A stretch of DNA of 64,000 nucleotides from Candidatus Latescibacterota bacterium (GCA_963791045.1 CAWBQK010000015.1:1-64000), one strand, 5' to 3'; positions 1 through 64,000 are shown, counted from the first letter of the stretch. A program made the numbers and translations. The notes: generated by a model from the sequence alone, not told the origin.

Positions 1-663
1 TTTTTAATACTGTCTGGGCCCGGTATTCATATTGCGGCGGGTTCTTGTTCCAATGCCCGTAAACCTTATGCCAGTTTTTGTCATTTTACAGGCGGGTAGT
101 ATTTTATGTTAATCTTTCCCATACCACAGTTTCTTCGGGGAGCGGGGGAAGGGGCTTTTTGAGCGAGCGGTGAGAGGACCACATACAGCGTACGGCAAAG
201 CAAGCGCGCCTCACAAGTATATTTTTAGTAGGTTAGTCAAATTGATCTCCTCCTACCTATTTCAGCAGAGATTTTTGTATCTGTCAAATGCACTTCACTC
301 AGTATCAGCATCAGAATTCTTTTATCATAGTGGTTATGATTTACTTTTTGAAACAGGCAGGTCCTGCGAATTCCTGAGGGATGGTACAAGTTACAAACGG
401 ATTTACAGTTTGAAAATGAGATGACCCTGTCACCAGGAAAAACACTAATGGTTAATAACTTATATCGAATAAAAGGACAGATCAGGTCTGCTGTACTGCC
501 GATTGGCTGCAGTGACAATGAATGAAGTGGTGACATCACCAAAAAAGCCGTATTTGAGAAAGCGGATTGACTATTTCTGGGGGCGCCAGGGGATTCGCTT
601 AGGACTTAAACTGGCAAGCAGCCCTTTCACTTAGGATTAAACGCTTTCTGCAGTTGGCGGAAA

Positions 664-1432
664 TTGTTATTTTCTCGGGGAAAGTATAGAAGAATAGTGG
701 ACAACAATTTGCATATGGCCTTTGTATTCAAGATACTAAAAAAACAATTTTGCACATCACCAGATAAAAAGCAATTAGATATGGGGAAAAACGTTTCCAA
801 TAAGTGGTTTGATGCAGAGCCTGATCTCGTAAATGAGCTGGTTTCCGTTAATGGTTTAGAGCATCTTGATAATGCATTGAGTAAGGGAAAGGGTGTTGTG
901 GCGGTCAGTGCACACCTGGGGAACTTTTCTCTTATTGGTCCCCGGCTCACTAGGGAAGGATACCCGTTCTCCCTTGTACTTCGGGACGCAAAGGATGAAA
1001 TGTTGGCGCAATAGATCTGAGGGATTTAGAACAAATGCCATCAATCATGAACCTTGTTATAGTGCATTGTAGTCTTCTTACACATGCTTAGGAATGAAGT
1101 TCCTTTCCTTTATACATGATATGTCTTTTAGCACTTCGTGTTGTTTCTGGCTGTAGATTCTTACTTTCAAGGGACCTGTATAATTTTAACACTGTCAGAA
1201 TGTGTTGCTCCTGCCCAGGAATGTTTATAATACGGGAAAGGTCCGGTCACCATCAGCTCATTATCATGAAATCACCCTATTCATTCTGAAAAACACTTGA
1301 CAATCGAGAGGATGATATTTTCTGCAATACCACCAGCCTTACTAAGCTTATTGAAGGTTACATCTGGACAGTATCCAACTGGCCCAATGGTGGTGGTTTC
1401 ATCGTCGCTGGAAAAAAGCGAGAAGGGGCTAA
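664..1432 (+). pseudogene. Degraded lipid A lauroyl/lysophospholipid acyltransferase (LpxL family)
   Basis: ORF 664-1014 reads GLEHLDNALSKGKGVVAVSAHLGNF (LpxL-family motif) and stops early. The family's C-terminal QWWWFHRRWK motif appears at 1385-1414, after stops and indels, and ends at TAA 1430-1432. Confidence 0.7.
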
Positions 1433-1619
1433 TTAACCGTTTCTTTACAAAAATGTTTTATGCTATAAGATCTTTTAATAGAGCAGTAGCCCGTCAGCGT
1501 GTAGTGATGAGAGGGGCAGGAAGTGAATAAAAAAGACATGGACAATAAATGCAAGATGGCAAAGGGTTTGTCTCCAGAAACCAGCGGCTGCGGCATCCAA
1601 TCGATAGAGGGTTTAGGAG

Positions 1620-2540
1620 ATGTTGGTTCCTTCCAGGCTCCTCATTGTAGACAATGATGATAAATTGAGGTTGTTGACTCAAGGACCTGCTGGAGGAATC
1701 AGGTACGAGGTGTAACGTAATTCCTGTGGTGAGGATGCCTGACAAATTATCAGAATGCCGACCTTTTACTTGGTAATCACCGATTTGTGATCTCACCGGG
1801 GATGGTATGGCCCGCGCAGGTTATTAAAGAGGTAAAAGCTATCGATTCAGGTATCGACGTCATTGTGATGACCGGATGACTTTTTTGTCAACTCGGCTGT
1901 GGAATCGATGAAAGCAGGTGCTGTAGATTGCATTACCAAGCTGTTCAACAGTGATCAATATAAAAATGGTTGTCTAACAAAAACATTGAACGAAAAACAA
2001 TATGAGTGTTGGCACAAGGAAATAAACTGAAGAATAAAATTTTTCAATATTGATGAATCAATGAATGATATGGATTGTTATATCTTCACCAAAAACACCT
2101 GAAAAGATACAACTTAGTGAAAATAGCGGCAACTCTCTTCGTTGTTATGTTAGATATTGATGATTTCAAAAAGTATAATGATCAATACGGTCTATCTTGT
2201 TGGCTACTTGCAGATTTTTAAAGAAGGTGGCATTCAAATCTCCTTAACCAAATGCTACCAGAAGGATGTGATGCTGCGTTGTATGGTGGTAGGTTTCCAA
2301 CTACTCCTCTGGAGTTATAGGAAGACAAATTGTTGTTTGTGAATATTAGGTAGTCATTGGAGAGGGTGAATAGGTTACTAAGGGGATAATATTGGTGGGT
2401 TCAGGACCAGCATGTATCCTTTGGGCTGGCATTTTTTCCCCGGGATGCTGATAATAAAGATGACCTTAGTACCATGCTTGATATGTAATTTTTGTATTAA
2501 GGGGAAGGAATTAAGGAAAAATTGTGTTTTTCTTTCTGTT
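1620..2540 (+). pseudogene. Degraded response-regulator receiver + GGDEF (diguanylate cyclase) gene
   Basis: Fragments in changing frames: MLVPSRLLIVDNDD, VITDL, IDVIVMTG, SAVESMKAGAVDCITK (receiver domain), then VVMLDIDDFKKYNDQYG, a degenerate YGG motif and VSFGLAFFPRDA (GGDEF domain). End is approximate. Confidence 0.6.
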
Positions 2541-2575
2541 TCAAAAAAAAAAATCTCATATGGACAAAGGCACAC

Positions 2576-2636
2576 AATAATGTAATCCTTGCCGGGCTTA
2601 CTGTGATGAGAGATATGCCTCAGGAATATTTGTACT
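2576..2636 (+). pseudogene. Possible short remnant of the glmU C-terminus
   Basis: NNVILAGLTVMRDMPQE resembles the GlmU C-terminal AVIGAGSTITKDVP motif and lies just upstream of glmS, the usual glmU-glmS order. Very short. Confidence 0.3.
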
Positions 2637-2787
2637 ACCAGGGGAAGTAGTTAGAAGGCTGTCACCCATTGTGGACCATGGCCTTTTACTCAAAACACGC
2701 AGAATGACTTTCAGACTCTATGTTATGGTTGTGAACATGTAACAGTAAAAATAACTTGTCTGATGGTTCATACATTAACAAGGAAAT

Positions 2788-3253
2788 ATGTGCCGTATTG
2801 TTGAGAATCCCGCCAAGGGAGTCCACATCGTTGCTCTGACACTGGCCCTCAAACGGTTGGAGTATCGGGGGTACGATCTGCGGGTCTGGCCGTTATAGAG
2901 AATGGCCGGGTAAAGATTAAGGTGAATTAAGGAAAAAACTGAACACTTAATCAGGAACTCTCCCGCAGGCATCCTTCAAGGAGGCAACGGTTGGGATAGG
3001 CCATACCCGGTGGGCTACCCATGGCAAACCATCTGAGACTAATGCCCATCCCCACAGGGCTGGGAGTGGTGTTGTGGTTTACAACGGCATTATTGAGAAT
3101 TACCTTGACCTGAAAAGGATGCTGGAGAAAGGGGGTCATACCTTCAAATCAGAAACTGATACGGAAATTATTGCCCATCTCATACAGAGTTATCTTTTCA
3201 AGGGCAACAGCTTCGAGCAGTCAGTACGCAATGCCCTTAAGAGGATCAGGGGA
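2788..3253 (+). pseudogene. glmS: Glutamine-fructose-6-phosphate transaminase, N-terminal fragment, frameshifted and cut at the junction
   Basis: MCRIV at ATG 2788, LKRLEYRGYD, a frameshift, then GIGHTRWATHGKPSETNAHPH and NGIIENY..FKSETDTEIIAHLI. Similarity ends at about 3253. Confidence 0.85.
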
Positions 3254-3254
3254 T

Positions 3255-3466
3255 TCAATATCATACAATACGGCAAGAAATTGATTAACCTCTCCCTCTA
3301 TTTGCATCATGGCTTTAAACTCCTTAAAGGATGAAACTGTATTGGTTCTTGTATATACTTGGATACCCTCTTTTTCCTTGACGAGCTTCCATTGTTCCTG
3401 ACCCATTAACTGAAAATGGAGCAGCAACAACAAGCATAGATGTATCATATAGCTACTTTGCTTCAT
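3255..3466 (-). CDS. START-domain (lipid-binding) protein, 3' end cut at the junction
   Basis: Signal peptide, then QWKLVKEKEGIQVYTR...FKEFKAMMQI..LAVLYD, typical of the bacterial START N-terminus. Start overlaps the end of the sulfotransferase gene. Confidence 0.7.
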
Positions 3467-4601
3467 TCGATTCAATTTCAATATGACTTGGAACACCATA
3501 TCCCCATTCGCGCATAGCAAAGCCCCATTCATTTTGGATCCTTTTCATCAATGCTTCAGTGATGCGATGTTTATTTTTCTGATAACTCTTCATTTTGTTT
3601 AAATAAGCCTCAAAATAAGGTTGGCTCTTATCATGACCGGAAAGATCAAGGTCCTTATATATGTGTCTTATGCATGTCATGGGATCGGTCTCCAGGGTCT
3701 CAAAAGCAAGTTCTACCAAATGACCCTTGGGAATCAACTCCCTTTGCTCAAGGTAATCCTCCATCAAATTCTTATACAATTCAAAAATGTGGTCATCCAA
3801 GACTGATGCCTCGATGCTTTGAAGTTGTAAATGGGGAAGCATCTTATCAAAAAAATTATGTGTAGATAAATAGACCTCTACAGGATTTCTGTGAATATGG
3901 ATAAACCGGGCATTAGGAAACATTTCCAACAACACTTTTATTCTTGCCGTATTGGGAGGGTTCTTTGACAGGAACCTGTCTCTTCCTGTATTTTTCATGG
4001 CTTTACTTATCAAGAGCTTATAATCTTTCTTCCAGGAGTCGATCACAGCTGTGTCTATATTCCTAAATCGCACGAATTGCTCATAGAATTTCTTTAAAGA
4101 TCTTGGAAACATCCAGAAATAATAAAAACTAATTGGAGTTTTATCTCCTAAGGCAAATTCTTCCTCTTGAGGCAGCGTTGTGCCAAGTGTCACATTATCT
4201 CCCTTTCTGGTTCCGGGAATAAGAATTCTTGCAAATCCTTCAAAAAGGAATCTGCCGGCTTTATTAAATAAGGTGTCGGGAAATACGCTTTGAAAAGTTG
4301 TTGTATAAGCCATTTGAGGATCCTGGCAAAGAATATTATGCAAATGTGTTGTGCCGCTTCGCCAATGGCCGATAATAAAAATAGGTTCCTTTTCTATTTG
4401 AGTTCTGCTGTATTTTTCATTAATAAACAACTTCTCATAAGTCCTAAAAGGCCAATTAATTATATTGATCAATAGGGTTAATAACGTACGAATTAAAAAC
4501 CTAAATGAAATAGCATGATTGCCAAATAGATAGAACAACACCCTGAATGAATATCCAACAGCCGGGGGTAAAAGAAATCCCTTTTTTTGACCCTTTCCCA
4601 T
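3453..4601 (-). CDS. Sulfotransferase (Sulfotransfer_3 / Stf3-like)
   Basis: PAPS-binding motif PIFIIGHWRSGTTHLH, PQEEEF, LSKNPPNTAR and FIHIHRNP..VYLS. 382 aa. Confidence 0.9.
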   Translation of the reverse strand: MGKGQKKGFLLPPAVGYSFRVLFYLFGNHAISFRFLIRTLLTLLINIINWPFRTYEKLFINEKYSRTQIEKEPIFIIGHWRSGTTHLHNILCQDPQMAYTTTFQSVFPDTLFNKAGRFLFEGFARILIPGTRKGDNVTLGTTLPQEEEFALGDKTPISFYYFWMFPRSLKKFYEQFVRFRNIDTAVIDSWKKDYKLLISKAMKNTGRDRFLSKNPPNTARIKVLLEMFPNARFIHIHRNPVEVYLSTHNFFDKMLPHLQLQSIEASVLDDHIFELYKNLMEDYLEQRELIPKGHLVELAFETLETDPMTCIRHIYKDLDLSGHDKSQPYFEAYLNKMKSYQKNKHRITEALMKRIQNEWGFAMREWGYGVPSHIEIESNEAK

Positions 4602-4768
4602 GAATACTATTTCAAATTTCTTTTAAAAAATAATGTTTCGGAAAGCATACGAGTAATGATAAGGATTATTAAAATGGATATCTAAAAATAAGTATTAATC
4701 ATCAATTAAGGAAACTAATGGCTATAAATTAAGGCATAATTACTTAACCTGTTCAGGAAGAAAACAGG

Positions 4769-5113
4769 TCATTTTTTGATCAACTTCTTGGTTACAAAAA
4801 ATTGATTTGAATGTATCTTGATCATATAAATGCCTGAATTAACATCTCTGAGATCAATTCTTACAAAATTAGTATTAACATCTTTAACCAAATCTCCAAG
4901 TAAACTGTAAACCTGAACTCTGGTTATTGGCAAGTTGGAACGTATTGTTAAATAATTTTCCACAGGATTGGGATACATAATTACTGCCTTGTTTAAGGCA
5001 AAATTATTCTTAATACCCGCCCTGTCTTGATTACCAGTATCCGACTGGGCCGATAGGGTAGCAGATCCTGCTAAAATAAAAAAGAAGAAAAGTACAAAGT
5101 ATTTTTTCATCAT
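4769..5113 (-). CDS. Small T9SS type A sorting (CTD) domain protein
   Basis: Signal peptide followed almost directly by MYPNPV..VYSLLG..SGIYMIKI..TKKLIKK. Confidence 0.85.
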   Translation of the reverse strand: MMKKYFVLFFFFILAGSATLSAQSDTGNQDRAGIKNNFALNKAVIMYPNPVENYLTIRSNLPITRVQVYSLLGDLVKDVNTNFVRIDLRDVNSGIYMIKIHSNQFFVTKKLIKK

Positions 5114-5362
5114 ATACCTATCATTTCTGGAGTCATTTGCAAAATTACTGATATTGTAAATGCGAATCAAAATCCTACCAAGGAATTTATCAACCATTGA
5201 TAAAAAAATATGCTTTTTAGATTGTTAATAAAACCCCCAATTACATTTACTTCATGAAAGTATCAAATTCTCCATGAAATTTTCTTTATTTTTTGTTAAG
5301 ATATTTACTGCGTGAAGGTGACTTAGGTTGCAAAATGTCTTTTTTACAGGTTAAAAACAAAA

Positions 5363-5382
5363 AAAGAGCCTTACGGCTCTTT
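5363..5382 (-). terminator. Intrinsic terminator
   Basis: Hairpin aaagagcc-ttac-ggctcttt with an A-tract upstream on the + strand, just after the stop of 5407-5883. Confidence 0.7.
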
Positions 5383-5406
5383 AAAATTTATTGAATACAT
5401 TTCTTA

Positions 5407-5883
5407 TTAGGATGCACAAAGTGTCAATTCATTCAGATTATCACTCGTTCGGTTTAAAACAAATTGAATTTCATCGTCTAAAACGCCATCTTCATAGTAG
5501 TCTAACTCTACTCTTAAAATATTGCCTGAAACTGTCATTGTAAGAATCACGTATTCTCCGGAATCTCCACCAATTCTAATTTCAACTTTGTTTTCTCTGT
5601 TCTCAATGACTTCCGGAGATCCGTCATCAGTTATGCTTTGATATTCATAGCAGTCTCTGGTTTCATCATATACCCAAATTTCAAATGGATTATTTTCTGT
5701 ACTATTGATCTGTGCATAAACACTAAATCCATCTTCGGGTTCACCAATTTTCCAAACGGTACCCCCATGTGTTTCTAAAAATGACTTTTCATCATCATCG
5801 TCGCTATCGCTGCAACCAACAAAAGAAAAAGAGATTAACGCAATCATGGCAAAAGCTTTTAATCTTAACATATGTGCTTTCAT
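5407..5883 (-). CDS. Hypothetical lipoprotein (paralog 1)
   Basis: Lipobox FVGC followed by acidic SDSDDDDE. Clear paralog of 6016-6489. Confidence 0.8.
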   Translation of the reverse strand: MKAHMLRLKAFAMIALISFSFVGCSDSDDDDEKSFLETHGGTVWKIGEPEDGFSVYAQINSTENNPFEIWVYDETRDCYEYQSITDDGSPEVIENRENKVEIRIGGDSGEYVILTMTVSGNILRVELDYYEDGVLDDEIQFVLNRTSDNLNELTLCAS

Positions 5884-5972
5884 AATTTTAAATTTGATTT
5901 ATTTAGAATTCTTTCAAACGTAATATAATATTTTTGATTAATGTCAGAAATAGACATCTTTAAAATCAACAT

Positions 5973-5998
5973 AAAAAAAGCCCTTATGGGCTTTTTTT
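5973..5998 (-). terminator. Intrinsic terminator
   Basis: aaaaaaagccc-ttat-gggcttttttt. Confidence 0.75.
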
Positions 5999-6015
5999 AT
6001 GTGGCATAATCTGTT

Positions 6016-6489
6016 TTAGTTTTTACAAACCTTTATATTATCAATTTTATCGTTACTTTTCTTAAGTGTAAAATGCTCTTCTTTTACTAGCTTTCCTTCC
6101 TTAAAAGAATCTAACTCCATGTGTAAGGCGCTTCCATTAATAGTCAAAGTAAAAATTCCATGTTCTTTAGAACTTTCCTTTATTTTAATCTGTACTTTAT
6201 TTTTCTTATTCTCAAGAACCTCAGTCGCCACTGATTCGGAATATCTTTCAAAAAAATAACAATCATCTAAAACATTATACAACCATATCTCGAAAGGTTC
6301 AGATTCCGACTTGTTGATCTGAGCGTAAATGGTGAGTCCATCTTTAGGCTCTCCATATTTCCATAAGGTTCCTTTATAAGTTTCGAGAAAAGTTCTTTTC
6401 TCCTTCTCCTTTAGATTAAAAGCACTAAAAAAAACTGCGATAATTACAAGTACAGCGAATGCCTTAATTCTTAAAATATTTGATTTCAT
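6016..6489 (-). CDS. Hypothetical exported protein (paralog 2)
   Basis: Shares FLET..GT.WK.GEP.DG...YAQIN.....PFEIW.Y with 5407-5883. Has a signal peptide but no lipobox Cys. Confidence 0.8.
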   Translation of the reverse strand: MKSNILRIKAFAVLVIIAVFFSAFNLKEKEKRTFLETYKGTLWKYGEPKDGLTIYAQINKSESEPFEIWLYNVLDDCYFFERYSESVATEVLENKKNKVQIKIKESSKEHGIFTLTINGSALHMELDSFKEGKLVKEEHFTLKKSNDKIDNIKVCKN

Positions 6490-6627
6490 AGCTTTAATTT
6501 TAATTTAACTGCAACTCTATAAACGAAATAAATGCGCTAAAATTGTGAATCAAGGGCCATAAAATACTTAAAACTGACTTCTTGTCATATAACTATGCTT
6601 TGGCTTGATATTGGAAGCTCCTCATGC

Positions 6628-8109
6628 ATGAGTAAAAACAAAGTTTCCTTCGCATGGGCCTTTAAAGAATTTATTTGGCCTCGTAAAAAAATCGTGTTCA
6701 TAGGATTGATACTGATCATCTTGAAAAGTTTGGCCGGATTGGTATTACCTTATGCTACAAAAAATCTTATAGATGACATTATTCCTTCTCAGGATATGAA
6801 GGCATTGTGGATACTTTTGGTTGTAGTAGTCATTTCGATTATTATTCAGGCAGTGAGTTCATTTTCACTGACCAGGCTGCTAAGTGTTGAAGCTCAGCAT
6901 CTTATTTCTTTATTAAGGGCCAAGGTTCAAAAGAAACTATTGACCTTACCTATCAGTTTCTTTGATAACAATAAGTCGGGAGCACTGGTGTCAAGGGTGA
7001 TGACTGATGTGGAAGGGGTAAGAAACCTTGTAGGTACAGGTTTGGTTCAATTAATTGGCGGGTCCTTAACATCAATTATTTCCTTGATCATACTGATAAA
7101 GATCAACGCTACCATGACTCTTTTTGTTTTACTGCCAGTTGCTGTCTTCGCGATTATTGCTTTAAAAGCCTTCGGTTATATACGCCCCATTTTTAGGGCC
7201 AGAGGAAAAATCAATGCAGAAGTTACAGGAAGATTAACGGAGACCTTAAATGGTATTCGGGTTATCAAAGGATTTAATGCGGAGGCCCAGGAATTGAGAA
7301 CTTTTGAAGATGGTGTTGAGCGCCTCTTTCTCAATGTAAAAAAGAGTCTCACGGCTACTGCCTTGATGACCAGTTCTTCGGCCCTTTTACTGGGGCTTGC
7401 ATCAGCGGGGATTATGGGCATGGGAGGCTATTTTATCATGAATGGCAATATGACCTATGGTGAATTTGTTTCTTTCACCCTTTTCCTTGGATTTATGATA
7501 GCGCCTATCGTTCAAATGAGTAACATAGGAAGTCAACTCACCGAGGCCATGGCCGGTTTGGACAGAACGCAGGAATTGATGGACATGGAAGAAGAAGATG
7601 ATCCAAAGAAGCGAACCCTATTAATTGAAAAAGTAAAAGGAGACATCCTTTTTGAGAACGTTTCTTTTAGTTATGAAAAAGGAAAGCAAGTTCTTCATGA
7701 TGTCTCTTTTTCAGCACCGGCTGGAAGCGTCACTGCACTTGTTGGATCTTCGGGTTCCGGAAAGTCTACTATCGCTGGTCTGGCTGCTACTTTTCTAAAT
7801 CCGAATAAAGGAAAGGTGACTTTAGACGGTTTAGATCTTTCACAAGTTAATCTAAACAGTTACAGGTCGCATCTTGGTGTGGTACTTCAAGACGATTTTT
7901 TATATGAGGGAACTATCAGAGAAAACATATTGTTTCCAAGGCCTGATGCCAGTGAAGAAGAATTAATGGAGGCTGTTAAAGGTGCTTATGTACATGAATT
8001 CACTGATCGTTTTGATGATGGTCTTGAAACCGTTATTGGTGAACGAGGTGTTAAACTTTCGGGAGGTCAAAGACAGCGCATCTCTATAGCAAGGGCACTC
8101 TTGGCAAAT
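6628..8109 (+). CDS. ABC exporter (fused TMD + NBD, MsbA/Sav1866-like), 3' end cut at the junction
   Basis: ABC membrane domain, Walker A GSSGSGKST, signature LSGGQRQR. Stops resembling the family after IARALLAN, so Walker B is absent. Confidence 0.9.
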
Positions 8110-8158
8110 AGCAATATGATGAGCCAAGCAAAGAACAATACCTGGCTAGACCATTTGC

Positions 8159-8950
8159 TTAGAAGAACCGGCGATAGTTCGTATTGTGCTTCAAAAGGGC
8201 GGCTCCCGATCGAAGATGATCGAGAAGCCGGGCCGATTTCTCGACTTTGATGGCGCGCGGCTCGCCGGCAAAAAAGAACAGGATCGTCCCTACAGCCAGG
8301 CATCCGGCGCCTAAAATAAAAATAATCCCGAAATCAGAGGGAAACGGATGCCCCAGAAAACCAAGCCGGCGCACGCCACCCTCGACAAGATCAAAGACCT
8401 CCCCTCCCATCCACACCCGGTCCGAACTCTCGCCGAGTATGATTCCCACAACCATCCCGGCGACAATACCCAGAATTCCGCCAATAAACCGCCGCGTCCC
8501 AAAAAACACGCCCCTCTTCGTGGCCGGAATGGTCTTGCTGACGATTTCGAGCATCGGCACAGCGGCCAACCCGCCGGCAAGGTAGGCAAAAAAGATCGCC
8601 CCAAGAAAGATGGTCAGGAAAACAGCGGGGTTGTCTACATCCACGACGAATGCGACCGCGGCAATAGCGCCAAAACCGATAATACGGGGGATGGAGGCGA
8701 GTCTGTACAGATTCATCAGGTACCCCCTCGTTTCGGCGAGCCGCGAGGCGAACACCTGCGGGAGGAACCAGCCGACAGCATGAAGCGAGCTGACGAGCCC
8801 CACGAGCACGGCCGAACCACCGAGCTTCATTATAAAAACGGGCAGAACGGTGAACGGATCGAGGAACGCCATACCCACATTGATGAGCGTCCCGGTGACA
8901 ACGCCGAGAACGAAATTGCGGCGGTAATAGGGTGGTTGCTGGTTTGCCAT
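8159..8950 (-). CDS. MFS transporter, 3' half cut at the junction
   Basis: About six TM helices (FLDPFTVLPVFIMKLGGS, KTIPATKRGVFFG). Ends at the central loop, NYRRFF. Confidence 0.75.
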   Translation of the reverse strand: MANQQPPYYRRNFVLGVVTGTLINVGMAFLDPFTVLPVFIMKLGGSAVLVGLVSSLHAVGWFLPQVFASRLAETRGYLMNLYRLASIPRIIGFGAIAAVAFVVDVDNPAVFLTIFLGAIFFAYLAGGLAAVPMLEIVSKTIPATKRGVFFGTRRFIGGILGIVAGMVVGIILGESSDRVWMGGEVFDLVEGGVRRLGFLGHPFPSDFGIIFILGAGCLAVGTILFFFAGEPRAIKVEKSARLLDHLRSGAALLKHNTNYRRFF

Positions 8951-9066
8951 GGTTTCGAAAGGTACCGGCTGCGGCTGACAATTGCAAGTTCTCGCTGTAT
9001 ACTGGTGGTGGGCGACGAATCCCCGCCGCGAACACCACCTTAATCCTCAACGGCACGGAGACCGGC

Positions 9067-9441
9067 ATGATCAAGGGACTTGGAGTCGACACCATCGAAC
9101 TCGAACGAATCGAACGCGTGTACCGCGAGTACAACCCACGGTTCATCGACAGGGTTTATTCATCCGAAGAAAAAGCATACGCTCTTCGCTTCAAGGATCC
9201 CGTGCCACGTCTCGCCGCCCGGTTTGCCGCAAAAGAAGCATGCATGAAAGCGCTGGGAACGGGATGGAATTTTGGCGTGCGCTGGAAGGATATTTCGGTC
9301 GTGAATAACCGGATGGGAAAACCCGAACTGGTACTCACGGGAAAAGCCAAAGACTTCTTCGAGAAAATGGAAGCGGGTCACGTCCACCTCTCTATCACCC
9401 ACAGCCGTAGATACGCGACGGCCGTCGTCATTTTCGAATAG
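9067..9441 (+). CDS. acpS: Holo-[acyl-carrier-protein] synthase
   Basis: MIKGLGVD, LAARFAAKEACMKALGTG, GKP, HLSITH. Confidence 0.95.
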   Translation: MIKGLGVDTIELERIERVYREYNPRFIDRVYSSEEKAYALRFKDPVPRLAARFAAKEACMKALGTGWNFGVRWKDISVVNNRMGKPELVLTGKAKDFFEKMEAGHVHLSITHSRRYATAVVIFE

Positions 9442-9498
9442 TTGAACCCATCTCTGAGTACGTCTGGACAACGCCGAGCGTAATTCGGCGCGGCCGTG

Positions 9499-10524
9499 TC
9501 AAACCGAGTCACGTCTCGTCACCCCGAGACCGGGGCCGTCGGGAAGAACGAGTTTTCCGTTCTGTACCGTGACACCCTCGAACGGGTCGTTGGCCACGAG
9601 AAGGTTGCCGTCGAGATCGGCGTAATCGACAAGGGGACTCAGGTGGGCCGCGGCGGTTATCCCAATCGATGACTCGATCATGCATCCGAGCATCACTTTG
9701 AGTTCGCACCGCCGCGCCTCTTCGATCATCTTCAGGGCGGGCGTGATCCCGCCGCACTTCATCAGCTTGATATTGATCCCATGCCCCTCGTCTCTCTTCT
9801 CGGAAATATCCTCGACGGTACGGATACTCTCGTCGAGAATAATGGGCAGCGGACTGAGACGTTTGAGTTCACGGAGCTCCTCGTGGCAGTCATGATGGAT
9901 GGGTTGTTCGACAAACTCGATACCCTTTTGTCCAAGCTCTCCGCACATCTGGATGGCCGTTTCGACATCCCATCCTTCGTTCGCGTCGACGCGGATAATT
10001 TTCCCCGATCGCGCGAGCACACGGTCGACGAGCGCCATGTCCCCGGGGAGTCCCATTTTCATCTTGAGTATTTTGTACGGCGCCGCCTCGTCAACCTTGC
10101 CGTCCACAATCTTGGGCGAATCCATCCCGATGGTGAACGAAGTGGCCGGTGTCTTTTTGGGATCGAGCCCGAGGATCTCAAAAAGTGGCTTACCCTTCTC
10201 CTTGCCGATAATATCCCAAAGGGCAATGTCCAGCGCGGCCCGGAGCGACGGATATCGATCGAGTAAAATCCGCATCTCTCCATCGGCAATGCGTTCCTTA
10301 ACGTGTTCCGGCTCGCCCACGATCTTGCCTCGGATTTTTTTTGCCGCCGCTGAGATGGATTCCACATCTTCGCCGTAATAGCGGGACGGCGACGCCTCGC
10401 CATACCCCGTGTAGCCCTCCCATGTCAGTGCGGCTACAACAATCTCCCTTTCGCTCTGGACTTCGCGCGCAATTCGAAAGGGGTGGTGCGGTTTTAGTTT
10501 GTAATGTTCCAGTTCTAACTTCAT
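9499..10524 (-). CDS. Dipeptide epimerase / N-acetyl-D-Glu racemase-like (enolase superfamily)
   Basis: PFRIAR, GYGEA, catalytic KMK, DANE, EQP, DES, NIKLMKCGG, GCMIES, DLDG. Confidence 0.9.
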   Translation of the reverse strand: MKLELEHYKLKPHHPFRIAREVQSEREIVVAALTWEGYTGYGEASPSRYYGEDVESISAAAKKIRGKIVGEPEHVKERIADGEMRILLDRYPSLRAALDIALWDIIGKEKGKPLFEILGLDPKKTPATSFTIGMDSPKIVDGKVDEAAPYKILKMKMGLPGDMALVDRVLARSGKIIRVDANEGWDVETAIQMCGELGQKGIEFVEQPIHHDCHEELRELKRLSPLPIILDESIRTVEDISEKRDEGHGINIKLMKCGGITPALKMIEEARRCELKVMLGCMIESSIGITAAAHLSPLVDYADLDGNLLVANDPFEGVTVQNGKLVLPDGPGLGVTRRDSV

Positions 10525-10567
10525 AAAGTTGTCCGATTCGTACAGTCACTCACAAGCGGCCGCGTCG

Positions 10568-11635
10568 TCACGCGATCGCCTCCGTCACCGCATCAATGAT
10601 TTCACCCGCTCCAAAACGAACGACGTCGGTTGCCGGCAAACCCGCCTCCAACCGTACCTCGTCGATAAGCGCCCGCGCCGCCGCATCGGCGGCCTCGCCG
10701 GACGTATTGAGAACAATAGACACCACGGGCGAGCGCTTGAACGGCGCCATCAACATCTCGTGGAGCCGGATATGTCCGTTGAGCGGCGGCAGTTTGAAAT
10801 CATAACGCCGGATGTTCCCACGTGCGGGTTCATGGGCAAGTATCATGCAGTCGGGCATCGTGCCGAACAGGAGTCCGAGCGTCACCGCCGCGTAACCCGG
10901 GTGGACCAGTGCCCCCTGGCCCTCGACAAAAACGATGTCGTTATCGGCCCCTTCGATATTGACGAGTTCTTCGGCTGCGCCGCTGACAAAATCCGCCACA
11001 ACCCGATCGACACAAACACCTCGTTCGCGGAGCATGATTCCCGTCTGTCCCGTTGCCGCCCACGCGGCCCGAAGACCGCGCCGCCGCGCCTCTTCGACGA
11101 GCTCAACCGTCGCTGTCATCTTCCCCACATTACAGTCGGTGCCTGTCACGAGAACCACGCGCGCACCCGTCCCGCACCCACGCCCCGTCCCCACCTGTTT
11201 CACATCGGCAACAAAACGGACGTCCCATATATTTGAACCCGAGACGCGGGCCGACGCGGCAATCTCTTCGTCATCTTTTAAGAACGTATGAAGCCCGCTC
11301 GCGATATCGAGACCAGCTCCTGCACAGTCGAGAACCTCACGGCGAAGGGGCTCACCGAGCTGCCCGCCTCGCGGCGCCACACCGACGACGGCCACTTCGG
11401 GGGCATACGCAAGCGCTTCGCCGACATCCGCGACAATAGGAATGTCTCCTCCGAACCCAAGGACATCGGACACGGTCACACCGGCATTCGCGCCACCGAC
11501 AACGGCAACCACATCATCCGCACGATAACGGACAAAACAAACGGCGGTCTTGGATCCAAGCGCGGAGAAGTCATCACCGGCAAGGAGCAGTGTCTTCCTG
11601 CCCTTGAGTTTGAACGGAGCCCGGTTGAGAAACAC
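10568..11635 (-). CDS. DUF1611 family protein (DgcN-like D-glutamate N-acetyltransferase)
   Basis: GTDCNVGKMT, ATGQTG, VEGQGALVHPGY, SGLH. Probable GTG start at 11635. Confidence 0.85.
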   Translation of the reverse strand: MFLNRAPFKLKGRKTLLLAGDDFSALGSKTAVCFVRYRADDVVAVVGGANAGVTVSDVLGFGGDIPIVADVGEALAYAPEVAVVGVAPRGGQLGEPLRREVLDCAGAGLDIASGLHTFLKDDEEIAASARVSGSNIWDVRFVADVKQVGTGRGCGTGARVVLVTGTDCNVGKMTATVELVEEARRRGLRAAWAATGQTGIMLRERGVCVDRVVADFVSGAAEELVNIEGADNDIVFVEGQGALVHPGYAAVTLGLLFGTMPDCMILAHEPARGNIRRYDFKLPPLNGHIRLHEMLMAPFKRSPVVSIVLNTSGEAADAAARALIDEVRLEAGLPATDVVRFGAGEIIDAVTEAIA

Positions 11636-11652
11636 TTCTTTGACCTTTCGAA

Positions 11653-12633
11653 CTAGTGAAATTCGTCGGAAATCGCGCCGACAAGCGTCTCGAGAATATC
11701 CTCGAGCGTCGTCATCCCCACAATCGTCCCGGCCGGATCGCGCAACATGGCCATATGGCACCCCTGGTTCTTCATCCGGACGAGAATCTCGGTGATGGGT
11801 GTTTCCAACTCGACATCGTAGACCGGCTCGAGAACGGGAATATCGGTTTGTGCGCTCCGGGTTTGGAGAAGGTTCTGGATCGACAGAATTCCCACGACAT
11901 TCGATCTCTCGCGTTGATACACGGGCAGACGCGTAAACCCGGTATCGGAAAAAACGGCCTGGTAGTCACTGATGTCGAGTCCTTCGCCAACCATCACCAC
12001 ATCGTCAATCGGCACCACAACGTCCTTCGCGGCAAGCTCGACGAGTTCGAACACGCGCGAGGCAAGCGTCAACGTGTCCTTCGAAATCAACCCCGCCTCA
12101 CGGCTGTCCTTAAGATGAAAGAGAAGCTCTTCCGATGTCATCATCACGCGTCCATCGCTCTCCGAGGTACGAAATAATTTCACCAGAGCGGCAGAAATCA
12201 GCGAAAACGCTTTGACCACCGGATAGAGGACAAATCCAAAAACCTTGAGCGGATATACCGATAACAGGGCTGCGGAATCGGCATAATAGAGAAAAATCGC
12301 TTTGGGGACGATTTCCTCAAAGAGGAGGAGCGTGGGAACGAGAAAAATTGTCGCCACGGTCGCGCCGCGTCCACCAAGATAGTGAACCATGATCGCCGTG
12401 AACGCCGATGTGCATCCGATAACGCCGAGGTTTGTGCCGACGAGAACGATACTCAAAAACCGATTGGGATTGTCGAAGAATTTGATAAGTTCTCGCGCTC
12501 GCTTGTCCCCCGTGGAAGCACGGTGGTGAATACGAATCCTGTCCGCCGCGAAGATCGCCGTTTCCGCGCCGGCAAAGAACGCGGCGAACACGAATGCCGC
12601 GATCGAGATTATCGCCATCCACGTGATACTCAC
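11653..12633 (-). CDS. CNNM (DUF21)-CBS hemolysin-family protein
   Basis: FFAGAETA, LVGTNL, EIVPK, CBS pair (GFTRLPVY, TLEDILE). No CorC domain. Confidence 0.9.
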   Translation of the reverse strand: MSITWMAIISIAAFVFAAFFAGAETAIFAADRIRIHHRASTGDKRARELIKFFDNPNRFLSIVLVGTNLGVIGCTSAFTAIMVHYLGGRGATVATIFLVPTLLLFEEIVPKAIFLYYADSAALLSVYPLKVFGFVLYPVVKAFSLISAALVKLFRTSESDGRVMMTSEELLFHLKDSREAGLISKDTLTLASRVFELVELAAKDVVVPIDDVVMVGEGLDISDYQAVFSDTGFTRLPVYQRERSNVVGILSIQNLLQTRSAQTDIPVLEPVYDVELETPITEILVRMKNQGCHMAMLRDPAGTIVGMTTLEDILETLVGAISDEFH

Positions 12634-13871
12634 GACTTCTCCACCCGCATCTTTCGAATACGATTCGGTTGCGTCGATATAATGTGAAACTTCAAATCAC
12701 CGAGGGTGAGCGTTTCCCCCGATTTCGGTATATCTCCAATGGCTCCTATTACATAACCGGCAATCGTTTCATGATCGTCATCGACGACATCCACGCCGAA
12801 TACTTCGTTGAACTCCTCAATCTCCATCGCTCCGTTGACGACGATACGTCCATCGTCCAGAAAATTGTACAATTCGGTCCGGGGTTCTTTTTCATCCCTG
12901 ATTTCTCCGACCAGCTCTTCGAGGATGTCCTCCATCGTCACGATGCCGACATAGGAGCCGTGCTCATCGATCACGACCGCCGTGTGGGCTCGACGTCGGC
13001 CGAGCTCTCCGAACAAGAACGAAATTCGCGCCAGCTCCGGGATGTAATACGGGGTCATCAAAATAGGTGTCACGTCGAAATCGGGTTCTTCGTTCGCGAT
13101 CCGTGCCAGATCCTTTATATGAAGAATCCCCTTGATGTCGTCGGTCGTCTCGCCGTATATCGGCACGCGGGAGAAACCCTGCTTGAGAATGCGTTCGCGC
13201 AGATCGTCATGACTCAGATCAAAAGGAAGAGAAAAAACGTTGATGCTCGGCGTCATTATTTCTTTGACCGTTGTCTCTCTGAAATCGATGACATTGGTCA
13301 ACAGTTCGTATTCGAAATCACCCAGGTGCCCGGCATCCTTTCCGACATTGAGCGCGGTCAACAATTCATCCTGTGAGAACTGCTTGTCCGCGGTGCCGAG
13401 CTGCCGTTTCAGTGAATCGATAATGAGGCCCGCGAAACGGGAAATCGGCCAGCTGACAAATTTGAACCACGCATGAAAAAACGACAGAGGATAGATGATA
13501 AACCGTGCAAACCGCACGGGCCGGGTGATGGCGACCACCTTTGGCGCGATTTCGCCAAAAATCAAAATTATCAGAGACATGAACACGAAGGCGATCCCGA
13601 TACCCTTGTCTCCAAATAAATTGATCGCAATGGATGTCGCGGCGCTCGTCGAGAACACGTTGACAATGAGGTTGCCGATGAGAATCGTGATCAAGAGGCG
13701 TCGTGGGGGTACCGAGGAGTCCGGCGATGCGCTTGCCGGTGGCTGACTCCTTGCGGAGCTGTTGATATCGGAAATGGGCAGCGTAAAAAGAGCCGCTTCC
13801 GACCCGGAGAAAAAAGCGGAGACAAAGATCAGCACGGCGAGAGCTATGAGATAAACAAACGAAGTGTCCAA
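12630..13871 (-). CDS. CNNM (DUF21)-CBS-CorC hemolysin-family protein
   Basis: FFSGSEAA, ILIGN, FGEIAPK, GFSRVPIY, TMEDILEELVGEIRDE, C-terminal CorC_HlyC domain. Confidence 0.92.
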   Translation of the reverse strand: MDTSFVYLIALAVLIFVSAFFSGSEAALFTLPISDINSSARSQPPASASPDSSVPPRRLLITILIGNLIVNVFSTSAATSIAINLFGDKGIGIAFVFMSLIILIFGEIAPKVVAITRPVRFARFIIYPLSFFHAWFKFVSWPISRFAGLIIDSLKRQLGTADKQFSQDELLTALNVGKDAGHLGDFEYELLTNVIDFRETTVKEIMTPSINVFSLPFDLSHDDLRERILKQGFSRVPIYGETTDDIKGILHIKDLARIANEEPDFDVTPILMTPYYIPELARISFLFGELGRRRAHTAVVIDEHGSYVGIVTMEDILEELVGEIRDEKEPRTELYNFLDDGRIVVNGAMEIEEFNEVFGVDVVDDDHETIAGYVIGAIGDIPKSGETLTLGDLKFHIISTQPNRIRKMRVEKS

Positions 13872-13885
13872 GGTGTAGGCGCCTG

Positions 13886-14693
13886 CTACTCTCCGAGTTC
13901 TTGAAGCGCGACACGCGCCTGCTCGGCCTCTTCACTCCTCGGATAGCGGGAAATTAGCTCGCGAAAAGACTTGTCGGCAAGCGGCTTTTCCTCCAGTTCG
14001 CTGTAGCAGAAGCCGGATTTCAAATAGCAAGCCGCGACAAGCCGCGAGCGGGGGTATTCCTTGATCACACTTTGGTACTCGGCCACGGCTTCGAGATGCC
14101 GGTCCATCGAGTAATACGACTCACCCAGATAATAGTGCGCATCGGGGGCATTCGGAGCATCGGGAAACCGGACGAGATAATTCTTGAATCCCTGCAACGC
14201 AAGGTCGTAGTTGCCAAGCGTCAAATCCATGTACGCCGCCTGAAAAAGCCTCCCCGCTTCGTCATTCGCGATGGTGGGAGGACCAGTGCCCGTGCTGTCC
14301 CGTTGGGCAAGCAGGAGCGAATCCGTGATTGCCGTCCCCAGCCGAGTCGGCGCCGAGCGAATCCGCGGCGGCCAATCTGTAAAAAGCCGGGCTGTTTTAC
14401 GCGACATAAAGAGCTGTGCGCTGTCGTCGACCCGGTATGCCGAGCATCTCGAGGGCATCCCGGAGTTCCCGCAGCGCCAAAGCGCTTTCGGCCTGGGTCT
14501 GGACTCTTGCTTCACGTTCCTGCTGATAAAGAGCGCTAAGCTCGTCTATCCGCTCGAGGAGTTCTTGTTGCGTGGTCTTGACCGTATCGAGTTCCTGATA
14601 AGTGAACTCCATCATCTTGGTGCTGTAACACCCGGAGACCAGACCCAGGCCGATGCCAAATACAATTAGCTTTTTGAGAAGCGCTAAACTCAA
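13886..14693 (-). CDS. cpoB: Tol-Pal protein CpoB/YbgF (frameshift at about 14440)
   Basis: Lipoprotein signal (VSGC) and coiled coil in ORF 14397-14693. TPR domain (GNYDLALQGF, AHYYLGESYY) in ORF 13886-14515. Lies directly after pal. Confidence 0.85.
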
Positions 14694-14705
14694 TTAAATT
14701 ACCTG

Positions 14706-15233
14706 CTACTGATTAACTACAAAATGACCGCGCCGATTCTTCGCCCAGGCCGCTTCCGTGTGACCTGAATCGAACGGCTTGTCCTTGCCATAGCTGACCG
14801 TCGTGATCTGGCTCGCGGGAACGCCCAACGACACGAGAAAATCTTTGGCCGCATTGGCGCGTTTCTCGCCGAGCGCGAGGTTGTAGGATCTCGTCCCGCG
14901 TTCGTCGCAGTGACCCTCGAGCGTGATCGTCATGCCCGCGGCGTCTTTGAGCTGGGTCGCATTGCTCGACAGAATACTCTTCGCGTCCGGAGACAGGGTC
15001 GCCTTGTCGAAGTCAAAGAAAACATCATTGAGCACGGGCATCTTGACCGGCTCGACCTCTTCGACTGCGGCCTCTTCTACTTCTTCAACTTCCGGCTCGG
15101 GCGGCGGCGGAGCGGTTTCGACTTCCGTTTCCGGCGACGTCTCTACTTCGGTCGTCTGTTTTTTGGAACACGCGCCCATAGCCAAAACAAAAATCCCGAT
15201 GAGCACGAATATCAACAACTGTTTACGCAACAT
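14706..15233 (-). CDS. pal: Peptidoglycan-associated lipoprotein
   Basis: Lipobox MGAC, VFFDFDK, EGHCDERGTRSYNLALGEKRA, SYGK, KNRR. Confidence 0.96.
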   Translation of the reverse strand: MLRKQLLIFVLIGIFVLAMGACSKKQTTEVETSPETEVETAPPPPEPEVEEVEEAAVEEVEPVKMPVLNDVFFDFDKATLSPDAKSILSSNATQLKDAAGMTITLEGHCDERGTRSYNLALGEKRANAAKDFLVSLGVPASQITTVSYGKDKPFDSGHTEAAWAKNRRGHFVVNQ

Positions 15234-15283
15234 CCGGCAAACCTCCCTTTAACATCTGCCTTACCATCAAACAAAAAAAGTTC

Positions 15284-16513
15284 TCAACGAATTGACCAGT
15301 CCGGAGAATCACCTTGCGACAATATTCGCTTACCCCCCGTGTAGATGTCAATAATTGATATGACATTTTCATACCCGCGTTTCTCGGTCAAAATGACGTG
15401 CCGGCCGTTGGGAGCCCATCTCGGATCTTCGTGGTCGACCGCCTCCTGGGTAATCTGGCGGTAATCCCTGCCGTCGGGCCGGATCGAACACAACTGAAAA
15501 AACCCGCCGATCCTGGAAACAAACACGATCCGGTCCCCCTTGGGAGACCACGCCGGCGATTCGTTGTACGCGCCGTGGTAGGTCAAGCGGCGTCCATTGC
15601 TCCCATCCGCCTGAATAATATAGACCTGCGGGGTTCCCGAACGATCCGACGTGAAGGCGATTTCCCGGGCGCTCGGGGACCAGCTCGGGCTGCAGTCGAT
15701 CGATCGGTTGTGTGTCAGGCGTCGTTTGACCTTGCCATTCTTGTCGATGATATAGAGCTCGGCATTCCCGTCCTTGCTGAGCGTGGCGACGAAATTCCGT
15801 CGCCGCGCCGACCAGTCCACCGAGTAATTCAACCCCTTGAAGCTCAAAAGCGGCTTCGACGAGGGCTCTTTCAGATACCTTATATAAAGATCGCCCTTGT
15901 TCTTGCGGAAGCTGGTGAACACGAGGCCCTTGGACTCATCGATCCACCGCGGGTACACGACGAGAACGCTTTGCCTCAGCAAAACGCGGGGGTTGTAACC
16001 GTCGTAGTCCGACATGACGACTTCCCACATATCGCCCGCTTTACGGCGGTAGAGCACCCTCGTACTCGCGATCCCCGGTTCGCCGGTGAGCATGCGCACG
16101 ATTTCATCCGCGAAATGATGTGCGATCTGGCGCATCTGGTTTGGTTTAATGACATATCTTTTGCCGCCGATGGTGAGCTTGTTTGCCGCATCGACGACAA
16201 CGCCTTCGAAATGGGTTTCCCCATTCTGCAGCTTCAACACCCCCCTGACCTCGACGAGATCGGCGCCGTTTTTCGACTGGGGAACCCGGCCACGCGTGAT
16301 CTTGAAGATCCCCGAGAACTCGAGATCCGCCGTGATGAGCTGTTCGAGGGTGGTCGCGTGGTCGGGACGCGCGCCGTCCACCGCCCTGAAAGGCGTCACC
16401 GAAAGGGGGATCTGTTCGGCGTGGGTCGTTTTTATGCCGAGCTCCACCTCTCGCTGCGCGGACGCGGAAAGTGGCAAGACGAGGCATAGCAGCAAGATAA
16501 AGGCAATACGCAT
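15284..16513 (-). CDS. tolB: Tol-Pal beta-propeller protein TolB
   Basis: Signal peptide, DLEFSG, AHHFADEI, PD40 repeats (SPSWSP, SPAWSPKG, DPRWAPNG). Confidence 0.92.
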   Translation of the reverse strand: MRIAFILLLCLVLPLSASAQREVELGIKTTHAEQIPLSVTPFRAVDGARPDHATTLEQLITADLEFSGIFKITRGRVPQSKNGADLVEVRGVLKLQNGETHFEGVVVDAANKLTIGGKRYVIKPNQMRQIAHHFADEIVRMLTGEPGIASTRVLYRRKAGDMWEVVMSDYDGYNPRVLLRQSVLVVYPRWIDESKGLVFTSFRKNKGDLYIRYLKEPSSKPLLSFKGLNYSVDWSARRRNFVATLSKDGNAELYIIDKNGKVKRRLTHNRSIDCSPSWSPSAREIAFTSDRSGTPQVYIIQADGSNGRRLTYHGAYNESPAWSPKGDRIVFVSRIGGFFQLCSIRPDGRDYRQITQEAVDHEDPRWAPNGRHVILTEKRGYENVISIIDIYTGGKRILSQGDSPDWSIR

Positions 16514-16517
16514 AGTT

Positions 16518-17210
16518 TTACTCTTCTTCATATGCAAAGCTGAAATGAACCCCAAGAAAGTCGTCTCCGAATCCGCCGGGAAGCGGCGGGAGCGGACTCG
16601 CCTGGATGACCGCGCGCTGGGCGGCCTGGTCAAACAAAAAGTTCCCCGAAGAAGTCTCCACGGTCGGCGAGTCGATCGTGCCCGACCTGCCGATTCTGAA
16701 ATAGACACGACAATGGATCGATCCGCTTGTCGTCCCCGGAACCCGCCAGTTGGCGGCGATCTTCCGTTTGACCGTCGCGAGGTAATAGGCGAACGGAAAA
16801 TCCTCGACGTCGAGCGCCATATCCCCGGTCGCGACCGCCGGCGCCATCACCGTATCAACCTCGGTGGACTCCACAATCTCGGGCGGTTCGATCGGCGTCG
16901 GCTGGATTTTTTTGGGCTCTTCTTTTTTCTTTGGTTTCTTCTTTTTTACGGGTGTAACGAGTTCTTCCTCTTTGGGAGGTTCCACGACTTTGGGCGGAGG
17001 GGCCGGTGGTGTTTCCTCGGGAGGCGGAGTGACCTGCTGGACGGGCGGCTTGACGACCTGTTCCATCGACACGAGTTTTACCGCATACACATCGCGCGGA
17101 ACAAAACGGACCTGACGGAAACGGATAATACGCATCGTTACCACACCGAGAACGATGTGGAGAAGCAGCGATATTACGATCGCGTTTCTCATCGTTTGAA
17201 CTTTGCCCAC
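16518..17210 (-). CDS. TolA/TonB family protein
   Basis: N-terminal TM with SLLLH, Pro/Glu/Lys-rich linker, TonB_C-like end (SSGNFLFDQAAQRAV..PLPPLP). Confidence 0.85.
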   Translation of the reverse strand: MGKVQTMRNAIVISLLLHIVLGVVTMRIIRFRQVRFVPRDVYAVKLVSMEQVVKPPVQQVTPPPEETPPAPPPKVVEPPKEEELVTPVKKKKPKKKEEPKKIQPTPIEPPEIVESTEVDTVMAPAVATGDMALDVEDFPFAYYLATVKRKIAANWRVPGTTSGSIHCRVYFRIGRSGTIDSPTVETSSGNFLFDQAAQRAVIQASPLPPLPGGFGDDFLGVHFSFAYEEE

Positions 17211-17226
17211 GTTGCCAGCTGCCTCT

Positions 17227-17655
17227 TTATTTTTTCTTCTTCATATCTGTAATCATGCCCACCTCATCGATCCCCACTTCCTTGACGTGACCGATCACTT
17301 CCATAACCACACCATACGGCACGTTCTGGTCCGCCCGCACAAAGACCCGTTCCTCGCCGGCCACCTTGAGGTTGCGAAGCGATTCCTCGAGCTCGTCGCG
17401 TTCGATCTGGGCGTTGTTGAGATACACGTCGCCTTCTTCGGTAATCGCGAGAATGACCCCCTCGGTCTCCTTGATCACCGTCGAACTCGTTTTTGGCAAC
17501 CGCACCTTTATCCCCGCCTGGATAAACGGGGCCGTCAGCATAAAGATGATCAGCAACACCATCGTCACATCGACAAGCGACGTGATGTTGATATCGGCGA
17601 GCGAGCTATAGCGACGTTTCTTCATCTGCCGACTCACTTTCGACATCGCCGCCAT
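17227..17655 (-). CDS. tolR: TolR/ExbD
   Basis: DINITSLVDVTMVLLIIFM, VRAD..VPYG.V. Confidence 0.9.
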   Translation of the reverse strand: MAAMSKVSRQMKKRRYSSLADINITSLVDVTMVLLIIFMLTAPFIQAGIKVRLPKTSSTVIKETEGVILAITEEGDVYLNNAQIERDELEESLRNLKVAGEERVFVRADQNVPYGVVMEVIGHVKEVGIDEVGMITDMKKKK

Positions 17656-18325
17656 CGGCGAGTCTGGTTCGCGTCAACTCAAGAATTCTCGATACAAAAA
17701 GTTCGATCCGGGTTTCCTGCCGGTGGACGTGACGCAGCAGCAAGTTGTAGCCGACCACCGCCGGAATCGCTGCCCCAAGACCGGCGATTGTCGTGATCAA
17801 AGCCTCCGCGATCCCGGGGCCGACCACGTCGATACTCGCCGTTCCATGAACGCCCATGCTCAAGAAGCTGCTCGCGATACCCCACACGGTTCCGAGGAGG
17901 CCGAGAAAGGGTGCGACCGCCGCCGTCGTGGCCAGGAAAACGAGGTATTTCTCCATTTCCGAAACCTCAGTCACGGCGCGCCGATCGAGGATATCCCTGA
18001 GCTGGCCGGTGCGCCCCGACGCCTTGTTGGTTTCCATGTACCTCTTGGCTTCGAGAAGCAGGACTCCTTCGACGGACGGGAGGCAGGTTTTGAGCGTATC
18101 TGACGTAAATCCAAGGCCTTTTGACGCAAGAATCGTCTGGAGTTTCTGCCCGCCTTTCCTGAGTTTGATATACAGGCGGGACCTGTCGTAGATAATCGCC
18201 CAGGAAATCACCGAGATAACAAAGAGAATGAAGAGAATGGCCTTGGCAAAAAAACCGCTCTCAAACATAAGCGATGGTACCGATTGTCCGAGACCCGCAA
18301 ACACTGCCACGCTGTGAGATTCCAT
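17606..18325 (-). CDS. tolQ: TolQ/ExbB proton channel
   Basis: APFLGLLGTVWGI, PGIAEALITT..GL..AIPA. Confidence 0.92.
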   Translation of the reverse strand: MESHSVAVFAGLGQSVPSLMFESGFFAKAILFILFVISVISWAIIYDRSRLYIKLRKGGQKLQTILASKGLGFTSDTLKTCLPSVEGVLLLEAKRYMETNKASGRTGQLRDILDRRAVTEVSEMEKYLVFLATTAAVAPFLGLLGTVWGIASSFLSMGVHGTASIDVVGPGIAEALITTIAGLGAAIPAVVGYNLLLRHVHRQETRIELFVSRILELTRTRLADGGDVESESADEETSL

Positions 18326-18399
18326 TGCCAGCCCTTTCTAAGTTCTTATATATAAATCATATACCTGGTTATTGCGCCGATGCGCCAAATTTCAGGCTC

Positions 18400-18428
18400 A
18401 ACATAGCAGGAACCCACCCTAGCGTCAA
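18400..18428 (-). promoter_or_regulatory. Sigma70-type promoter of the tol-pal operon
   Basis: TTGACG-N17-TATGTT on the minus strand, with TG at the extended -10 position. Confidence 0.6.
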
Positions 18429-18438
18429 ACCATAAGGG

Positions 18439-18467
18439 TTGTTCGTGCCCATTAAAACAGGTATAAT
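18439..18467 (+). promoter_or_regulatory. Sigma70-type promoter of the DUF4384 gene
   Basis: TTGTTC-N17-TATAAT. Confidence 0.55.
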
Positions 18468-18515
18468 AAGGGTGTATTATTGTGTTTCCCCCTGAGTTCC
18501 CAAGGAGGGACCTCT

Positions 18516-20227
18516 ATGAAACGGCTGCTTACCTTGCTCCTCGTCGCGGTTCTCTTGTACCCGCTGACCGCCACTGCTGTAACCCAATACAAAACAAGCA
18601 ACTACGCCAGAGAAGGCGTAAATCTCACTCTTGATGACCCGATCGGCTCGATCTACCAGGAGGGGGAAGAAGTCGGTTTTTCGGTCCGTACCGACCGCGA
18701 CGCCTACGTCGTCGTTTTTAATATCGACACCGAAGGGTTTGTCCATCTGTTGTACCCCCAGGACAAAAAAAGCCTCCGAAAATTTTCGTCCAATCGCATC
18801 CACTATATTCCGGAGGACCGGGAACAGTCGCTCGTTGTCGGAGGAACCACCGGGATCGAGTTTGTTTTCGCCGTCGCGGTCGAAGACCTGGATCACATCA
18901 ATGAAGATGAAATCGGTTTTCTCGCGGCCAACGACATAACACCGGATTCGAATAACTTTAAGATCGACGGCGACCCGCTCCTCGCGGCCAACCGGATCGC
19001 GAGCCAGCTCGTCCGCGGCATCTCGCACCGCCGCGGCGTGACGATGTCTTACACCTATTTCTATATAAACGAGGCCGTCGATTTTCCGAGATACCTGTGC
19101 GAGGATTGCTATAAAAGCGGTAAAGACCCATTCGGTCCGGGCATGCCCACGTACGTCGCGTACGCGGACTTTGAGGCAACCGATCGTCTGACCTATCCGC
19201 TCGAGCAAGGTTTTGTCCGCGAGGGCGACGGAAACATGGGCTTAAGTCCTCAGCTCGGCAACACCACCGTGACCACGGCATACGTGTCGTATTACCCGCG
19301 CTGGGACAACGGTTTTTACTCGACGTCGTGGTGGTATAACGATCCCTGGTATTGGGGCGCGCCGTACTATGGTTCGAGTTTCTATTTCAGTGTTGGCTGG
19401 AACTGGGGTGGTTGGGGCAGGTGTCATTACAACTACTTCCCCTACTATTACAATGGCCCGTACTATGCGTGCGGTCCATATTGGGGATACTACAACTGCT
19501 ATCCGGCATCCATCAATTATCCGGCGTCTTACGGTTACGCTTACAACAAACGTTCATTCCGCCCGACGCCAAAGGGGAGCAGTTCTTCGCTCCACACGGC
19601 GATGAATCAACCAACAACGCGGGATCTTCGGGAACGGCAGCGTTCGCTCAAGTCGACCTCCGGCGCGGATGGATTGCGTCGCACGACCGGAAGCAAGTAC
19701 GATCTTGCCAGGAGTTTCAAGGGTGGGCGGGACGCCCGGTCTTATACCGGCAAGGATCCGATGGTGATCCGGAGCAAACCGCTCAAGGGATATGACCGCC
19801 AAACGCGAAAAAGCCTCGCGCGCGGTTCCAAGAAAGTCTCGTACCGCGACCGCCGCGTGATCACAAGTTCGCAGACGCGTCGTTCATACACGCGCGGGGG
19901 CAAAGGGAACGTCGACACAAGCAACATCCGCCGCACAACGAGTTCGGCGACACGCAAGCTCGGCGACACCAAGACCTACAGGGGCAACGTTTCGAATTCG
20001 AGGAAGCAGAAGTCCAATTCGTCGGGCACGCGAACATACAAACCAAATACGCGAAGTAGCAGCGGGTCAAGCGTTCGATCCAAAAGCGGTTCAGGTTCGC
20101 GGTCGAGCTCAGTGAAGCCGACAACACGATCTTCTCCCCGGGGAAATCATCCGGCCGGTCTTCCGGCGGATCGTCGAAATCCGGAGGCTCGGGTTCGCGG
20201 TCGAGCGGAGGCAAAGGCCGCAAGTAA
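18516..20227 (+). CDS. Exported DUF4384-domain protein with Tyr/Trp-rich region and basic Ser/Arg/Lys/Gly tail (probable frameshift at about 20139)
   Basis: GGAGG RBS, signal peptide, YQEGEEVGFSVRTDRDAYVVVFNIDTEG.VHLLYP. The tail continues as GKSSGRSSGGSSKSGG...GRK* in a shifted frame, ending just before the terminator. Confidence 0.75.
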
Positions 20228-20258
20228 TTGTGGGTGTGTGACAGACAGCCTAGGTGGC

Positions 20259-20296
20259 AAAAAAAAGAGACCGGAGTATCCGGTCTCTTTTTTTTT
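20259..20296. terminator. Bidirectional intrinsic terminator
   Basis: A-tract, gagaccgga-gta-tccggtctc, T-tract, between convergent genes. Confidence 0.85.
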
Positions 20297-20326
20297 ACCT
20301 TCTTCGGCGGTTCTTAGATTAGGTGA

Positions 20327-20938
20327 TCAGGACACCGGGTTGATTGTTTCAACCTCGAGATACTTCTCACCTTCATACTTTTTGACAGTGGTGACAATCT
20401 CCACGTCTTTCTTGCGCGCTTTTTCTTTGAGGTCAACGGTCATGTTGTTTTTGACGAGAAGATAGTTCTTCCCATCCTTGGTCTGGAAAGCGGCGGCGCA
20501 TTTTTCACTCACACCGAGGTCACACGAACCACAAACATAGTGACCTACGAGAACGACACGCTCACCCTCACGCTTTGAAATCGGTTCGATCGAAGCGGTC
20601 TTCGCCTGCTTGACTCCACACGAAGAAGCCGAAGGACAGGCCGTCGAACACGAGGACCCGCAACCCTTACTCTTGTCGCCATCCGCGCCCGCCAGGGCGG
20701 CCGATGACGGACACGAACCCGCCGTAGCGGTAGCCGTCTTGGAGCACGACGACGTCGCGGCGTTCTTCGAGCACGAAGACTCGCTATTGGCGTCACCCGC
20801 ATCGGTCGAGGCCACGGCGACATCGGCATTGGCTGTTGCCGGCGAATTTAGCTGACCGGTACCGACAATCGCGAGCACGGCGGCCGAGATCGCGAGAAGA
20901 CCGACGACGAGAAAGGACACTTTAACCTTGGACATCAA
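20327..20938 (-). CDS. Exported Cys-rich hypothetical protein (C-terminal CxxC..C domain, DUF6370-like)
   Basis: N-terminal signal/TM segment, Ser/Ala/Cys-rich linker, VCGSCDL..KC..QTKDGKNYLL. Confidence 0.7.
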   Translation of the reverse strand: MMSKVKVSFLVVGLLAISAAVLAIVGTGQLNSPATANADVAVASTDAGDANSESSCSKNAATSSCSKTATATAGSCPSSAALAGADGDKSKGCGSSCSTACPSASSCGVKQAKTASIEPISKREGERVVLVGHYVCGSCDLGVSEKCAAAFQTKDGKNYLLVKNNMTVDLKEKARKKDVEIVTTVKKYEGEKYLEVETINPVS

Positions 20939-20967
20939 GTCCTCCTTTTCAGGATATTCGAGGGCAA

Positions 20968-20990
20968 ATTTGGCTTACAGTAAGCCAAAT
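20968..20990. promoter_or_regulatory. Perfect palindrome, putative operator
   Basis: ATTTGGCTTAC-A-GTAAGCCAAAT between a TTGACT -35 candidate and the RBS of 20327-20938. Confidence 0.55.
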
Positions 20991-21037
20991 ATCCGTCATT
21001 TATTGACAAAAGTCAAGTTTTTGACCGGCAAATGTCG

Positions 21038-21877
21038 TCAAATAGCCACCGTCTCACCCGAGACGAAGCGTTTTCCGTCAAAATCGACCCGGCAGGCGGG
21101 CACATCGGGATCATGCTCGAAGAAGAGAATCCAACCCTCACGGGAGGCCCGCTCGAGGATCCGGTCTTTTTCCTCCATCGCCAGGACGGGATCTAGATCG
21201 TAGGACATTATATAGGGGGTGGGCAGATGCGCAGATGTGGGGATCAGATCGCCGCAGTAAAATATACTCTCGCCGCCACCGGACACGAGAGGAAGCTGCT
21301 GCCCGGGCGTATGCCCATGGCAGACAAGGAGTTCAAAGCCCGGAGCAAGAGACCATTCGCCATCGTGGAGCGCCAGGGCGCCGCTCGACTCCAGAATTTC
21401 GATCCGAGGCCGGAAATAACTCGCCCGGTCCCTGGGATTGGGATCCAGCGCGTGCTCCCACTGCGCACGCTGGACGTGGTGAACGGCATTCGGGAAGGCC
21501 AGGGCCCAGCCGTCCCCTGATGGCACGGCCGCACCACCGCCATGATCAAAATGGAGATGGGTGAACACAACATCGGTGACTTCTTCGGGTGTGAGGCCAA
21601 GTTTTTCCAGCCCCGCCGCGGGTGGTGATTCCGACTCAAAGGCGTAGATTTTCTCGAGCTTCTCACCGTAACCGGTTCCCGCCCCCGCATCCACGACGAT
21701 TGTCTTGCCGTGCCCGCGGACGACAAGGGTCCGCATCGCCATTGAAATACGATTCGCGTCGTCGGGCGGAGCCACCCGCGACCACAGATTTCTTGGAACG
21801 ACGCCAAACATCGCGCCGCCGTCGAGGCGAAACATCGCCGCCACCCATTCATTGATTTCCCAGTCACCAAACTTCAT
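21038..21877 (-). CDS. MBL-fold metallo-hydrolase (YtnP-like)
   Basis: FRLDGGAMFGVVP, THLHFDHGGG, GHTPG, GDL, HD. Confidence 0.9.
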   Translation of the reverse strand: MKFGDWEINEWVAAMFRLDGGAMFGVVPRNLWSRVAPPDDANRISMAMRTLVVRGHGKTIVVDAGAGTGYGEKLEKIYAFESESPPAAGLEKLGLTPEEVTDVVFTHLHFDHGGGAAVPSGDGWALAFPNAVHHVQRAQWEHALDPNPRDRASYFRPRIEILESSGALALHDGEWSLAPGFELLVCHGHTPGQQLPLVSGGGESIFYCGDLIPTSAHLPTPYIMSYDLDPVLAMEEKDRILERASREGWILFFEHDPDVPACRVDFDGKRFVSGETVAI

Positions 21878-21960
21878 AACACTCCCCGGAACTTTTAAGG
21901 TGTTCGTATTAAGTATTGAGGTGTGGATTATAACACCGGGCGGGCACGCGCGCCAGTCGA

Positions 21961-22281
21961 TCACTCTTCTTCGACGATGACCGCCGTTCCGTATACGAGA
22001 AGTTCGGCGGCGTTCTGCATGATCTCGCTCGTGACGAACCGGGCGCCGATGACACCGTTTGCACCGAGCTTTGCCGCTTCTTCGCGCATCCTGTCCAGGG
22101 CCTGTTCACGGGACTCGGCCATTAGTTTTGTGTATTCCCTGATCTCGCCGCCGGTGATGTTTTTCATCGCGGCGGTCAGATCGTGTCCGATGTGCCGGGC
22201 GCGAACGGTGCTTCCCTTGACAAGACCAAATACTTTGACGATTCGTTTGCCGTGGATATCGTTGGTTGTCGTCACGATCAT
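21961..22281 (-). CDS. YbjQ/UPF0145 family protein
   Basis: MIVTTTNDI.G, GGEIREYT, GANGVIG, YGTAV. Confidence 0.92.
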   Translation of the reverse strand: MIVTTTNDIHGKRIVKVFGLVKGSTVRARHIGHDLTAAMKNITGGEIREYTKLMAESREQALDRMREEAAKLGANGVIGARFVTSEIMQNAAELLVYGTAVIVEEE

Positions 22282-22718
22282 TGCCTGACTCCCTTGTACG
22301 GGTCGTTCTTGCTTTCATAATAACGCTCGCGGATCACGGAGACGAAGATGACCACGAGTCCAAGAAGGATAACCGCAACGCTTATCCCTTTGAAAGTCAG
22401 AAAGTCGGGGGATGTCACCGCCCTGTAAACGGCATACAACAATACGACGACGATTCCGGCGACCATAAAGAAGAACCCGGTCCCACGTTCGAGCCGGTGA
22501 GAAATGTCGTCCCAGTACCGGACCCAGAATTCCTCGTCGGGGGCTTTGAGCCTGAAATCGTTTGTAAGATCGACGACTCGACCAAACTCGCGCAGCTCGT
22601 TCCTGCAATCATCGCAGCTCTCGACATGTGCCTCGAACTGAACTTTTTCCTCGGCGGTCAGTTCGTCGTCGAGGAACCGCATTCCATCGGATTGAAATCG
22701 TTCACAAACCATGGTCAA
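22278..22718 (-). CDS. zf-HC2 anti-sigma factor with two TM helices
   Basis: FLDDEL..EE...FEAHVESCDDC followed by two hydrophobic helices. Coupled to the ECF gene. Confidence 0.85.
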   Translation of the reverse strand: MTMVCERFQSDGMRFLDDELTAEEKVQFEAHVESCDDCRNELREFGRVVDLTNDFRLKAPDEEFWVRYWDDISHRLERGTGFFFMVAGIVVVLLYAVYRAVTSPDFLTFKGISVAVILLGLVVIFVSVIRERYYESKNDPYKGVRQ

Positions 22719-23335
22719 GTCACCTCCCCCTGCGCCGTACGGGCGTCGGGGATGAGTTCTGTTTCTGTTGCCAATCCATGCTGCTCCATCTCGACCAGGA
22801 TATCCCTCAACATTTTCCGTGCGTAATACAACCTCGACATCACCGTCCCAATCGGAATATTCAACGCATCGGCAATCTCTTCATATGTGCACCCCTTGAA
22901 ATTCTTCATCATGATTATTTCTTTGTGATCGAACGACAGACGATCGATCGCCGCGTGCAGCAACCGCGCTCGTTCATCCTTCTCGAGATGCTCGAGAGCG
23001 CTGATCCCGCCCGAGGCGAACCGTTCGCGGTCGGGGCTGTCGGCATAATAGAGCGACTCAGTCTTTTTCTTTTCGCGACTGACAAAATTAAGACATCGGT
23101 TTCTCAAAATTCGATAAAACCATGGGTAAAACGGACGGCCCTCGTCGAACTGGGCGCGCGCCTGGTATGCCCGGACGAACGCGTCCTGCGACAGGTCCCG
23201 CGCGTCATCAGAATTCCTGGCGAAACCCAGCGCGATCAGATAGGCATCCGACATATACTGTCGCACCAGTTTTCCAAATGCCTTCTTGTCCCCATTTTTC
23301 CATCGCCTTATCAGGTCTTGTTCGTTCTCGGACAA
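22715..23335 (-). CDS. ECF RNA polymerase sigma-70 factor
   Basis: DARDLSQDAF, FYPWFYRI, YEEIADALNIPIGTVMSRLYYAR. TTG start after GGAGG. Confidence 0.92.
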   Translation of the reverse strand: MSENEQDLIRRWKNGDKKAFGKLVRQYMSDAYLIALGFARNSDDARDLSQDAFVRAYQARAQFDEGRPFYPWFYRILRNRCLNFVSREKKKTESLYYADSPDRERFASGGISALEHLEKDERARLLHAAIDRLSFDHKEIIMMKNFKGCTYEEIADALNIPIGTVMSRLYYARKMLRDILVEMEQHGLATETELIPDARTAQGEVT

Positions 23336-23547
23336 TCTATCCCTCCTGGAGAACCCCCGTGGAGTCCTCGTTGTCGCCCACGGTTTCGACAACTTTTATA
23401 ACCGTCCCAAAAAGAAATATTCAAACATCATTTGATTTTCTTGTATGATGCTGGTGGCCGCCCCGGGCGCGGGGCGGAAGATAAAACCTAACCCACCGGT
23501 ATTTATAGAGATAGTATAAACCACGGGCCGCCGGGCGGGCCAGAAAA

Positions 23548-25176
23548 ATGGGTCTAAAAAGCACCCTGATCATCAGTTTGTTGGCGCTTGTGCCGTTCAT
23601 CCTGCTTTCCATGCCGTTTATGTCATGGATCCCGGATGACGCCTACATAAGCTTCGAATACTCCAAAAATCTCGCCGACGGAGAGGGCCTGGTGTTCAAC
23701 CCCGGGGAGCGCGTCGAAGGCTTCTCAAACCTGTTGTGGACACTCCTCCTTGCAATCGCTGCCTTTCTCGGTCTTGAAATCGAAACCGCCGCGCCGGCGC
23801 TGTCCTACCTTTGCGCGTTAGCCGCGTTGGGTGTTTTTCTCGTGCTCGTACGCCAATCGCTCCAGTTTATCGGCGACGCGGGGCGTCCGAGCGTACTCAT
23901 TGCTACCGGCGCCGTAATGCTCGCCGTGGGGGCGTTTTTTCCGCTGGCGTTCTATGCGTCGTCGGGGCTCGAAACCACAGCCTATCTTCTCTGTCTTCTC
24001 GTCGGCGCTTTCTTTCATCTCAAAGCCGTCCGCGAGGAAAGCCCGACCGGGCATTACTTTTCCCTTCTCGCTTTTCTTGCCGCCGCCCTCACGCGGCCCG
24101 AGGGAATCGGGTTTCTCGGGTTAAACGGCCTCTTTCTTTTGTATCACTGGCGGAAGATCCCGCGCAGGGTTCTCGTGGTTGCGTTCTTAACGCTCGCCGC
24201 CTACGCCGCCGTCGCCGCCATCAAGGCCCAGTATTTTGGCGGCGTTGTGCCCAACACATACTTCGCCAAACCGGGAACGTCGTGGCATTATCTCGCGCCG
24301 CTTTCACGCGGTATCGGTTATCTGGTTCGCTTCTTTGGTAAAAGTGGGCTCGTGTTCTTTCTCCCGTTCGCGCTCGTCGTACCCTTTGATAAACCTTCGC
24401 GGTATGCATGGCTGTATCTGTGGGTGTTCGCGTCTTTCCAACTTTTCTTCATCGTTTTTGTCGGCGCCGACATTCTCCGCTTCGACCGTTTTGCCGTACC
24501 TCTTATTCCGTGGCTGCTGGGCTTGACCGCGCTGGGCGTGATGGAAATGATCGAAGGCCCGTACCCGCATATTCGCGTGTTCGCCCGCCGCATGATCGTC
24601 GTGTGTACAATAATCGTCGTGGTCCTCAACGTCGGACAGGCCTTCAAGGCATCGAGCAAGTATTGCGTTCATGACTGGATGCACAGCCATGTCCACCGCG
24701 AGATCGGCCGGTACCTCGGCGCAGCGCTCCCCGTGGACGGCCGGATCGTGGCGAACGAGATTGGCGCGATCCGTTACCACTCGGACAGACCCGTGGTCGA
24801 TATGCTCGGTCTCACTGATGACACGGTGAGCGCAATCCGGTACCGGTCGTTCCAGACTTACGGCATCGGCAGCAGCGCGTGGAGCGCAAACGCCGTCACC
24901 CGCTACCTTCTCGACGGCAACCCCGCGTGCGTGGTTCTACCCGCGCCGGAAGTACTGGCCCTCGATGACAGGACGTCGCACCAGGACTCGATGCACCCGC
25001 TTTGGTACACGATCCTGACCGACCCCGTATTCGAAGCGAAATACACACCGCGATTCTACATCGCCATACATCCTCATAAATTCGTGTATCTCTTCACGCG
25101 AAAAGATGTTGCGACACCGCAGGGCGCCGAACCCGACCACCTTCGCTGCATGGAAATTCACCCGATCGACGGATAA
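23548..25176 (+). CDS. GT-C-type polytopic membrane glycosyltransferase (arabinofuranosyltransferase-like)
   Basis: DDAYISF..NL..G.GLVFNPGERVEGFSNLLW, SGLET, TRPEG, PNTYFAK, DMLGLTD. Confidence 0.75.
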   Translation: MGLKSTLIISLLALVPFILLSMPFMSWIPDDAYISFEYSKNLADGEGLVFNPGERVEGFSNLLWTLLLAIAAFLGLEIETAAPALSYLCALAALGVFLVLVRQSLQFIGDAGRPSVLIATGAVMLAVGAFFPLAFYASSGLETTAYLLCLLVGAFFHLKAVREESPTGHYFSLLAFLAAALTRPEGIGFLGLNGLFLLYHWRKIPRRVLVVAFLTLAAYAAVAAIKAQYFGGVVPNTYFAKPGTSWHYLAPLSRGIGYLVRFFGKSGLVFFLPFALVVPFDKPSRYAWLYLWVFASFQLFFIVFVGADILRFDRFAVPLIPWLLGLTALGVMEMIEGPYPHIRVFARRMIVVCTIIVVVLNVGQAFKASSKYCVHDWMHSHVHREIGRYLGAALPVDGRIVANEIGAIRYHSDRPVVDMLGLTDDTVSAIRYRSFQTYGIGSSAWSANAVTRYLLDGNPACVVLPAPEVLALDDRTSHQDSMHPLWYTILTDPVFEAKYTPRFYIAIHPHKFVYLFTRKDVATPQGAEPDHLRCMEIHPIDG

Positions 25177-25318
25177 GCGCGGCTCCGTCAACGGTGTCGA
25201 TCTTGAGGGCTGATTTTGGTTGTCAGCGTCCGTTGGCTCTATTAAAGTCTGTTCTTTGTTTCAGGCAATCTTCGAACGACACCGCGCAATCGGCATTTAA
25301 ATCGACAGGGGCGGAACC

Positions 25319-26911
25319 ATGCCAGCGAATGATCTGTCACTTTTTCTCGCGGCACACACCGAGGTGGTCGAACCGCTTTCGCGCGAGACGAACCTCGCGT
25401 ACTGGGCGGCGAGCATTTCCGGCAAGCAGGAGGATTTCGACCGATTCACGATGCTTCAGCTGGAAATCCAGAAGATCTATGCCAACCCCGATGATTTCGA
25501 AAAGATCCGCAAGTGGCGGGATGATCCAAGAGTGACCAACCCGGTCGAACGTCGGCAGGTCCAAATTCTGTACGCCGATTACTTGAGCAACCAGATCGAT
25601 CCCGCCCTGAATGAGGAGATCACCAGGCTCGGCTCAAAAATCGAGAACCAGTTTACGACCCACAGGGCAACCCTCGACGGCGAAACGGTCACGGCCAACC
25701 AGATTCTCGAGGTTATGCGAGAATCCAACGACCCCGACAAGAAACAAAGGGCATGGGAGGCGGGCAAGGAAGTGGGGCCCGTTGTTTGCACTGATCTGCT
25801 CCGGCTGGTTAAGCTCCGGAACGAGGCGGCCGAATCGCTTGGCTATGACACATATTATGCAATGTCGCTCGAACTGAGCGAACAGAGCGAAGACGAGATC
25901 GTCCGTTTGTTCGACGAACTCGACAATCTGACCCGCGAACCCTACCGCCGCCTTAAGGAATCTCTCGACACGAAGGTAGCCGCCCGCCACGGCATCGACA
26001 CCGACTCGATCCGACCATGGCATTACGACGACCTTTTTTTCCAGGAAGTCCCGAAGGTATTTGAAATCGACATCGACCGTTTTTACCGCGGCCGGGATAT
26101 CCTCGAAATCGTCGAGCGGTTCTATACGGGGCTCGACCTCGAGGTCGGCGATATCATCTCAAACAGCGATCTATACGAGAAACCGGGAAAAGATCAGCAC
26201 GCGTTCTGTACCGACATCGACAGAAAAGGCGACATCCGCATTCTCGCCAACATCAAGGATGACGAGAGCTGGACGGGGACGATGCTCCACGAACTGGGGC
26301 ACGCGGTATACGACAAATACATCGACCCGGGGCTGCCGTTTCTGCTACGCCACCAGGCCCACATCTTTGTGACGGAATCCATCGCGATGCTCTTCGGGCG
26401 TTTGTCCAAGGATGCAGACTGGCTTCACAAAGCGGTTGGCATCAGCAAGGAAGAATCAGTGAAAGTCGCGGGCGGGCTTTTTGAACACCTCAGGATCGCC
26501 CAGCTTATTTTTTCCCGTTGGGCGCAGGTCATGATGAACTTCGAGCGATTGCTTTACAAAGATCCCGACCAGGACTTGAACGAGTTGTGGTGGGGGCTTG
26601 TTGAAAAATATCAGATGGTAAAACGCCCGGAGGGCCGCACGTCCCCCGACTGGGCCACAAAAACACACGTGGTCTCGGTTCCCGTTTATTATCACAACTA
26701 TCTTCTCGGGGAACTTCTCGCGTCTCAGTTGACGCATCACATTCGCGCTCAGATCACCGACACACGCTTCCTCGGACATCCCGAAGTGGGCGCCTATCTC
26801 AAAGAGATGGTTTTCAAACCGGGGGCTCGTTTCAGATGGGACAAACTGGTGGAGAGAGCGACGGGCGAACGGTTGACGGCCAGATACTTCGCCGAAGAGT
26901 TTGTCGACTGA
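25319..26911 (+). CDS. M3/M2-family zinc oligopeptidase
   Basis: HELGH, ESIAM, PVYYHNYLLG, LRNEAA..LGY. Confidence 0.88.
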   Translation: MPANDLSLFLAAHTEVVEPLSRETNLAYWAASISGKQEDFDRFTMLQLEIQKIYANPDDFEKIRKWRDDPRVTNPVERRQVQILYADYLSNQIDPALNEEITRLGSKIENQFTTHRATLDGETVTANQILEVMRESNDPDKKQRAWEAGKEVGPVVCTDLLRLVKLRNEAAESLGYDTYYAMSLELSEQSEDEIVRLFDELDNLTREPYRRLKESLDTKVAARHGIDTDSIRPWHYDDLFFQEVPKVFEIDIDRFYRGRDILEIVERFYTGLDLEVGDIISNSDLYEKPGKDQHAFCTDIDRKGDIRILANIKDDESWTGTMLHELGHAVYDKYIDPGLPFLLRHQAHIFVTESIAMLFGRLSKDADWLHKAVGISKEESVKVAGGLFEHLRIAQLIFSRWAQVMMNFERLLYKDPDQDLNELWWGLVEKYQMVKRPEGRTSPDWATKTHVVSVPVYYHNYLLGELLASQLTHHIRAQITDTRFLGHPEVGAYLKEMVFKPGARFRWDKLVERATGERLTARYFAEEFVD

Positions 26912-26948
26912 AAGCAATTAAAATATAATTGCGTGGCGCTACCGGTGG

Positions 26949-27872
26949 CTAGTCCAAATCTGAGAGGATCGCGTCCGCCCGTCCGGCGAATGCTGTATCT
27001 TTGTGCAGATTACTGACCCTTTCGAGGAGTTCCCGGGCTTCGACCTGCTTGTCTTGTCCGTCCAAAACAACCGCGAGATCGATAAGGATGACAGGATCTT
27101 CGGGTTGAGCCTTGAGCGCGGCCCTGAGAAGATTCTCCGAACGATCAACCGCCCCATCCATGTACGCGACAATCGCATCGAGTACCATCAATCGAATGTC
27201 TTCGGAAAAGAGTTTCCGAGCGTCGGCGATATAGACTCTCGCCGATCCGATCCGATGGGTGGAAACGTAGCCGGCTACGAGCCAGTAAGCCACGTCAGGG
27301 GTTTCTCCGCCGGATTCATAACGTTCGTGGAGTGCGGCGAGCGACAGGTCAACGGATTCTGAAGCAGAACTCGACCAGGCTCCGCCGACCGAACGATATA
27401 CCGGAACACTGTCCCCGACGAACAATTCCCCACCAGGGAGAACAAACACATCCGTCGAAGAGTATTCCGCAACGGCAACTTCAATCGGACCGAGGACGGA
27501 TGGATCCAGACCCGAATGGGTCAACCGACCGGCCAGCCGTACCGAAAACCACGCACTAACGGTTACGACGAGACAGACAGCGGCCACGGTGACGACACGG
27601 GTTTTCCAATTCCGCCAAATGCCACCGCGCCTCAACCCCTTGGCCTCAGGGCGAGCGCGCGCCTCCCCGGCAATACGCAGCCCATCCGTGACGAGCCCGA
27701 TAGGGGTATCCACCGGCCCCGCCGTTCCCGACTCATACAAACCAAGTTCAACCACGGAATCCTGATACAACTTGTTACATTGGTTGCATGTACGCACGTG
27801 CGCAAGAATCATAGCCCGGTCTATTTCGCCAAGCCGATTTTCGAGCATCCGAGCGATATCATCCACCGCCAC
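26949..27872 (-). CDS. zf-HC2 anti-sigma-like protein with TM helix and C-terminal TPRs
   Basis: H...AHVRTCNQC zinc motif, TM VVTVAAVCLVVTVSAWF, TPR-like helices at the C-terminus. The true start may lie slightly upstream. Confidence 0.75.
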   Translation of the reverse strand: MAVDDIARMLENRLGEIDRAMILAHVRTCNQCNKLYQDSVVELGLYESGTAGPVDTPIGLVTDGLRIAGEARARPEAKGLRRGGIWRNWKTRVVTVAAVCLVVTVSAWFSVRLAGRLTHSGLDPSVLGPIEVAVAEYSSTDVFVLPGGELFVGDSVPVYRSVGGAWSSSASESVDLSLAALHERYESGGETPDVAYWLVAGYVSTHRIGSARVYIADARKLFSEDIRLMVLDAIVAYMDGAVDRSENLLRAALKAQPEDPVILIDLAVVLDGQDKQVEARELLERVSNLHKDTAFAGRADAILSDLD

Positions 27873-28065
27873 GTGGGGTGTGTCAGGAGCTTTTCCGATA
27901 ACCGACTCCTCCTCTTCACGGACTCCGACAATTCAACGTCTTTCAACTGTAAAGAAATTATTACACTCGGTGTAACGTTTTCTTTACATATACGGCCAGA
28001 GCAGAGAAATTCCCCGCCGAACAAGTGTGAGACACAACCGCGTCATGAGTTGGACGAACTTTCTT

Positions 28066-28932
28066 CTACAGCTGTCTCTCCGCCTCCATCGCCTGACGTA
28101 GCTTCCGAACGACCTTGTCGATCAACGTGTAGGCTCGGCGTTGCCCACTGAGCTTGAGTCTGCCCGCGATCTCCCGCGCGGAGAGACGCCGGTTAAATCG
28201 CAGGTCTATGATCTCCCGCTCGCGCGGTGTCAGCGACGCCACGAGTCCGGTCAACCGCTCGACCACGGCGCGGCTCTCTTGCTCCACCAGGTTCTCGTCC
28301 GGCCGGCCCGAATGCAGAGTCTCTTCGCATTCCAGTTTGAGCTGAACGAGGCACTTGAGCATTTGCGCCGACTCGGCCCCGCAACGCTTCGCCTGTCGCT
28401 GTCTTTCGAGCCGGCACAAATACCGCCGGTCCATTACATCTTCGATGCGTTCGATACAATCCACAATTTCATCAATCGTCAACCGTTGTCCACTCCACTC
28501 CAAGACGCCAAGCGTAATCTCTAGCGGCAACCGCTTTATAAAATGAAGCTGCAGAACTTCCTTCTCCAGATCGGATAGTCTCTCATAGCCCTCGGGCACA
28601 CGATAGCGTCCGTGACGTTGTCTCAGCAAGTCGAGCGCTCGGCTTCGCGTGTAGACAATCAGCCACGTTGTAAGCCGAACATCACCGCGGAACTTCGCCA
28701 GTTCACAATGATAAAGGGAGTGAAGCACGTCCACATGCACCGCACGGATGTCGTCATCGTCTTCAGCTACGAGATGTCGTCGAACGACCCCGTAGATCAA
28801 TCCCGTGTAGCTGTGCACAAATTCGTGCCACGCATCTATGCATCCCGAGGTGACAGCTCGTACGAGAGTCAGATCACGCGTTAACTGATCAGAGGTGTTC
28901 TTGGCTTCCTTGGAGTCGCTGTGGATGGACAT
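28066..28932 (-). CDS. Atypical ECF-type sigma-70 factor with an internal insertion
   Basis: Region 2 (AWHEFV..Y..LIY, FRGDVRLTTWL...RSRALDLLR) and region 4 (LTPREREIIDLRF..LSAREIA). Probable ATG at 28932. Confidence 0.8.
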   Translation of the reverse strand: MSIHSDSKEAKNTSDQLTRDLTLVRAVTSGCIDAWHEFVHSYTGLIYGVVRRHLVAEDDDDIRAVHVDVLHSLYHCELAKFRGDVRLTTWLIVYTRSRALDLLRQRHGRYRVPEGYERLSDLEKEVLQLHFIKRLPLEITLGVLEWSGQRLTIDEIVDCIERIEDVMDRRYLCRLERQRQAKRCGAESAQMLKCLVQLKLECEETLHSGRPDENLVEQESRAVVERLTGLVASLTPREREIIDLRFNRRLSAREIAGRLKLSGQRRAYTLIDKVVRKLRQAMEAERQL

Positions 28933-29258
28933 TGTCCCTTTGTACCCCGGTTCGAGTCTTTTGACTGCGAGCGTATCTGCCGCGCGACTCACGACCGTTT
29001 TCCCCAACGCCAATGTCGCTACAAAACAAACAGTCGCTTTAAAGTATAATTGACGACGGGCCGAATAACAAGATGGAGCGTGTCGAAGCCGCAGATGTTT
29101 TCTCGATTCTCTAAGAAAGATAAACTTTACAAAAAACTTGAGCATATTCTTGGGTAATTGTATCCTAATGTCCGTACCATGCGCCGGGATCACGGTACAT
29201 TGACGGCAACTTACTCACGTCAATCACGCTTGCCACTGACCCGTCAGGACATCCTCAA

Positions 29259-32123
29259 ATGGCGAACAACACGAACGCACAACAATGTTGGCGACGCCAC
29301 ATTTTCCTGCTGGCCCTCTCGGTGCTTGCCACGTTGGCGCTTCTTGACTGCACCCAAAAACCCAAAAACGATCTGCTGGACGGCCTCTCGCCGGGGTTGA
29401 TCCGGCACTTGGTGTCGAGTGACGACAGCACGCTCGCCCGTTACTTTCGCCACATGGGTTACGCGGATTTCCGCGAGATAATCAACACCGTGGCAAAAAA
29501 TGAATTTCTGGCGTGGCAGGCCGGTCGCGAGGATGATGCGCGAAAGACCAGAGGATATCTAAAACGATTGGCGTACATATTCGCCGTGTATCGACATACA
29601 CCCAAACCCCTTCGAGATGTCGAATTTCGCGAACGTTTACCCCGCGACACACACGATGAATTGATTAGGGCCAGATTCGAACTTCATCTCTTGAACAAGG
29701 ACACCATTCTGTCCGCGCGGGAGCGAATGGATGCGTTCACTCTGTTGATGGGGCGACTTGCGTCTCTGAAAGATACGGTGTCGGTTGCGATGTGCCAGTG
29801 GCATATCGCCTTTGCTGCAGCGGCGCTTGGCGATCAAAAAAAACACCGGACATTTTTGCGGCAGGCTTATGAAGGCTTCGCGGCGCTTGGCCATCATTCG
29901 ATGACGTGCCAGGCCCTTGGCGTCCTCGGAGTCCACCACGAACGGGCGGGTCAAATTGACTCGATGATCGTCTGTTACGAGGAAGCATGGAGAATCGCCA
30001 ACCGAAGCCGTATGGGGAACCAGGCTGCCCGAATCTTGTCCTTCTACGGCGGGCACTACCGGCGCCAGGGGCGGCTCGACCTGGAGCGTCTTCTCCATCT
30101 TCGCGCCGTGGAAGTCGCGCGAGCGTACAATGCAGGCTACCGTGAGATTCGTTTTGTCTATCAGGCGATGCGGTTCCATGCAGATCTCGAGTGCTGGGAT
30201 GTCGTCGAGAAACTTCTCCCACAGGCCCAGGGAATCAAGCGCCGAGGTGCGAACAGGGATTTGGGGATTTTTGAAATTAACTACCTCCGCAGCGATGCAA
30301 TCGGTGCCCGGCTGAAAATGGCACGCGGGGATGTGACCGGCGCGAAAAAAATGTTTGACAGAGTCCTTCAGCGCATATCGGAACTCAACCTTCCTTACGA
30401 GTACCGGGGCGAAGATGATTCTATGTACGTTTACCGTTCGAGGGGCTTTTTGGAAAACGGCCACCCGGCAGACGCCCTCGCAGATACACGCCAGGCGCTT
30501 TCCCGCCCGCCGGATGAGACGACCCCGTTTTGGTCCGCGCATCTCGCGCTTCTCATGGCAAAAGCCGCATTCGAATTGGATGACAACTCAACCGCGGAGT
30601 CGGCGCTCGAGGACTTTGATCGATTCTCAGTCGGCGTGGAACATTCCCTTCGGAGAGAGCTGACGGAACGTGACGCGCTTTACGGGAGGATCGCGTTGTC
30701 ACGCGGAAATACAACGAGCGCTGCCGCCGCACTCATGGCAGGCCTCGCCAGGCTCGAACAGATCGCGACAACGATTGATGCAAGTGTTGGAAGTTACATA
30801 TGGCTGGCCGGCTGCCGAGATCTCCGAAATCTCATGCATGAACTGACGTCCGACGACCCACTTGCCGGATACGGCGCGGAGCTTTATTGGCGCGGACTCT
30901 TTGCGCAACTCGGAGCCGAGCACCGCGGTGGACGCACGTCACGCGTGTCTTCCGTATCTGTTTCCTTGACGAACTCCGCCACGGGCGGATTGAGTTCTGA
31001 TTTCGAAAACTTCATACCTGTTTTACGCTCCAACGGCGAGAGAAACCGCGTGCGGACGGCGGCGCTCGACGCCGTTCATTGTGTTTACCTCGTGCGCAAT
31101 GGAAATATCTGGCGATGGACAGCATCCCGTAGCGGGATTCGGCGAGAAACACTTTCGGCGGACGCGAAGATCGTGCGAGGACTGGTGACAAGAACCGTCA
31201 AGATGATGTCGAATCATCCACGTGAGAGGGATTCTGTCCCGTCGACTGAGCTGCGTAAGACATTGCAAAAACTGGCCAAAGTGCTGCTCCCAGGCGAGAT
31301 GTGCCGGGTGAATGCCGCTGATACCTTTGACGTTTCAACATTCTTTGTCACGACGGACGGTTTTCTCGGACAGATTCCCTTCGAGGCTTTGGATGTTGGA
31401 AACGGTGACGCCTACAATCCGCTTCTTGCCGATCGTGACGTGGCATACATCCGAAGCCCGACCGTACGGAAGCCTCGCACCGCAACTGGGCCCGGTGTCA
31501 TTCTGGTGAATGCCGGGGCGACGGGTGTCCGCGAACACTTCGTTTCCCAACCCTCGCTTCGCTATGTTGAACCCGAGGGCAAAACGGTATTTCTCATCGA
31601 TTCCACAGCCAAATATCTGTCGGGAGATGCGGCCACCAAACCTCGGCTGACCTCCCTTTGGGAAGATTCTCCGTTTGTTTATATGGCGACACATACGATA
31701 TACGATCCAGAGGCGCCATACCTCGTGATGATCCCTCTCGCCGCTTCACACGATAATCCCGCACCCGACGCCGCCTACCTCGATATTTCCGATATCCGGC
31801 TGGCGGATCTCGGCGGGTGTGAAATTGTGGTTCTTTCGTCATGCTCAAGCGGTACGCCATATGTTCAACACAACACTTTTGGCCCGGGTCTCGGAGACGC
31901 GTTTCTTGACGCCGGAGCGGGAGCCGTCGTTCACACGTTCTGGAATGTCAAGGACGAGGACGCGCGCCGGATCGGCACTCGTTTCGTGGGAAGCTGGAAA
32001 AGGGATGGAACACCGGCCGTCCGTGCGCTCTCCGATGTCCGCCGCGAGGAGATGCGCGGGCCGGAGGGGATCCGACATCCGTCCTACTGGGCGGCGTACG
32101 CGATCAAGCTGTCGCGGTTTTGA
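29259..32123 (+). CDS. TPR-CHAT (caspase HetF associated with TPRs) protease
   Basis: N-terminal hydrophobic segment and TPR-like helices, then CHAT motifs DGFLGQIPFEAL, ATK, YMATH (catalytic His), VVLSSC (catalytic Cys), GLGDAFLDAGA..VV.TFW.V.D and HPSYWAAY. Confidence 0.88.
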   Translation: MANNTNAQQCWRRHIFLLALSVLATLALLDCTQKPKNDLLDGLSPGLIRHLVSSDDSTLARYFRHMGYADFREIINTVAKNEFLAWQAGREDDARKTRGYLKRLAYIFAVYRHTPKPLRDVEFRERLPRDTHDELIRARFELHLLNKDTILSARERMDAFTLLMGRLASLKDTVSVAMCQWHIAFAAAALGDQKKHRTFLRQAYEGFAALGHHSMTCQALGVLGVHHERAGQIDSMIVCYEEAWRIANRSRMGNQAARILSFYGGHYRRQGRLDLERLLHLRAVEVARAYNAGYREIRFVYQAMRFHADLECWDVVEKLLPQAQGIKRRGANRDLGIFEINYLRSDAIGARLKMARGDVTGAKKMFDRVLQRISELNLPYEYRGEDDSMYVYRSRGFLENGHPADALADTRQALSRPPDETTPFWSAHLALLMAKAAFELDDNSTAESALEDFDRFSVGVEHSLRRELTERDALYGRIALSRGNTTSAAAALMAGLARLEQIATTIDASVGSYIWLAGCRDLRNLMHELTSDDPLAGYGAELYWRGLFAQLGAEHRGGRTSRVSSVSVSLTNSATGGLSSDFENFIPVLRSNGERNRVRTAALDAVHCVYLVRNGNIWRWTASRSGIRRETLSADAKIVRGLVTRTVKMMSNHPRERDSVPSTELRKTLQKLAKVLLPGEMCRVNAADTFDVSTFFVTTDGFLGQIPFEALDVGNGDAYNPLLADRDVAYIRSPTVRKPRTATGPGVILVNAGATGVREHFVSQPSLRYVEPEGKTVFLIDSTAKYLSGDAATKPRLTSLWEDSPFVYMATHTIYDPEAPYLVMIPLAASHDNPAPDAAYLDISDIRLADLGGCEIVVLSSCSSGTPYVQHNTFGPGLGDAFLDAGAGAVVHTFWNVKDEDARRIGTRFVGSWKRDGTPAVRALSDVRREEMRGPEGIRHPSYWAAYAIKLSRF

Positions 32124-32169
32124 ATGGGTTGTGGATTTGACATGAAAATAAACTGCGATTCCAAGATGT

Positions 32170-32210
32170 GAAACGGTGGCCGAGGCAATTTTATCCCCGG
32201 CCACCGTTTC
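32170..32210. terminator. 13-bp inverted repeat between convergent genes
   Basis: gaaacggtggccg ... cggccaccgtttc. Confidence 0.6.
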
Positions 32211-32239
32211 TTCCATCTCATTGCATGTGCGACTTCGTT

Positions 32240-34558
32240 CTACTTGAGCAAAACGATTTTCGACGTCAGTACTTCATTGGCCATAGCGAACTTCACGAAG
32301 TACACGCCCGTCGCCACGGCGTCGCCGGCTTCACTCGTCGAATCCCACAGGACCGAGTGGGCGCCCTGGTATTTGTGACCGGACACCAACCGCTTGACAA
32401 AGCTACCATCCGCGGCATAGACGGAAATGTCAATATTGCCTGCCGCCGGAACGTTGTAGGTTATCGTCGTCGTCGGATTGAACGGGTTTGGAACCGCCCT
32501 GACAAACGGAACAACCGCATCCACTTGATCGGGTGAAAAAAGTGGGCGCGGCGGATCCTTGAGGCCACACGCTGTGCTCGATCGCGTCATCGTTATGGAA
32601 TTAACGGTCGCCCCGTCTATCTTGGCGTAAACCTTGAACTGATACGTCGTGGTTTGTTCGACCGGTATTCTCGCAAAATAGTAGCGCTCGTCGTCACAGT
32701 CCTCGCCCTGAATGGGGTCTACCGACTGCCATGTGATCGCACTGAGCTTCTTGTAATACACCTTGTTATCCGTCGACGGGAATTTTGTGCTCCATTCCAC
32801 ACTGATCTTGCATTGACTGGAATTGAACGTGTGTGAAATATCGTAGATCGGCTGATAGCTGTTCGTCAATTCAAACGAGCCGACAACATCCGGAAATGGC
32901 GTGCTTCCATAGTCCGCGGTGATCTTGTAGCAATACTCAGTCGATGCCGGCAGGTCGTACAACGTGATCACGTGCTGCATCCCCGACTGACCCGCTATGG
33001 ATTCGCTATAGTCGCACGGATAACAATCCATCATTCGATCGTATTCCACCGTAGGGATCGTGGGCGCCGTGGTTTCAAACGTGAATGTGGCATCCCATGT
33101 TTCCGTGCCCGAATCAAAGACGGTTGTGACTTCCACGTTCGCAATTGCCAGGTCCCCCGAGGAATATTTCGACAGAAATGCGTCCCAGTCACCGTTGCTG
33201 GTCAGCACGTTACCATTTCCAAAATCCACGGTGTTTTTGAAAAAACCACCCAGAAACACGAATCCATCGTCGTCAACCGAAACCGATTCCCCGCTCTCAC
33301 CACCGCCACTCGCACCAATCTTGATACTCCAATCGTGATCGAGGTCCACATCGAATTTCGCAAGAAAGGCGTCGTCATCTCCATTGAATGAAGCACCGCC
33401 GAGATTTATGGAATCATGGAAATACCCCGACATGTACACGTACCCATCGTGAAAATCGACGGCCTTGCCGCTGTCGTAACCGCCCCCCCCAAATCCCTTG
33501 CTAAAACGGTGATACCTCACTCCTCCCACAGTCGATGTCAAAGACACAAGAAATGCGTCTTGCGAATTGACGGCAACAAGCGGACTCCCGGGGGAGGGGC
33601 CGGTAAAGTCCACCGTACCCCCGAACTGGCCCGCGAAGAACACTCGCCCATACTCATCCGTCGTGATGCTGTGACCCTCATCGTCGTAGAGACCGCCAAA
33701 AGACTGACTCGACAAATGATTCAGGGACGAATCAAACGTGACCACAAAAATGTCTTTACCCCCATTGTTTGTCAACGCACCACCACCAAAATCAATCGTA
33801 CCCGACTCGAAATAACCCGTTACAATCAAATTGTTGTTGGCGTCGACACAGACGCCCTTGGCCGCATCATTGTATGGCTCGTGGAACCACTTTTCGGCCA
33901 ACTTGTATCCGTCGCTGTTCCGAAGCTTGGCGATATAGACTTCAATATTTCCGGCACCGGCGCCCTGATCGTCTTCCCCCACGACATAGACATCACCCAA
34001 AGAGTCCGTACAGATTCCCCAACCGATATCCACACTGTAATTTCCAAAGTTTTTGCTCCAAAGACACGCCCCATCAGCTCCGGTGTATTTGGCCACAAAA
34101 ATATCGGCGTATCCGATTCCATCCAGGACATTCCCATCTCCAAAATCAACACTGCCAGCAAAACGGCCGGTCACAAACACGTCACCGTTTGGATCGAAGC
34201 AGACACCATAACCCTTATCCTCAGATTCATTGTGATACCCAAAGCTCGTGCTCCACAGGTGGTTTCCCGTATTGTCAAACATTGCCACGAACGCATCGAA
34301 ATTCCCAGCACTGGTGAGAACATCTCCGCCGAGATCGATGCTTCCTTCAAATCCACCCGTGACGGCCACATTTCCATCGCCATCAGTCGCAACAGACCAA
34401 ATCATCTGTTGATTGGCGTCCCCAAATCCGGAACTCCAAATATTCCACTGCGCCATACAGGGAGACACGGACAAGGAGACGGTAAGCACGAGCGCGACGA
34501 CCGCTCCAATCAGCCATCCAGCTTCACATTTTCCAAATGTCACGAATCTCGAATTCAT
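32240..34558 (-). CDS. Secreted beta-propeller (SBBP-like) repeat protein with FlgD-Ig/T9SS-like C-terminal domain
   Basis: Signal peptide, about seven repeats of WS..FG...D.G..V..D..G.V.V.G.F, FN3-like modules and C-terminal PNPFNPTT..WD......VATGVYF..KIVLLK. Confidence 0.82.
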   Translation of the reverse strand: MNSRFVTFGKCEAGWLIGAVVALVLTVSLSVSPCMAQWNIWSSGFGDANQQMIWSVATDGDGNVAVTGGFEGSIDLGGDVLTSAGNFDAFVAMFDNTGNHLWSTSFGYHNESEDKGYGVCFDPNGDVFVTGRFAGSVDFGDGNVLDGIGYADIFVAKYTGADGACLWSKNFGNYSVDIGWGICTDSLGDVYVVGEDDQGAGAGNIEVYIAKLRNSDGYKLAEKWFHEPYNDAAKGVCVDANNNLIVTGYFESGTIDFGGGALTNNGGKDIFVVTFDSSLNHLSSQSFGGLYDDEGHSITTDEYGRVFFAGQFGGTVDFTGPSPGSPLVAVNSQDAFLVSLTSTVGGVRYHRFSKGFGGGGYDSGKAVDFHDGYVYMSGYFHDSINLGGASFNGDDDAFLAKFDVDLDHDWSIKIGASGGGESGESVSVDDDGFVFLGGFFKNTVDFGNGNVLTSNGDWDAFLSKYSSGDLAIANVEVTTVFDSGTETWDATFTFETTAPTIPTVEYDRMMDCYPCDYSESIAGQSGMQHVITLYDLPASTEYCYKITADYGSTPFPDVVGSFELTNSYQPIYDISHTFNSSQCKISVEWSTKFPSTDNKVYYKKLSAITWQSVDPIQGEDCDDERYYFARIPVEQTTTYQFKVYAKIDGATVNSITMTRSSTACGLKDPPRPLFSPDQVDAVVPFVRAVPNPFNPTTTITYNVPAAGNIDISVYAADGSFVKRLVSGHKYQGAHSVLWDSTSEAGDAVATGVYFVKFAMANEVLTSKIVLLK

Positions 34559-34773
34559 GACTTCTCCTTTCAGATATTGCACTTGACTTGCTTGGTCGTC
34601 ACAGCGCTACGGCCTGTTCCGACCACTCAACCCATTCGGTGGCTATCATTTTAGTGTCACAGCTTCACGATCGCTCCGCCGACATTCATTTAAAGAGGTA
34701 CGGAACAGCTTCCTGTTTTACACAAAAACTCCACAACAACGTTGTTCAGACAGGGATAAAGAACGAGGGAAAC

Positions 34774-34820
34774 AAAAAAAGCCCGGCCATCGAGTCTCCA
34801 CTCGACAACCGGGCTTTTTT
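34774..34820. terminator. Intrinsic terminator
   Basis: aaaaaaagcccgg..tcgagt-ctcc-actcga..ccgggctttttt. Confidence 0.8.
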
Positions 34821-34847
34821 AACCCGTGATCTCAAAAGAGCCACGGA

Positions 34848-36912
34848 CTATTTCAGAAACACCATCTTTTTTGACAGCGTGTGCTTGCCCGCGGTGAGAC
34901 GGTAGAAGTAAACACCCGAGCTCACGGGGTTTCCCGCGCCGTCCAAACCATCCCATTCAACACTTCGCGTACCCGCGGGTTGATCTTCGTTGACAAGAGC
35001 CCGAACGAGCTTTCCGTCCGGACCGTAGATCGCCAGCGCCACACGCCCCGCTTCGGGGACGGTAAACGAAATCGCCGTCACGGGGTTGAAGGGGTTGGGG
35101 TGATTTTGCGCGAGCGACAAAGATATTTCCGCCGAACCGACAGTTACCGGTCGTGATGAGACACTCGCTGTTGTCGGCGAGAACGACACCCAATCGGTAG
35201 GTGTACCCCTCATCGCGCCGCGCCGTCTCGTCGGTGAATGATTTTTTGTCCGGCGCAATCAGCCGTCCGCCGTTCAAAAGATCGAGACGCTCGAAAGCCC
35301 CCGTCTGGCGGTACAGCCGGTAACCGGCGACCTCTTCGTCGGACAAGACATCCCACATGAGATCGACACCCACAGCTCCCCACGCGGCATCGAACCCGTT
35401 TATAAACACAGGCACCGGGTTTTCAATCGGGATGATCCAGTGGACGTTTGTTTCATTTCCCGCCAGACCTGTCATGTAGTGCATGCTGTCTTCATCCGCA
35501 TACCCGCAGTATGTCCGGAAGAATTCTTCCTGTTCGCAGTCATGATTTATATAAACGACCTCGCCTGCGCCAACATCGACGGGGGTCCCGGGATTACACG
35601 GATCGACAACAACACCCGTCCGTGGTCCGTGGACGGCCGTCTCGCGGCCGGCAACACCGGTGGACGGGTCGCCGTCGAGGTTGAACCAGGCTCCGTCGAA
35701 TGTGAGCTTGGCCATCGCCGCGTTTTCTTTGAGCCCCTCGAGACCGTCGCCGACGACAAGAGCGACCTGGAACTTGACAGACTCCCCGGGCGGGAGCTCG
35801 GAAAATGGCCCCACACTCAAAAGCACCCGGTGGTCACGAGGAATCAGCGTGTTCGACTCAATGGTTTCCTGGGAAAGGATTTCGTATCTCTCGAAGTCGT
35901 TGGTCGGGTCGCCGCCCTCTTCGTACGACTGGTCGCCGGAGAAGTTCGCAAATGTCGACGTGCTGACGTGTAGCGGCGCGTTAACTCCGAATGGATCCGT
36001 TGTGTGTCCGAGAAGTACGACTCCTAAATAGCTGGTCGCTTGCCCCCCGTCACCGTCGACATCATAGGCATACGCCATATCGAACTGTGTCGGTCCCAGC
36101 GGCGTACACACGGCGACGTGCGTGAAGGCGCTCGCATCATCTGCGTAGTAGTTCGGGGTATCCCTGTGACCGATGTCCGGGTCGGCAAAGAACGCAATAA
36201 ACACATCATCGAGAACAACGCTTCCAATATTTGTTATCGTAAACTCGATACCGACAAAGTCATCGAACATCGGGTGAGCCCACTGATAGCTCTCCTGGCG
36301 GACCATAATATCGAGAGGGTTGTGGTCGGGGTAGATCGCAATCGCTTCGGGCGTATTGTCCGCGAACCAGCAGCTGAACATCTGGTCGGATATCGCAGCG
36401 AAGTCTTCGTCGATCATTCCGTCGAGGTCGTCGTCGTGACCGTTGAGCCAATCTTCATCGACCATTCCGTCCCCGTCGTCATCGGCGTCAACCGATGGAT
36501 ACCGGTTCCCGCCAAGCGCGCCTTCAGCCGATCTGTAGATGATATCCACCGGATCGGCGGTCGGTCGAAACTCCGAAGCAAATATTGAGGTGGACACACC
36601 GGGCACACCGAGCTTCAACGCACCCACCCACAGCCCACCCGCATAGAGATGTTCGATCCGGCTCCCCACCGGCCACTCCGCCGACGGCGCGTCAGCGAAA
36701 GGCATCCCCGAACCGGGCATCGATCCGAAGAGCCCCCAGTTTCCGACATGAACGCCAAGCTCACCAACGTTATGAACGTTCGACCCGTCAACGACCAGAA
36801 CTCCCTCGGGTCCCGATCGGATTCCCTTACTAAAATCAATGGGGTTGGCTCCGGTCATCAGAAATGACACCAATACCAGGGCCAGAACGAAACTCAGCCT
36901 TCGGGATCCCAT
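34848..36912 (-). CDS. Secreted protein with acidic Ca-binding-like repeats and FlgD-Ig/T9SS-like CTD (frameshift at about 35160)
   Basis: Signal peptide, VHNVG..NWGLFG..SAEWP..HLYAGGLWVG, DDDGDGMVDED repeats. The CTD (QNHPNPFNP..SSGVYFYRL..KKMVFLK) is in the adjacent frame, ORF 34848-35258. Confidence 0.78.
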
Positions 36913-37008
36913 AGCTGGACCTCCACGGAATATAGTTGCGGTAGCCGCATGGTAAGCGAGGTGGGATGCTCTAACAATGACGCTGCAAGAGCCGTTGCTC
37001 TCACATCA

Positions 37009-37037
37009 ATTATAACGCTCGGAATACTCGCGGTCAA
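37009..37037 (-). promoter_or_regulatory. Sigma70-type promoter for 34848-36912
   Basis: TTGACC-N17-TATAAT. Confidence 0.7.
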
Positions 37038-37128
37038 TACAGCCGTCGTCCTTATTCATACAGAGGCTCTTAAGTTAGTGTTTAACAGCATGTAAACGCC
37101 GCAGAAAATTAAATACGGGCAGACTTGC

Positions 37129-38571
37129 CTAACCCTTGATTACAGCGATCGGTTTGATTTCAGCAACTTTTGTCGTGATCTTCGCGTTGTGAAGCACATC
37201 GACAACCTCACCGACATCCTTGTAGGCCTCCGGCATTTCCTCAGCGAGCGTCCGAGAGTCCTTCGCGACGACGGTGACGCCTTCGCGTTTGAGTTCTTCC
37301 GTGAGCGACCTCCCGCGGCCTTGTTTCAGCGCCGCTTTCCGGCTCAAGACACGGCCCGCGCCGTGACAAGAACTGTAAAACGGGTGATCGTCGCCCTCCG
37401 CCGAACCGACAAGAAGATAAGAGGCGGTTCCCATGTCGCCGGGGACGAAAACCGGCTGTCCCACCCGCCTGAAGCGTGCCGGAATCCTGTCGTCACCTGG
37501 AGGGAGCGCACGGGTTGCGCCCTTGCGGTGGACACAAAGCTTTCGGTCTTTTCCATCCACACGGTGCGTTTCGATTTTTGCGATGTTGTGGCAGACATCG
37601 TAAATCAACCTGAAACCAAGTTCCTGCTCCCCAATCCCGAGCGAGCGTGCAGCGGCACGTTCGGCGATCACCATAAGCGTTTGCCGGTTGGCCCACGCAA
37701 AGTTCGCCGCGGCGGCCATCGCGGCGAGATACGACCGTCCCGTTTCGGAATCCAACGGCGCGGCGGCGAGTTGACGATCGGGGAGATCGAACCTGAACTC
37801 GTGCGCGCGCGACGACATCGTCTTCAGATAGTCGGCGCAAACCTGGTGACCGAGACCGCGCGAACCACAGTGGATCATAAACGTGACATCACCCTCGCGG
37901 AGACCAAACACATCGGCAATCTCCGGTTCAAACACATGGTTGACATAACCGATTTCCAGGAAGTGATTCCCCGAACCCAACGATCCCAACTGGTGGCGCC
38001 CCCGCTCGAGCGCGCGTTCGCTGACCGCAGCGGGGTCCGCCCCGGGCATCGCCCCGTTTTCTTCACAGAATTCGAGGTCCGTGTCCGTTCCAAATCCGTT
38101 TTTGACAACATACGAAGCGCCGTCGACAAGGACCTTTCGAAGTTCTTTTACCGAAAGCTCTCCAAAACCGGTGCCATGCGGTGATGGGCCGGTCGGGATG
38201 CTTTGAAAGAGGTGGTGGATGAGCGGGCCCACCCGGTCGCGAATGTCTTCGATACGGAGATTGCTCGCCATGAGCCGCACACCACAGTTTATGTCGTAAC
38301 CAACACCGCCCGGCGAAACGACACCGTCATCGTCGAACGCCGTCGCCGCGACACCCCCGATCGGGAAACCGTAGCCGACATGGATGTCCGGCATCGCCCA
38401 CGAGTAACCGACAATCCCGGGCAGGTGTGCGACGTTGACAACCTGTGTAAACGACTGTTCGCGGCGGATGACGTCCATCATACGCGCGTCGGCGTATATC
38501 CGCCCCGGGACCCGCATCCGTCCCTCGCGCCGTATCTCCCAGAGCCAATCGGATTTCTTTTCGACCTTCAT
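37129..38571 (-). CDS. rtcB: RNA-splicing/repair ligase RtcB
   Basis: MPDIH.GYGFPIGGV, GVGYDINCG, GSLGSGNHFLE, H.GSRG, HN, HRKGAT, HGAGR, EEMPEAYK. Confidence 0.95.
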   Translation of the reverse strand: MKVEKKSDWLWEIRREGRMRVPGRIYADARMMDVIRREQSFTQVVNVAHLPGIVGYSWAMPDIHVGYGFPIGGVAATAFDDDGVVSPGGVGYDINCGVRLMASNLRIEDIRDRVGPLIHHLFQSIPTGPSPHGTGFGELSVKELRKVLVDGASYVVKNGFGTDTDLEFCEENGAMPGADPAAVSERALERGRHQLGSLGSGNHFLEIGYVNHVFEPEIADVFGLREGDVTFMIHCGSRGLGHQVCADYLKTMSSRAHEFRFDLPDRQLAAAPLDSETGRSYLAAMAAAANFAWANRQTLMVIAERAAARSLGIGEQELGFRLIYDVCHNIAKIETHRVDGKDRKLCVHRKGATRALPPGDDRIPARFRRVGQPVFVPGDMGTASYLLVGSAEGDDHPFYSSCHGAGRVLSRKAALKQGRGRSLTEELKREGVTVVAKDSRTLAEEMPEAYKDVGEVVDVLHNAKITTKVAEIKPIAVIKG

Positions 38572-38690
38572 GGTCTCAACGCCCTCTGTTTCAGAACAAT
38601 AGATACTTCTCCCACACATATTATAACCCCCTCCAGGCCTACCCGGGACATAAATGTCTACCGCCCCCCGATGCTCGCGACCTCGAACAC

Positions 38691-38722
38691 AAAAAAAACC
38701 GGCCCGCATTACACGGGCCGGT
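38691..38722 (-). terminator. Intrinsic terminator
   Basis: accggcccg-N7-cgggccggt followed by a T-tract on the minus strand. Confidence 0.75.
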
Positions 38723-38750
38723 CCTGTCGCGATCCACACAGGCGGATCCG

Positions 38751-39374
38751 TCAGAAATCGAGGAGCACTCCGACTTCCATCTGGAGTGTCCGGATCCTTT
38801 GATCCGTAAAAATAACACCGTACCGCGTCTCGCCAAAAACGGCGAGCGGCATCACGGGGAAGGCAAGCTTCAACCCGACGAGTCCGTCCGCGCTCATCCG
38901 CGCGGCGTCCTGCGCGACGGCAAACGGGTCATCAACGGCGGGAGAAACAAGTCCGGAGTTAGCCATATCGAGAAACACTTCGGTGTTCATGAAGTGCCAA
39001 CCCAGACCGGCGCCGACATAGAGCGATACGGGCGAGGTGGGGATCTGAATCAAATTCTTCTTCACCATCGCCAGGACGTGCAGGTCCTGGAACTCAAAAT
39101 CCCCATTTATCGAATACCCCATGTATTCGTATCCATAGGCAAACGTTTTCGTAAAGTAGTTCGCGTGAAATTCGAAATCGAGAACGGGAAGAGTGGTAAG
39201 TTCGAGGACGAGACCATAATAGGTCGCCCCACCAAGATCACCGCTCGACGGCAAAACATCGCCATCGTAGTTTGCATACCCGATCTTACCGCCTATTGCA
39301 AATCCGGCAGCGCCCGCCGCGGGGGCCACGCCGGCCAGAACGAGAATCCCGATGAGTGCAATTGCTCTTTTCAT
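38751..39374 (-). CDS. Outer-membrane beta-barrel protein
   Basis: Signal peptide, alternating amphipathic strands (LYVGAGLGWH), C-terminal Phe. Confidence 0.75.
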   Translation of the reverse strand: MKRAIALIGILVLAGVAPAAGAAGFAIGGKIGYANYDGDVLPSSGDLGGATYYGLVLELTTLPVLDFEFHANYFTKTFAYGYEYMGYSINGDFEFQDLHVLAMVKKNLIQIPTSPVSLYVGAGLGWHFMNTEVFLDMANSGLVSPAVDDPFAVAQDAARMSADGLVGLKLAFPVMPLAVFGETRYGVIFTDQRIRTLQMEVGVLLDF

Positions 39375-39485
39375 TGTCGCCTCCTTGACGATGTTTCGGG
39401 AAACAAGGAGCAACAACTGCACCACGGGGGTCACGGGGTGGCCAATATTGGCCTCTGAGGATTGTGTGTGGAGACGGCGGCCTAT

Positions 39486-39812
39486 TCAGCCGCCGAGGGT
39501 ATCACGGAGAAAGGCACCATAGCCCTGGGAGAGCGCCGTCAGGTCCACGGCAATAATTTCGGGAACATCATAACTGTGAAGTTCGGTGACCACGCGCACG
39601 ATCTCGTCGAAATTCTCACGGCGGGTCTTGGCAAACATCATCGCCTCGCTGTCTTTCATCGTCTCGCCTTGCCACCGGTAAATACTGCGGCATTTGTCGA
39701 TGATATTCACACAGGCAACGAGTCCACCTTCCACGAGAGCAAGAGCAATGCGTTCGGCTTCATCTTCGCTCGAAGCCGTCATGAAAACGATTTGGTAGTC
39801 CGATCCGCTCAT
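39486..39812 (-). CDS. cutA: Divalent-cation tolerance protein CutA
   Basis: LVACVNI, SIYRWQG, HSYDVPEII. Confidence 0.93.
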   Translation of the reverse strand: MSGSDYQIVFMTASSEDEAERIALALVEGGLVACVNIIDKCRSIYRWQGETMKDSEAMMFAKTRRENFDEIVRVVTELHSYDVPEIIAVDLTALSQGYGAFLRDTLGG

Positions 39813-39875
39813 GACAACCTCCGGTGCAACTGGTCTTTGTTTAAAATAGAATAATCCGTCGAAATCCGGCGAGAA

Positions 39876-40910
39876 TCAGACACGGAGGTCGTCAAGAAAT
39901 TCGGGGGTTGCGGGCGCCGCCGAGATGACTTTGACATCGTCTCCGTTTACAAACCGGACGTCGACCGCCGGCTCATTTTTTCCGCCGCCGTACCTGGCAA
40001 TGATCGACGCGATCGTCTCCCACTCTTTGTCTTCGACTTCACCGATGATCACGGCGACCGGACCGGCGAATTCGACGGCGCCGGCGGCCCAGCGGTTGTC
40101 CGTATAATAAGAGAGAAAGTTGTTTTCGATTTCATCCCGGCCAACAATCAACTTGAGCTTCGGAGACAACCTGAAATGCCGTCCGACGCCAAGTACAAAC
40201 ACGTCCTCGACGGACATTCCCTCCGTGCCGCCGTGCTCGATCACATCGCGGAACTTGTTCGAATACGCTTCGTCGGTGAGAAAGCAGCAACCGCCCGACG
40301 GCTGCATGAATGACTTGAGCCCAAATCTCCGCGCCAGTTCGATTTGCATCTTTCTCCCCCTCCCGAAAATCCCGTAAAGTTTTTCGCGGTCTACGAGACC
40401 CTCCTCTTCGACAATGGTGGGCGGGAGAGCCTTGGCGGAGAGCGGTCTCAACAAGCGCCCCTCGAGACCTGTGTCTTTTTCGATTGCGCGAAGCATCGTT
40501 TTTAGCTGGGATTTCGGCCGCTGCCCGATCACCTCGCCGGTAAACACGAAATCGGCGCCTGTTTCCTCCATCCGCTCTTTCGCCTTGTTTAGCATGAAAA
40601 TGCGGCAGTCGACACACGGATTCATGTTTCTCCCGTAACCAAATCTGGGGTTGAGAACCATGGGAAGGTACTCTTCGGAGATATCCACCAATTCGACGGG
40701 GATTCCCATTTCCGCCGCCACCTGGAGGGCGTGGTTGGCAATGGGCCGCGTGGTTCGGCCCACTCGGCTATTGTGTCCGGTCACACAAAAACCGGTAAAG
40801 AAGTGAAGGCACTCCACCTCGACACCGGCGTCCTTCAATATTAGAGCCGCCAGCGCGGAGTCAAGCCCGCCCGATAAAAGTCCAACACCTTTGGCCTTTT
40901 TCTTGGTCAT
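39876..40910 (-). CDS. ThiI/MnmA-like PP-loop tRNA thiolase family protein
   Basis: SGGLDS, NPCVDCR, TGEVIGQRPKSQ, GRLLRPLSAK, GGCCFLTD, GRHFR. Confidence 0.8.
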   Translation of the reverse strand: MTKKKAKGVGLLSGGLDSALAALILKDAGVEVECLHFFTGFCVTGHNSRVGRTTRPIANHALQVAAEMGIPVELVDISEEYLPMVLNPRFGYGRNMNPCVDCRIFMLNKAKERMEETGADFVFTGEVIGQRPKSQLKTMLRAIEKDTGLEGRLLRPLSAKALPPTIVEEEGLVDREKLYGIFGRGRKMQIELARRFGLKSFMQPSGGCCFLTDEAYSNKFRDVIEHGGTEGMSVEDVFVLGVGRHFRLSPKLKLIVGRDEIENNFLSYYTDNRWAAGAVEFAGPVAVIIGEVEDKEWETIASIIARYGGGKNEPAVDVRFVNGDDVKVISAAPATPEFLDDLRV

Positions 40911-41037
40911 TATCCCGCCCACCGCCAAACTGTATGGGTACCCATTCTCCGACGACAATCGCCGCAGAAGCTCAAGAATCACTGAACCCATACAATATAG
41001 TCGGGAATCGTCTCGTTGACAAGCGGTCGAAAAGGGA

Positions 41038-41919
41038 TTACCGGCGGGCTGGTTGGCGTCTTGCCGACCCTAAACCCGTGCGGCGCGGATCGAAGGCGGA
41101 TCTTACGACACCGCTCAAGACGTAACAGCAAAGAACGGTCGCCAGGATCATCACCCCGGGGAAGATGGCAACCCAGGGGGCAGAGGAGAGGTATCCCTGG
41201 GCGTTTCTCAAAAGGGCGCCCCAACTCACCGCGGGCGGCTGGAGACCAAACCCGAAGAAGGACACGGTGCTCTCGATGAGTATCGCCTGGGCAAGCCCGA
41301 GAGTTGCCGCGACAAACACGGGGCCGCCCGTGTGAGGGAGTATGTGTCTGACGAGAATACGGTTATTCGATAGTCCCAGCGCCCGGGCCGCGTCCACATA
41401 TTCATTCTCTCGTGTGGAAAGCACAACCGAACGGACGATACGCGCGACCTCCATCCACTGGACGGATCCGATAAGGAGGCATAGTAGTAAGAATCCGGGG
41501 GAAAACACACTCGAGAACAAGAGGAGCACAAGCAAAACGGGGATCGACAACATCAGGTCGGCCGTCCGCATGACCACCGCTCCGACCAGACCACCGTAGA
41601 AACCGGCGGCGCCTCCTCCGATCAACCCGATAAGCAGCGCAAACAGAACCGCCGAGATCGCAACGGCTATTGTGAAGCGGCCACCCACCATCACTCGCAC
41701 GAAAAGATCGCGCCCCATGTCATCCGTCCCGAACGGGTGGGTCCACGTGGGCGAAAGAAGTTTGCTCCCGGGATCGATGGTATCGACCGGATACGGGCTC
41801 AAGAGCGGTCCGGCCACCGCGGCTGTGACGATGAGCCCGAAAAGCACAAGAGCGGCAAACGCCGCACCGTCCATGCGCCTTGCGGATTTTCGACCGACCG
41901 CCAATCCGGTTGACGCCAC
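41038..41919 (-). CDS. Peptide/nickel ABC permease (DppC/OppC)
   Basis: HPFGTDDMGRD, EYVDAARALG, RHILP, SWG, PWVAIFPG. Start uncertain. Confidence 0.88.
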   Translation of the reverse strand: MASTGLAVGRKSARRMDGAAFAALVLFGLIVTAAVAGPLLSPYPVDTIDPGSKLLSPTWTHPFGTDDMGRDLFVRVMVGGRFTIAVAISAVLFALLIGLIGGGAAGFYGGLVGAVVMRTADLMLSIPVLLVLLLFSSVFSPGFLLLCLLIGSVQWMEVARIVRSVVLSTRENEYVDAARALGLSNNRILVRHILPHTGGPVFVAATLGLAQAILIESTVSFFGFGLQPPAVSWGALLRNAQGYLSSAPWVAIFPGVMILATVLCCYVLSGVVRSAFDPRRTGLGSARRQPARR

Positions 41920-42008
41920 GGCGGTCCTGCGTGGCTCTCCACATGGGCTCGGTACCGGACGACGAACCGGTGCCTTTGGGAGCGCACTTCGTCTGAGAGT
42001 CCGTTTGT

Positions 42009-42968
42009 TTAACGAGCGTGTCTGATGCGGGGGTCGATGAACCCATATGCACAATCCGCCAAAAGGTTGACCAGCGCAACGAGAACCGAGGATACAACCA
42101 CGATCCCCATCAGCCGTGTGTAGTCTTGTCTTAAAAGTCCCTCGTAAAAAAGTCGGCCCATTCCCGGCCAGGAAAAGATCGTCTCTACAATTATCGACCC
42201 GGTGAACAAGACCGGGAGGCTCGTCGCCACAACGGTCAACACCGGCGCCAGAGCATTCCTGAGACCGTGGCGGAGCACGACTGCAGTCGTGGACAGGCCC
42301 TTGGCCTTGGCCACCTTGACGTGATCTTCCTCGAGGGCGTCGGCCACCGCTTCCCGCGTGTAGCGGCTCCAACTCGCCGCGAATACGACGGCGAGTACCG
42401 CCGTGGGAAGCGCCAGGTGGCGGAGATGATCCACAATCGAGAACGGAGCGCCGGGCACTCCCATGCCCCCTGGAGGCACGATTCCAAGCTTCACGCTAAA
42501 GAGCATGATCGACATCAGCGCGAACCAGAAAACCGGTATCGATATGATAACCAGAGACGAAATCGTCAGGAACGAATCAAGCCTGGTGTGCCGTTTGACC
42601 GCGGACAGAACCCCCACGGATATCCCGGCGAGTAGCGCGAGAACGAACCCCGACAGCATCAACTCGAGAGTCGCCGGTACACGCCGCGCGATCATTTTTA
42701 TTACCGGCTCGCCTGTGACGTACGAGTAACCAAAATCACCATGGAGCACGACCCGTTTGAGCCAGGATAGATACTGGATCGGTAGCGGCCGGTCGAGACC
42801 GAAGTTCGCCCTGATCCTCGCGATATCGTCGGGTTTGACCTTTGGATTCTCGGCGAGAACCGTCTCTGGGCCGCCCGGGATCGCATACATCAACCCGAAA
42901 CAAACCACCGAAACGAGCAAAACGAGCGGAATTATCCCTATGAGTCTTCTCAGGACGAATCTCGACAA
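42009..42968 (-). CDS. Peptide/nickel ABC permease (DppB/OppB)
   Basis: FGLDRPLPIQY, HLALP, AKAKGL, ETIFSWPGMG, DPRI. TTG start. Confidence 0.9.
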   Translation of the reverse strand: MSRFVLRRLIGIIPLVLLVSVVCFGLMYAIPGGPETVLAENPKVKPDDIARIRANFGLDRPLPIQYLSWLKRVVLHGDFGYSYVTGEPVIKMIARRVPATLELMLSGFVLALLAGISVGVLSAVKRHTRLDSFLTISSLVIISIPVFWFALMSIMLFSVKLGIVPPGGMGVPGAPFSIVDHLRHLALPTAVLAVVFAASWSRYTREAVADALEEDHVKVAKAKGLSTTAVVLRHGLRNALAPVLTVVATSLPVLFTGSIIVETIFSWPGMGRLFYEGLLRQDYTRLMGIVVVSSVLVALVNLLADCAYGFIDPRIRHAR

Positions 42969-43052
42969 ATGTAACCCCTTATTATCCAGCATGTTATACA
43001 TACACCCATAAGGGCGCAAGAACCACCGGAGTCAATGCGAGATTCGTACCAG

Positions 43053-43077
43053 AAAAACCCCCGCCAGAGGCGGGGGT
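43053..43077 (-). terminator. Hairpin/terminator between the SBP and permease genes
   Basis: cccccgcc-tct-ggcggggg followed by ttttt on the minus strand. Confidence 0.6.
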
Positions 43078-43112
43078 CAATCGGAGTCCAGGCTTTTTAA
43101 GCGATGCCGCGA

Positions 43113-44852
43113 TCAGTCAAGAACGTACCACTGGCTGGCATTCCATGTATCGGCGGATTGGGTGGGGTTCGGTTTGTAATTTTTGAGCCGCTTAGAACTC
43201 ACATCGACGGCCGTGTACCAGAAGAGCGGAATGACCGGCGCCTCGTCCACGAGGATGTCGGACACGTCGTGATAAATCTCGATTCTGCGTTCTTCATCGA
43301 TTTCATTGGCCCCCGCATCGAGAAGCTCCGTCAACCGCTTGTGTTTGATCCGCGGGTTGTTCTGACCCTCGGGCGGAATGTTGTGTGCCGCGTAGAGATC
43401 GCGCTTTGTCGCCGGTTCCGGTGACGACAACCATGCGTACAAAGCGAGATCGAAGTTGCCGCGTTTCAAAATCCCGTTCTCTTCGTACGAGCCGTACATG
43501 AGCGATGAACTGTAATTCTTGATCCGCAAATCGACGCCGATTTCCTTGAACTGCTCTCTCAACACCAGCTCGGTCTTCTCGCGGTTCAAACGGCCCGCCG
43601 TCGTCGAAATGTTGAGCGTAAGTTTCTTCCCGTCCTTTTCGAGAATCCCGTCGCCGTTTTTGACGACCCAGCCCGCATCGCGGAGCAGGCGTCTTGCCTT
43701 CACCGGGTCGTAACGAACGTTCTCGGCGGCTCTTCGGTTGTAGTATTTCGATGAGGGATATTCGTCGAGCGGCGCCGGCGCGACCAGCCCCTCGTAGACA
43801 ACCTCGCTGATCGCCTCGCGGTCCGTTGCGAGGCTCAGCGCCTGGCGAACACGCTTGTCGCTTAGAATTTCATTCTCCGTGTTCAGATCGATGTGCTCGT
43901 ACATCATCGTCGGCGTCAGACGGACATCGACCCCGGGGAGTGCTTTCAACTGATCGAGAAAACTGATATCGGCGTTGTCGTAAATATCGATTTCCCCGGT
44001 CTTGAGCTGGACGAGCAGAGCGTTCTCGTCGGGAATGAACTTGAAGACGATGTCGTCGAGATAGGGTCCGTCACCATAAAAGCGGTCGTTTCTCTCTAGA
44101 ATAAGATATGAGCCCGACTTCCATTCCTTGAATTTGAATGGACCGGAGCCAACCGGTGCGCGATGGTAGTCGGTCTGATGAAAGTACTCGCCGACTTCGT
44201 TCTCCAGCAGATGCTTGGGCAAAACCGACTCATCAAAGAAAATCTCCGATACGAAATCAGGGAACGGCCGATGCAGGAAAAATATGACCGTGTGCGGGTC
44301 GGGAGTCTCAACCGATTCGATGGTGTCCCACCCTTCCCTCGACTCGACGTTCACTCGCGGATCCATGATCACTTCGTAGGTGAATTTGACATCGGCGCTC
44401 GTCAGGGGAACGCCGTCGTGCCACGAAGCGTTCTTCCTGATCTTGTATGTGTATGACAGGTGATCCTTCGAAATCCCCCCGTTTGCCACAGTGGGAATCG
44501 TTTCGATCAAATCGGGGATCAAATGAAGCTCGTCGTCATATTTGACGAACTTGCTGAATATCAAGTTGCAGACGAGGTTGTTGACGGCGGTGGCATTGAG
44601 GATCTCGCTGAGACGTTCGGGTTCGTGCTGAACCCCGATCGTCACCCTGCCACCCATCCGAGGGCCGGTCAAAACGGCGGATTCTTTTGATGCTACCTGG
44701 TCCACTGACGATCTCCCGTTGGCCGATGTGTCCGGTTCGGGCCCGCAGCCCAATATCCAAAACACGCAAAACACAACTGCGCCATTGCGCAGCCCAAGAC
44801 CATTGTTTCTCAAACGGCGTCGTAATGCTGTCATGTGGACCGATTCCTCCAA
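43113..44852 (-). CDS. Peptide ABC transporter substrate-binding lipoprotein (family 5)
   Basis: Lipobox ILGC, WHDG.PLTSADVKFT, PVGSGPF, VRQAL. Confidence 0.9.
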   Translation of the reverse strand: MEESVHMTALRRRLRNNGLGLRNGAVVFCVFWILGCGPEPDTSANGRSSVDQVASKESAVLTGPRMGGRVTIGVQHEPERLSEILNATAVNNLVCNLIFSKFVKYDDELHLIPDLIETIPTVANGGISKDHLSYTYKIRKNASWHDGVPLTSADVKFTYEVIMDPRVNVESREGWDTIESVETPDPHTVIFFLHRPFPDFVSEIFFDESVLPKHLLENEVGEYFHQTDYHRAPVGSGPFKFKEWKSGSYLILERNDRFYGDGPYLDDIVFKFIPDENALLVQLKTGEIDIYDNADISFLDQLKALPGVDVRLTPTMMYEHIDLNTENEILSDKRVRQALSLATDREAISEVVYEGLVAPAPLDEYPSSKYYNRRAAENVRYDPVKARRLLRDAGWVVKNGDGILEKDGKKLTLNISTTAGRLNREKTELVLREQFKEIGVDLRIKNYSSSLMYGSYEENGILKRGNFDLALYAWLSSPEPATKRDLYAAHNIPPEGQNNPRIKHKRLTELLDAGANEIDEERRIEIYHDVSDILVDEAPVIPLFWYTAVDVSSKRLKNYKPNPTQSADTWNASQWYVLD

Positions 44853-44973
44853 ATACCATCAATGAGCAAAAAGCCGTCCAGAAAAGGGCTTTTGAGGCTG
44901 AGGAAACAAAAGAAGGCGCCCGAATACGGACGCCTCATTCGATCTGTCTTTTTTTTCGAGAACAACACAGAGT

Positions 44974-45357
44974 CTAAATCGCCTCCATGGCTCTCTGTAG
45001 TTTCTCGTTGACCCCGTTCGCTACTTCGGCGAGCGAGTCATTTCCGGTCGCCGTAGCCATCATCGACGCGTCAATCACGCCGATCGTGCAGCCACCGTCG
45101 TCGTTTTCGTACACGATAACATTGCACGGCATCAAAAGACCGATGTCGATTTCGGCGGATAGTGCTTTATGCGCGAATGGAGGATTGCACGCGCCAAGTA
45201 TTACGTACCGTCTGAAATCCACGTCGAGTTTCGTTTTGAACGTCTGCTTGACATCGATCTCAGTCAAAACACCGAATCCTTCGGCCTGCAGCGCCTCGCG
45301 GGTCCGCTCGACAACATCGTCATATGCCGCATCGACTTTTCTTGTAAAACCGTACAT
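44974..45357 (-). CDS. DUF302 domain protein
   Basis: GFGVLTEID, ILGACNP, GLLMPCNVIV. Confidence 0.9.
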   Translation of the reverse strand: MYGFTRKVDAAYDDVVERTREALQAEGFGVLTEIDVKQTFKTKLDVDFRRYVILGACNPPFAHKALSAEIDIGLLMPCNVIVYENDDGGCTIGVIDASMMATATGNDSLAEVANGVNEKLQRAMEAI

Positions 45358-45397
45358 TGACTCTCCGTGCATCCCGGGGCTCGTCACCAGCCCTGGA

Positions 45398-45721
45398 TTA
45401 GAGTACCGAGTCGATCTTTTCGGTGATGGACTTTTTGGGCTGGGCGCCGACGATTCTCTCTTTAACCTCTCCACCCTTGAATACCATAATCGTTGGAATA
45501 CTCATGATTCCGTATTTCGCGGCAACCTCGCGGTTGTCATCGGTGTTGAGCTTTCCGACCTTGACGCGGCCATCATACTCGCCCGCGATTTCCTCAACAA
45601 CCGGATCCACGATTTTACAGGGTCCGCACCATGGCGCCCAGAAATCGACGAGAACGGGGATATCGGATTTGATGACTTCTGCGTCGAAATTAGCGTCGGT
45701 GAATTCCATTTTCTTTGACAC
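45398..45721 (-). CDS. trxA: Thioredoxin
   Basis: VDFWAPWCGPCK, SIPT. Confidence 0.95.
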   Translation of the reverse strand: MSKKMEFTDANFDAEVIKSDIPVLVDFWAPWCGPCKIVDPVVEEIAGEYDGRVKVGKLNTDDNREVAAKYGIMSIPTIMVFKGGEVKERIVGAQPKKSITEKIDSVL

Positions 45722-45878
45722 TTTATGCCTCCTGTTACGACCTCAAACATGATATAGAGTGAAATTTCCTCTCAAAAATACCGAATTCGGGAGCTATTGC
45801 AAGCAATTTGTTGGGTTTCCAGCTGCCCCGTCATCGCCTATACTTTGTATGGGTGGTTCAGCCCCAAAGGAGGGGATC

Positions 45879-46343
45879 ATGGTTGCTTTCAAAGAACTCG
45901 TCGTTCCCACCGATTTCTCCGAGCATTCGCTTCGAGCGGTTGACTATGGAGTCGAGATCGGCGAGCGGTTTTCGTCGCACCTCACCCTCGTATACGTTAT
46001 CGAGCCGCTTCTCCAGGCGGCCGATCTGACGTGGACGACAGTTGATTTCGAGGAACTCAACAAGGCCCACAAACAAACAGCCGAAAAGCAGCTTGCCCAG
46101 ATCGTCGCCGAACGGGTCCCAAAAGACCTCGTATGCGACACGGCAATACTCTACGGCAAACCGTTCGTCGAAATCCTGAAGTTTGCCAAGAACGAGAACG
46201 CCGACCTGATTGTCATGGCGACCCACGGGAGGGGCGCGATATCGCATCTTCTCATGGGAAGCACCGCCGAGAAAGTCGTCCGCAAAGCACCCTGCCCGGT
46301 GTTGACGGTCAAACATCCCAAGCATCTCTTCGCCATGCCGTAG
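45879..46343 (+). CDS. Universal stress protein
   Basis: VPTDFS, DLIVMATHGR, GSTAEKVVRKAPCPVL. GGAGG RBS. Confidence 0.93.
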   Translation: MVAFKELVVPTDFSEHSLRAVDYGVEIGERFSSHLTLVYVIEPLLQAADLTWTTVDFEELNKAHKQTAEKQLAQIVAERVPKDLVCDTAILYGKPFVEILKFAKNENADLIVMATHGRGAISHLLMGSTAEKVVRKAPCPVLTVKHPKHLFAMP

Positions 46344-46346
46344 CGT

Positions 46347-49300
46347 CTATACGTCGGATGTGGGAGCGACCGCGGCGCGCGGTTGTTTCGAGCGGGACCA
46401 GATCCTGCGGACCCAGGCGGCGGAACGTTCACCGATCACATAGTAGGTTGGCAGCGCGATCAGGGTGAGGAATGTTCCGACGGCGAGACCGCCGATCACC
46501 GCACGCGCCAGAGGATAGTACTGTGTGCCGGCGACATTGGTCTGACCAACGGCCATCGGCATCAACCCAAGAATCGTTGTGCACGCCGTCATCACGATCG
46601 GCCTGAACCTCTCGCGCCCCCCTTCGAATATCGCTTCGTAGATCGTCCGGCCGTCACGCCGGAAATTGTTCACGTGATCGATCAACACGATTCCATTGTT
46701 GACGACGATTCCAATTAGAATAACCCCACCGATAAACACCATCAGATTAATATCGGTGCCCGTAATGAGAAGCGCCGCGATTACTCCAATCAAAGAGAAC
46801 GGCAGACAGAGCATGATGATCAGCGGATGCAGCAACGACTCGAAAAGCGCAGCCATCACGAGATAAACACACACCAGCGCGAGCAGAATATTGAGGAGCA
46901 TGTCGACCTGCTGTTCCTGCTGTTCGCGGATCTCGTCGCTAAAAGACCACGAGTAGCCGAGCGGAAGCTGAATCGTACTCATGACGCTGGAGACAGTCCC
47001 GATCATATCTTTGGCTTCACCGCTCTCATAAGTACCCTCGACCGACACGGCTGCTTTCTGATGCTGACGCCGGATTGTCGTCGGCCCGCGCGTCATACTC
47101 AGATCGGCGACCGTTCCCAACGTGATTTCTTTTTCTTCGTTCATTCCGACGAGCAGGTTCTCAAGATTGTGCATTCCGACCCTGTCCTCGGGGCTCAACG
47201 AAATGCTCATCGGAACCTCGCGCTCTTCCGTTTGAAAGCGGCGAAGCGGCATGCCGCGAAACGTGAGGTTCATAATACCGCTGACCGACTGCGGCGACAG
47301 GTTGTACTGTTGCGCGAGATCCCGGTTGAGCGAAATCTTGATTTCTTCGCGACCCATCTCGATACTCGTCCGCACATCCTCGAGCTTGCCAAGCAACGTG
47401 AACCGCCGTTTGACTACCTCGGCGTACTCGCTGAGCAGGTCCATATCCTCGCCGAAAAGCGTCACTTTCACCCTCTTGACACCTCCGGCGCCGCCGCCCT
47501 GTTCGTCTCCGAAACGCAGCGTCACGCCGGCGAGTTCGGGCAACACTTCTCTCAAGTTTTTCCGGATTTCCTTGAGCCGGTTCGGGCTGAGATATTTGTC
47601 ATCGAAATAGAGCGTCGTCCCCGCTTGGTTGTCCATGTAGTAACTGTAAACTTTTTCTATCCTCAGCTCTTCTTTCTTCTCAAAGAGAACCGATTCGATC
47701 TGGTCGACATACTTCTCTGTCTGGTCGTATGTAAAGTTGTCCGAGAAATCGTACGAAATGTAGAGGTTCTCAATCAGCTCCCCTTCTTCCATGCTGACCT
47801 CGAGTTTGAGCATCTTTGCCGCCATGATGCTCACAACGAGAAGAAGCGGAATGATCACGAGTCCCGTAACGAAAGGTTTCTTGACCGTGGTCCATTTGAG
47901 GATTCTCACATACCGATCCTGAACCCGGAGGAGTATCGCCGACTCCTTCATCTCCTTGGGCTTGAGAAGTCTCGATGTAAGAAACGGAATCATTGTCAGC
48001 GAGATCACCCACGAGAATATCAAAGCGACCGAGATCGTGACGCCAACGTGGGCGAGGAACATCATCAGTCCGTCAGAATCCTTTGTAAAAATCACGGGCG
48101 CAAACACGATAACCGACGTGAGGGTCGCCGCCGTAACCGCCGTGGCAACCTCTCTCGACCCTACGATCGATGCCCTGACGGGGTCCTCGCCGACGGACTG
48201 ATGACGGAATATGGACTCGAGCACAACGATCGCGTTGTCCACAAGCATTCCAACCCCAAGCATCAACCCCATCATTGTCAAAATATTGAGAGAACGTCCC
48301 GTGAAATACAAGAAACCACACGTACAAAGAATCGCGAATGGAATCGATACGGCGATAATCAGGGTCGTCGATATTCTCCGCAGAAAGAAATAGAGAACAA
48401 TGACGGCAAACAACGCCCCGATGATCCCGGCCATGCGGAGGCTGTTTATGCTGTTGAGGATCTGCTCGGACTGGTTCCAGAAAAGGAGGACATTGACCCC
48501 TTCAAGCCTCGGATCCTTGTTCACCTTATCGAGCTGCTTCTTGACCTTTTTGCCGAGTTCGACCGAATTCGCCCCGGACGCTTTCTGTACCCAGAATGCT
48601 ATACAGGGCTCGCCATTGAGATGACGCCCATAAGTGATAAGCGGCTCGCCATAATATATAAAGGCAATGTCCTTCAGCCGCAGTCCGGTGTCATTGATGA
48701 CCAGGTTTTCAACCTGCTCGAACTCGGAAAAACTGCCGACACCGCGAACGCTGTATCTCAATCCCTCGCTCGTAACCTCGCCGAGGGACGCGGTCAGATT
48801 CATCGTCTGAATCCTCCGGAACAGCGCGTCGACATCAATACGGTGAGCCTTGAGCTTGTCCATCTCGAGATAGATCATCACTTCTTCGGGCTCGATTCCA
48901 TCAATCCCCACGCGCCCGACCCCGTCGATTCTCTTGAGCGGGTTGATTATCGTCTTCTCGAGAAGATCGTAACTCCCCATTAGATCCCGGCCCTTGGCCG
49001 AGATCCGCCCCACCATGATCGGCTGATCGTTCGAATTGAAGGTAAACAACTGAATGCGCTCTATATCCTCGGGCAGCTCGCTCCGAATCTGGTCTACCTT
49101 TTCTTTGACCTCCATCCGCAGTACGTTGACATCGCGGCCCCAGTCAAACACGACGCCGACAAAGGCGCCGTCGGAGGATGACTCGGAAAAGAGCTGTTTC
49201 ACGTCACCCAGTGTGCTCAACACCTCCTCGAGCGGCTTGGCTATCTGCCGTTCCACCTGCGACGGCAGCGCATTGGGGTACGTGACGAAAATCCCGATAA

Positions 49301-49433
49301 AGGGGAAATCCATTTCGGGAAAGAATTCGACGGGGAGTTTGTACACCGAGATGGTACCGAGCAAGAGAAGCGTGACGAGCCCGATCGTCACTATCACCGG
49401 CTTGTTGACTGCCATCTCGTAAAGGTGCTTCAT
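46347..49433 (-). CDS. RND efflux permease (subunit 2)
   Basis: 1028 aa AcrB-like. GMLVDNAIVVLE, GIVVNNGIV, RFRPIVMT. Confidence 0.93.
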   Translation of the reverse strand: MKHLYEMAVNKPVIVTIGLVTLLLLGTISVYKLPVEFFPEMDFPFIGIFVTYPNALPSQVERQIAKPLEEVLSTLGDVKQLFSESSSDGAFVGVVFDWGRDVNVLRMEVKEKVDQIRSELPEDIERIQLFTFNSNDQPIMVGRISAKGRDLMGSYDLLEKTIINPLKRIDGVGRVGIDGIEPEEVMIYLEMDKLKAHRIDVDALFRRIQTMNLTASLGEVTSEGLRYSVRGVGSFSEFEQVENLVINDTGLRLKDIAFIYYGEPLITYGRHLNGEPCIAFWVQKASGANSVELGKKVKKQLDKVNKDPRLEGVNVLLFWNQSEQILNSINSLRMAGIIGALFAVIVLYFFLRRISTTLIIAVSIPFAILCTCGFLYFTGRSLNILTMMGLMLGVGMLVDNAIVVLESIFRHQSVGEDPVRASIVGSREVATAVTAATLTSVIVFAPVIFTKDSDGLMMFLAHVGVTISVALIFSWVISLTMIPFLTSRLLKPKEMKESAILLRVQDRYVRILKWTTVKKPFVTGLVIIPLLLVVSIMAAKMLKLEVSMEEGELIENLYISYDFSDNFTYDQTEKYVDQIESVLFEKKEELRIEKVYSYYMDNQAGTTLYFDDKYLSPNRLKEIRKNLREVLPELAGVTLRFGDEQGGGAGGVKRVKVTLFGEDMDLLSEYAEVVKRRFTLLGKLEDVRTSIEMGREEIKISLNRDLAQQYNLSPQSVSGIMNLTFRGMPLRRFQTEEREVPMSISLSPEDRVGMHNLENLLVGMNEEKEITLGTVADLSMTRGPTTIRRQHQKAAVSVEGTYESGEAKDMIGTVSSVMSTIQLPLGYSWSFSDEIREQQEQQVDMLLNILLALVCVYLVMAALFESLLHPLIIMLCLPFSLIGVIAALLITGTDINLMVFIGGVILIGIVVNNGIVLIDHVNNFRRDGRTIYEAIFEGGRERFRPIVMTACTTILGLMPMAVGQTNVAGTQYYPLARAVIGGLAVGTFLTLIALPTYYVIGERSAAWVRRIWSRSKQPRAAVAPTSDV

Positions 49434-49462
49434 GATTTCCTCTTGAAAATCAGCGATTCGAT

Positions 49463-52400
49463 TTACTCGCCCCTGTCGACAATAGAGTAAAGCGCGGGGA
49501 TCACCAGGAGCGTCAGGAATGTCGCCCCGAGCAACCCGCCGATGACCGTGAGCGCCATTGGCGCGCGTATCTCCGCTCCCTCACCCAAACCCAGAGCCAT
49601 CGGCAGGAGCCCGAGAACCGTCGTCAACGTCGTCATGACAATCGGTCGCAGCCTGATGTGCCCCGCCTCGCGGATCGCTTTCATTTTTTCCATTCCGCTA
49701 CGGCGGAGTTGGTTGATGTAGTCGATGAGAACAATCGCGTTGTTGACAACGATGCCCGAGAGCATGATGACCCCGATAAAGACGACGACACTCACCGACT
49801 GCCCCGTCACGAGGAGCGTCCAGATCACGCCAATCGCTCCCAGGGGGACTGTGAAAAGGATAATAAACGGATGGATGAACGATTCGAATTGGGCGGCCAT
49901 CACCAGATAAACAAGGAATACCGCCAACAGCAGCGCAAAGACAAGGCTGCGGTACGAGCGATTGAGCTCTTCGTTCTGGCCGCCGACCTCCACCGTAATG
50001 TCTCCCGGCAGCGCCGTTTGGGCGATGAGGTGCTCGATGTCCTTCGACACCGAGGCGAGATCGCGGCCGGAGAGGTTACCCGAAACAACCGCGGCACGTT
50101 GCTGAGAAATCCGTGTGATCTGGCTGAGCCCGCGTGCGACATCGACATCGGCGACCGTGCTGAGCGCGATGGGCGTTCCTCCGGATTCACCGACAACGAG
50201 CGAATTGAGTTCGCCAACATTTTCAGCCTGCCACGCGGAAGTCCTTACGCGGATATCCACCTGGATCTCGCGTTCTTTGAATTTGGTGGGCACTTCGCCC
50301 TGGATTTTCGTCTTGAGATTATTGGACACTTCATCGAGAGAGAGTCCGTATGCGGACAAGCGGTCCCGATCAAAAACGACGTTGATCTCGGGGTTGCCGA
50401 TCTCCATCGATGACTTGACATCTTTTACGCCTGGAATCGCGGTGAGACCGGCCTCGAATTGATCGGCCATCCGCCGGAGCCTTTCGAGATTGTAGCCGTA
50501 GACTTCGACGGCCACCGGTGTCTGAAGCGTAAAGTACATCGGTCGGGCAAAATTGAACGTCATCCCTTCGATCCGCGCGAACCGATTTCGCAGCTCGGCA
50601 ATGATCTCCTCTTCCCTGTGCTTGTTTCCCTTCTCTTCGAGAACAACATTTAGTTGTCCGATATTCTTGTCCTTGCTCTTGGCGTTGCTTCCCATCCGGC
50701 TCGCCTGACCCACCGTTGTAAAATACCGCTCCACACCATCGGTCTTCGCGATGATCCTCTCCATATCCTCGATACGCCGGTCGGTCGACTCAAGAGAACT
50801 TCCCTCTGGTAGCTGGATACTGAAGCTGAATTCGCCCTGAGCGAATTGTGGAATCAGTTCCGCGCCGATAAAACCCGCCGCCCAGACACTGACGCCAAAG
50901 AGAACGAGAGCGAACGCGAGAAACGCGGCGCGTTTCTTTAGAACCCAATCCAGAGCGGGAGCATAGGCACGCTCCACAGCCTCAAAGCTTTTGCTGAAAC
51001 CGCCAAGGAAAGGCCTCAAGAAAAACATGAGCCCCGTGCGTATCCAGCCCGAGACCCGGCGAATCACACGGAGGAAAAATACGGGAATGGTTTCGGTCAA
51101 AACATTCCACACGGCGATCACGATTCGAATTGGTTTGCGTCTAATTTTCTGCACCGTGTCGGTCTCGCCAAATATGGCTTTGTCGTCCCGGCCGCGGCGT
51201 CCCTGGAGGGACGAGATCATCGGTATGAGCATCAACGCTACGATGAGCGATGCAAGAAGTGATATCGACACGGTAAGCGCCTGGTCGCGAAAAACCTGTC
51301 CGGCGATGCCTTCGACAAAAACGATGGGGAGAAAAACAGCAACACTGGTAAGTGTCGAAGCGATAACGGCGCGGCCGACACCGCTCGCCCCCTTGTAGGT
51401 CGCTTCTTTTCTATCCAGCCCCTTCTCCTTGTACCTCGAGATGTTCTCAAGCACAACGATAGAGTTGTCGACGAGCATCCCCACACCCAGGGCAAGACCT
51501 CCCAGAGACATCAAGTTGAGCGACACATCGAGTTGACGCATCATGACGAATGTCGCGAGGATCGATATTGGAATCGAGAGACCGATAATCATCGTGCTGC
51601 GAAGGTCCCTCAAAAAGAGATAAAGGACGATGACGGCGAGGAGGGCGCCGAGAATAGCATTCGAAAGAACCTCGTTGATCGATGTCTTGATGAACCGCGA
51701 CTGATCGAAAAGCACTTCCATTTCGACATTTTCCGGGAGATGCTTTGCAAGTCCGTCTACCCGTTCGCGAATCCTCTTGGCCACTTCGACGGTATTGGCG
51801 TCGCCTTCCTTGTGAATGGCGATCTCCACGGCTTCCTTGCCGTTTATACGCGTGATCATCTCGCGCTCGCGGTAGCCTCTCCAAATATTTCCAAGATCGG
51901 AAAGCACGATATTGCGACCGTCGACCTGAGAGACGATCGTGTTGCGGATCTCGTCCATGTTCTGAAATTCGTTCTCAGTGCGGAGCAAGAACTCCGATCC
52001 GCTGTCACGAAGCCGTCCGCCGGACTGGTTTATGTTGTCCTGGAGAAGCCGGTTGCTCACAACCGATATGGGAATGCCATAAGAGGCGAGTTTGCGTTCG
52101 TCGAGCTCGATCTGGATTTCTTCTTCGAGCCCTCCGAGCACTTTTGCGCTGGCGATGCCGTCGAGCGACTCGAGCTCTTTTTTAACCGTCCGATCGGCAA
52201 TATAGCGGAGTCGGACGAGATTCTCATCGCCGAATATGCCGAGGCGGATGACGGGATCGAGTGCGGGGTCGTACCTGAGAATCACCGGTTGCCGGCATTC
52301 GCGCGGCAACTCGATGAGATCTATTTTTTCACGGACGTCGAGCGCCGCATAATCCATCGCCGTATCCCACGTGAACTCGAGCGTGATCTCCGACATTCCC

Positions 52401-52657
52401 GGCTTGGAAACCGAGCTTATCCGTCGAAGTCCGGGAACGACGCCCACGGCTTCCTCGAGCGGCCGCGACACGAAGTTTTCCACTTCGAGCGGCGCCGCGT
52501 CGGGATACTCGGTCTGGACCGTCAACGTGGGATATGAGATTTCGGGCAGGAGCCGGACATCGAGCCGGCCCAAAGAAACAAAGCCGAACACTACCGCCGC
52601 GATAAAGATCATGGCGATGGTAACCGGCCGCGTAACAGAAAATCGAATTATATTCAC
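49463..52657 (-). CDS. RND efflux permease (subunit 1)
   Basis: 1064 aa AcrB-like. GMLVDNSIVVLEN, GIVVNNAIV, RLRPIVMT. Confidence 0.93.
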   Translation of the reverse strand: MNIIRFSVTRPVTIAMIFIAAVVFGFVSLGRLDVRLLPEISYPTLTVQTEYPDAAPLEVENFVSRPLEEAVGVVPGLRRISSVSKPGMSEITLEFTWDTAMDYAALDVREKIDLIELPRECRQPVILRYDPALDPVIRLGIFGDENLVRLRYIADRTVKKELESLDGIASAKVLGGLEEEIQIELDERKLASYGIPISVVSNRLLQDNINQSGGRLRDSGSEFLLRTENEFQNMDEIRNTIVSQVDGRNIVLSDLGNIWRGYREREMITRINGKEAVEIAIHKEGDANTVEVAKRIRERVDGLAKHLPENVEMEVLFDQSRFIKTSINEVLSNAILGALLAVIVLYLFLRDLRSTMIIGLSIPISILATFVMMRQLDVSLNLMSLGGLALGVGMLVDNSIVVLENISRYKEKGLDRKEATYKGASGVGRAVIASTLTSVAVFLPIVFVEGIAGQVFRDQALTVSISLLASLIVALMLIPMISSLQGRRGRDDKAIFGETDTVQKIRRKPIRIVIAVWNVLTETIPVFFLRVIRRVSGWIRTGLMFFLRPFLGGFSKSFEAVERAYAPALDWVLKKRAAFLAFALVLFGVSVWAAGFIGAELIPQFAQGEFSFSIQLPEGSSLESTDRRIEDMERIIAKTDGVERYFTTVGQASRMGSNAKSKDKNIGQLNVVLEEKGNKHREEEIIAELRNRFARIEGMTFNFARPMYFTLQTPVAVEVYGYNLERLRRMADQFEAGLTAIPGVKDVKSSMEIGNPEINVVFDRDRLSAYGLSLDEVSNNLKTKIQGEVPTKFKEREIQVDIRVRTSAWQAENVGELNSLVVGESGGTPIALSTVADVDVARGLSQITRISQQRAAVVSGNLSGRDLASVSKDIEHLIAQTALPGDITVEVGGQNEELNRSYRSLVFALLLAVFLVYLVMAAQFESFIHPFIILFTVPLGAIGVIWTLLVTGQSVSVVVFIGVIMLSGIVVNNAIVLIDYINQLRRSGMEKMKAIREAGHIRLRPIVMTTLTTVLGLLPMALGLGEGAEIRAPMALTVIGGLLGATFLTLLVIPALYSIVDRGE

Positions 52658-52706
52658 TGGATGTCCCCTGCACCGTCACACCGTGCCGCGACACAAGGAC
52701 GGCAGA

Positions 52707-53924
52707 TCAATTCGAGGCTGTATCTTCCTTGTTTCCGTTCTTCTGTTTGGGCAACGCAAGCTTATCCTGCATCGTCGCCTCAAGAACCTTCACTTTTGTC
52801 CCCGTTCGCAAACCACCAACACCGACGACGACAACCGTGTCGCCAACGGTGATCCCGGTAATAATCTCGGTGTAGTCCTCGTCCTGGTATCCCGTCCGGA
52901 CGGTCGCCCTTCGAACGGTGTCCGCCTCGGCGATGTACACATAGAGTTCACCCGCGTCCGAAATCAGCCCGCGCCTCGGAATGGTGAGAGAGCCCTGCCT
53001 CGTGTCGGTAACGATCTTGATACGTGCAAAACTACCCGGCATCGCGTTGCCGCGCGTTTCCGCCGTAACCTTGACCGTCCCGGACCTCTCGTCAACCTCG
53101 GGCGAGATTCTCACGACTTTACCCATAAGCCGATTCTCCGGATCGTTGTCCGGACTGATCGTTACGGCTTGCCCCACGTCGATGTCGCGGATTTCCGACT
53201 CGGGAAGATACATGCGGATGAGCAGCGGGCTGGTGTCGGCAACCTCGAATAACTCTGTGCCAACGCTTATGTTCTGCCCCAACTCGATATGACGTTTTGT
53301 GACTACACCTGCGAACGGGGCGCGCACCTTCGTGTACTCGTAGCGAAGAAGAGCGGCCTCGTAGTTGTTCTTTGCAATCTCGTACTCATATTTGGCGGTG
53401 GAGTACTCGCGATCGCTGATCAGGTTCTCCTTGAACATCGATTCGATCCGTTTGAACTCGGCATCCTGTTTATCAACATTGATCCGAGCTTCATCGAGCT
53501 CGATACGGGGGGCGTCGTCTTCGATCTGACAGAGCACCGCGCCGGCGGCGACCATCGCCCCTTCCTCCGCATGAAGCTTGACGATCTCACCGGCGGTCTT
53601 GGCAAGAACATTGACCTCGCGTTCGGGGTCGAGCGTAGCGGTCGTATAGTAATACGACGAAATCTCGCGCGGGGCCGCCGTTGCGACCTCGACGGGAACC
53701 GGATCCGGTTCCTTCTTCTCGTCCTTGCCATCCTTGTCATCCGACGACTCGTCCGTCGCCACCGCCGTTGAGTCGGCCGTCGAGTCCGCCGCGGCCAGAG
53801 TCGAATCCGCCGCGTCGCCCCCCCCACCCCTTAAGGCGGTTTGCGCGAAGTACCCACCCACGCAAACAACAATTACGACGAGAACCAGTGTAATCCAGAG
53901 CTTTCGTTTCCCGAATCGAGCCAT
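52707..53924 (-). CDS. RND periplasmic adaptor (MFP)
   Basis: N-terminal TM, EEG..V..G.VL, VRAPFAGVV, ISPEVD..SGT. Confidence 0.9.
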   Translation of the reverse strand: MARFGKRKLWITLVLVVIVVCVGGYFAQTALRGGGGDAADSTLAAADSTADSTAVATDESSDDKDGKDEKKEPDPVPVEVATAAPREISSYYYTTATLDPEREVNVLAKTAGEIVKLHAEEGAMVAAGAVLCQIEDDAPRIELDEARINVDKQDAEFKRIESMFKENLISDREYSTAKYEYEIAKNNYEAALLRYEYTKVRAPFAGVVTKRHIELGQNISVGTELFEVADTSPLLIRMYLPESEIRDIDVGQAVTISPDNDPENRLMGKVVRISPEVDERSGTVKVTAETRGNAMPGSFARIKIVTDTRQGSLTIPRRGLISDAGELYVYIAEADTVRRATVRTGYQDEDYTEIITGITVGDTVVVVGVGGLRTGTKVKVLEATMQDKLALPKQKNGNKEDTASN

Positions 53925-54153
53925 TACATACTCCTTCACCGCTCGAGGACGATCCAGACCCTTTGAAATACGGAGTGGGTAGTAGAAAAGTTTCAATCTT
54001 GATGATGCCAACGCCACATTGTCGAATATAACTAATTTGCCCGGGTTAAAGAGGAGGATCATTGCCGGGATCGGGCGAGAATGAGCGAGGAAATCATTGC
54101 GGCCCACGTCGGTAAACGTGTATGTTTACACGAGAAAGGGAGATCATCTAACT

Positions 54154-54963
54154 ATGAGGCAATACACAAATTATAATCGGCGGTCTTTTTTCGGGCACCA
54201 TCTGTCGAACTCCGTCGCCAACAAACTCATCCTCGCCAACGTCATCGTCCACCTGCTCAAGGCGTTGTCCTCGGACCCCATGGCGATCATCCACTTCTTT
54301 GGCCTATCCCCCAAACTCGTTGTAACACAATTCTTTATATGGCAGCCGATCACATACATGTTCCTCCACGCGGATTTCATGCATCTTTTCTTCAATATGT
54401 TGATGACCTGGATGCTGGGCAACACTATCGAGTCTGTGTGGGGGTCGAGAAAGTTCCTCAAGTACTACGTCGCATGCGGTCTCGGAGGGGCGGTCTTCAG
54501 CGCGATCTTCAACTTTGCCGGCCCGCCCGTGGTCGGTAATAGCGGCGCCGTCTTCGGACTCTATCTGGCGTACGCGTTGATGTTCCCCAACAACTACGTG
54601 TATATCAACTTCCTGCTCCCGGTAAAAGCCAAGTACCTGTTGTCGTTTCTCATCGTCGCACAGCTTCTCCTTGGCATCTCCGGCGCGTCGGGAATCGCCT
54701 ATTTTGCCCACATCGGTGGGATGGCGGCCGGACTCTTGTTCTTCAAGGATAAAATCAATGCGTCCCGTGTGGGGGCAACCTTAAGACGGTTTAAATCGCC
54801 GGGCTCTCAGAATCCGAAGAAACGAAAATGGGAGTCTCAGGAAGGCGCAAAAATCGACTCGATTCTCGACAAGATAGCGGCAAAAGGGTTCGATAACCTC
54901 AGCGCGACCGAAAAGCGTATCCTGGAAAACTACAGCCGAAAGCAAAAGGAAGACTCCGAATAG
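54154..54963 (+). CDS. Rhomboid intramembrane serine protease with C-terminal DUF6576-like domain
   Basis: WQPITYMFLH, HLFFNM, GNSG (catalytic Ser), AHIGG (His), KIDSILDKI...G.D.LS..EK. Confidence 0.88.
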   Translation: MRQYTNYNRRSFFGHHLSNSVANKLILANVIVHLLKALSSDPMAIIHFFGLSPKLVVTQFFIWQPITYMFLHADFMHLFFNMLMTWMLGNTIESVWGSRKFLKYYVACGLGGAVFSAIFNFAGPPVVGNSGAVFGLYLAYALMFPNNYVYINFLLPVKAKYLLSFLIVAQLLLGISGASGIAYFAHIGGMAAGLLFFKDKINASRVGATLRRFKSPGSQNPKKRKWESQEGAKIDSILDKIAAKGFDNLSATEKRILENYSRKQKEDSE

Positions 54964-56336
54964 ACATCCCCAACATCACACCGTCAAAAAACGCGGGATC
55001 CTATCGGGAGGTATGGGAACTCGCCTACCCCGCCATTATCACAATGATCTCCCAGACCGTCATGTGGACGGTCGATTCCGCCATGGTTGGCCATGTGGGC
55101 AAGACCGAGCTCGCCGCAGTCGGCCTTGGGGGCCTTCTCATCTGGACGATCTACTCGTTCTTCATCGGATTGAGTTACAGCGTCAGCACGTTTGTCGCGC
55201 AGAACTTCGGCGCGAACAAACGTTCGATGTGCGCCGTGTATCTGTGGAACGGTCTCTACATCGCGCTTATTTCGGGTGCAATCATCCTCGTGATCCGGCA
55301 TTTCAACCCGCTGACGGTCGACCTTCTGGGGCCGGCCGAGAATGTGAGAACGCTGTGCGTGGTTTACGCGGGCATCCGTATGCTGAGCGCACCGTTTTTT
55401 ATCGTCCAATACACGTTTTCGAATTTCTTCCGCGGGCTTGGAAATACAGTATCGCCCATGAAGGTGATGATCTTCGCGAATGTCGTCAACATCGTACTCG
55501 ATTACTTCCTCATATTCGGTCACGGCCCGTTCCCGCAAATGGGCGTCGCGGGGGCCGCGTGGGCGACAGCCGTGGCCAACGTTCTCTCCGCCGTTGTTTT
55601 TATAATAATTGCGTTTTCCGCCAAATACCGGCGTGAATACGAGATCCTCCGCCACTGGCGATTCAACCGGGGGGCGTTCACCCGCTTGATCCGTATCGGT
55701 CTTCCGATTGGAATTCACTACGTTCTCGACATGGGGAGCTTTCTTGTTTTTTCGGCGTATATCGGCCGGATGGGAACCGAACAACTCGCCGCCAATCATA
55801 TCGTGATCCAGGTTCTCGCGCTCTCGTTTATGCCGTGCCACGGGTTCTCGGTCTCGGCGACAACCCTTATGGGCCAATACATAGGGGCGGGATTCCCGGA
55901 CCTGGCTAAAAAAAGCGCGTATACGGCGATCAAGCTCGGACTGACCTACGCCTTGCTCATCGGTGTCGTTTACGTCCTCTTCCCCGAACAGCTCGTGAGG
56001 ATCTTCAACAACGACCCCGCGGTCGTCTCGTTTGGCAAAAAGATTGTGTATTTTGCCGCTTTGTTCCAGATCTTCGATGCGCTCCAGATGGTCTCGGCGG
56101 GCGGGCTCCGCGGAGCGGGCGACACCAAGACGCCAATGATTCTCGCCATCGGAGGGGGGTGGCTGGTTTTTCTTCCCTTTGGATTCTTGTTTGGAACGGT
56201 GATGAAAGGCGGGGTTGTCGGAGCGTGGTTGGGAGCGACGCTCTACATTGTGTGCCTCGGGATCGCCATGTTCCTGTGGCTCAAAACGGACAGGTGGAAA
56301 CGGATCCGGCTCGAACAGCCGGATTCGGAAGCGTAA
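54960..56336 (+). CDS. MATE family efflux transporter
   Basis: VDSAMVG, GLGNT..PM, GVAGAAWAT, GAGDTK.PM. The conserved N-terminus (GSYREVWELAYP) lies upstream of the first ATG at 55044, so the start is placed tentatively at ATA 54960. Confidence 0.88.
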   Translation: MDIPNITPSKNAGSYREVWELAYPAIITMISQTVMWTVDSAMVGHVGKTELAAVGLGGLLIWTIYSFFIGLSYSVSTFVAQNFGANKRSMCAVYLWNGLYIALISGAIILVIRHFNPLTVDLLGPAENVRTLCVVYAGIRMLSAPFFIVQYTFSNFFRGLGNTVSPMKVMIFANVVNIVLDYFLIFGHGPFPQMGVAGAAWATAVANVLSAVVFIIIAFSAKYRREYEILRHWRFNRGAFTRLIRIGLPIGIHYVLDMGSFLVFSAYIGRMGTEQLAANHIVIQVLALSFMPCHGFSVSATTLMGQYIGAGFPDLAKKSAYTAIKLGLTYALLIGVVYVLFPEQLVRIFNNDPAVVSFGKKIVYFAALFQIFDALQMVSAGGLRGAGDTKTPMILAIGGGWLVFLPFGFLFGTVMKGGVVGAWLGATLYIVCLGIAMFLWLKTDRWKRIRLEQPDSEA

Positions 56337-56382
56337 TTCAAACGGCGCTTCAACACGGCCTTTGATCCGCGCCGCAGGGAGT

Positions 56383-56886
56383 TCAAGCGCCGGTTACAGC
56401 CTCATCCATTGCGCGCACTTCTTCATCCCCGAGCTTGCGCGAGGGGACACCACCCTTGACACTTACGGCATAACTCCGTGTCGAATTTCTTCCCGTAAGA
56501 TATGTGAGAAGAACGCCGTTCTTCTCTCCATCGAGCAGACACAAAGAGTAACTCTGCTGTCCACCAATGTCGTCAAAGGCGTCGTAGCGAACAAGCCCCA
56601 CCCGGTTGAAGTAACCGGTGCTGAGCCCATTGAGTTCCTCGACACTTCGCACCAGGCCGTCGATCCGCACATTGTTTCTCTCGACCGCTTTTGAAATCGT
56701 CGGGATGGCCGTGCTCAGATCATCCGAACCGTGGCCGATCGCTTTGAGAGGACTTATCAGCGCCCGTATTTTCGACCGGGTTCCTAGCACCATGACAAAA
56801 GCAACGAGGCCGAGGAGCAGACCGCCGAGCGCGATGAGACCCGCAAACTCCTCAGTGTAACCGGACAGTTGGTTTAGATATTCCAT
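56383..56886 (-). CDS. DUF4446 family protein
   Basis: N-terminal TM, VGLVRYDAFDDIGGQQSYSLCLLD...NG, R...RSYA. Confidence 0.8.
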   Translation of the reverse strand: MEYLNQLSGYTEEFAGLIALGGLLLGLVAFVMVLGTRSKIRALISPLKAIGHGSDDLSTAIPTISKAVERNNVRIDGLVRSVEELNGLSTGYFNRVGLVRYDAFDDIGGQQSYSLCLLDGEKNGVLLTYLTGRNSTRSYAVSVKGGVPSRKLGDEEVRAMDEAVTGA

Positions 56887-57043
56887 GGCGTTCCGGGGTT
56901 AAATGGTCGGATATTGCTTCAAACGATAAAAATCGTATACGCGCAGTAAATTCTTGTAAACAAGAATTTACACTTGCCGCCCCCCTTTTTCCAGCAGTCT
57001 GAGGCGGCCTGAATCCCGTCTTGCATGGTGATTCCGACCAAAC

Positions 57044-58510
57044 CTAGTACTTGACCTGAACCGTGTAGGTCAATTCTGCCGATCCCTTTTTATCAACGGG
57101 AATATCAAAACGAATACGGTTCGACGACTCTTTCGTATAATCGTGGCTACTCTCTGTAATCGTCCAGTCACTCGGTATCGTTTCGATGACCTGGATAACC
57201 ACGGATTCGTCCTTGTGATTTCTCAATGTCACCTTGTATGCCGACTCGTACAGATGTCCGCTGGCGAGAACTTTGTACTGGGTCTGCACCCGCTCGCCCA
57301 CGATATCGAACGCTTCACCCATCTTGACACGGATCTTTTCGTCACGCGGAGTGTGGTCGATCGAATCTTCCCCGATGAACTGGAGCGCGCCGTCATCATC
57401 TTCTTTGTACACACGCACGACTCCCTTTGGGAGCGGCATCCCCATATGGTTTTTTTCTGAATTATCCAGAGTGAAATACACGCCGATTTTTGTCGACTTG
57501 TCCGGGCCGGACATCGCCGAGAACCAGTAATTCATCTGAGGTTGGTAAACGTAGATCTTCTCTACGCCGACTTTCTCAGCGTCGAGCAGACTGATCTGCT
57601 TGGTCTGGTTGTTTTTTATCGTGCTCTTACGCTGCAGGCTGTAGAGATGATACTCAAAGAAGGCCTTTTCTTCGAACTGTGGGGCCGACGCGCGCCCGCC
57701 CCTGGCGTACATGTCCTCGGCAAGCCGCATCTTCTTGTATTCCTGTGGAGCCCGGTGGACATCGCCCGCAACAAGCTTCACAGAGGCGTCCTCATAGGTG
57801 GCGCCACTCCTGTTATCGATGGTTACCCAGCCGGACACATCGACTTCATCGTCGCCCGGCGACAGTACGAGCACATAATTTGACTTCCAGCTGATGCCGC
57901 CGGTGAGGTAACTCGCCTCGACCGTGTGGTTCTTGCGGTCGTTGTCGAGCATCCACATTAGCGTCGGGCGCGATATCAACCCCTCGGGGAGCTCCGGAAG
58001 CACCACACGCCCGGGCGGGTTGACGGCGATCTTGCCGTCGATCTCGTAGACATACCCGCCTTCGATTCCCACAAGTTTTCCGCTTTTAACGACCTCTTTG
58101 TCATCGACGATCGTGATGAGCTCCACGGTCCGCCCCAGGTATTTCTCCATGAGCTTCGCGGGGCTTATCAAATCGTACTCGAAGTTCTGTTCGAGCACGG
58201 CGAGTCCACCGGGATTCGTCAGCGACACGATATGGACGCTCGTTGGATCGATGCGCGCCGCCACACCCTCGAACCTCAGGTCAAACACGCCGGTTGGAAG
58301 CGCCACCTTGCGCACATCTTTGACGAGTCCGAGATCGGTGTTGTAAATCGTGATGCTCACCGACTCCTGATCATCCGGCGTGCTTTTTTCCGCCGAATTT
58401 CCCGCGGCAAATACCGAGCCGGCCATGGATACACATGCGACAACAAGGAACACAAAAAACGGCAACACGGCAATCCCGTGGATACGGATTGTGGTATTTT
58501 TGTAAAACAT
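57044..58510 (-). CDS. Exported DUF4139-domain protein
   Basis: SITIYN..LGLVKDVR, EQNFEYDL, SYLT.GISW..NY, EYHLYSL, PLPKG.VRVY. Confidence 0.85.
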   Translation of the reverse strand: MFYKNTTIRIHGIAVLPFFVFLVVACVSMAGSVFAAGNSAEKSTPDDQESVSITIYNTDLGLVKDVRKVALPTGVFDLRFEGVAARIDPTSVHIVSLTNPGGLAVLEQNFEYDLISPAKLMEKYLGRTVELITIVDDKEVVKSGKLVGIEGGYVYEIDGKIAVNPPGRVVLPELPEGLISRPTLMWMLDNDRKNHTVEASYLTGGISWKSNYVLVLSPGDDEVDVSGWVTIDNRSGATYEDASVKLVAGDVHRAPQEYKKMRLAEDMYARGGRASAPQFEEKAFFEYHLYSLQRKSTIKNNQTKQISLLDAEKVGVEKIYVYQPQMNYWFSAMSGPDKSTKIGVYFTLDNSEKNHMGMPLPKGVVRVYKEDDDGALQFIGEDSIDHTPRDEKIRVKMGEAFDIVGERVQTQYKVLASGHLYESAYKVTLRNHKDESVVIQVIETIPSDWTITESSHDYTKESSNRIRFDIPVDKKGSAELTYTVQVKY

Positions 58511-58683
58511 GACGATTAGACCTCCTGAGGTGGATGGCTATCCGATCTCAACGCGCCCGAACGACGCCACTTCTTATATTTTTGTACAAAATCGCTGCTT
58601 GATAATTCCCCAGGGGCATCCCAGGAATAAACGCCTATGCCGAATCAAATCATACGGACAAACGCAAGACCCTGTCAGCAAAT

Positions 58684-58712
58684 AAAAAAAGACCCGGGTA
58701 TAAACCCGGGTC
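58684..58712 (-). terminator. Terminator after tRNA-Leu
   Basis: gacccggg-tttata-cccgggtc followed by ttttttt on the minus strand. Confidence 0.8.
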
Positions 58713-58726
58713 GACATTTCAAAAAA

Positions 58727-58814
58727 TGGTGCCGAGGGCGGGACTCGAACCCGCACAGACACGAGGTCTACTGCCCCCTCAAGACAGCGTGTCTACCAGT
58801 TTCACCACCTCGGC
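58727..58814 (-). tRNA. tRNA-Leu (GAG)
   Basis: GCCGAGG acceptor stem, anticodon loop TTGAGGG, long variable arm, GGTTCGAGTCCC T-arm, encoded CCA. Usual position after secG. Confidence 0.96.
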
Positions 58815-58832
58815 ACTATCGAATTATTTGTA

Positions 58833-59210
58833 TTATTGTGCCTGCGTCGTATCGGCCTCCGCGGCGGCCGAGTCGAGAACGGCGGCTCCAAGGAACTCGT
58901 CTATACTCTCGCCCTGAGGAATCACATTGTTATTCTGAATCGACTGCCGGATAGCACTCTCGGGCCGCGCGACACTTCGTTTAGACGCGAGAAGCGCAAG
59001 CGCGAGGGAGAGCAACATAAACCCAACGGCCAAATAAGTCGTCGCCTTGCTCAAAAATGTGGCTGTTTCGTGCCCGCCAAAAACGGTTTGATCGCCGCCG
59101 CCTCCAAAAGCGCCGGCAAGACCGCCGCCCTTGCTCGACTGCATCAATACCACGACGATAAGCACGAAGCAGACGATAATATGCAGTGCCTGTATGATGT
59201 TGTAAAGCAT
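58833..59210 (-). CDS. secG: Preprotein translocase subunit SecG
   Basis: VVLMQSSKGGGLAGAFGG, FLSKAT. Confidence 0.95.
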   Translation of the reverse strand: MLYNIIQALHIIVCFVLIVVVLMQSSKGGGLAGAFGGGGDQTVFGGHETATFLSKATTYLAVGFMLLSLALALLASKRSVARPESAIRQSIQNNNVIPQGESIDEFLGAAVLDSAAAEADTTQAQ

Positions 59211-59339
59211 TCTGTTTCCTGGATCCTTTCGATTTCACTCGCCGGTCTTGTCTTTATGGTAATCCGGCGATTTATCAATACGGGAGCGCAGCGGGAAGTC
59301 CACTCGGACAACCTGCAGCCGCATCCGCGCTATAGTATA

Positions 59340-60098
59340 CTACGGAATGGCGTCGGCAATCTGCAAAAAAGATTCTATTTCGAGGCTGGCCCCGCCAACC
59401 AGAGCTCCGTCTATTTCCTCTTCGCCGAGCAGGCGCCCCGCGTTATCCGGCTTGACGCTGCCTCCGTAGAGAATCCGGACCGCGGCAGCCACATCGGCCC
59501 CGAAACGGGCCTTGACGATTCCGCGTATGAACTCATGCATCGAGACCGCGTCCTCCGGAGTAGCGGTCTTGCCCGTCCCAATGGCCCATACTGGCTCGTA
59601 CGCAATTACGATCCGCTCCATATCGGACGCGCTCAAGCCAGAGAGGGCGGTTTCAAGCTGCTCCCGGACAAAAGGCCCGGCTTCTCCACACTCACGCTGT
59701 TCGAGCTTTTCACCCACACAGAGAACGGCGACGAGCCCCGCCTCGAGGGCCGCAACCAGCTTCCTGCGGATTACGTCGTTCCCCTCGCCTATGACATGAC
59801 GGCGCTCGGAGTGACCGACCAGCGCATGCGTTCCACCCACTTCAACGATCATCCCGCCCGAAATCTCTCCCGTGAACGCCCCTTCCTTTTCCCAGAAGAT
59901 ATCCTGCGCCCCAACACCCACCGGGCCCCCATCGAGTGCCGCGGCGACATCCGAAACGGCAAAGAAGGGGGGAAACAACACCATGTCAAACGCGGGGTCC
60001 GTCGGGATTTCTCCCGCGAGACGGGCCGCGTACGCGCGCGCGTCAACGAGCCCTTTTTGCATTTTCCAGTTGGCCGATATGAGTTTTTTTCTAGCCAC
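59340..60098 (-). CDS. tpiA: Triosephosphate isomerase
   Basis: ANWKM, GHSERR, AYEPVWAIGTG, YGGSV, LVGGASL. Confidence 0.97.
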   Translation of the reverse strand: MARKKLISANWKMQKGLVDARAYAARLAGEIPTDPAFDMVLFPPFFAVSDVAAALDGGPVGVGAQDIFWEKEGAFTGEISGGMIVEVGGTHALVGHSERRHVIGEGNDVIRRKLVAALEAGLVAVLCVGEKLEQRECGEAGPFVREQLETALSGLSASDMERIVIAYEPVWAIGTGKTATPEDAVSMHEFIRGIVKARFGADVAAAVRILYGGSVKPDNAGRLLGEEEIDGALVGGASLEIESFLQIADAIP

Positions 60099-60167
60099 TT
60101 AAATTCTCCGATGTCCGGCCGCCACACGGCCGCCGCGACGTCATAACAATGTCCGGACCGCCAACCC

Positions 60168-61379
60168 TCACACGGTGCTTCCGCTTGGGTCGCAAAGCGC
60201 GGCGACGCCCGGAAGCTCCTTGCCCTCCATAAACTCGAGCGACGCTCCGCCACCGGTCGATATATGCGTATACTTGTCGGCGATCCCCATCAAGTTGATC
60301 GCGGCGACACTGTCCCCGCCCCCCACGATCGATACGGCGCCCTTCGATGTCGCGTCCGCCACGGCTCTTGCGATCTCCTTGGTCCCTTCGGCAAACCGCG
60401 GTTTTTCGAAGATACCCATCGGACCATTCCAGAAAATGGTCCCGGCCCCAGCGAGCGACTGTTTGAAGAGCTCGATCGACTTGGGACCTATATCGACGCC
60501 AAGCCAGTCCTCGGGGATATCGGCACTGGACACCTCGCGGGTTGGTGAGGCCTCGTCTATTTCGGTCGCCACGATGCAGTCGACGGGCAGAAGGAGTTTC
60601 GACGGCCCTGACCTCGAACTCTCGAGCAGTTCCTTGCACATCGACAAATAACTATCGTCGACAATACTCTTCCCGATCTCAAGCCCCGTCGCTTTGAAAA
60701 AGGTAAACATCATACCGCCGCCGACTAGAAGCACGTCGACCCTGGACATCAACGACTGGATAAGATTGATCTTCCCTTTTATCTTCGCTCCTCCGAGCAC
60801 GGCGACGAACGGCCGCACCGGGTTCTCGAGCGCGTTTCCCAGCGCCTCAAGCTCATTCTCCATGAGACAGCCGGCAGCGCGGACGTCAAAAAATTCTCCG
60901 ACACCAACCGTGGAAGCGTGGGCCCTGTGGGCGGCCCCGAACGCGTCGTTCACATAAACATCACCCAGCGACGCGAGCTCCCGGGAAAACTCGGGATCGT
61001 TGGCCTCTTCCCCGGGGTAGAAACGGAGATTCTCCAGCAAGAGAATTTCTCCGTCGTTCAATTGATCGACTTTGTGCCGCACCTCTTCGCCGATGCAGTC
61101 CTTCACGAATTTGACCGGGCTGTCGATCAGCTTTCCGAGGTGAAACGCGACGGGCGCCAGGCTAAGCTGATCATCCCGCTTGCCCCTGGGCCGTCCCAGA
61201 TGGCTTGCCAGAATCAGACGGCCTCCCCGTTCGACGATATTTTTGATTGTCGGCAGCGCCGCCACGATCCTCGTATCATCCGTGATGTTCCGGTCCCGGT
61301 CAAAAGGGACATTGAAATCAACACGCATAAATACGCGTTTACCCGTGACGTCGCAGTCACGAACGCTGAGTTTTTTCAT
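60168..61379 (-). CDS. pgk: Phosphoglycerate kinase
   Basis: RVDFNVP, SHLGRP, LENLRF, DAFGAAHRAH, WNGPMG, STGGGASLE. Confidence 0.97.
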   Translation of the reverse strand: MKKLSVRDCDVTGKRVFMRVDFNVPFDRDRNITDDTRIVAALPTIKNIVERGGRLILASHLGRPRGKRDDQLSLAPVAFHLGKLIDSPVKFVKDCIGEEVRHKVDQLNDGEILLLENLRFYPGEEANDPEFSRELASLGDVYVNDAFGAAHRAHASTVGVGEFFDVRAAGCLMENELEALGNALENPVRPFVAVLGGAKIKGKINLIQSLMSRVDVLLVGGGMMFTFFKATGLEIGKSIVDDSYLSMCKELLESSRSGPSKLLLPVDCIVATEIDEASPTREVSSADIPEDWLGVDIGPKSIELFKQSLAGAGTIFWNGPMGIFEKPRFAEGTKEIARAVADATSKGAVSIVGGGDSVAAINLMGIADKYTHISTGGGASLEFMEGKELPGVAALCDPSGSTV

Positions 61380-61391
61380 TTCCTCTCACAC

Positions 61392-62390
61392 TCACTTAAC
61401 GAGAAGTCTGAGCATGTCGACCATCCGGGCCGAGTAACCAAACTCGTTGTCGTACCACGACAACACCTTGAACATATTCCTGCCGACGCTCATTGTCGCT
61501 TTGGCGTCGAATATCGACGAGTGATTGTTGCCGATGATATCCACCGATACGATTTCGTCTTCGGTGTACTCGAGAATGCCTTTGAGGGGCCCATTCGCCG
61601 CTTTCTTCATCATCTTGTTGATCTCTTCAACGGTCGTCTTTTTCTTCAACGTCACCGTCAAATCGACGACCGAACCGTTCGAAACGGGAACTCTGACGGC
61701 CATTCCATCGAGCTTGCCGGCCACTTCGGGCATTACCTTGCTGACGGCGCGCGCCGCCCCCGTCGTCGTCGGAATCATCGATACCGCGGCCGCACGGGCA
61801 CGCCGGAGATCCTTGTGCGGACTATCCAGGATCACCTGATCGTTTGTATAAGCATGGATCGTCGTCATCAACCCTTGGGTGATTTCAAAATTGTCGTTCA
61901 AGACTTTTGCTACGGGTGCAAGACAGTTTGTCGTACATGACGCGGTCGAGATGATGTGGTGTTTGCGTTTGTTGTATTTCTTGTGATTGACACCAACGAC
62001 AATCATCATGTCGGCGTCCCCCGACGGAGCGGAAATCATAACTTTTTTCGCGCCGGCATCGATGTGCTTGCTCGCGAGTTCGTGGCTCTTGAAATAACCC
62101 GTGGACTCGATAACGACATCCACTCCCAACTTCCCCCACGGAAGATTCGCCGGATCTTTTTCCTTCAATACTTTCAATGTACGGTTACCGACCTTAATGC
62201 CGCCTTTGACCGCTTTGACTTCGGCCGGGAAACGCCCGTGCACCGAATCGTACTTGAGCAGATGCGCGAGCACGTCAGGACTTGTGAGATCGTTTACCGC
62301 TACAAATTCGATCGATCTGTCTTTGAAGCCGTGACGAAACACCAATCGTCCGATACGACCAAAACCGTTGATAGCTACCTTGATCGCCAT
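61392..62390 (-). CDS. gap: Type I glyceraldehyde-3-phosphate dehydrogenase
   Basis: INGFGRIGR, ASCTTNCL, WYDNE. Confidence 0.97.
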   Translation of the reverse strand: MAIKVAINGFGRIGRLVFRHGFKDRSIEFVAVNDLTSPDVLAHLLKYDSVHGRFPAEVKAVKGGIKVGNRTLKVLKEKDPANLPWGKLGVDVVIESTGYFKSHELASKHIDAGAKKVMISAPSGDADMMIVVGVNHKKYNKRKHHIISTASCTTNCLAPVAKVLNDNFEITQGLMTTIHAYTNDQVILDSPHKDLRRARAAAVSMIPTTTGAARAVSKVMPEVAGKLDGMAVRVPVSNGSVVDLTVTLKKKTTVEEINKMMKKAANGPLKGILEYTEDEIVSVDIIGNNHSSIFDAKATMSVGRNMFKVLSWYDNEFGYSARMVDMLRLLVK

Positions 62391-62572
62391 CGAAACCTCC
62401 CTGCTTAACGTTCATCCGTTTATTCGGCAAGAAAGAAGGGTTCCTGTGGATCGACCACTAAGAACCTCCACAACATAACAAAACTTTTTTCAAATCGAAT
62501 CCTTGAAAAACCCCCCGGCCGACTGGTTCATACCCAGCCCGCGCGGGGGCGTTAGCGCCGCTTGAGATTGAG

Positions 62573-62601
62573 ATGATAACCAGCGCGGAGGGCCGTGTCA
62601 A
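62573..62601 (-). promoter_or_regulatory. Sigma70-type promoter for gap-pgk-tpiA
   Basis: TTGACA-N17-TATCAT. Confidence 0.7.
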
Positions 62602-62610
62602 GTCCAAGGG

Positions 62611-63537
62611 CTACAAAGCTCTACCGAAACAAACCACCGTGACCGCACCGGCCCCGGCGGCGAGCAGCGTCGCCGCGCAGGCCGCGGCCGTCGCCCCGGT
62701 GGTCACCAGGTCGTCGACGAGGAGCACACTCGTGCCGGAGATATTCGCCCCGCACGAGAACACGCCGCGGACGTTGTCCGCGCGCTTACCCGTCTTCGTT
62801 CTCGACTGAGGCCGCGTGGGGGCGGTTTTTCGAAGACTCACCGTGTCGAGCGGCAAGTCGATCACCTCCGCGATCCGGTGCGCAAACCGCTCTGACTGGT
62901 TGAAACCACGCCGTTTCAGTCCCCGCGCGTCCATCGGCACGGGGACGATAACGGCCCCGTCACCGGGAGCCGGTCCAAATTGGCCGATCGCCCAAAGGAT
63001 TGCCTCCGCCACGGGCCGCGCGAGGGCCTCGTACCGGCCAAACTTCACTAAGTGTATTATTTGCAACACATTATCATCTACCATATATGGAGAAATCACC
63101 CTGATTGGCGGTCCGGACGGCGCCACCCGTCCCCGTACCACTGCTGAGCCGTCCCCGGCAAAAACCTCGCCCCGCTGAGTCACAACAGTATGGGGCCCCG
63201 CTTGATAGCCCAGCTCGCCCGCCATCAGCGCCACCGGGAGCCGCCCGGCACACGCCGCGCACACAGGATGATTCGTAATTTCCAGGAGACCGCGGAGGAC
63301 CCGGTGGCGAACCGCTCCCGCAAGGAATTTTCCCGGTCCCGCCGTGCTACAAAGAAACCCCGGTTTGTGGCACAGGACACAAACATCATCGATGGCGAAA
63401 TCGAGGACCGAACTCGCCAGAGAACCGGCGATCCTTGCCGCTTTCCGCGGAAACCCGCTGATGTCTCTTGTGAAAAACCGGCGGAAGCGCCGGCCTGAAT
63501 TCCGGAGTGGCCCGACCCGGCCCGGCGTATCATCCAC
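62611..63537 (-). CDS. ComF family phosphoribosyltransferase-like protein
   Basis: CxxC zinc motifs, VPVP...RRGFNQS, VLLVDDLVTTGAT. Start uncertain. Confidence 0.85.
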   Translation of the reverse strand: MDDTPGRVGPLRNSGRRFRRFFTRDISGFPRKAARIAGSLASSVLDFAIDDVCVLCHKPGFLCSTAGPGKFLAGAVRHRVLRGLLEITNHPVCAACAGRLPVALMAGELGYQAGPHTVVTQRGEVFAGDGSAVVRGRVAPSGPPIRVISPYMVDDNVLQIIHLVKFGRYEALARPVAEAILWAIGQFGPAPGDGAVIVPVPMDARGLKRRGFNQSERFAHRIAEVIDLPLDTVSLRKTAPTRPQSRTKTGKRADNVRGVFSCGANISGTSVLLVDDLVTTGATAAACAATLLAAGAGAVTVVCFGRAL

Positions 63538-63576
63538 ACCCATCACCTCCCACCAAATCACCGCGCGGGAAATCAA

Positions 63577-64000
63577 TCAGACCATGACAGATTTGTCGGA
63601 GGTCTTCCGCACGAGAAGATACAAACCGACCGCGAACATCCCGACGCTTAGCAACTGATTGAGCGTCAAGCCAAACGCGACTCTCATGCTCTCTTCATAG
63701 ACACGCGTAAAATCGAGACCAAAACGGGCGATGCCGTAACTTAAACACAGCAGCCCAAACGTAGCCCCACGCTTCGTCAATCGCTTCTGAAGAACGAGAA
63801 TGATGACAAGCGTGATCAACCCGCAAAAGGACGAGTACAGTTGGGAGGGATGGAGTCCGATGCGGTCGAGCCCGAGGGCGAGAGCCGCGTCGTGCGCGTA
63901 GCTCCCCGCCGGCGAATCCAGCGGAAAATAAACGCCCCACGAATGCGTTGTCTCTTTGCCAAAACAGCACCCGCTCAAGAAACAGCCAATACGCGTCGTC
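63577..64000 (-). CDS. lgt: Prolipoprotein diacylglyceryl transferase (5' part outside the window)
   Basis: RIGCFLSGCCFG, HPSQLY, YGIARF..DF.R, LNQ. Confidence 0.85.
   Translation of the reverse strand, partial: TTRIGCFLSGCCFGKETTHSWGVYFPLDSPAGSYAHDAALALGLDRIGLHPSQLYSSFCGLITLVIILVLQKRLTKRGATFGLLCLSYGIARFGLDFTRVYEESMRVAFGLTLNQLLSVGMFAVGLYLLVRKTSDKSVMV

Follow-up and report, generated by a model that had tools for sequence, protein, structure and literature searches.

A conserved sigma factor, anti-sigma factor, and TPR-CHAT gene trio from a Candidatus Latescibacterota bacterium, homologous to DdvA/DdvS in split form

The 64,000-nucleotide stretch of Candidatus Latescibacterota DNA analyzed here (referred to as the window) carries genes for a sigma factor, an anti-sigma factor, and a TPR-CHAT protein that together constitute a conserved unit. 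The closest known system, judged by homology, is DdvA/DdvS of M. xanthus (PMC11506125), of which the trio represents a homologous form split into two proteins; literature searches found no paper on the split form. An earlier note on this DNA had put the locus forward as an undescribed system, a description that this homology narrows, as the trio is not wholly undescribed. We interpret the trio as a three-gene envelope signaling module, homologous to DdvA/DdvS but split, in which the CHAT protein would cut the anti-sigma factor and so release the sigma factor; our confidence in this reading falls a little short of even.

Gene organization and conservation of the trio

All three genes are present where the earlier note had located them, with the domains it had named (Table 1), and the sigma gene is directly upstream of the anti-sigma gene. 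The mechanically called sigma open reading frame extends to 29193; its start was set at the ATG because 30 orthologues align from there.

Table 1. Positions of the trio and its features, counted from the first nucleotide of the window
Feature	Position	Strand	Description or basis
Anti-sigma gene	26949..27872	-	307 aa; zf-HC2, one TM, TPR
Periplasmic TPR domain (predicted), anti-sigma residues 188-298	26979..27311	-	Pfam TPR_19; profile versus PDB
Periplasmic loop (predicted) LPG...VYRS, anti-sigma residues 145-161	27390..27440	-	Candidate CHAT docking/cleavage site; conservation
Predicted TM helix, anti-sigma residues 93-111	27540..27596	-	Kyte-Doolittle maximum 2.33; translation confirmed
HxxxCxxC zinc-binding motif (HVRTCNQC), anti-sigma residues 25-32	27777..27800	-	Coordinates confirmed by translation
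Sigma gene	28066..28932	-	288 aa from ATG; ECF-like
Divergent sigma/CHAT intergenic region	28933..29258	.	326-bp spacer
Conserved noncoding block GTAATT-N10-TGTCCGTAC	29154..29180	+	~80-105 nt upstream of CHAT start codon; alignment
CHAT gene	29259..32123	+	954 aa; TPR-CHAT protease, predicted to be exported
N-terminal export signal (predicted) ending in Cys31, lipobox-like LLDC	29259..29351	+	Alignment of N-termini
Catalytic His812 (YMATH)	31692..31694	+	Invariant in 32/32; codon confirmed
Catalytic Cys862 (VLSSC)	31842..31844	+	Invariant in 32/32; codon confirmed

The earlier note had staked its proposal on the trio recurring in related genomes, and it does: among 43 distinct full-length CHAT orthologues, 32 are accompanied by both a sigma and an anti-sigma gene, 3 by an anti-sigma gene only, 1 by a sigma gene only (with an N-masked flank), and 7 by neither, 4 of these 7 having a flank of <1 kb to one or both sides. 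Viewed from the sigma factor, 48 of 51 distinct sequences have the anti-sigma gene in the locus and 35 of 51 have the CHAT gene. Because it is conserved, the arrangement lies far beyond chance. Gene order within the trio varies (divergent, convergent, or codirectional) while linkage persists, down to 25 to 45% protein identity; several genomes hold two or three paralogous sets, and the genes flanking the trio are not conserved. In L094/L120 and L118, the anti-sigma gene directly adjoins the CHAT gene, without an intervening sigma gene.

A quick tree of 44 sigma factors accounts for CHAT adjacency with two changes, both losses. In genus g13 (14 sigma rows), the sigma/anti-sigma pair occurs without an adjacent CHAT gene, and its anti-sigma factor keeps the LPG...(Y/H)R(S/T)G loop. 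When four g13 genomes (G014, G015, G023, and G031) were searched whole, the best CHAT match covered the CHAT domain only (E values of 4.6e-7 to 4e-14); in a fifth, G029, a CHAT orthologue lies on a different contig. Orphan CHAT orthologues also occur, three of them despite ample flanks (L087, L119, and L126), and the CHAT paralogue of this genome, on contig C19, is likewise an orphan.

Predicted architecture of the three proteins

Profile searches matched the CHAT and sigma domains that the earlier note had named, whereas its zf-HC2 call fell below the Pfam cutoff in the window protein (20.2 bits versus 22.2) and exceeded that cutoff in the L039 orthologue (25.1 bits). For the sigma factor, the NCBIfam model TIGR02937 (sigma70-ECF) was matched through sigma2 and sigma4 at 56.8 bits against a cutoff of 42.9, and Pfam Sigma70_r4 was matched with an E value of 1.6e-9. 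Since the TIGR02937 match runs from residue 33 to residue 282 against a model of 165 positions, the protein contains an insert of ~110 residues, which sets it apart from plain two-domain ECF sigma factors. Sigma2 occupies residues ~6 to 107 and sigma4 residues ~236 to 287, on either side of a sigma3-like insert (residues ~121 to 233) that is kept in 30/30 sequences and is helical in the predicted model. The best full-length fold matches to this model are group 3 sigma factors (SigB, 8x6g_H; E value of 1.5e-5), and ECF sigma factors align to it over ~160 to 180 columns only. The conserved insert excludes the ECF (group 4) architecture of two domains joined by a short linker without sigma3.

In the anti-sigma family, H25, C29, and C32 of the HxxxCxxC motif are invariant (29/29 members). 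The window protein has a single hydrophobic span, which recurs at the equivalent place in the other listed anti-sigma factors save the misstarted L041 row. The protein is therefore predicted to be single pass, with its zinc-finger side in the cytoplasm and ~195 residues in the periplasm. Within the loop listed in Table 1, R160 is invariant and P146 and G147 are at least 90% conserved across 29 sequences. Farther along, TPR_19 scored above its cutoff at residues 238 to 292, the family profile matched consensus TPR proteins in the PDB (E value of 7e-36), and the protein ends after a three-repeat TPR domain. The family comprises well over 100 clusters at 50% identity, and nearly all of its best ~150 representatives are ~300 aa long.

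The CHAT protein consists of a putative signal peptide with Cys31, a TPR superhelix (residues ~45 to 556), a disordered linker (558 to 582), and a CHAT region (586 to 954), with the Pfam CHAT family (PF12770) matched on residues 667 to 948 (E value of 5e-32). The His/Cys dyad that the earlier note had read from YMATH and VLSSC corresponds to H812 and C862, both invariant in 32/32 orthologues. To judge by sequence, all 33 distinct CHAT N-termini compared bear an export signal or anchor: in 29, a hydrophobic stretch precedes a Cys, and the other 4 (L100, L103, L105, and L109) carry a hydrophobic anchor but lack the Cys. Cys31 is invariant in 13/13 aligned sequences. The CHAT protein is thus predicted to be extracytoplasmic and is probably lipid anchored, although lipidation of the window protein is uncertain because the residue preceding Cys (position -1), which is A, S, G, or T in most orthologues, is an atypical Asp. 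An extracytoplasmic CHAT protein would have only the periplasmic half of the anti-sigma factor within reach, and display at the cell surface would put the anti-sigma factor out of its reach altogether.

The predicted CHAT structure (pLDDT of 88.4) resembles DdvA, separase, and Csx29, with Z scores of 22 to 28. DdvA (8rot_A) ranked third in Foldseek with an E value of 1e-13 and aligned over 633 residues (VIA; Z score of 22.4, rmsd of 9.3); for Csx29, whose chains gave Z scores of 26 to 28, 490 residues aligned (Z score of 27.7, rmsd of 10.4).

Homology to DdvA extends to the anti-sigma factor through P0008, a DdvA-family protein of 1006 aa in which zf-HC2, TPR, and CHAT are fused (match to DdvA 8rot_B with an E value of 1.5e-125). 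By hhalign, P0008 residues 2 to 289 align with the anti-sigma profile at a probability of 98.8% (E value of 4e-17), such that the homology spans the entire anti-sigma family protein and the N-terminal ~280 residues of P0008. The CHAT profile also aligns with P0008 (97%; E value of 8e-11); used alone, the CHAT profile did not match DdvA by sequence at an E value of ≤0.01. Through P0008, R160 of the anti-sigma factor corresponds to DdvA residue 131, by two alignments across a gapped loop in which DdvA has Met. Residue 131 falls within V129-P140, which the Fig. 3B legend of PMC11506125 gives as the part of the linker nearest the dyad in the structure of DdvA.

Proposed mechanism and alternatives

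In the mechanism that we favor, the sigma factor would be held in the cytoplasm by the zinc-finger domain of the anti-sigma factor, as is expected from its family. By homology, the periplasmic part of the anti-sigma factor corresponds to two elements of DdvA, its juxtamembrane linker and its first TPR-like scaffold. The exported and probably lipid-anchored TPR-CHAT protein would use its long TPR superhelix to sense a periplasmic signal, probably a protein; the earlier note had suspected an extracytoplasmic signal, and given the predicted export of the protein, it must be one. The CHAT domain, through His812 and Cys862, would then cut the anti-sigma factor in the LPG...YRSG loop just outside the membrane. 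Finally, an RseP-type site-2 protease would remove the remainder and free the sigma factor; the genome encodes such proteases, with three M50 genes. Cleavage of the anti-sigma factor by CHAT is what we infer from these features, and the split, two-protein form would make the idea that CHAT cuts the inhibitor easier to test. A broader reading, which we offer as speculation and regard as somewhat unlikely, is that exported TPR-CHAT proteins constitute a new class of site-1 protease for regulated intramembrane proteolysis (RIP), with a caspase fold, converting a periplasmic protein signal into a cut after the invariant Arg of LPG...YRSG, as in separase, with fused DdvA as a derived, self-cutting version of a widespread two-protein switch. 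Separases are described as cutting after Arg (PMC11506125).

An unlikely alternative reverses the direction of control: the sigma/anti-sigma pair, using a different site-1 protease, would respond to a different envelope signal and switch on the divergently transcribed CHAT gene, whose product would process other periplasmic or surface proteins. Targets are common among the neighbors of ECF sigma genes and are hard to tell from regulators (PMC7826278), the g13 pair keeps the same loop without an adjacent CHAT gene, and orphan CHAT orthologues exist. In addition, the noncoding block, searched as TAA[AT]-N9-14-GTCC[GA], was found upstream of CHAT in 8/32 loci (shuffle mean of 0.44, maximum of 3) versus 1/30 upstream of sigma. 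The two parts of the block are only 11 nt apart, however, a spacing shorter than standard sigma-70-family promoters require, and of 11 strict matches in the genome, the one upstream of CHAT is the sole intergenic copy. The anti-sigma factor is also homologous to the very part of DdvA to which TPR-CHAT is covalently attached, which argues for a direct physical partnership, and some loci place CHAT beside the anti-sigma gene with no sigma gene between. A partnership could also be noncleaving, an improbable reading in which CHAT would bind the anti-sigma factor at its periplasmic TPR domain and sterically block access of the site-2 protease, as the bulky domain of DdvA does, until a signal freed or destroyed CHAT (e.g., by self-cleavage in the 558 to 582 linker). 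That loop is indeed disordered in the model, between the TPR and CHAT domains. In the sections of PMC11506125 drawn on here, removal of the TPR-CHAT domain from DdvA suffices for RseP-dependent degradation, and CHAT activity is not demonstrated, the H862A and C907A variants behaving as wild type. Against a noncleaving role, the dyad is invariant in 32/32 orthologues here, which shows that selection acts on catalysis, and the loop with its invariant Arg resembles a recognition site.

The literal model of the earlier note, a cytoplasmic switch with the same logic as Csx29/Csx30 in which CHAT cuts a sigma-binding inhibitor inside the cell, draws on the resemblance of the CHAT fold to Csx29 and on the published craspase logic (PMC10028731). 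We consider it next to impossible: a hydrophobic export signal or anchor is predicted in 33/33 distinct CHAT N-termini (with Cys invariant in 13/13), Csx29 is cytoplasmic, and no cas or other defense model matched any of the 31 ORFs around the locus. Predicted export rules out the literal Csx29/Csx30 logic and confines CHAT to the periplasmic part of the anti-sigma factor, on which it would act as a site-1 protease does. It is very improbable, too, that the three genes are neighbors by descent only, without a functional link. Synteny is indeed shared among relatives, and related genomes do not give independent counts, but the linkage outlasts changes of order and strand, holds at 25 to 45% protein identity, and recurs in paralogous copies within one genome, all amid unconserved flanking genes.

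Comparison with known systems

In classical RIP of anti-sigma factors (DegS/RseP, RseA, and sigma-E), which PMC10028731 also cites, a periplasmic site-1 cut is followed by cleavage by an M50 site-2 protease. The trio resembles this scheme in its predicted single-pass anti-sigma factor and in the presence of M50 genes in the genome, and differs in its candidate for the site-1 cut, a cysteine protease that combines a caspase fold with a TPR sensor, in place of a PDZ serine protease. ECF54 similarly associates an ECF sigma gene with a gene for a CHAT-domain protein, its genomic context including CHAT, carboxypeptidase, and subtilase genes (PMC8999054, PMC7826278). As described in the relevant sections of those sources, ECF54 is actinobacterial and has no anti-sigma factor; the ZAS anti-sigma factor that nearly always accompanies the sigma factor here (48/51) speaks against membership in ECF54.

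With the type III-E craspase, the trio shares a TPR-CHAT fold, joint encoding of a protease, an inhibitor, and an ECF-like sigma factor, and, as proposed here, sigma release through proteolysis. The account of Csx29, Csx30, and CASP-sigma given in the earlier note agrees with PMC10028731, in which craspase is described as cytoplasmic, RNA guided, and bound to Cas7-11. Here, in contrast, CHAT is predicted to be exported, and a membrane ZAS anti-sigma factor takes the place of Csx30 as inhibitor. The absence of a Cas effector, also claimed earlier, was borne out by PADLOC, which matched no defense families on 31 ORFs in the part of the window from 9.5 to 52.6 kb. The PADLOC database includes Cas models.

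The likeness to DdvA/DdvS is the most extensive. By homology, both systems have a zinc-finger anti-sigma factor with one predicted TM span (H25, C29, and C32 being invariant here), a periplasmic TPR-CHAT region of the separase/craspase-type fold with a His-Cys dyad, an adjacent gene for a cognate ECF sigma factor, and a proposed site-1-protease role. As reported in PMC11506125, DdvA (PDB entries 8ROT, 8RW5, and 8RLZ) forms an arrow-shaped dimer in which each dyad faces the linker of the partner subunit. Here, TPR-CHAT is instead a separate 954-aa protein, predicted to be exported and encoded on the other strand from the anti-sigma gene, so that any cleavage would occur between two proteins and not as autoproteolysis within a dimer. 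The sigma factors differ as well, the one here carrying the ~110-residue sigma3-like insert and DdvS having 182 residues (PMC11506125). Control of an antiphage defense island is a trait of the DdvA/DdvS type. DdvA-like pairs near defense genes are described as a subset only (PMC11506125), and no CBASS, CRISPR, or other defense genes were detected nearby here (PADLOC, 31 ORFs). Finally, the systems differ in host lineage: the fused forms are reported in PMC11506125 only from Myxococcota and one Comamonas, whereas relatives here are recorded as Krumholzibacteriota, Latescibacterota, or Eisenbacteria.

A divergent three-gene locus and its predicted topology

The window is the first 64,000 nt of contig C15 in a 3.66-Mb draft genome, 81% complete. 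Pfam and NCBIfam searches confirmed the trio that the earlier note had placed at 26949-32123: a TPR-CHAT gene, an ECF-like sigma factor gene and an anti-sigma gene with zf-HC2, transmembrane (TM) and TPR parts. The sigma factor scores 56.8 bits against the NCBIfam sigma70-ECF superfamily model (cut-off 42.9), and in the anti-sigma the zf-HC2 match falls slightly below its Pfam cut-off while TPR_19 lies above. The sigma and TPR-CHAT (hereafter CHAT) genes are divergent and 326 bp apart. The YMATH and VLSSC motifs, read earlier as a catalytic dyad, contain His812 and Cys862, each invariant in 32/32 orthologues.

Coordinates of the trio, its surroundings and related loci elsewhere (window positions unless a contig or locus is named; G000 is the window's own genome and L039 a locus from the closest complete genome)
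Feature	Position	Strand	Remarks
TPR-CHAT protein, 954 aa	29259-32123	+	Pfam CHAT, E 5e-32
Sigma factor, 288 aa from ATG	28066-28932	-	start supported by 30 orthologues
Anti-sigma, 307 aa	26949-27872	-	downstream of sigma gene; zf-HC2, TPR_19
Conserved block	29154-29180	+	upstream of CHAT
RtcB RNA ligase	37129-38739	-	E 3.7e-163; 5 kb from module
ThiI/NFACT-R-like protein	39876-40988		after RtcB gene
Overlapping ORF pair	34848-36912	-	
651-aa ORF of this pair	34957-36912		no Pfam family
136-aa ORF of this pair	34848-35258		type IX secretion C-terminal sorting domain; other frame
Tol-Pal-like cluster	13886-18322		
Low-GC island	1-8250		32-42% GC versus ~55% elsewhere
Sulfotransferase in island	3453-4601		
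142-aa protein in island	4769-5197		little besides a sorting tail for type IX secretion
ABC exporter in island	6595-8250		
CHAT paralogue	G000:C19:984-3801		full length, 37% identity
CHAT fragment	G000:C11:54433-55292		same overlapping ORFs as C19 paralogue
Anti-sigma paralogue	G000:C15:269104-269982	-	37% identity, HxxxCxxC intact
Further CHAT gene	G000:C15:278509-281727		9 kb from anti-sigma paralogue
Anti-sigma ORF, 707 aa	L039:5997-8117	-	

Neighboring genes encode an M3 peptidase, type IX secretion cargo, RtcB, Tol-Pal-like proteins, a peptide ABC importer and RND pumps. The Tol-Pal-like cluster encodes a TPR lipoprotein resembling YbgF/CpoB, a PD40 beta-propeller, a protein similar to TonB/TolA and a MotA/TolQ/ExbB protein. 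The overlapping ORF pair looks like a single cargo gene with a frameshift or sequencing error. The low-GC island also carries two small ORFs without a family, and an Rfam search of it gave no matches.

The N-terminus of CHAT is a hydrophobic helix up to Cys31, a residue invariant in a 13-sequence alignment. In 29 of 33 distinct orthologue N-termini a Cys comes after a hydrophobic stretch; the other four (L100, L103, L105 and L109) carry a hydrophobic anchor but lack the Cys. Judging from the sequence, the window's protein is likely, rather than certainly, lipidated, since its lipobox (LLDC) has an unusual Asp before the Cys. The anti-sigma has an HxxxCxxC motif (H25, C29 and C32) invariant in 29/29 sequences and a single hydrophobic span at residues 93-111, followed by ~195 residues. 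C-terminal to this span lies a loop, LPG...YRSG, in which P146 and G147 are at least 90% conserved and R160 is invariant; the C-terminus is a genuine TPR domain of three repeats, and its profile matches consensus TPR structures (E 7e-36). Taken together, the export signal of CHAT and the single span of the anti-sigma predict that CHAT and the anti-sigma's C-terminal half share the periplasm, with the sigma factor in the cytoplasm.

The sigma factor itself is unusual in combining an ECF-like sequence with a sigma3-like domain. An insert of ~110 residues between sigma2 and sigma4 is common to all 30 aligned sigmas, and the structural model (pLDDT 87.3) shows extra helices at residues 121-233. 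The best full-length fold matches are the three-domain sigmas SigB, sigma-S and sigma-28; classical ECF sigmas align over ~160-180 columns only. The protein is thus ECF-like by sequence and not by architecture. Long sigmas of Krumholzibacteriota, Acidobacteriota and Gemmatimonadota form clusters in the ESM Atlas, which serve as leads only.

Conservation of the trio in related genomes

The sigma gene is present in 29 of 61 related genomes, the window's own included; one genome without a sigma match (G017) is 92% complete. From the other 28 genomes, 29 loci surrounding sigma matches were collected, 13 of which hold a CHAT orthologue. The remaining 16 have the sigma gene, and tblastn found the anti-sigma in 15 of them. 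A CHAT-first search, in which one genome per species was scanned by alignment, gave 40 loci with a sigma gene in 28; most of the others are cut by contig ends. For the final tally, 12 loci were added, all were scored by profile HMMs, and duplicates were removed. The trio, whose conservation the earlier note had named as a check, is conserved: both partners lie in the locus for 32 of the 43 distinct full-length CHAT orthologues. Of the others, one has the sigma gene only (L079, with an N-masked flank), three have the anti-sigma only (L094, L106 and L118) and seven have neither. Four of these seven loci have a flank of <1 kb on at least one side, leaving three true orphans (L087, L119 and L126). 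Counted from the 51 distinct sigmas, CHAT lies in the locus of 35 and the anti-sigma in that of 48. In three loci where tblastn had missed the anti-sigma, an HxxxCxxC ORF is still present after the sigma gene.

Linkage persists across protein identities down to 25-30% and across variable gene orders (divergent, convergent or co-directional), and in some loci the anti-sigma directly adjoins CHAT. At L094/L120 and L118 the two genes are arranged divergently or convergently, no sigma gene intervenes, and the contigs stop at this point. Genes flanking the trio are not conserved. In a quick tree built from 44 sigmas, the CHAT-less rows form one tight 14-row clade (genus g13) plus L060, and CHAT linkage requires two changes. 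Within the phylum, the CHAT subfamily (E <= 1e-60) occurs in 49/208 genomes and 33/81 genera, and relatives are labeled Candidatus Krumholzibacteriota, Krumholzibacteriia, Latescibacterota or Eisenbacteria, a few bearing other labels. The split anti-sigma family is large: of the 150 best representatives (clustered at 50% identity), nearly every one is a full-length match of ~300 aa.

No fourth conserved gene emerged: apart from the trio, type IX secretion C-terminal sorting domains alone recur, on otherwise unrelated proteins. Near the trio they number 13 in 322 kb (40 per Mb), against 29 per Mb genome-wide with the same HMM (99 matches with TIGR04183), and we rejected a significant association. 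The 707-aa anti-sigma ORF at L039 continues past the conserved part into a lamin-tail domain and then a FlgD_ig/type IX-tail-like domain; either a genuine fusion or a lost stop codon may account for this.

Paralogues occur in the window's own genome. The CHAT paralogue on contig C19 has no adjoining sigma or anti-sigma gene, and its lipoprotein-type N-terminus lies in another frame than the remainder; the fragment on C11 may be a duplicate assembly or strain variant. The anti-sigma paralogue has no ATG, GTG or TTG upstream of its motif and no adjoining sigma gene, and sits just downstream of a gene for a 2501-aa type IX secretion protein.

Relationship to the fused protein DdvA

According to PMC11506125, DdvA of Myxococcus xanthus unites in one polypeptide a zinc-finger anti-sigma domain and a TM helix with a flexible linker, a TPR-like scaffold and a TPR-CHAT part in the periplasm. 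The CHAT model (pLDDT 88.4, pTM 0.86) matches separase, DdvA and Csx29 in Foldseek (8rot_A, E 1e-13, rank 3). VIA-align gave Z 27.7 against Csx29 and Z 22.4 against DdvA, the latter with the widest coverage (633 aligned residues, rmsd 9.3). At E <= 0.01, the CHAT profile picked up TPR proteins and the active-site stretch of separase among PDB sequences, but not DdvA; hence the link to DdvA needed both the fold search and a bridging sequence. When the anti-sigma profile was compared to PDB, generic TPR matches swamped the list; among longer proteins it retrieved 21 generic TPR proteins and P0008, a fused DdvA-family protein (1006 aa) in which zf-HC2, TPR and CHAT domains are combined. P0008 aligns with DdvA (E 1.5e-125), with the split anti-sigma profile over residues 2-289 (probability 98.8%, E 4e-17) and, in the catalytic region, with the CHAT profile (probability 97%). 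Because it aligns with all three, the window's anti-sigma and CHAT are, by sequence homology, the counterparts of two halves of a DdvA-type protein.

In two printed alignments, R160 of the anti-sigma loop aligns with R165 of P0008 and then with residue 131 of DdvA, within V129-P140, the part of the linker nearest to the catalytic dyad of DdvA by the Fig. 3B legend of PMC11506125. That R160 is the counterpart of this region is suggestive only, as both alignments run through a gapped loop and DdvA has Met there.

Proposed switch, alternatives and known systems

A split DdvA-like switch has the best support; in it, the exported CHAT would sense the signal and serve as site-1 protease for the anti-sigma. 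This reading draws on the linkage and predicted topology of the trio, on the conserved dyad and on homology to a fused protein, and the genome encodes three M50 proteases. CHAT-anti-sigma binding, cleavage, its site, the signal and the regulon are parts of this switch that we infer. Prediction of a complex between CHAT 150-954 and anti-sigma 114-307 reached a best score of 0.31, against a mark of 0.32, and speaks neither for nor against binding. Counting against a site-1 role, genus g13 has no CHAT next to the sigma/anti-sigma pair, although the pair and its loop are retained there. Four g13 genomes searched whole gave CHAT matches at the domain level only; G029, of the same genus, has a CHAT orthologue elsewhere in its genome. 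The orphan CHAT genes count against it as well, as does the absence of a phenotype that PMC11506125 reports for DdvA dyad mutants.

CHAT as a target of the sigma factor would also fit, and the conserved block upstream of CHAT speaks for it. This block has 11 strict matches in the genome versus 2-5 in shuffles; we rejected it as a regulon-wide motif because the other 10 copies all sit within long ORFs. Relative to mononucleotide shuffles, a loose sigma-70-like pattern is enriched upstream of both sigma (17/30; shuffle mean, 3.7) and CHAT (13/32; shuffle mean, 4.2), and the ECF-type promoter motifs GAAC-N15-18-CGT and AAC-N16-17-CGTC showed no enrichment upstream of either. As for a CHAT protease that cuts the anti-sigma in response to an extracytoplasmic signal, as the earlier note had it, that interpretation is partly supported: the linkage, the conserved dyad and the predicted topology agree with it, whereas the system is not wholly undescribed, a DdvA-type switch having already been published.

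In the literature we found no description of a split form, in which a TPR-CHAT lipoprotein accompanies a ZAS anti-sigma and a sigma factor, although supplements (the ECF groups of PMC7826278 and table S7 of PMC11506125) might list such contexts. The nearest reports are those on DdvA, on craspase (Csx29/Csx30/CASP-sigma) and a remark on ECF54. In PMC11506125 it is proposed rather than shown that the DdvA CHAT cuts the linker of its partner protomer in a site-1 step before RseP, and fused forms are reported in Myxococcota and one Comamonas only. In the natural split form, enzyme and substrate would be two separate soluble pieces, allowing mixing, mutation and mapping in vitro, with the R160 loop as a specific candidate site. 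If the switch is confirmed, a caspase-fold cysteine protease would join the short list of initiators of anti-sigma proteolysis, and TPR-CHAT/sigma switches would be a general envelope-signaling device, beyond companions of CRISPR or defense systems. Unlike DdvA/DdvS, the window trio has no defense-related genes within ~20 kb. ECF54 also has CHAT genes in its genomic context; unlike the trio, it is described in PMC8999054 as lacking an anti-sigma.
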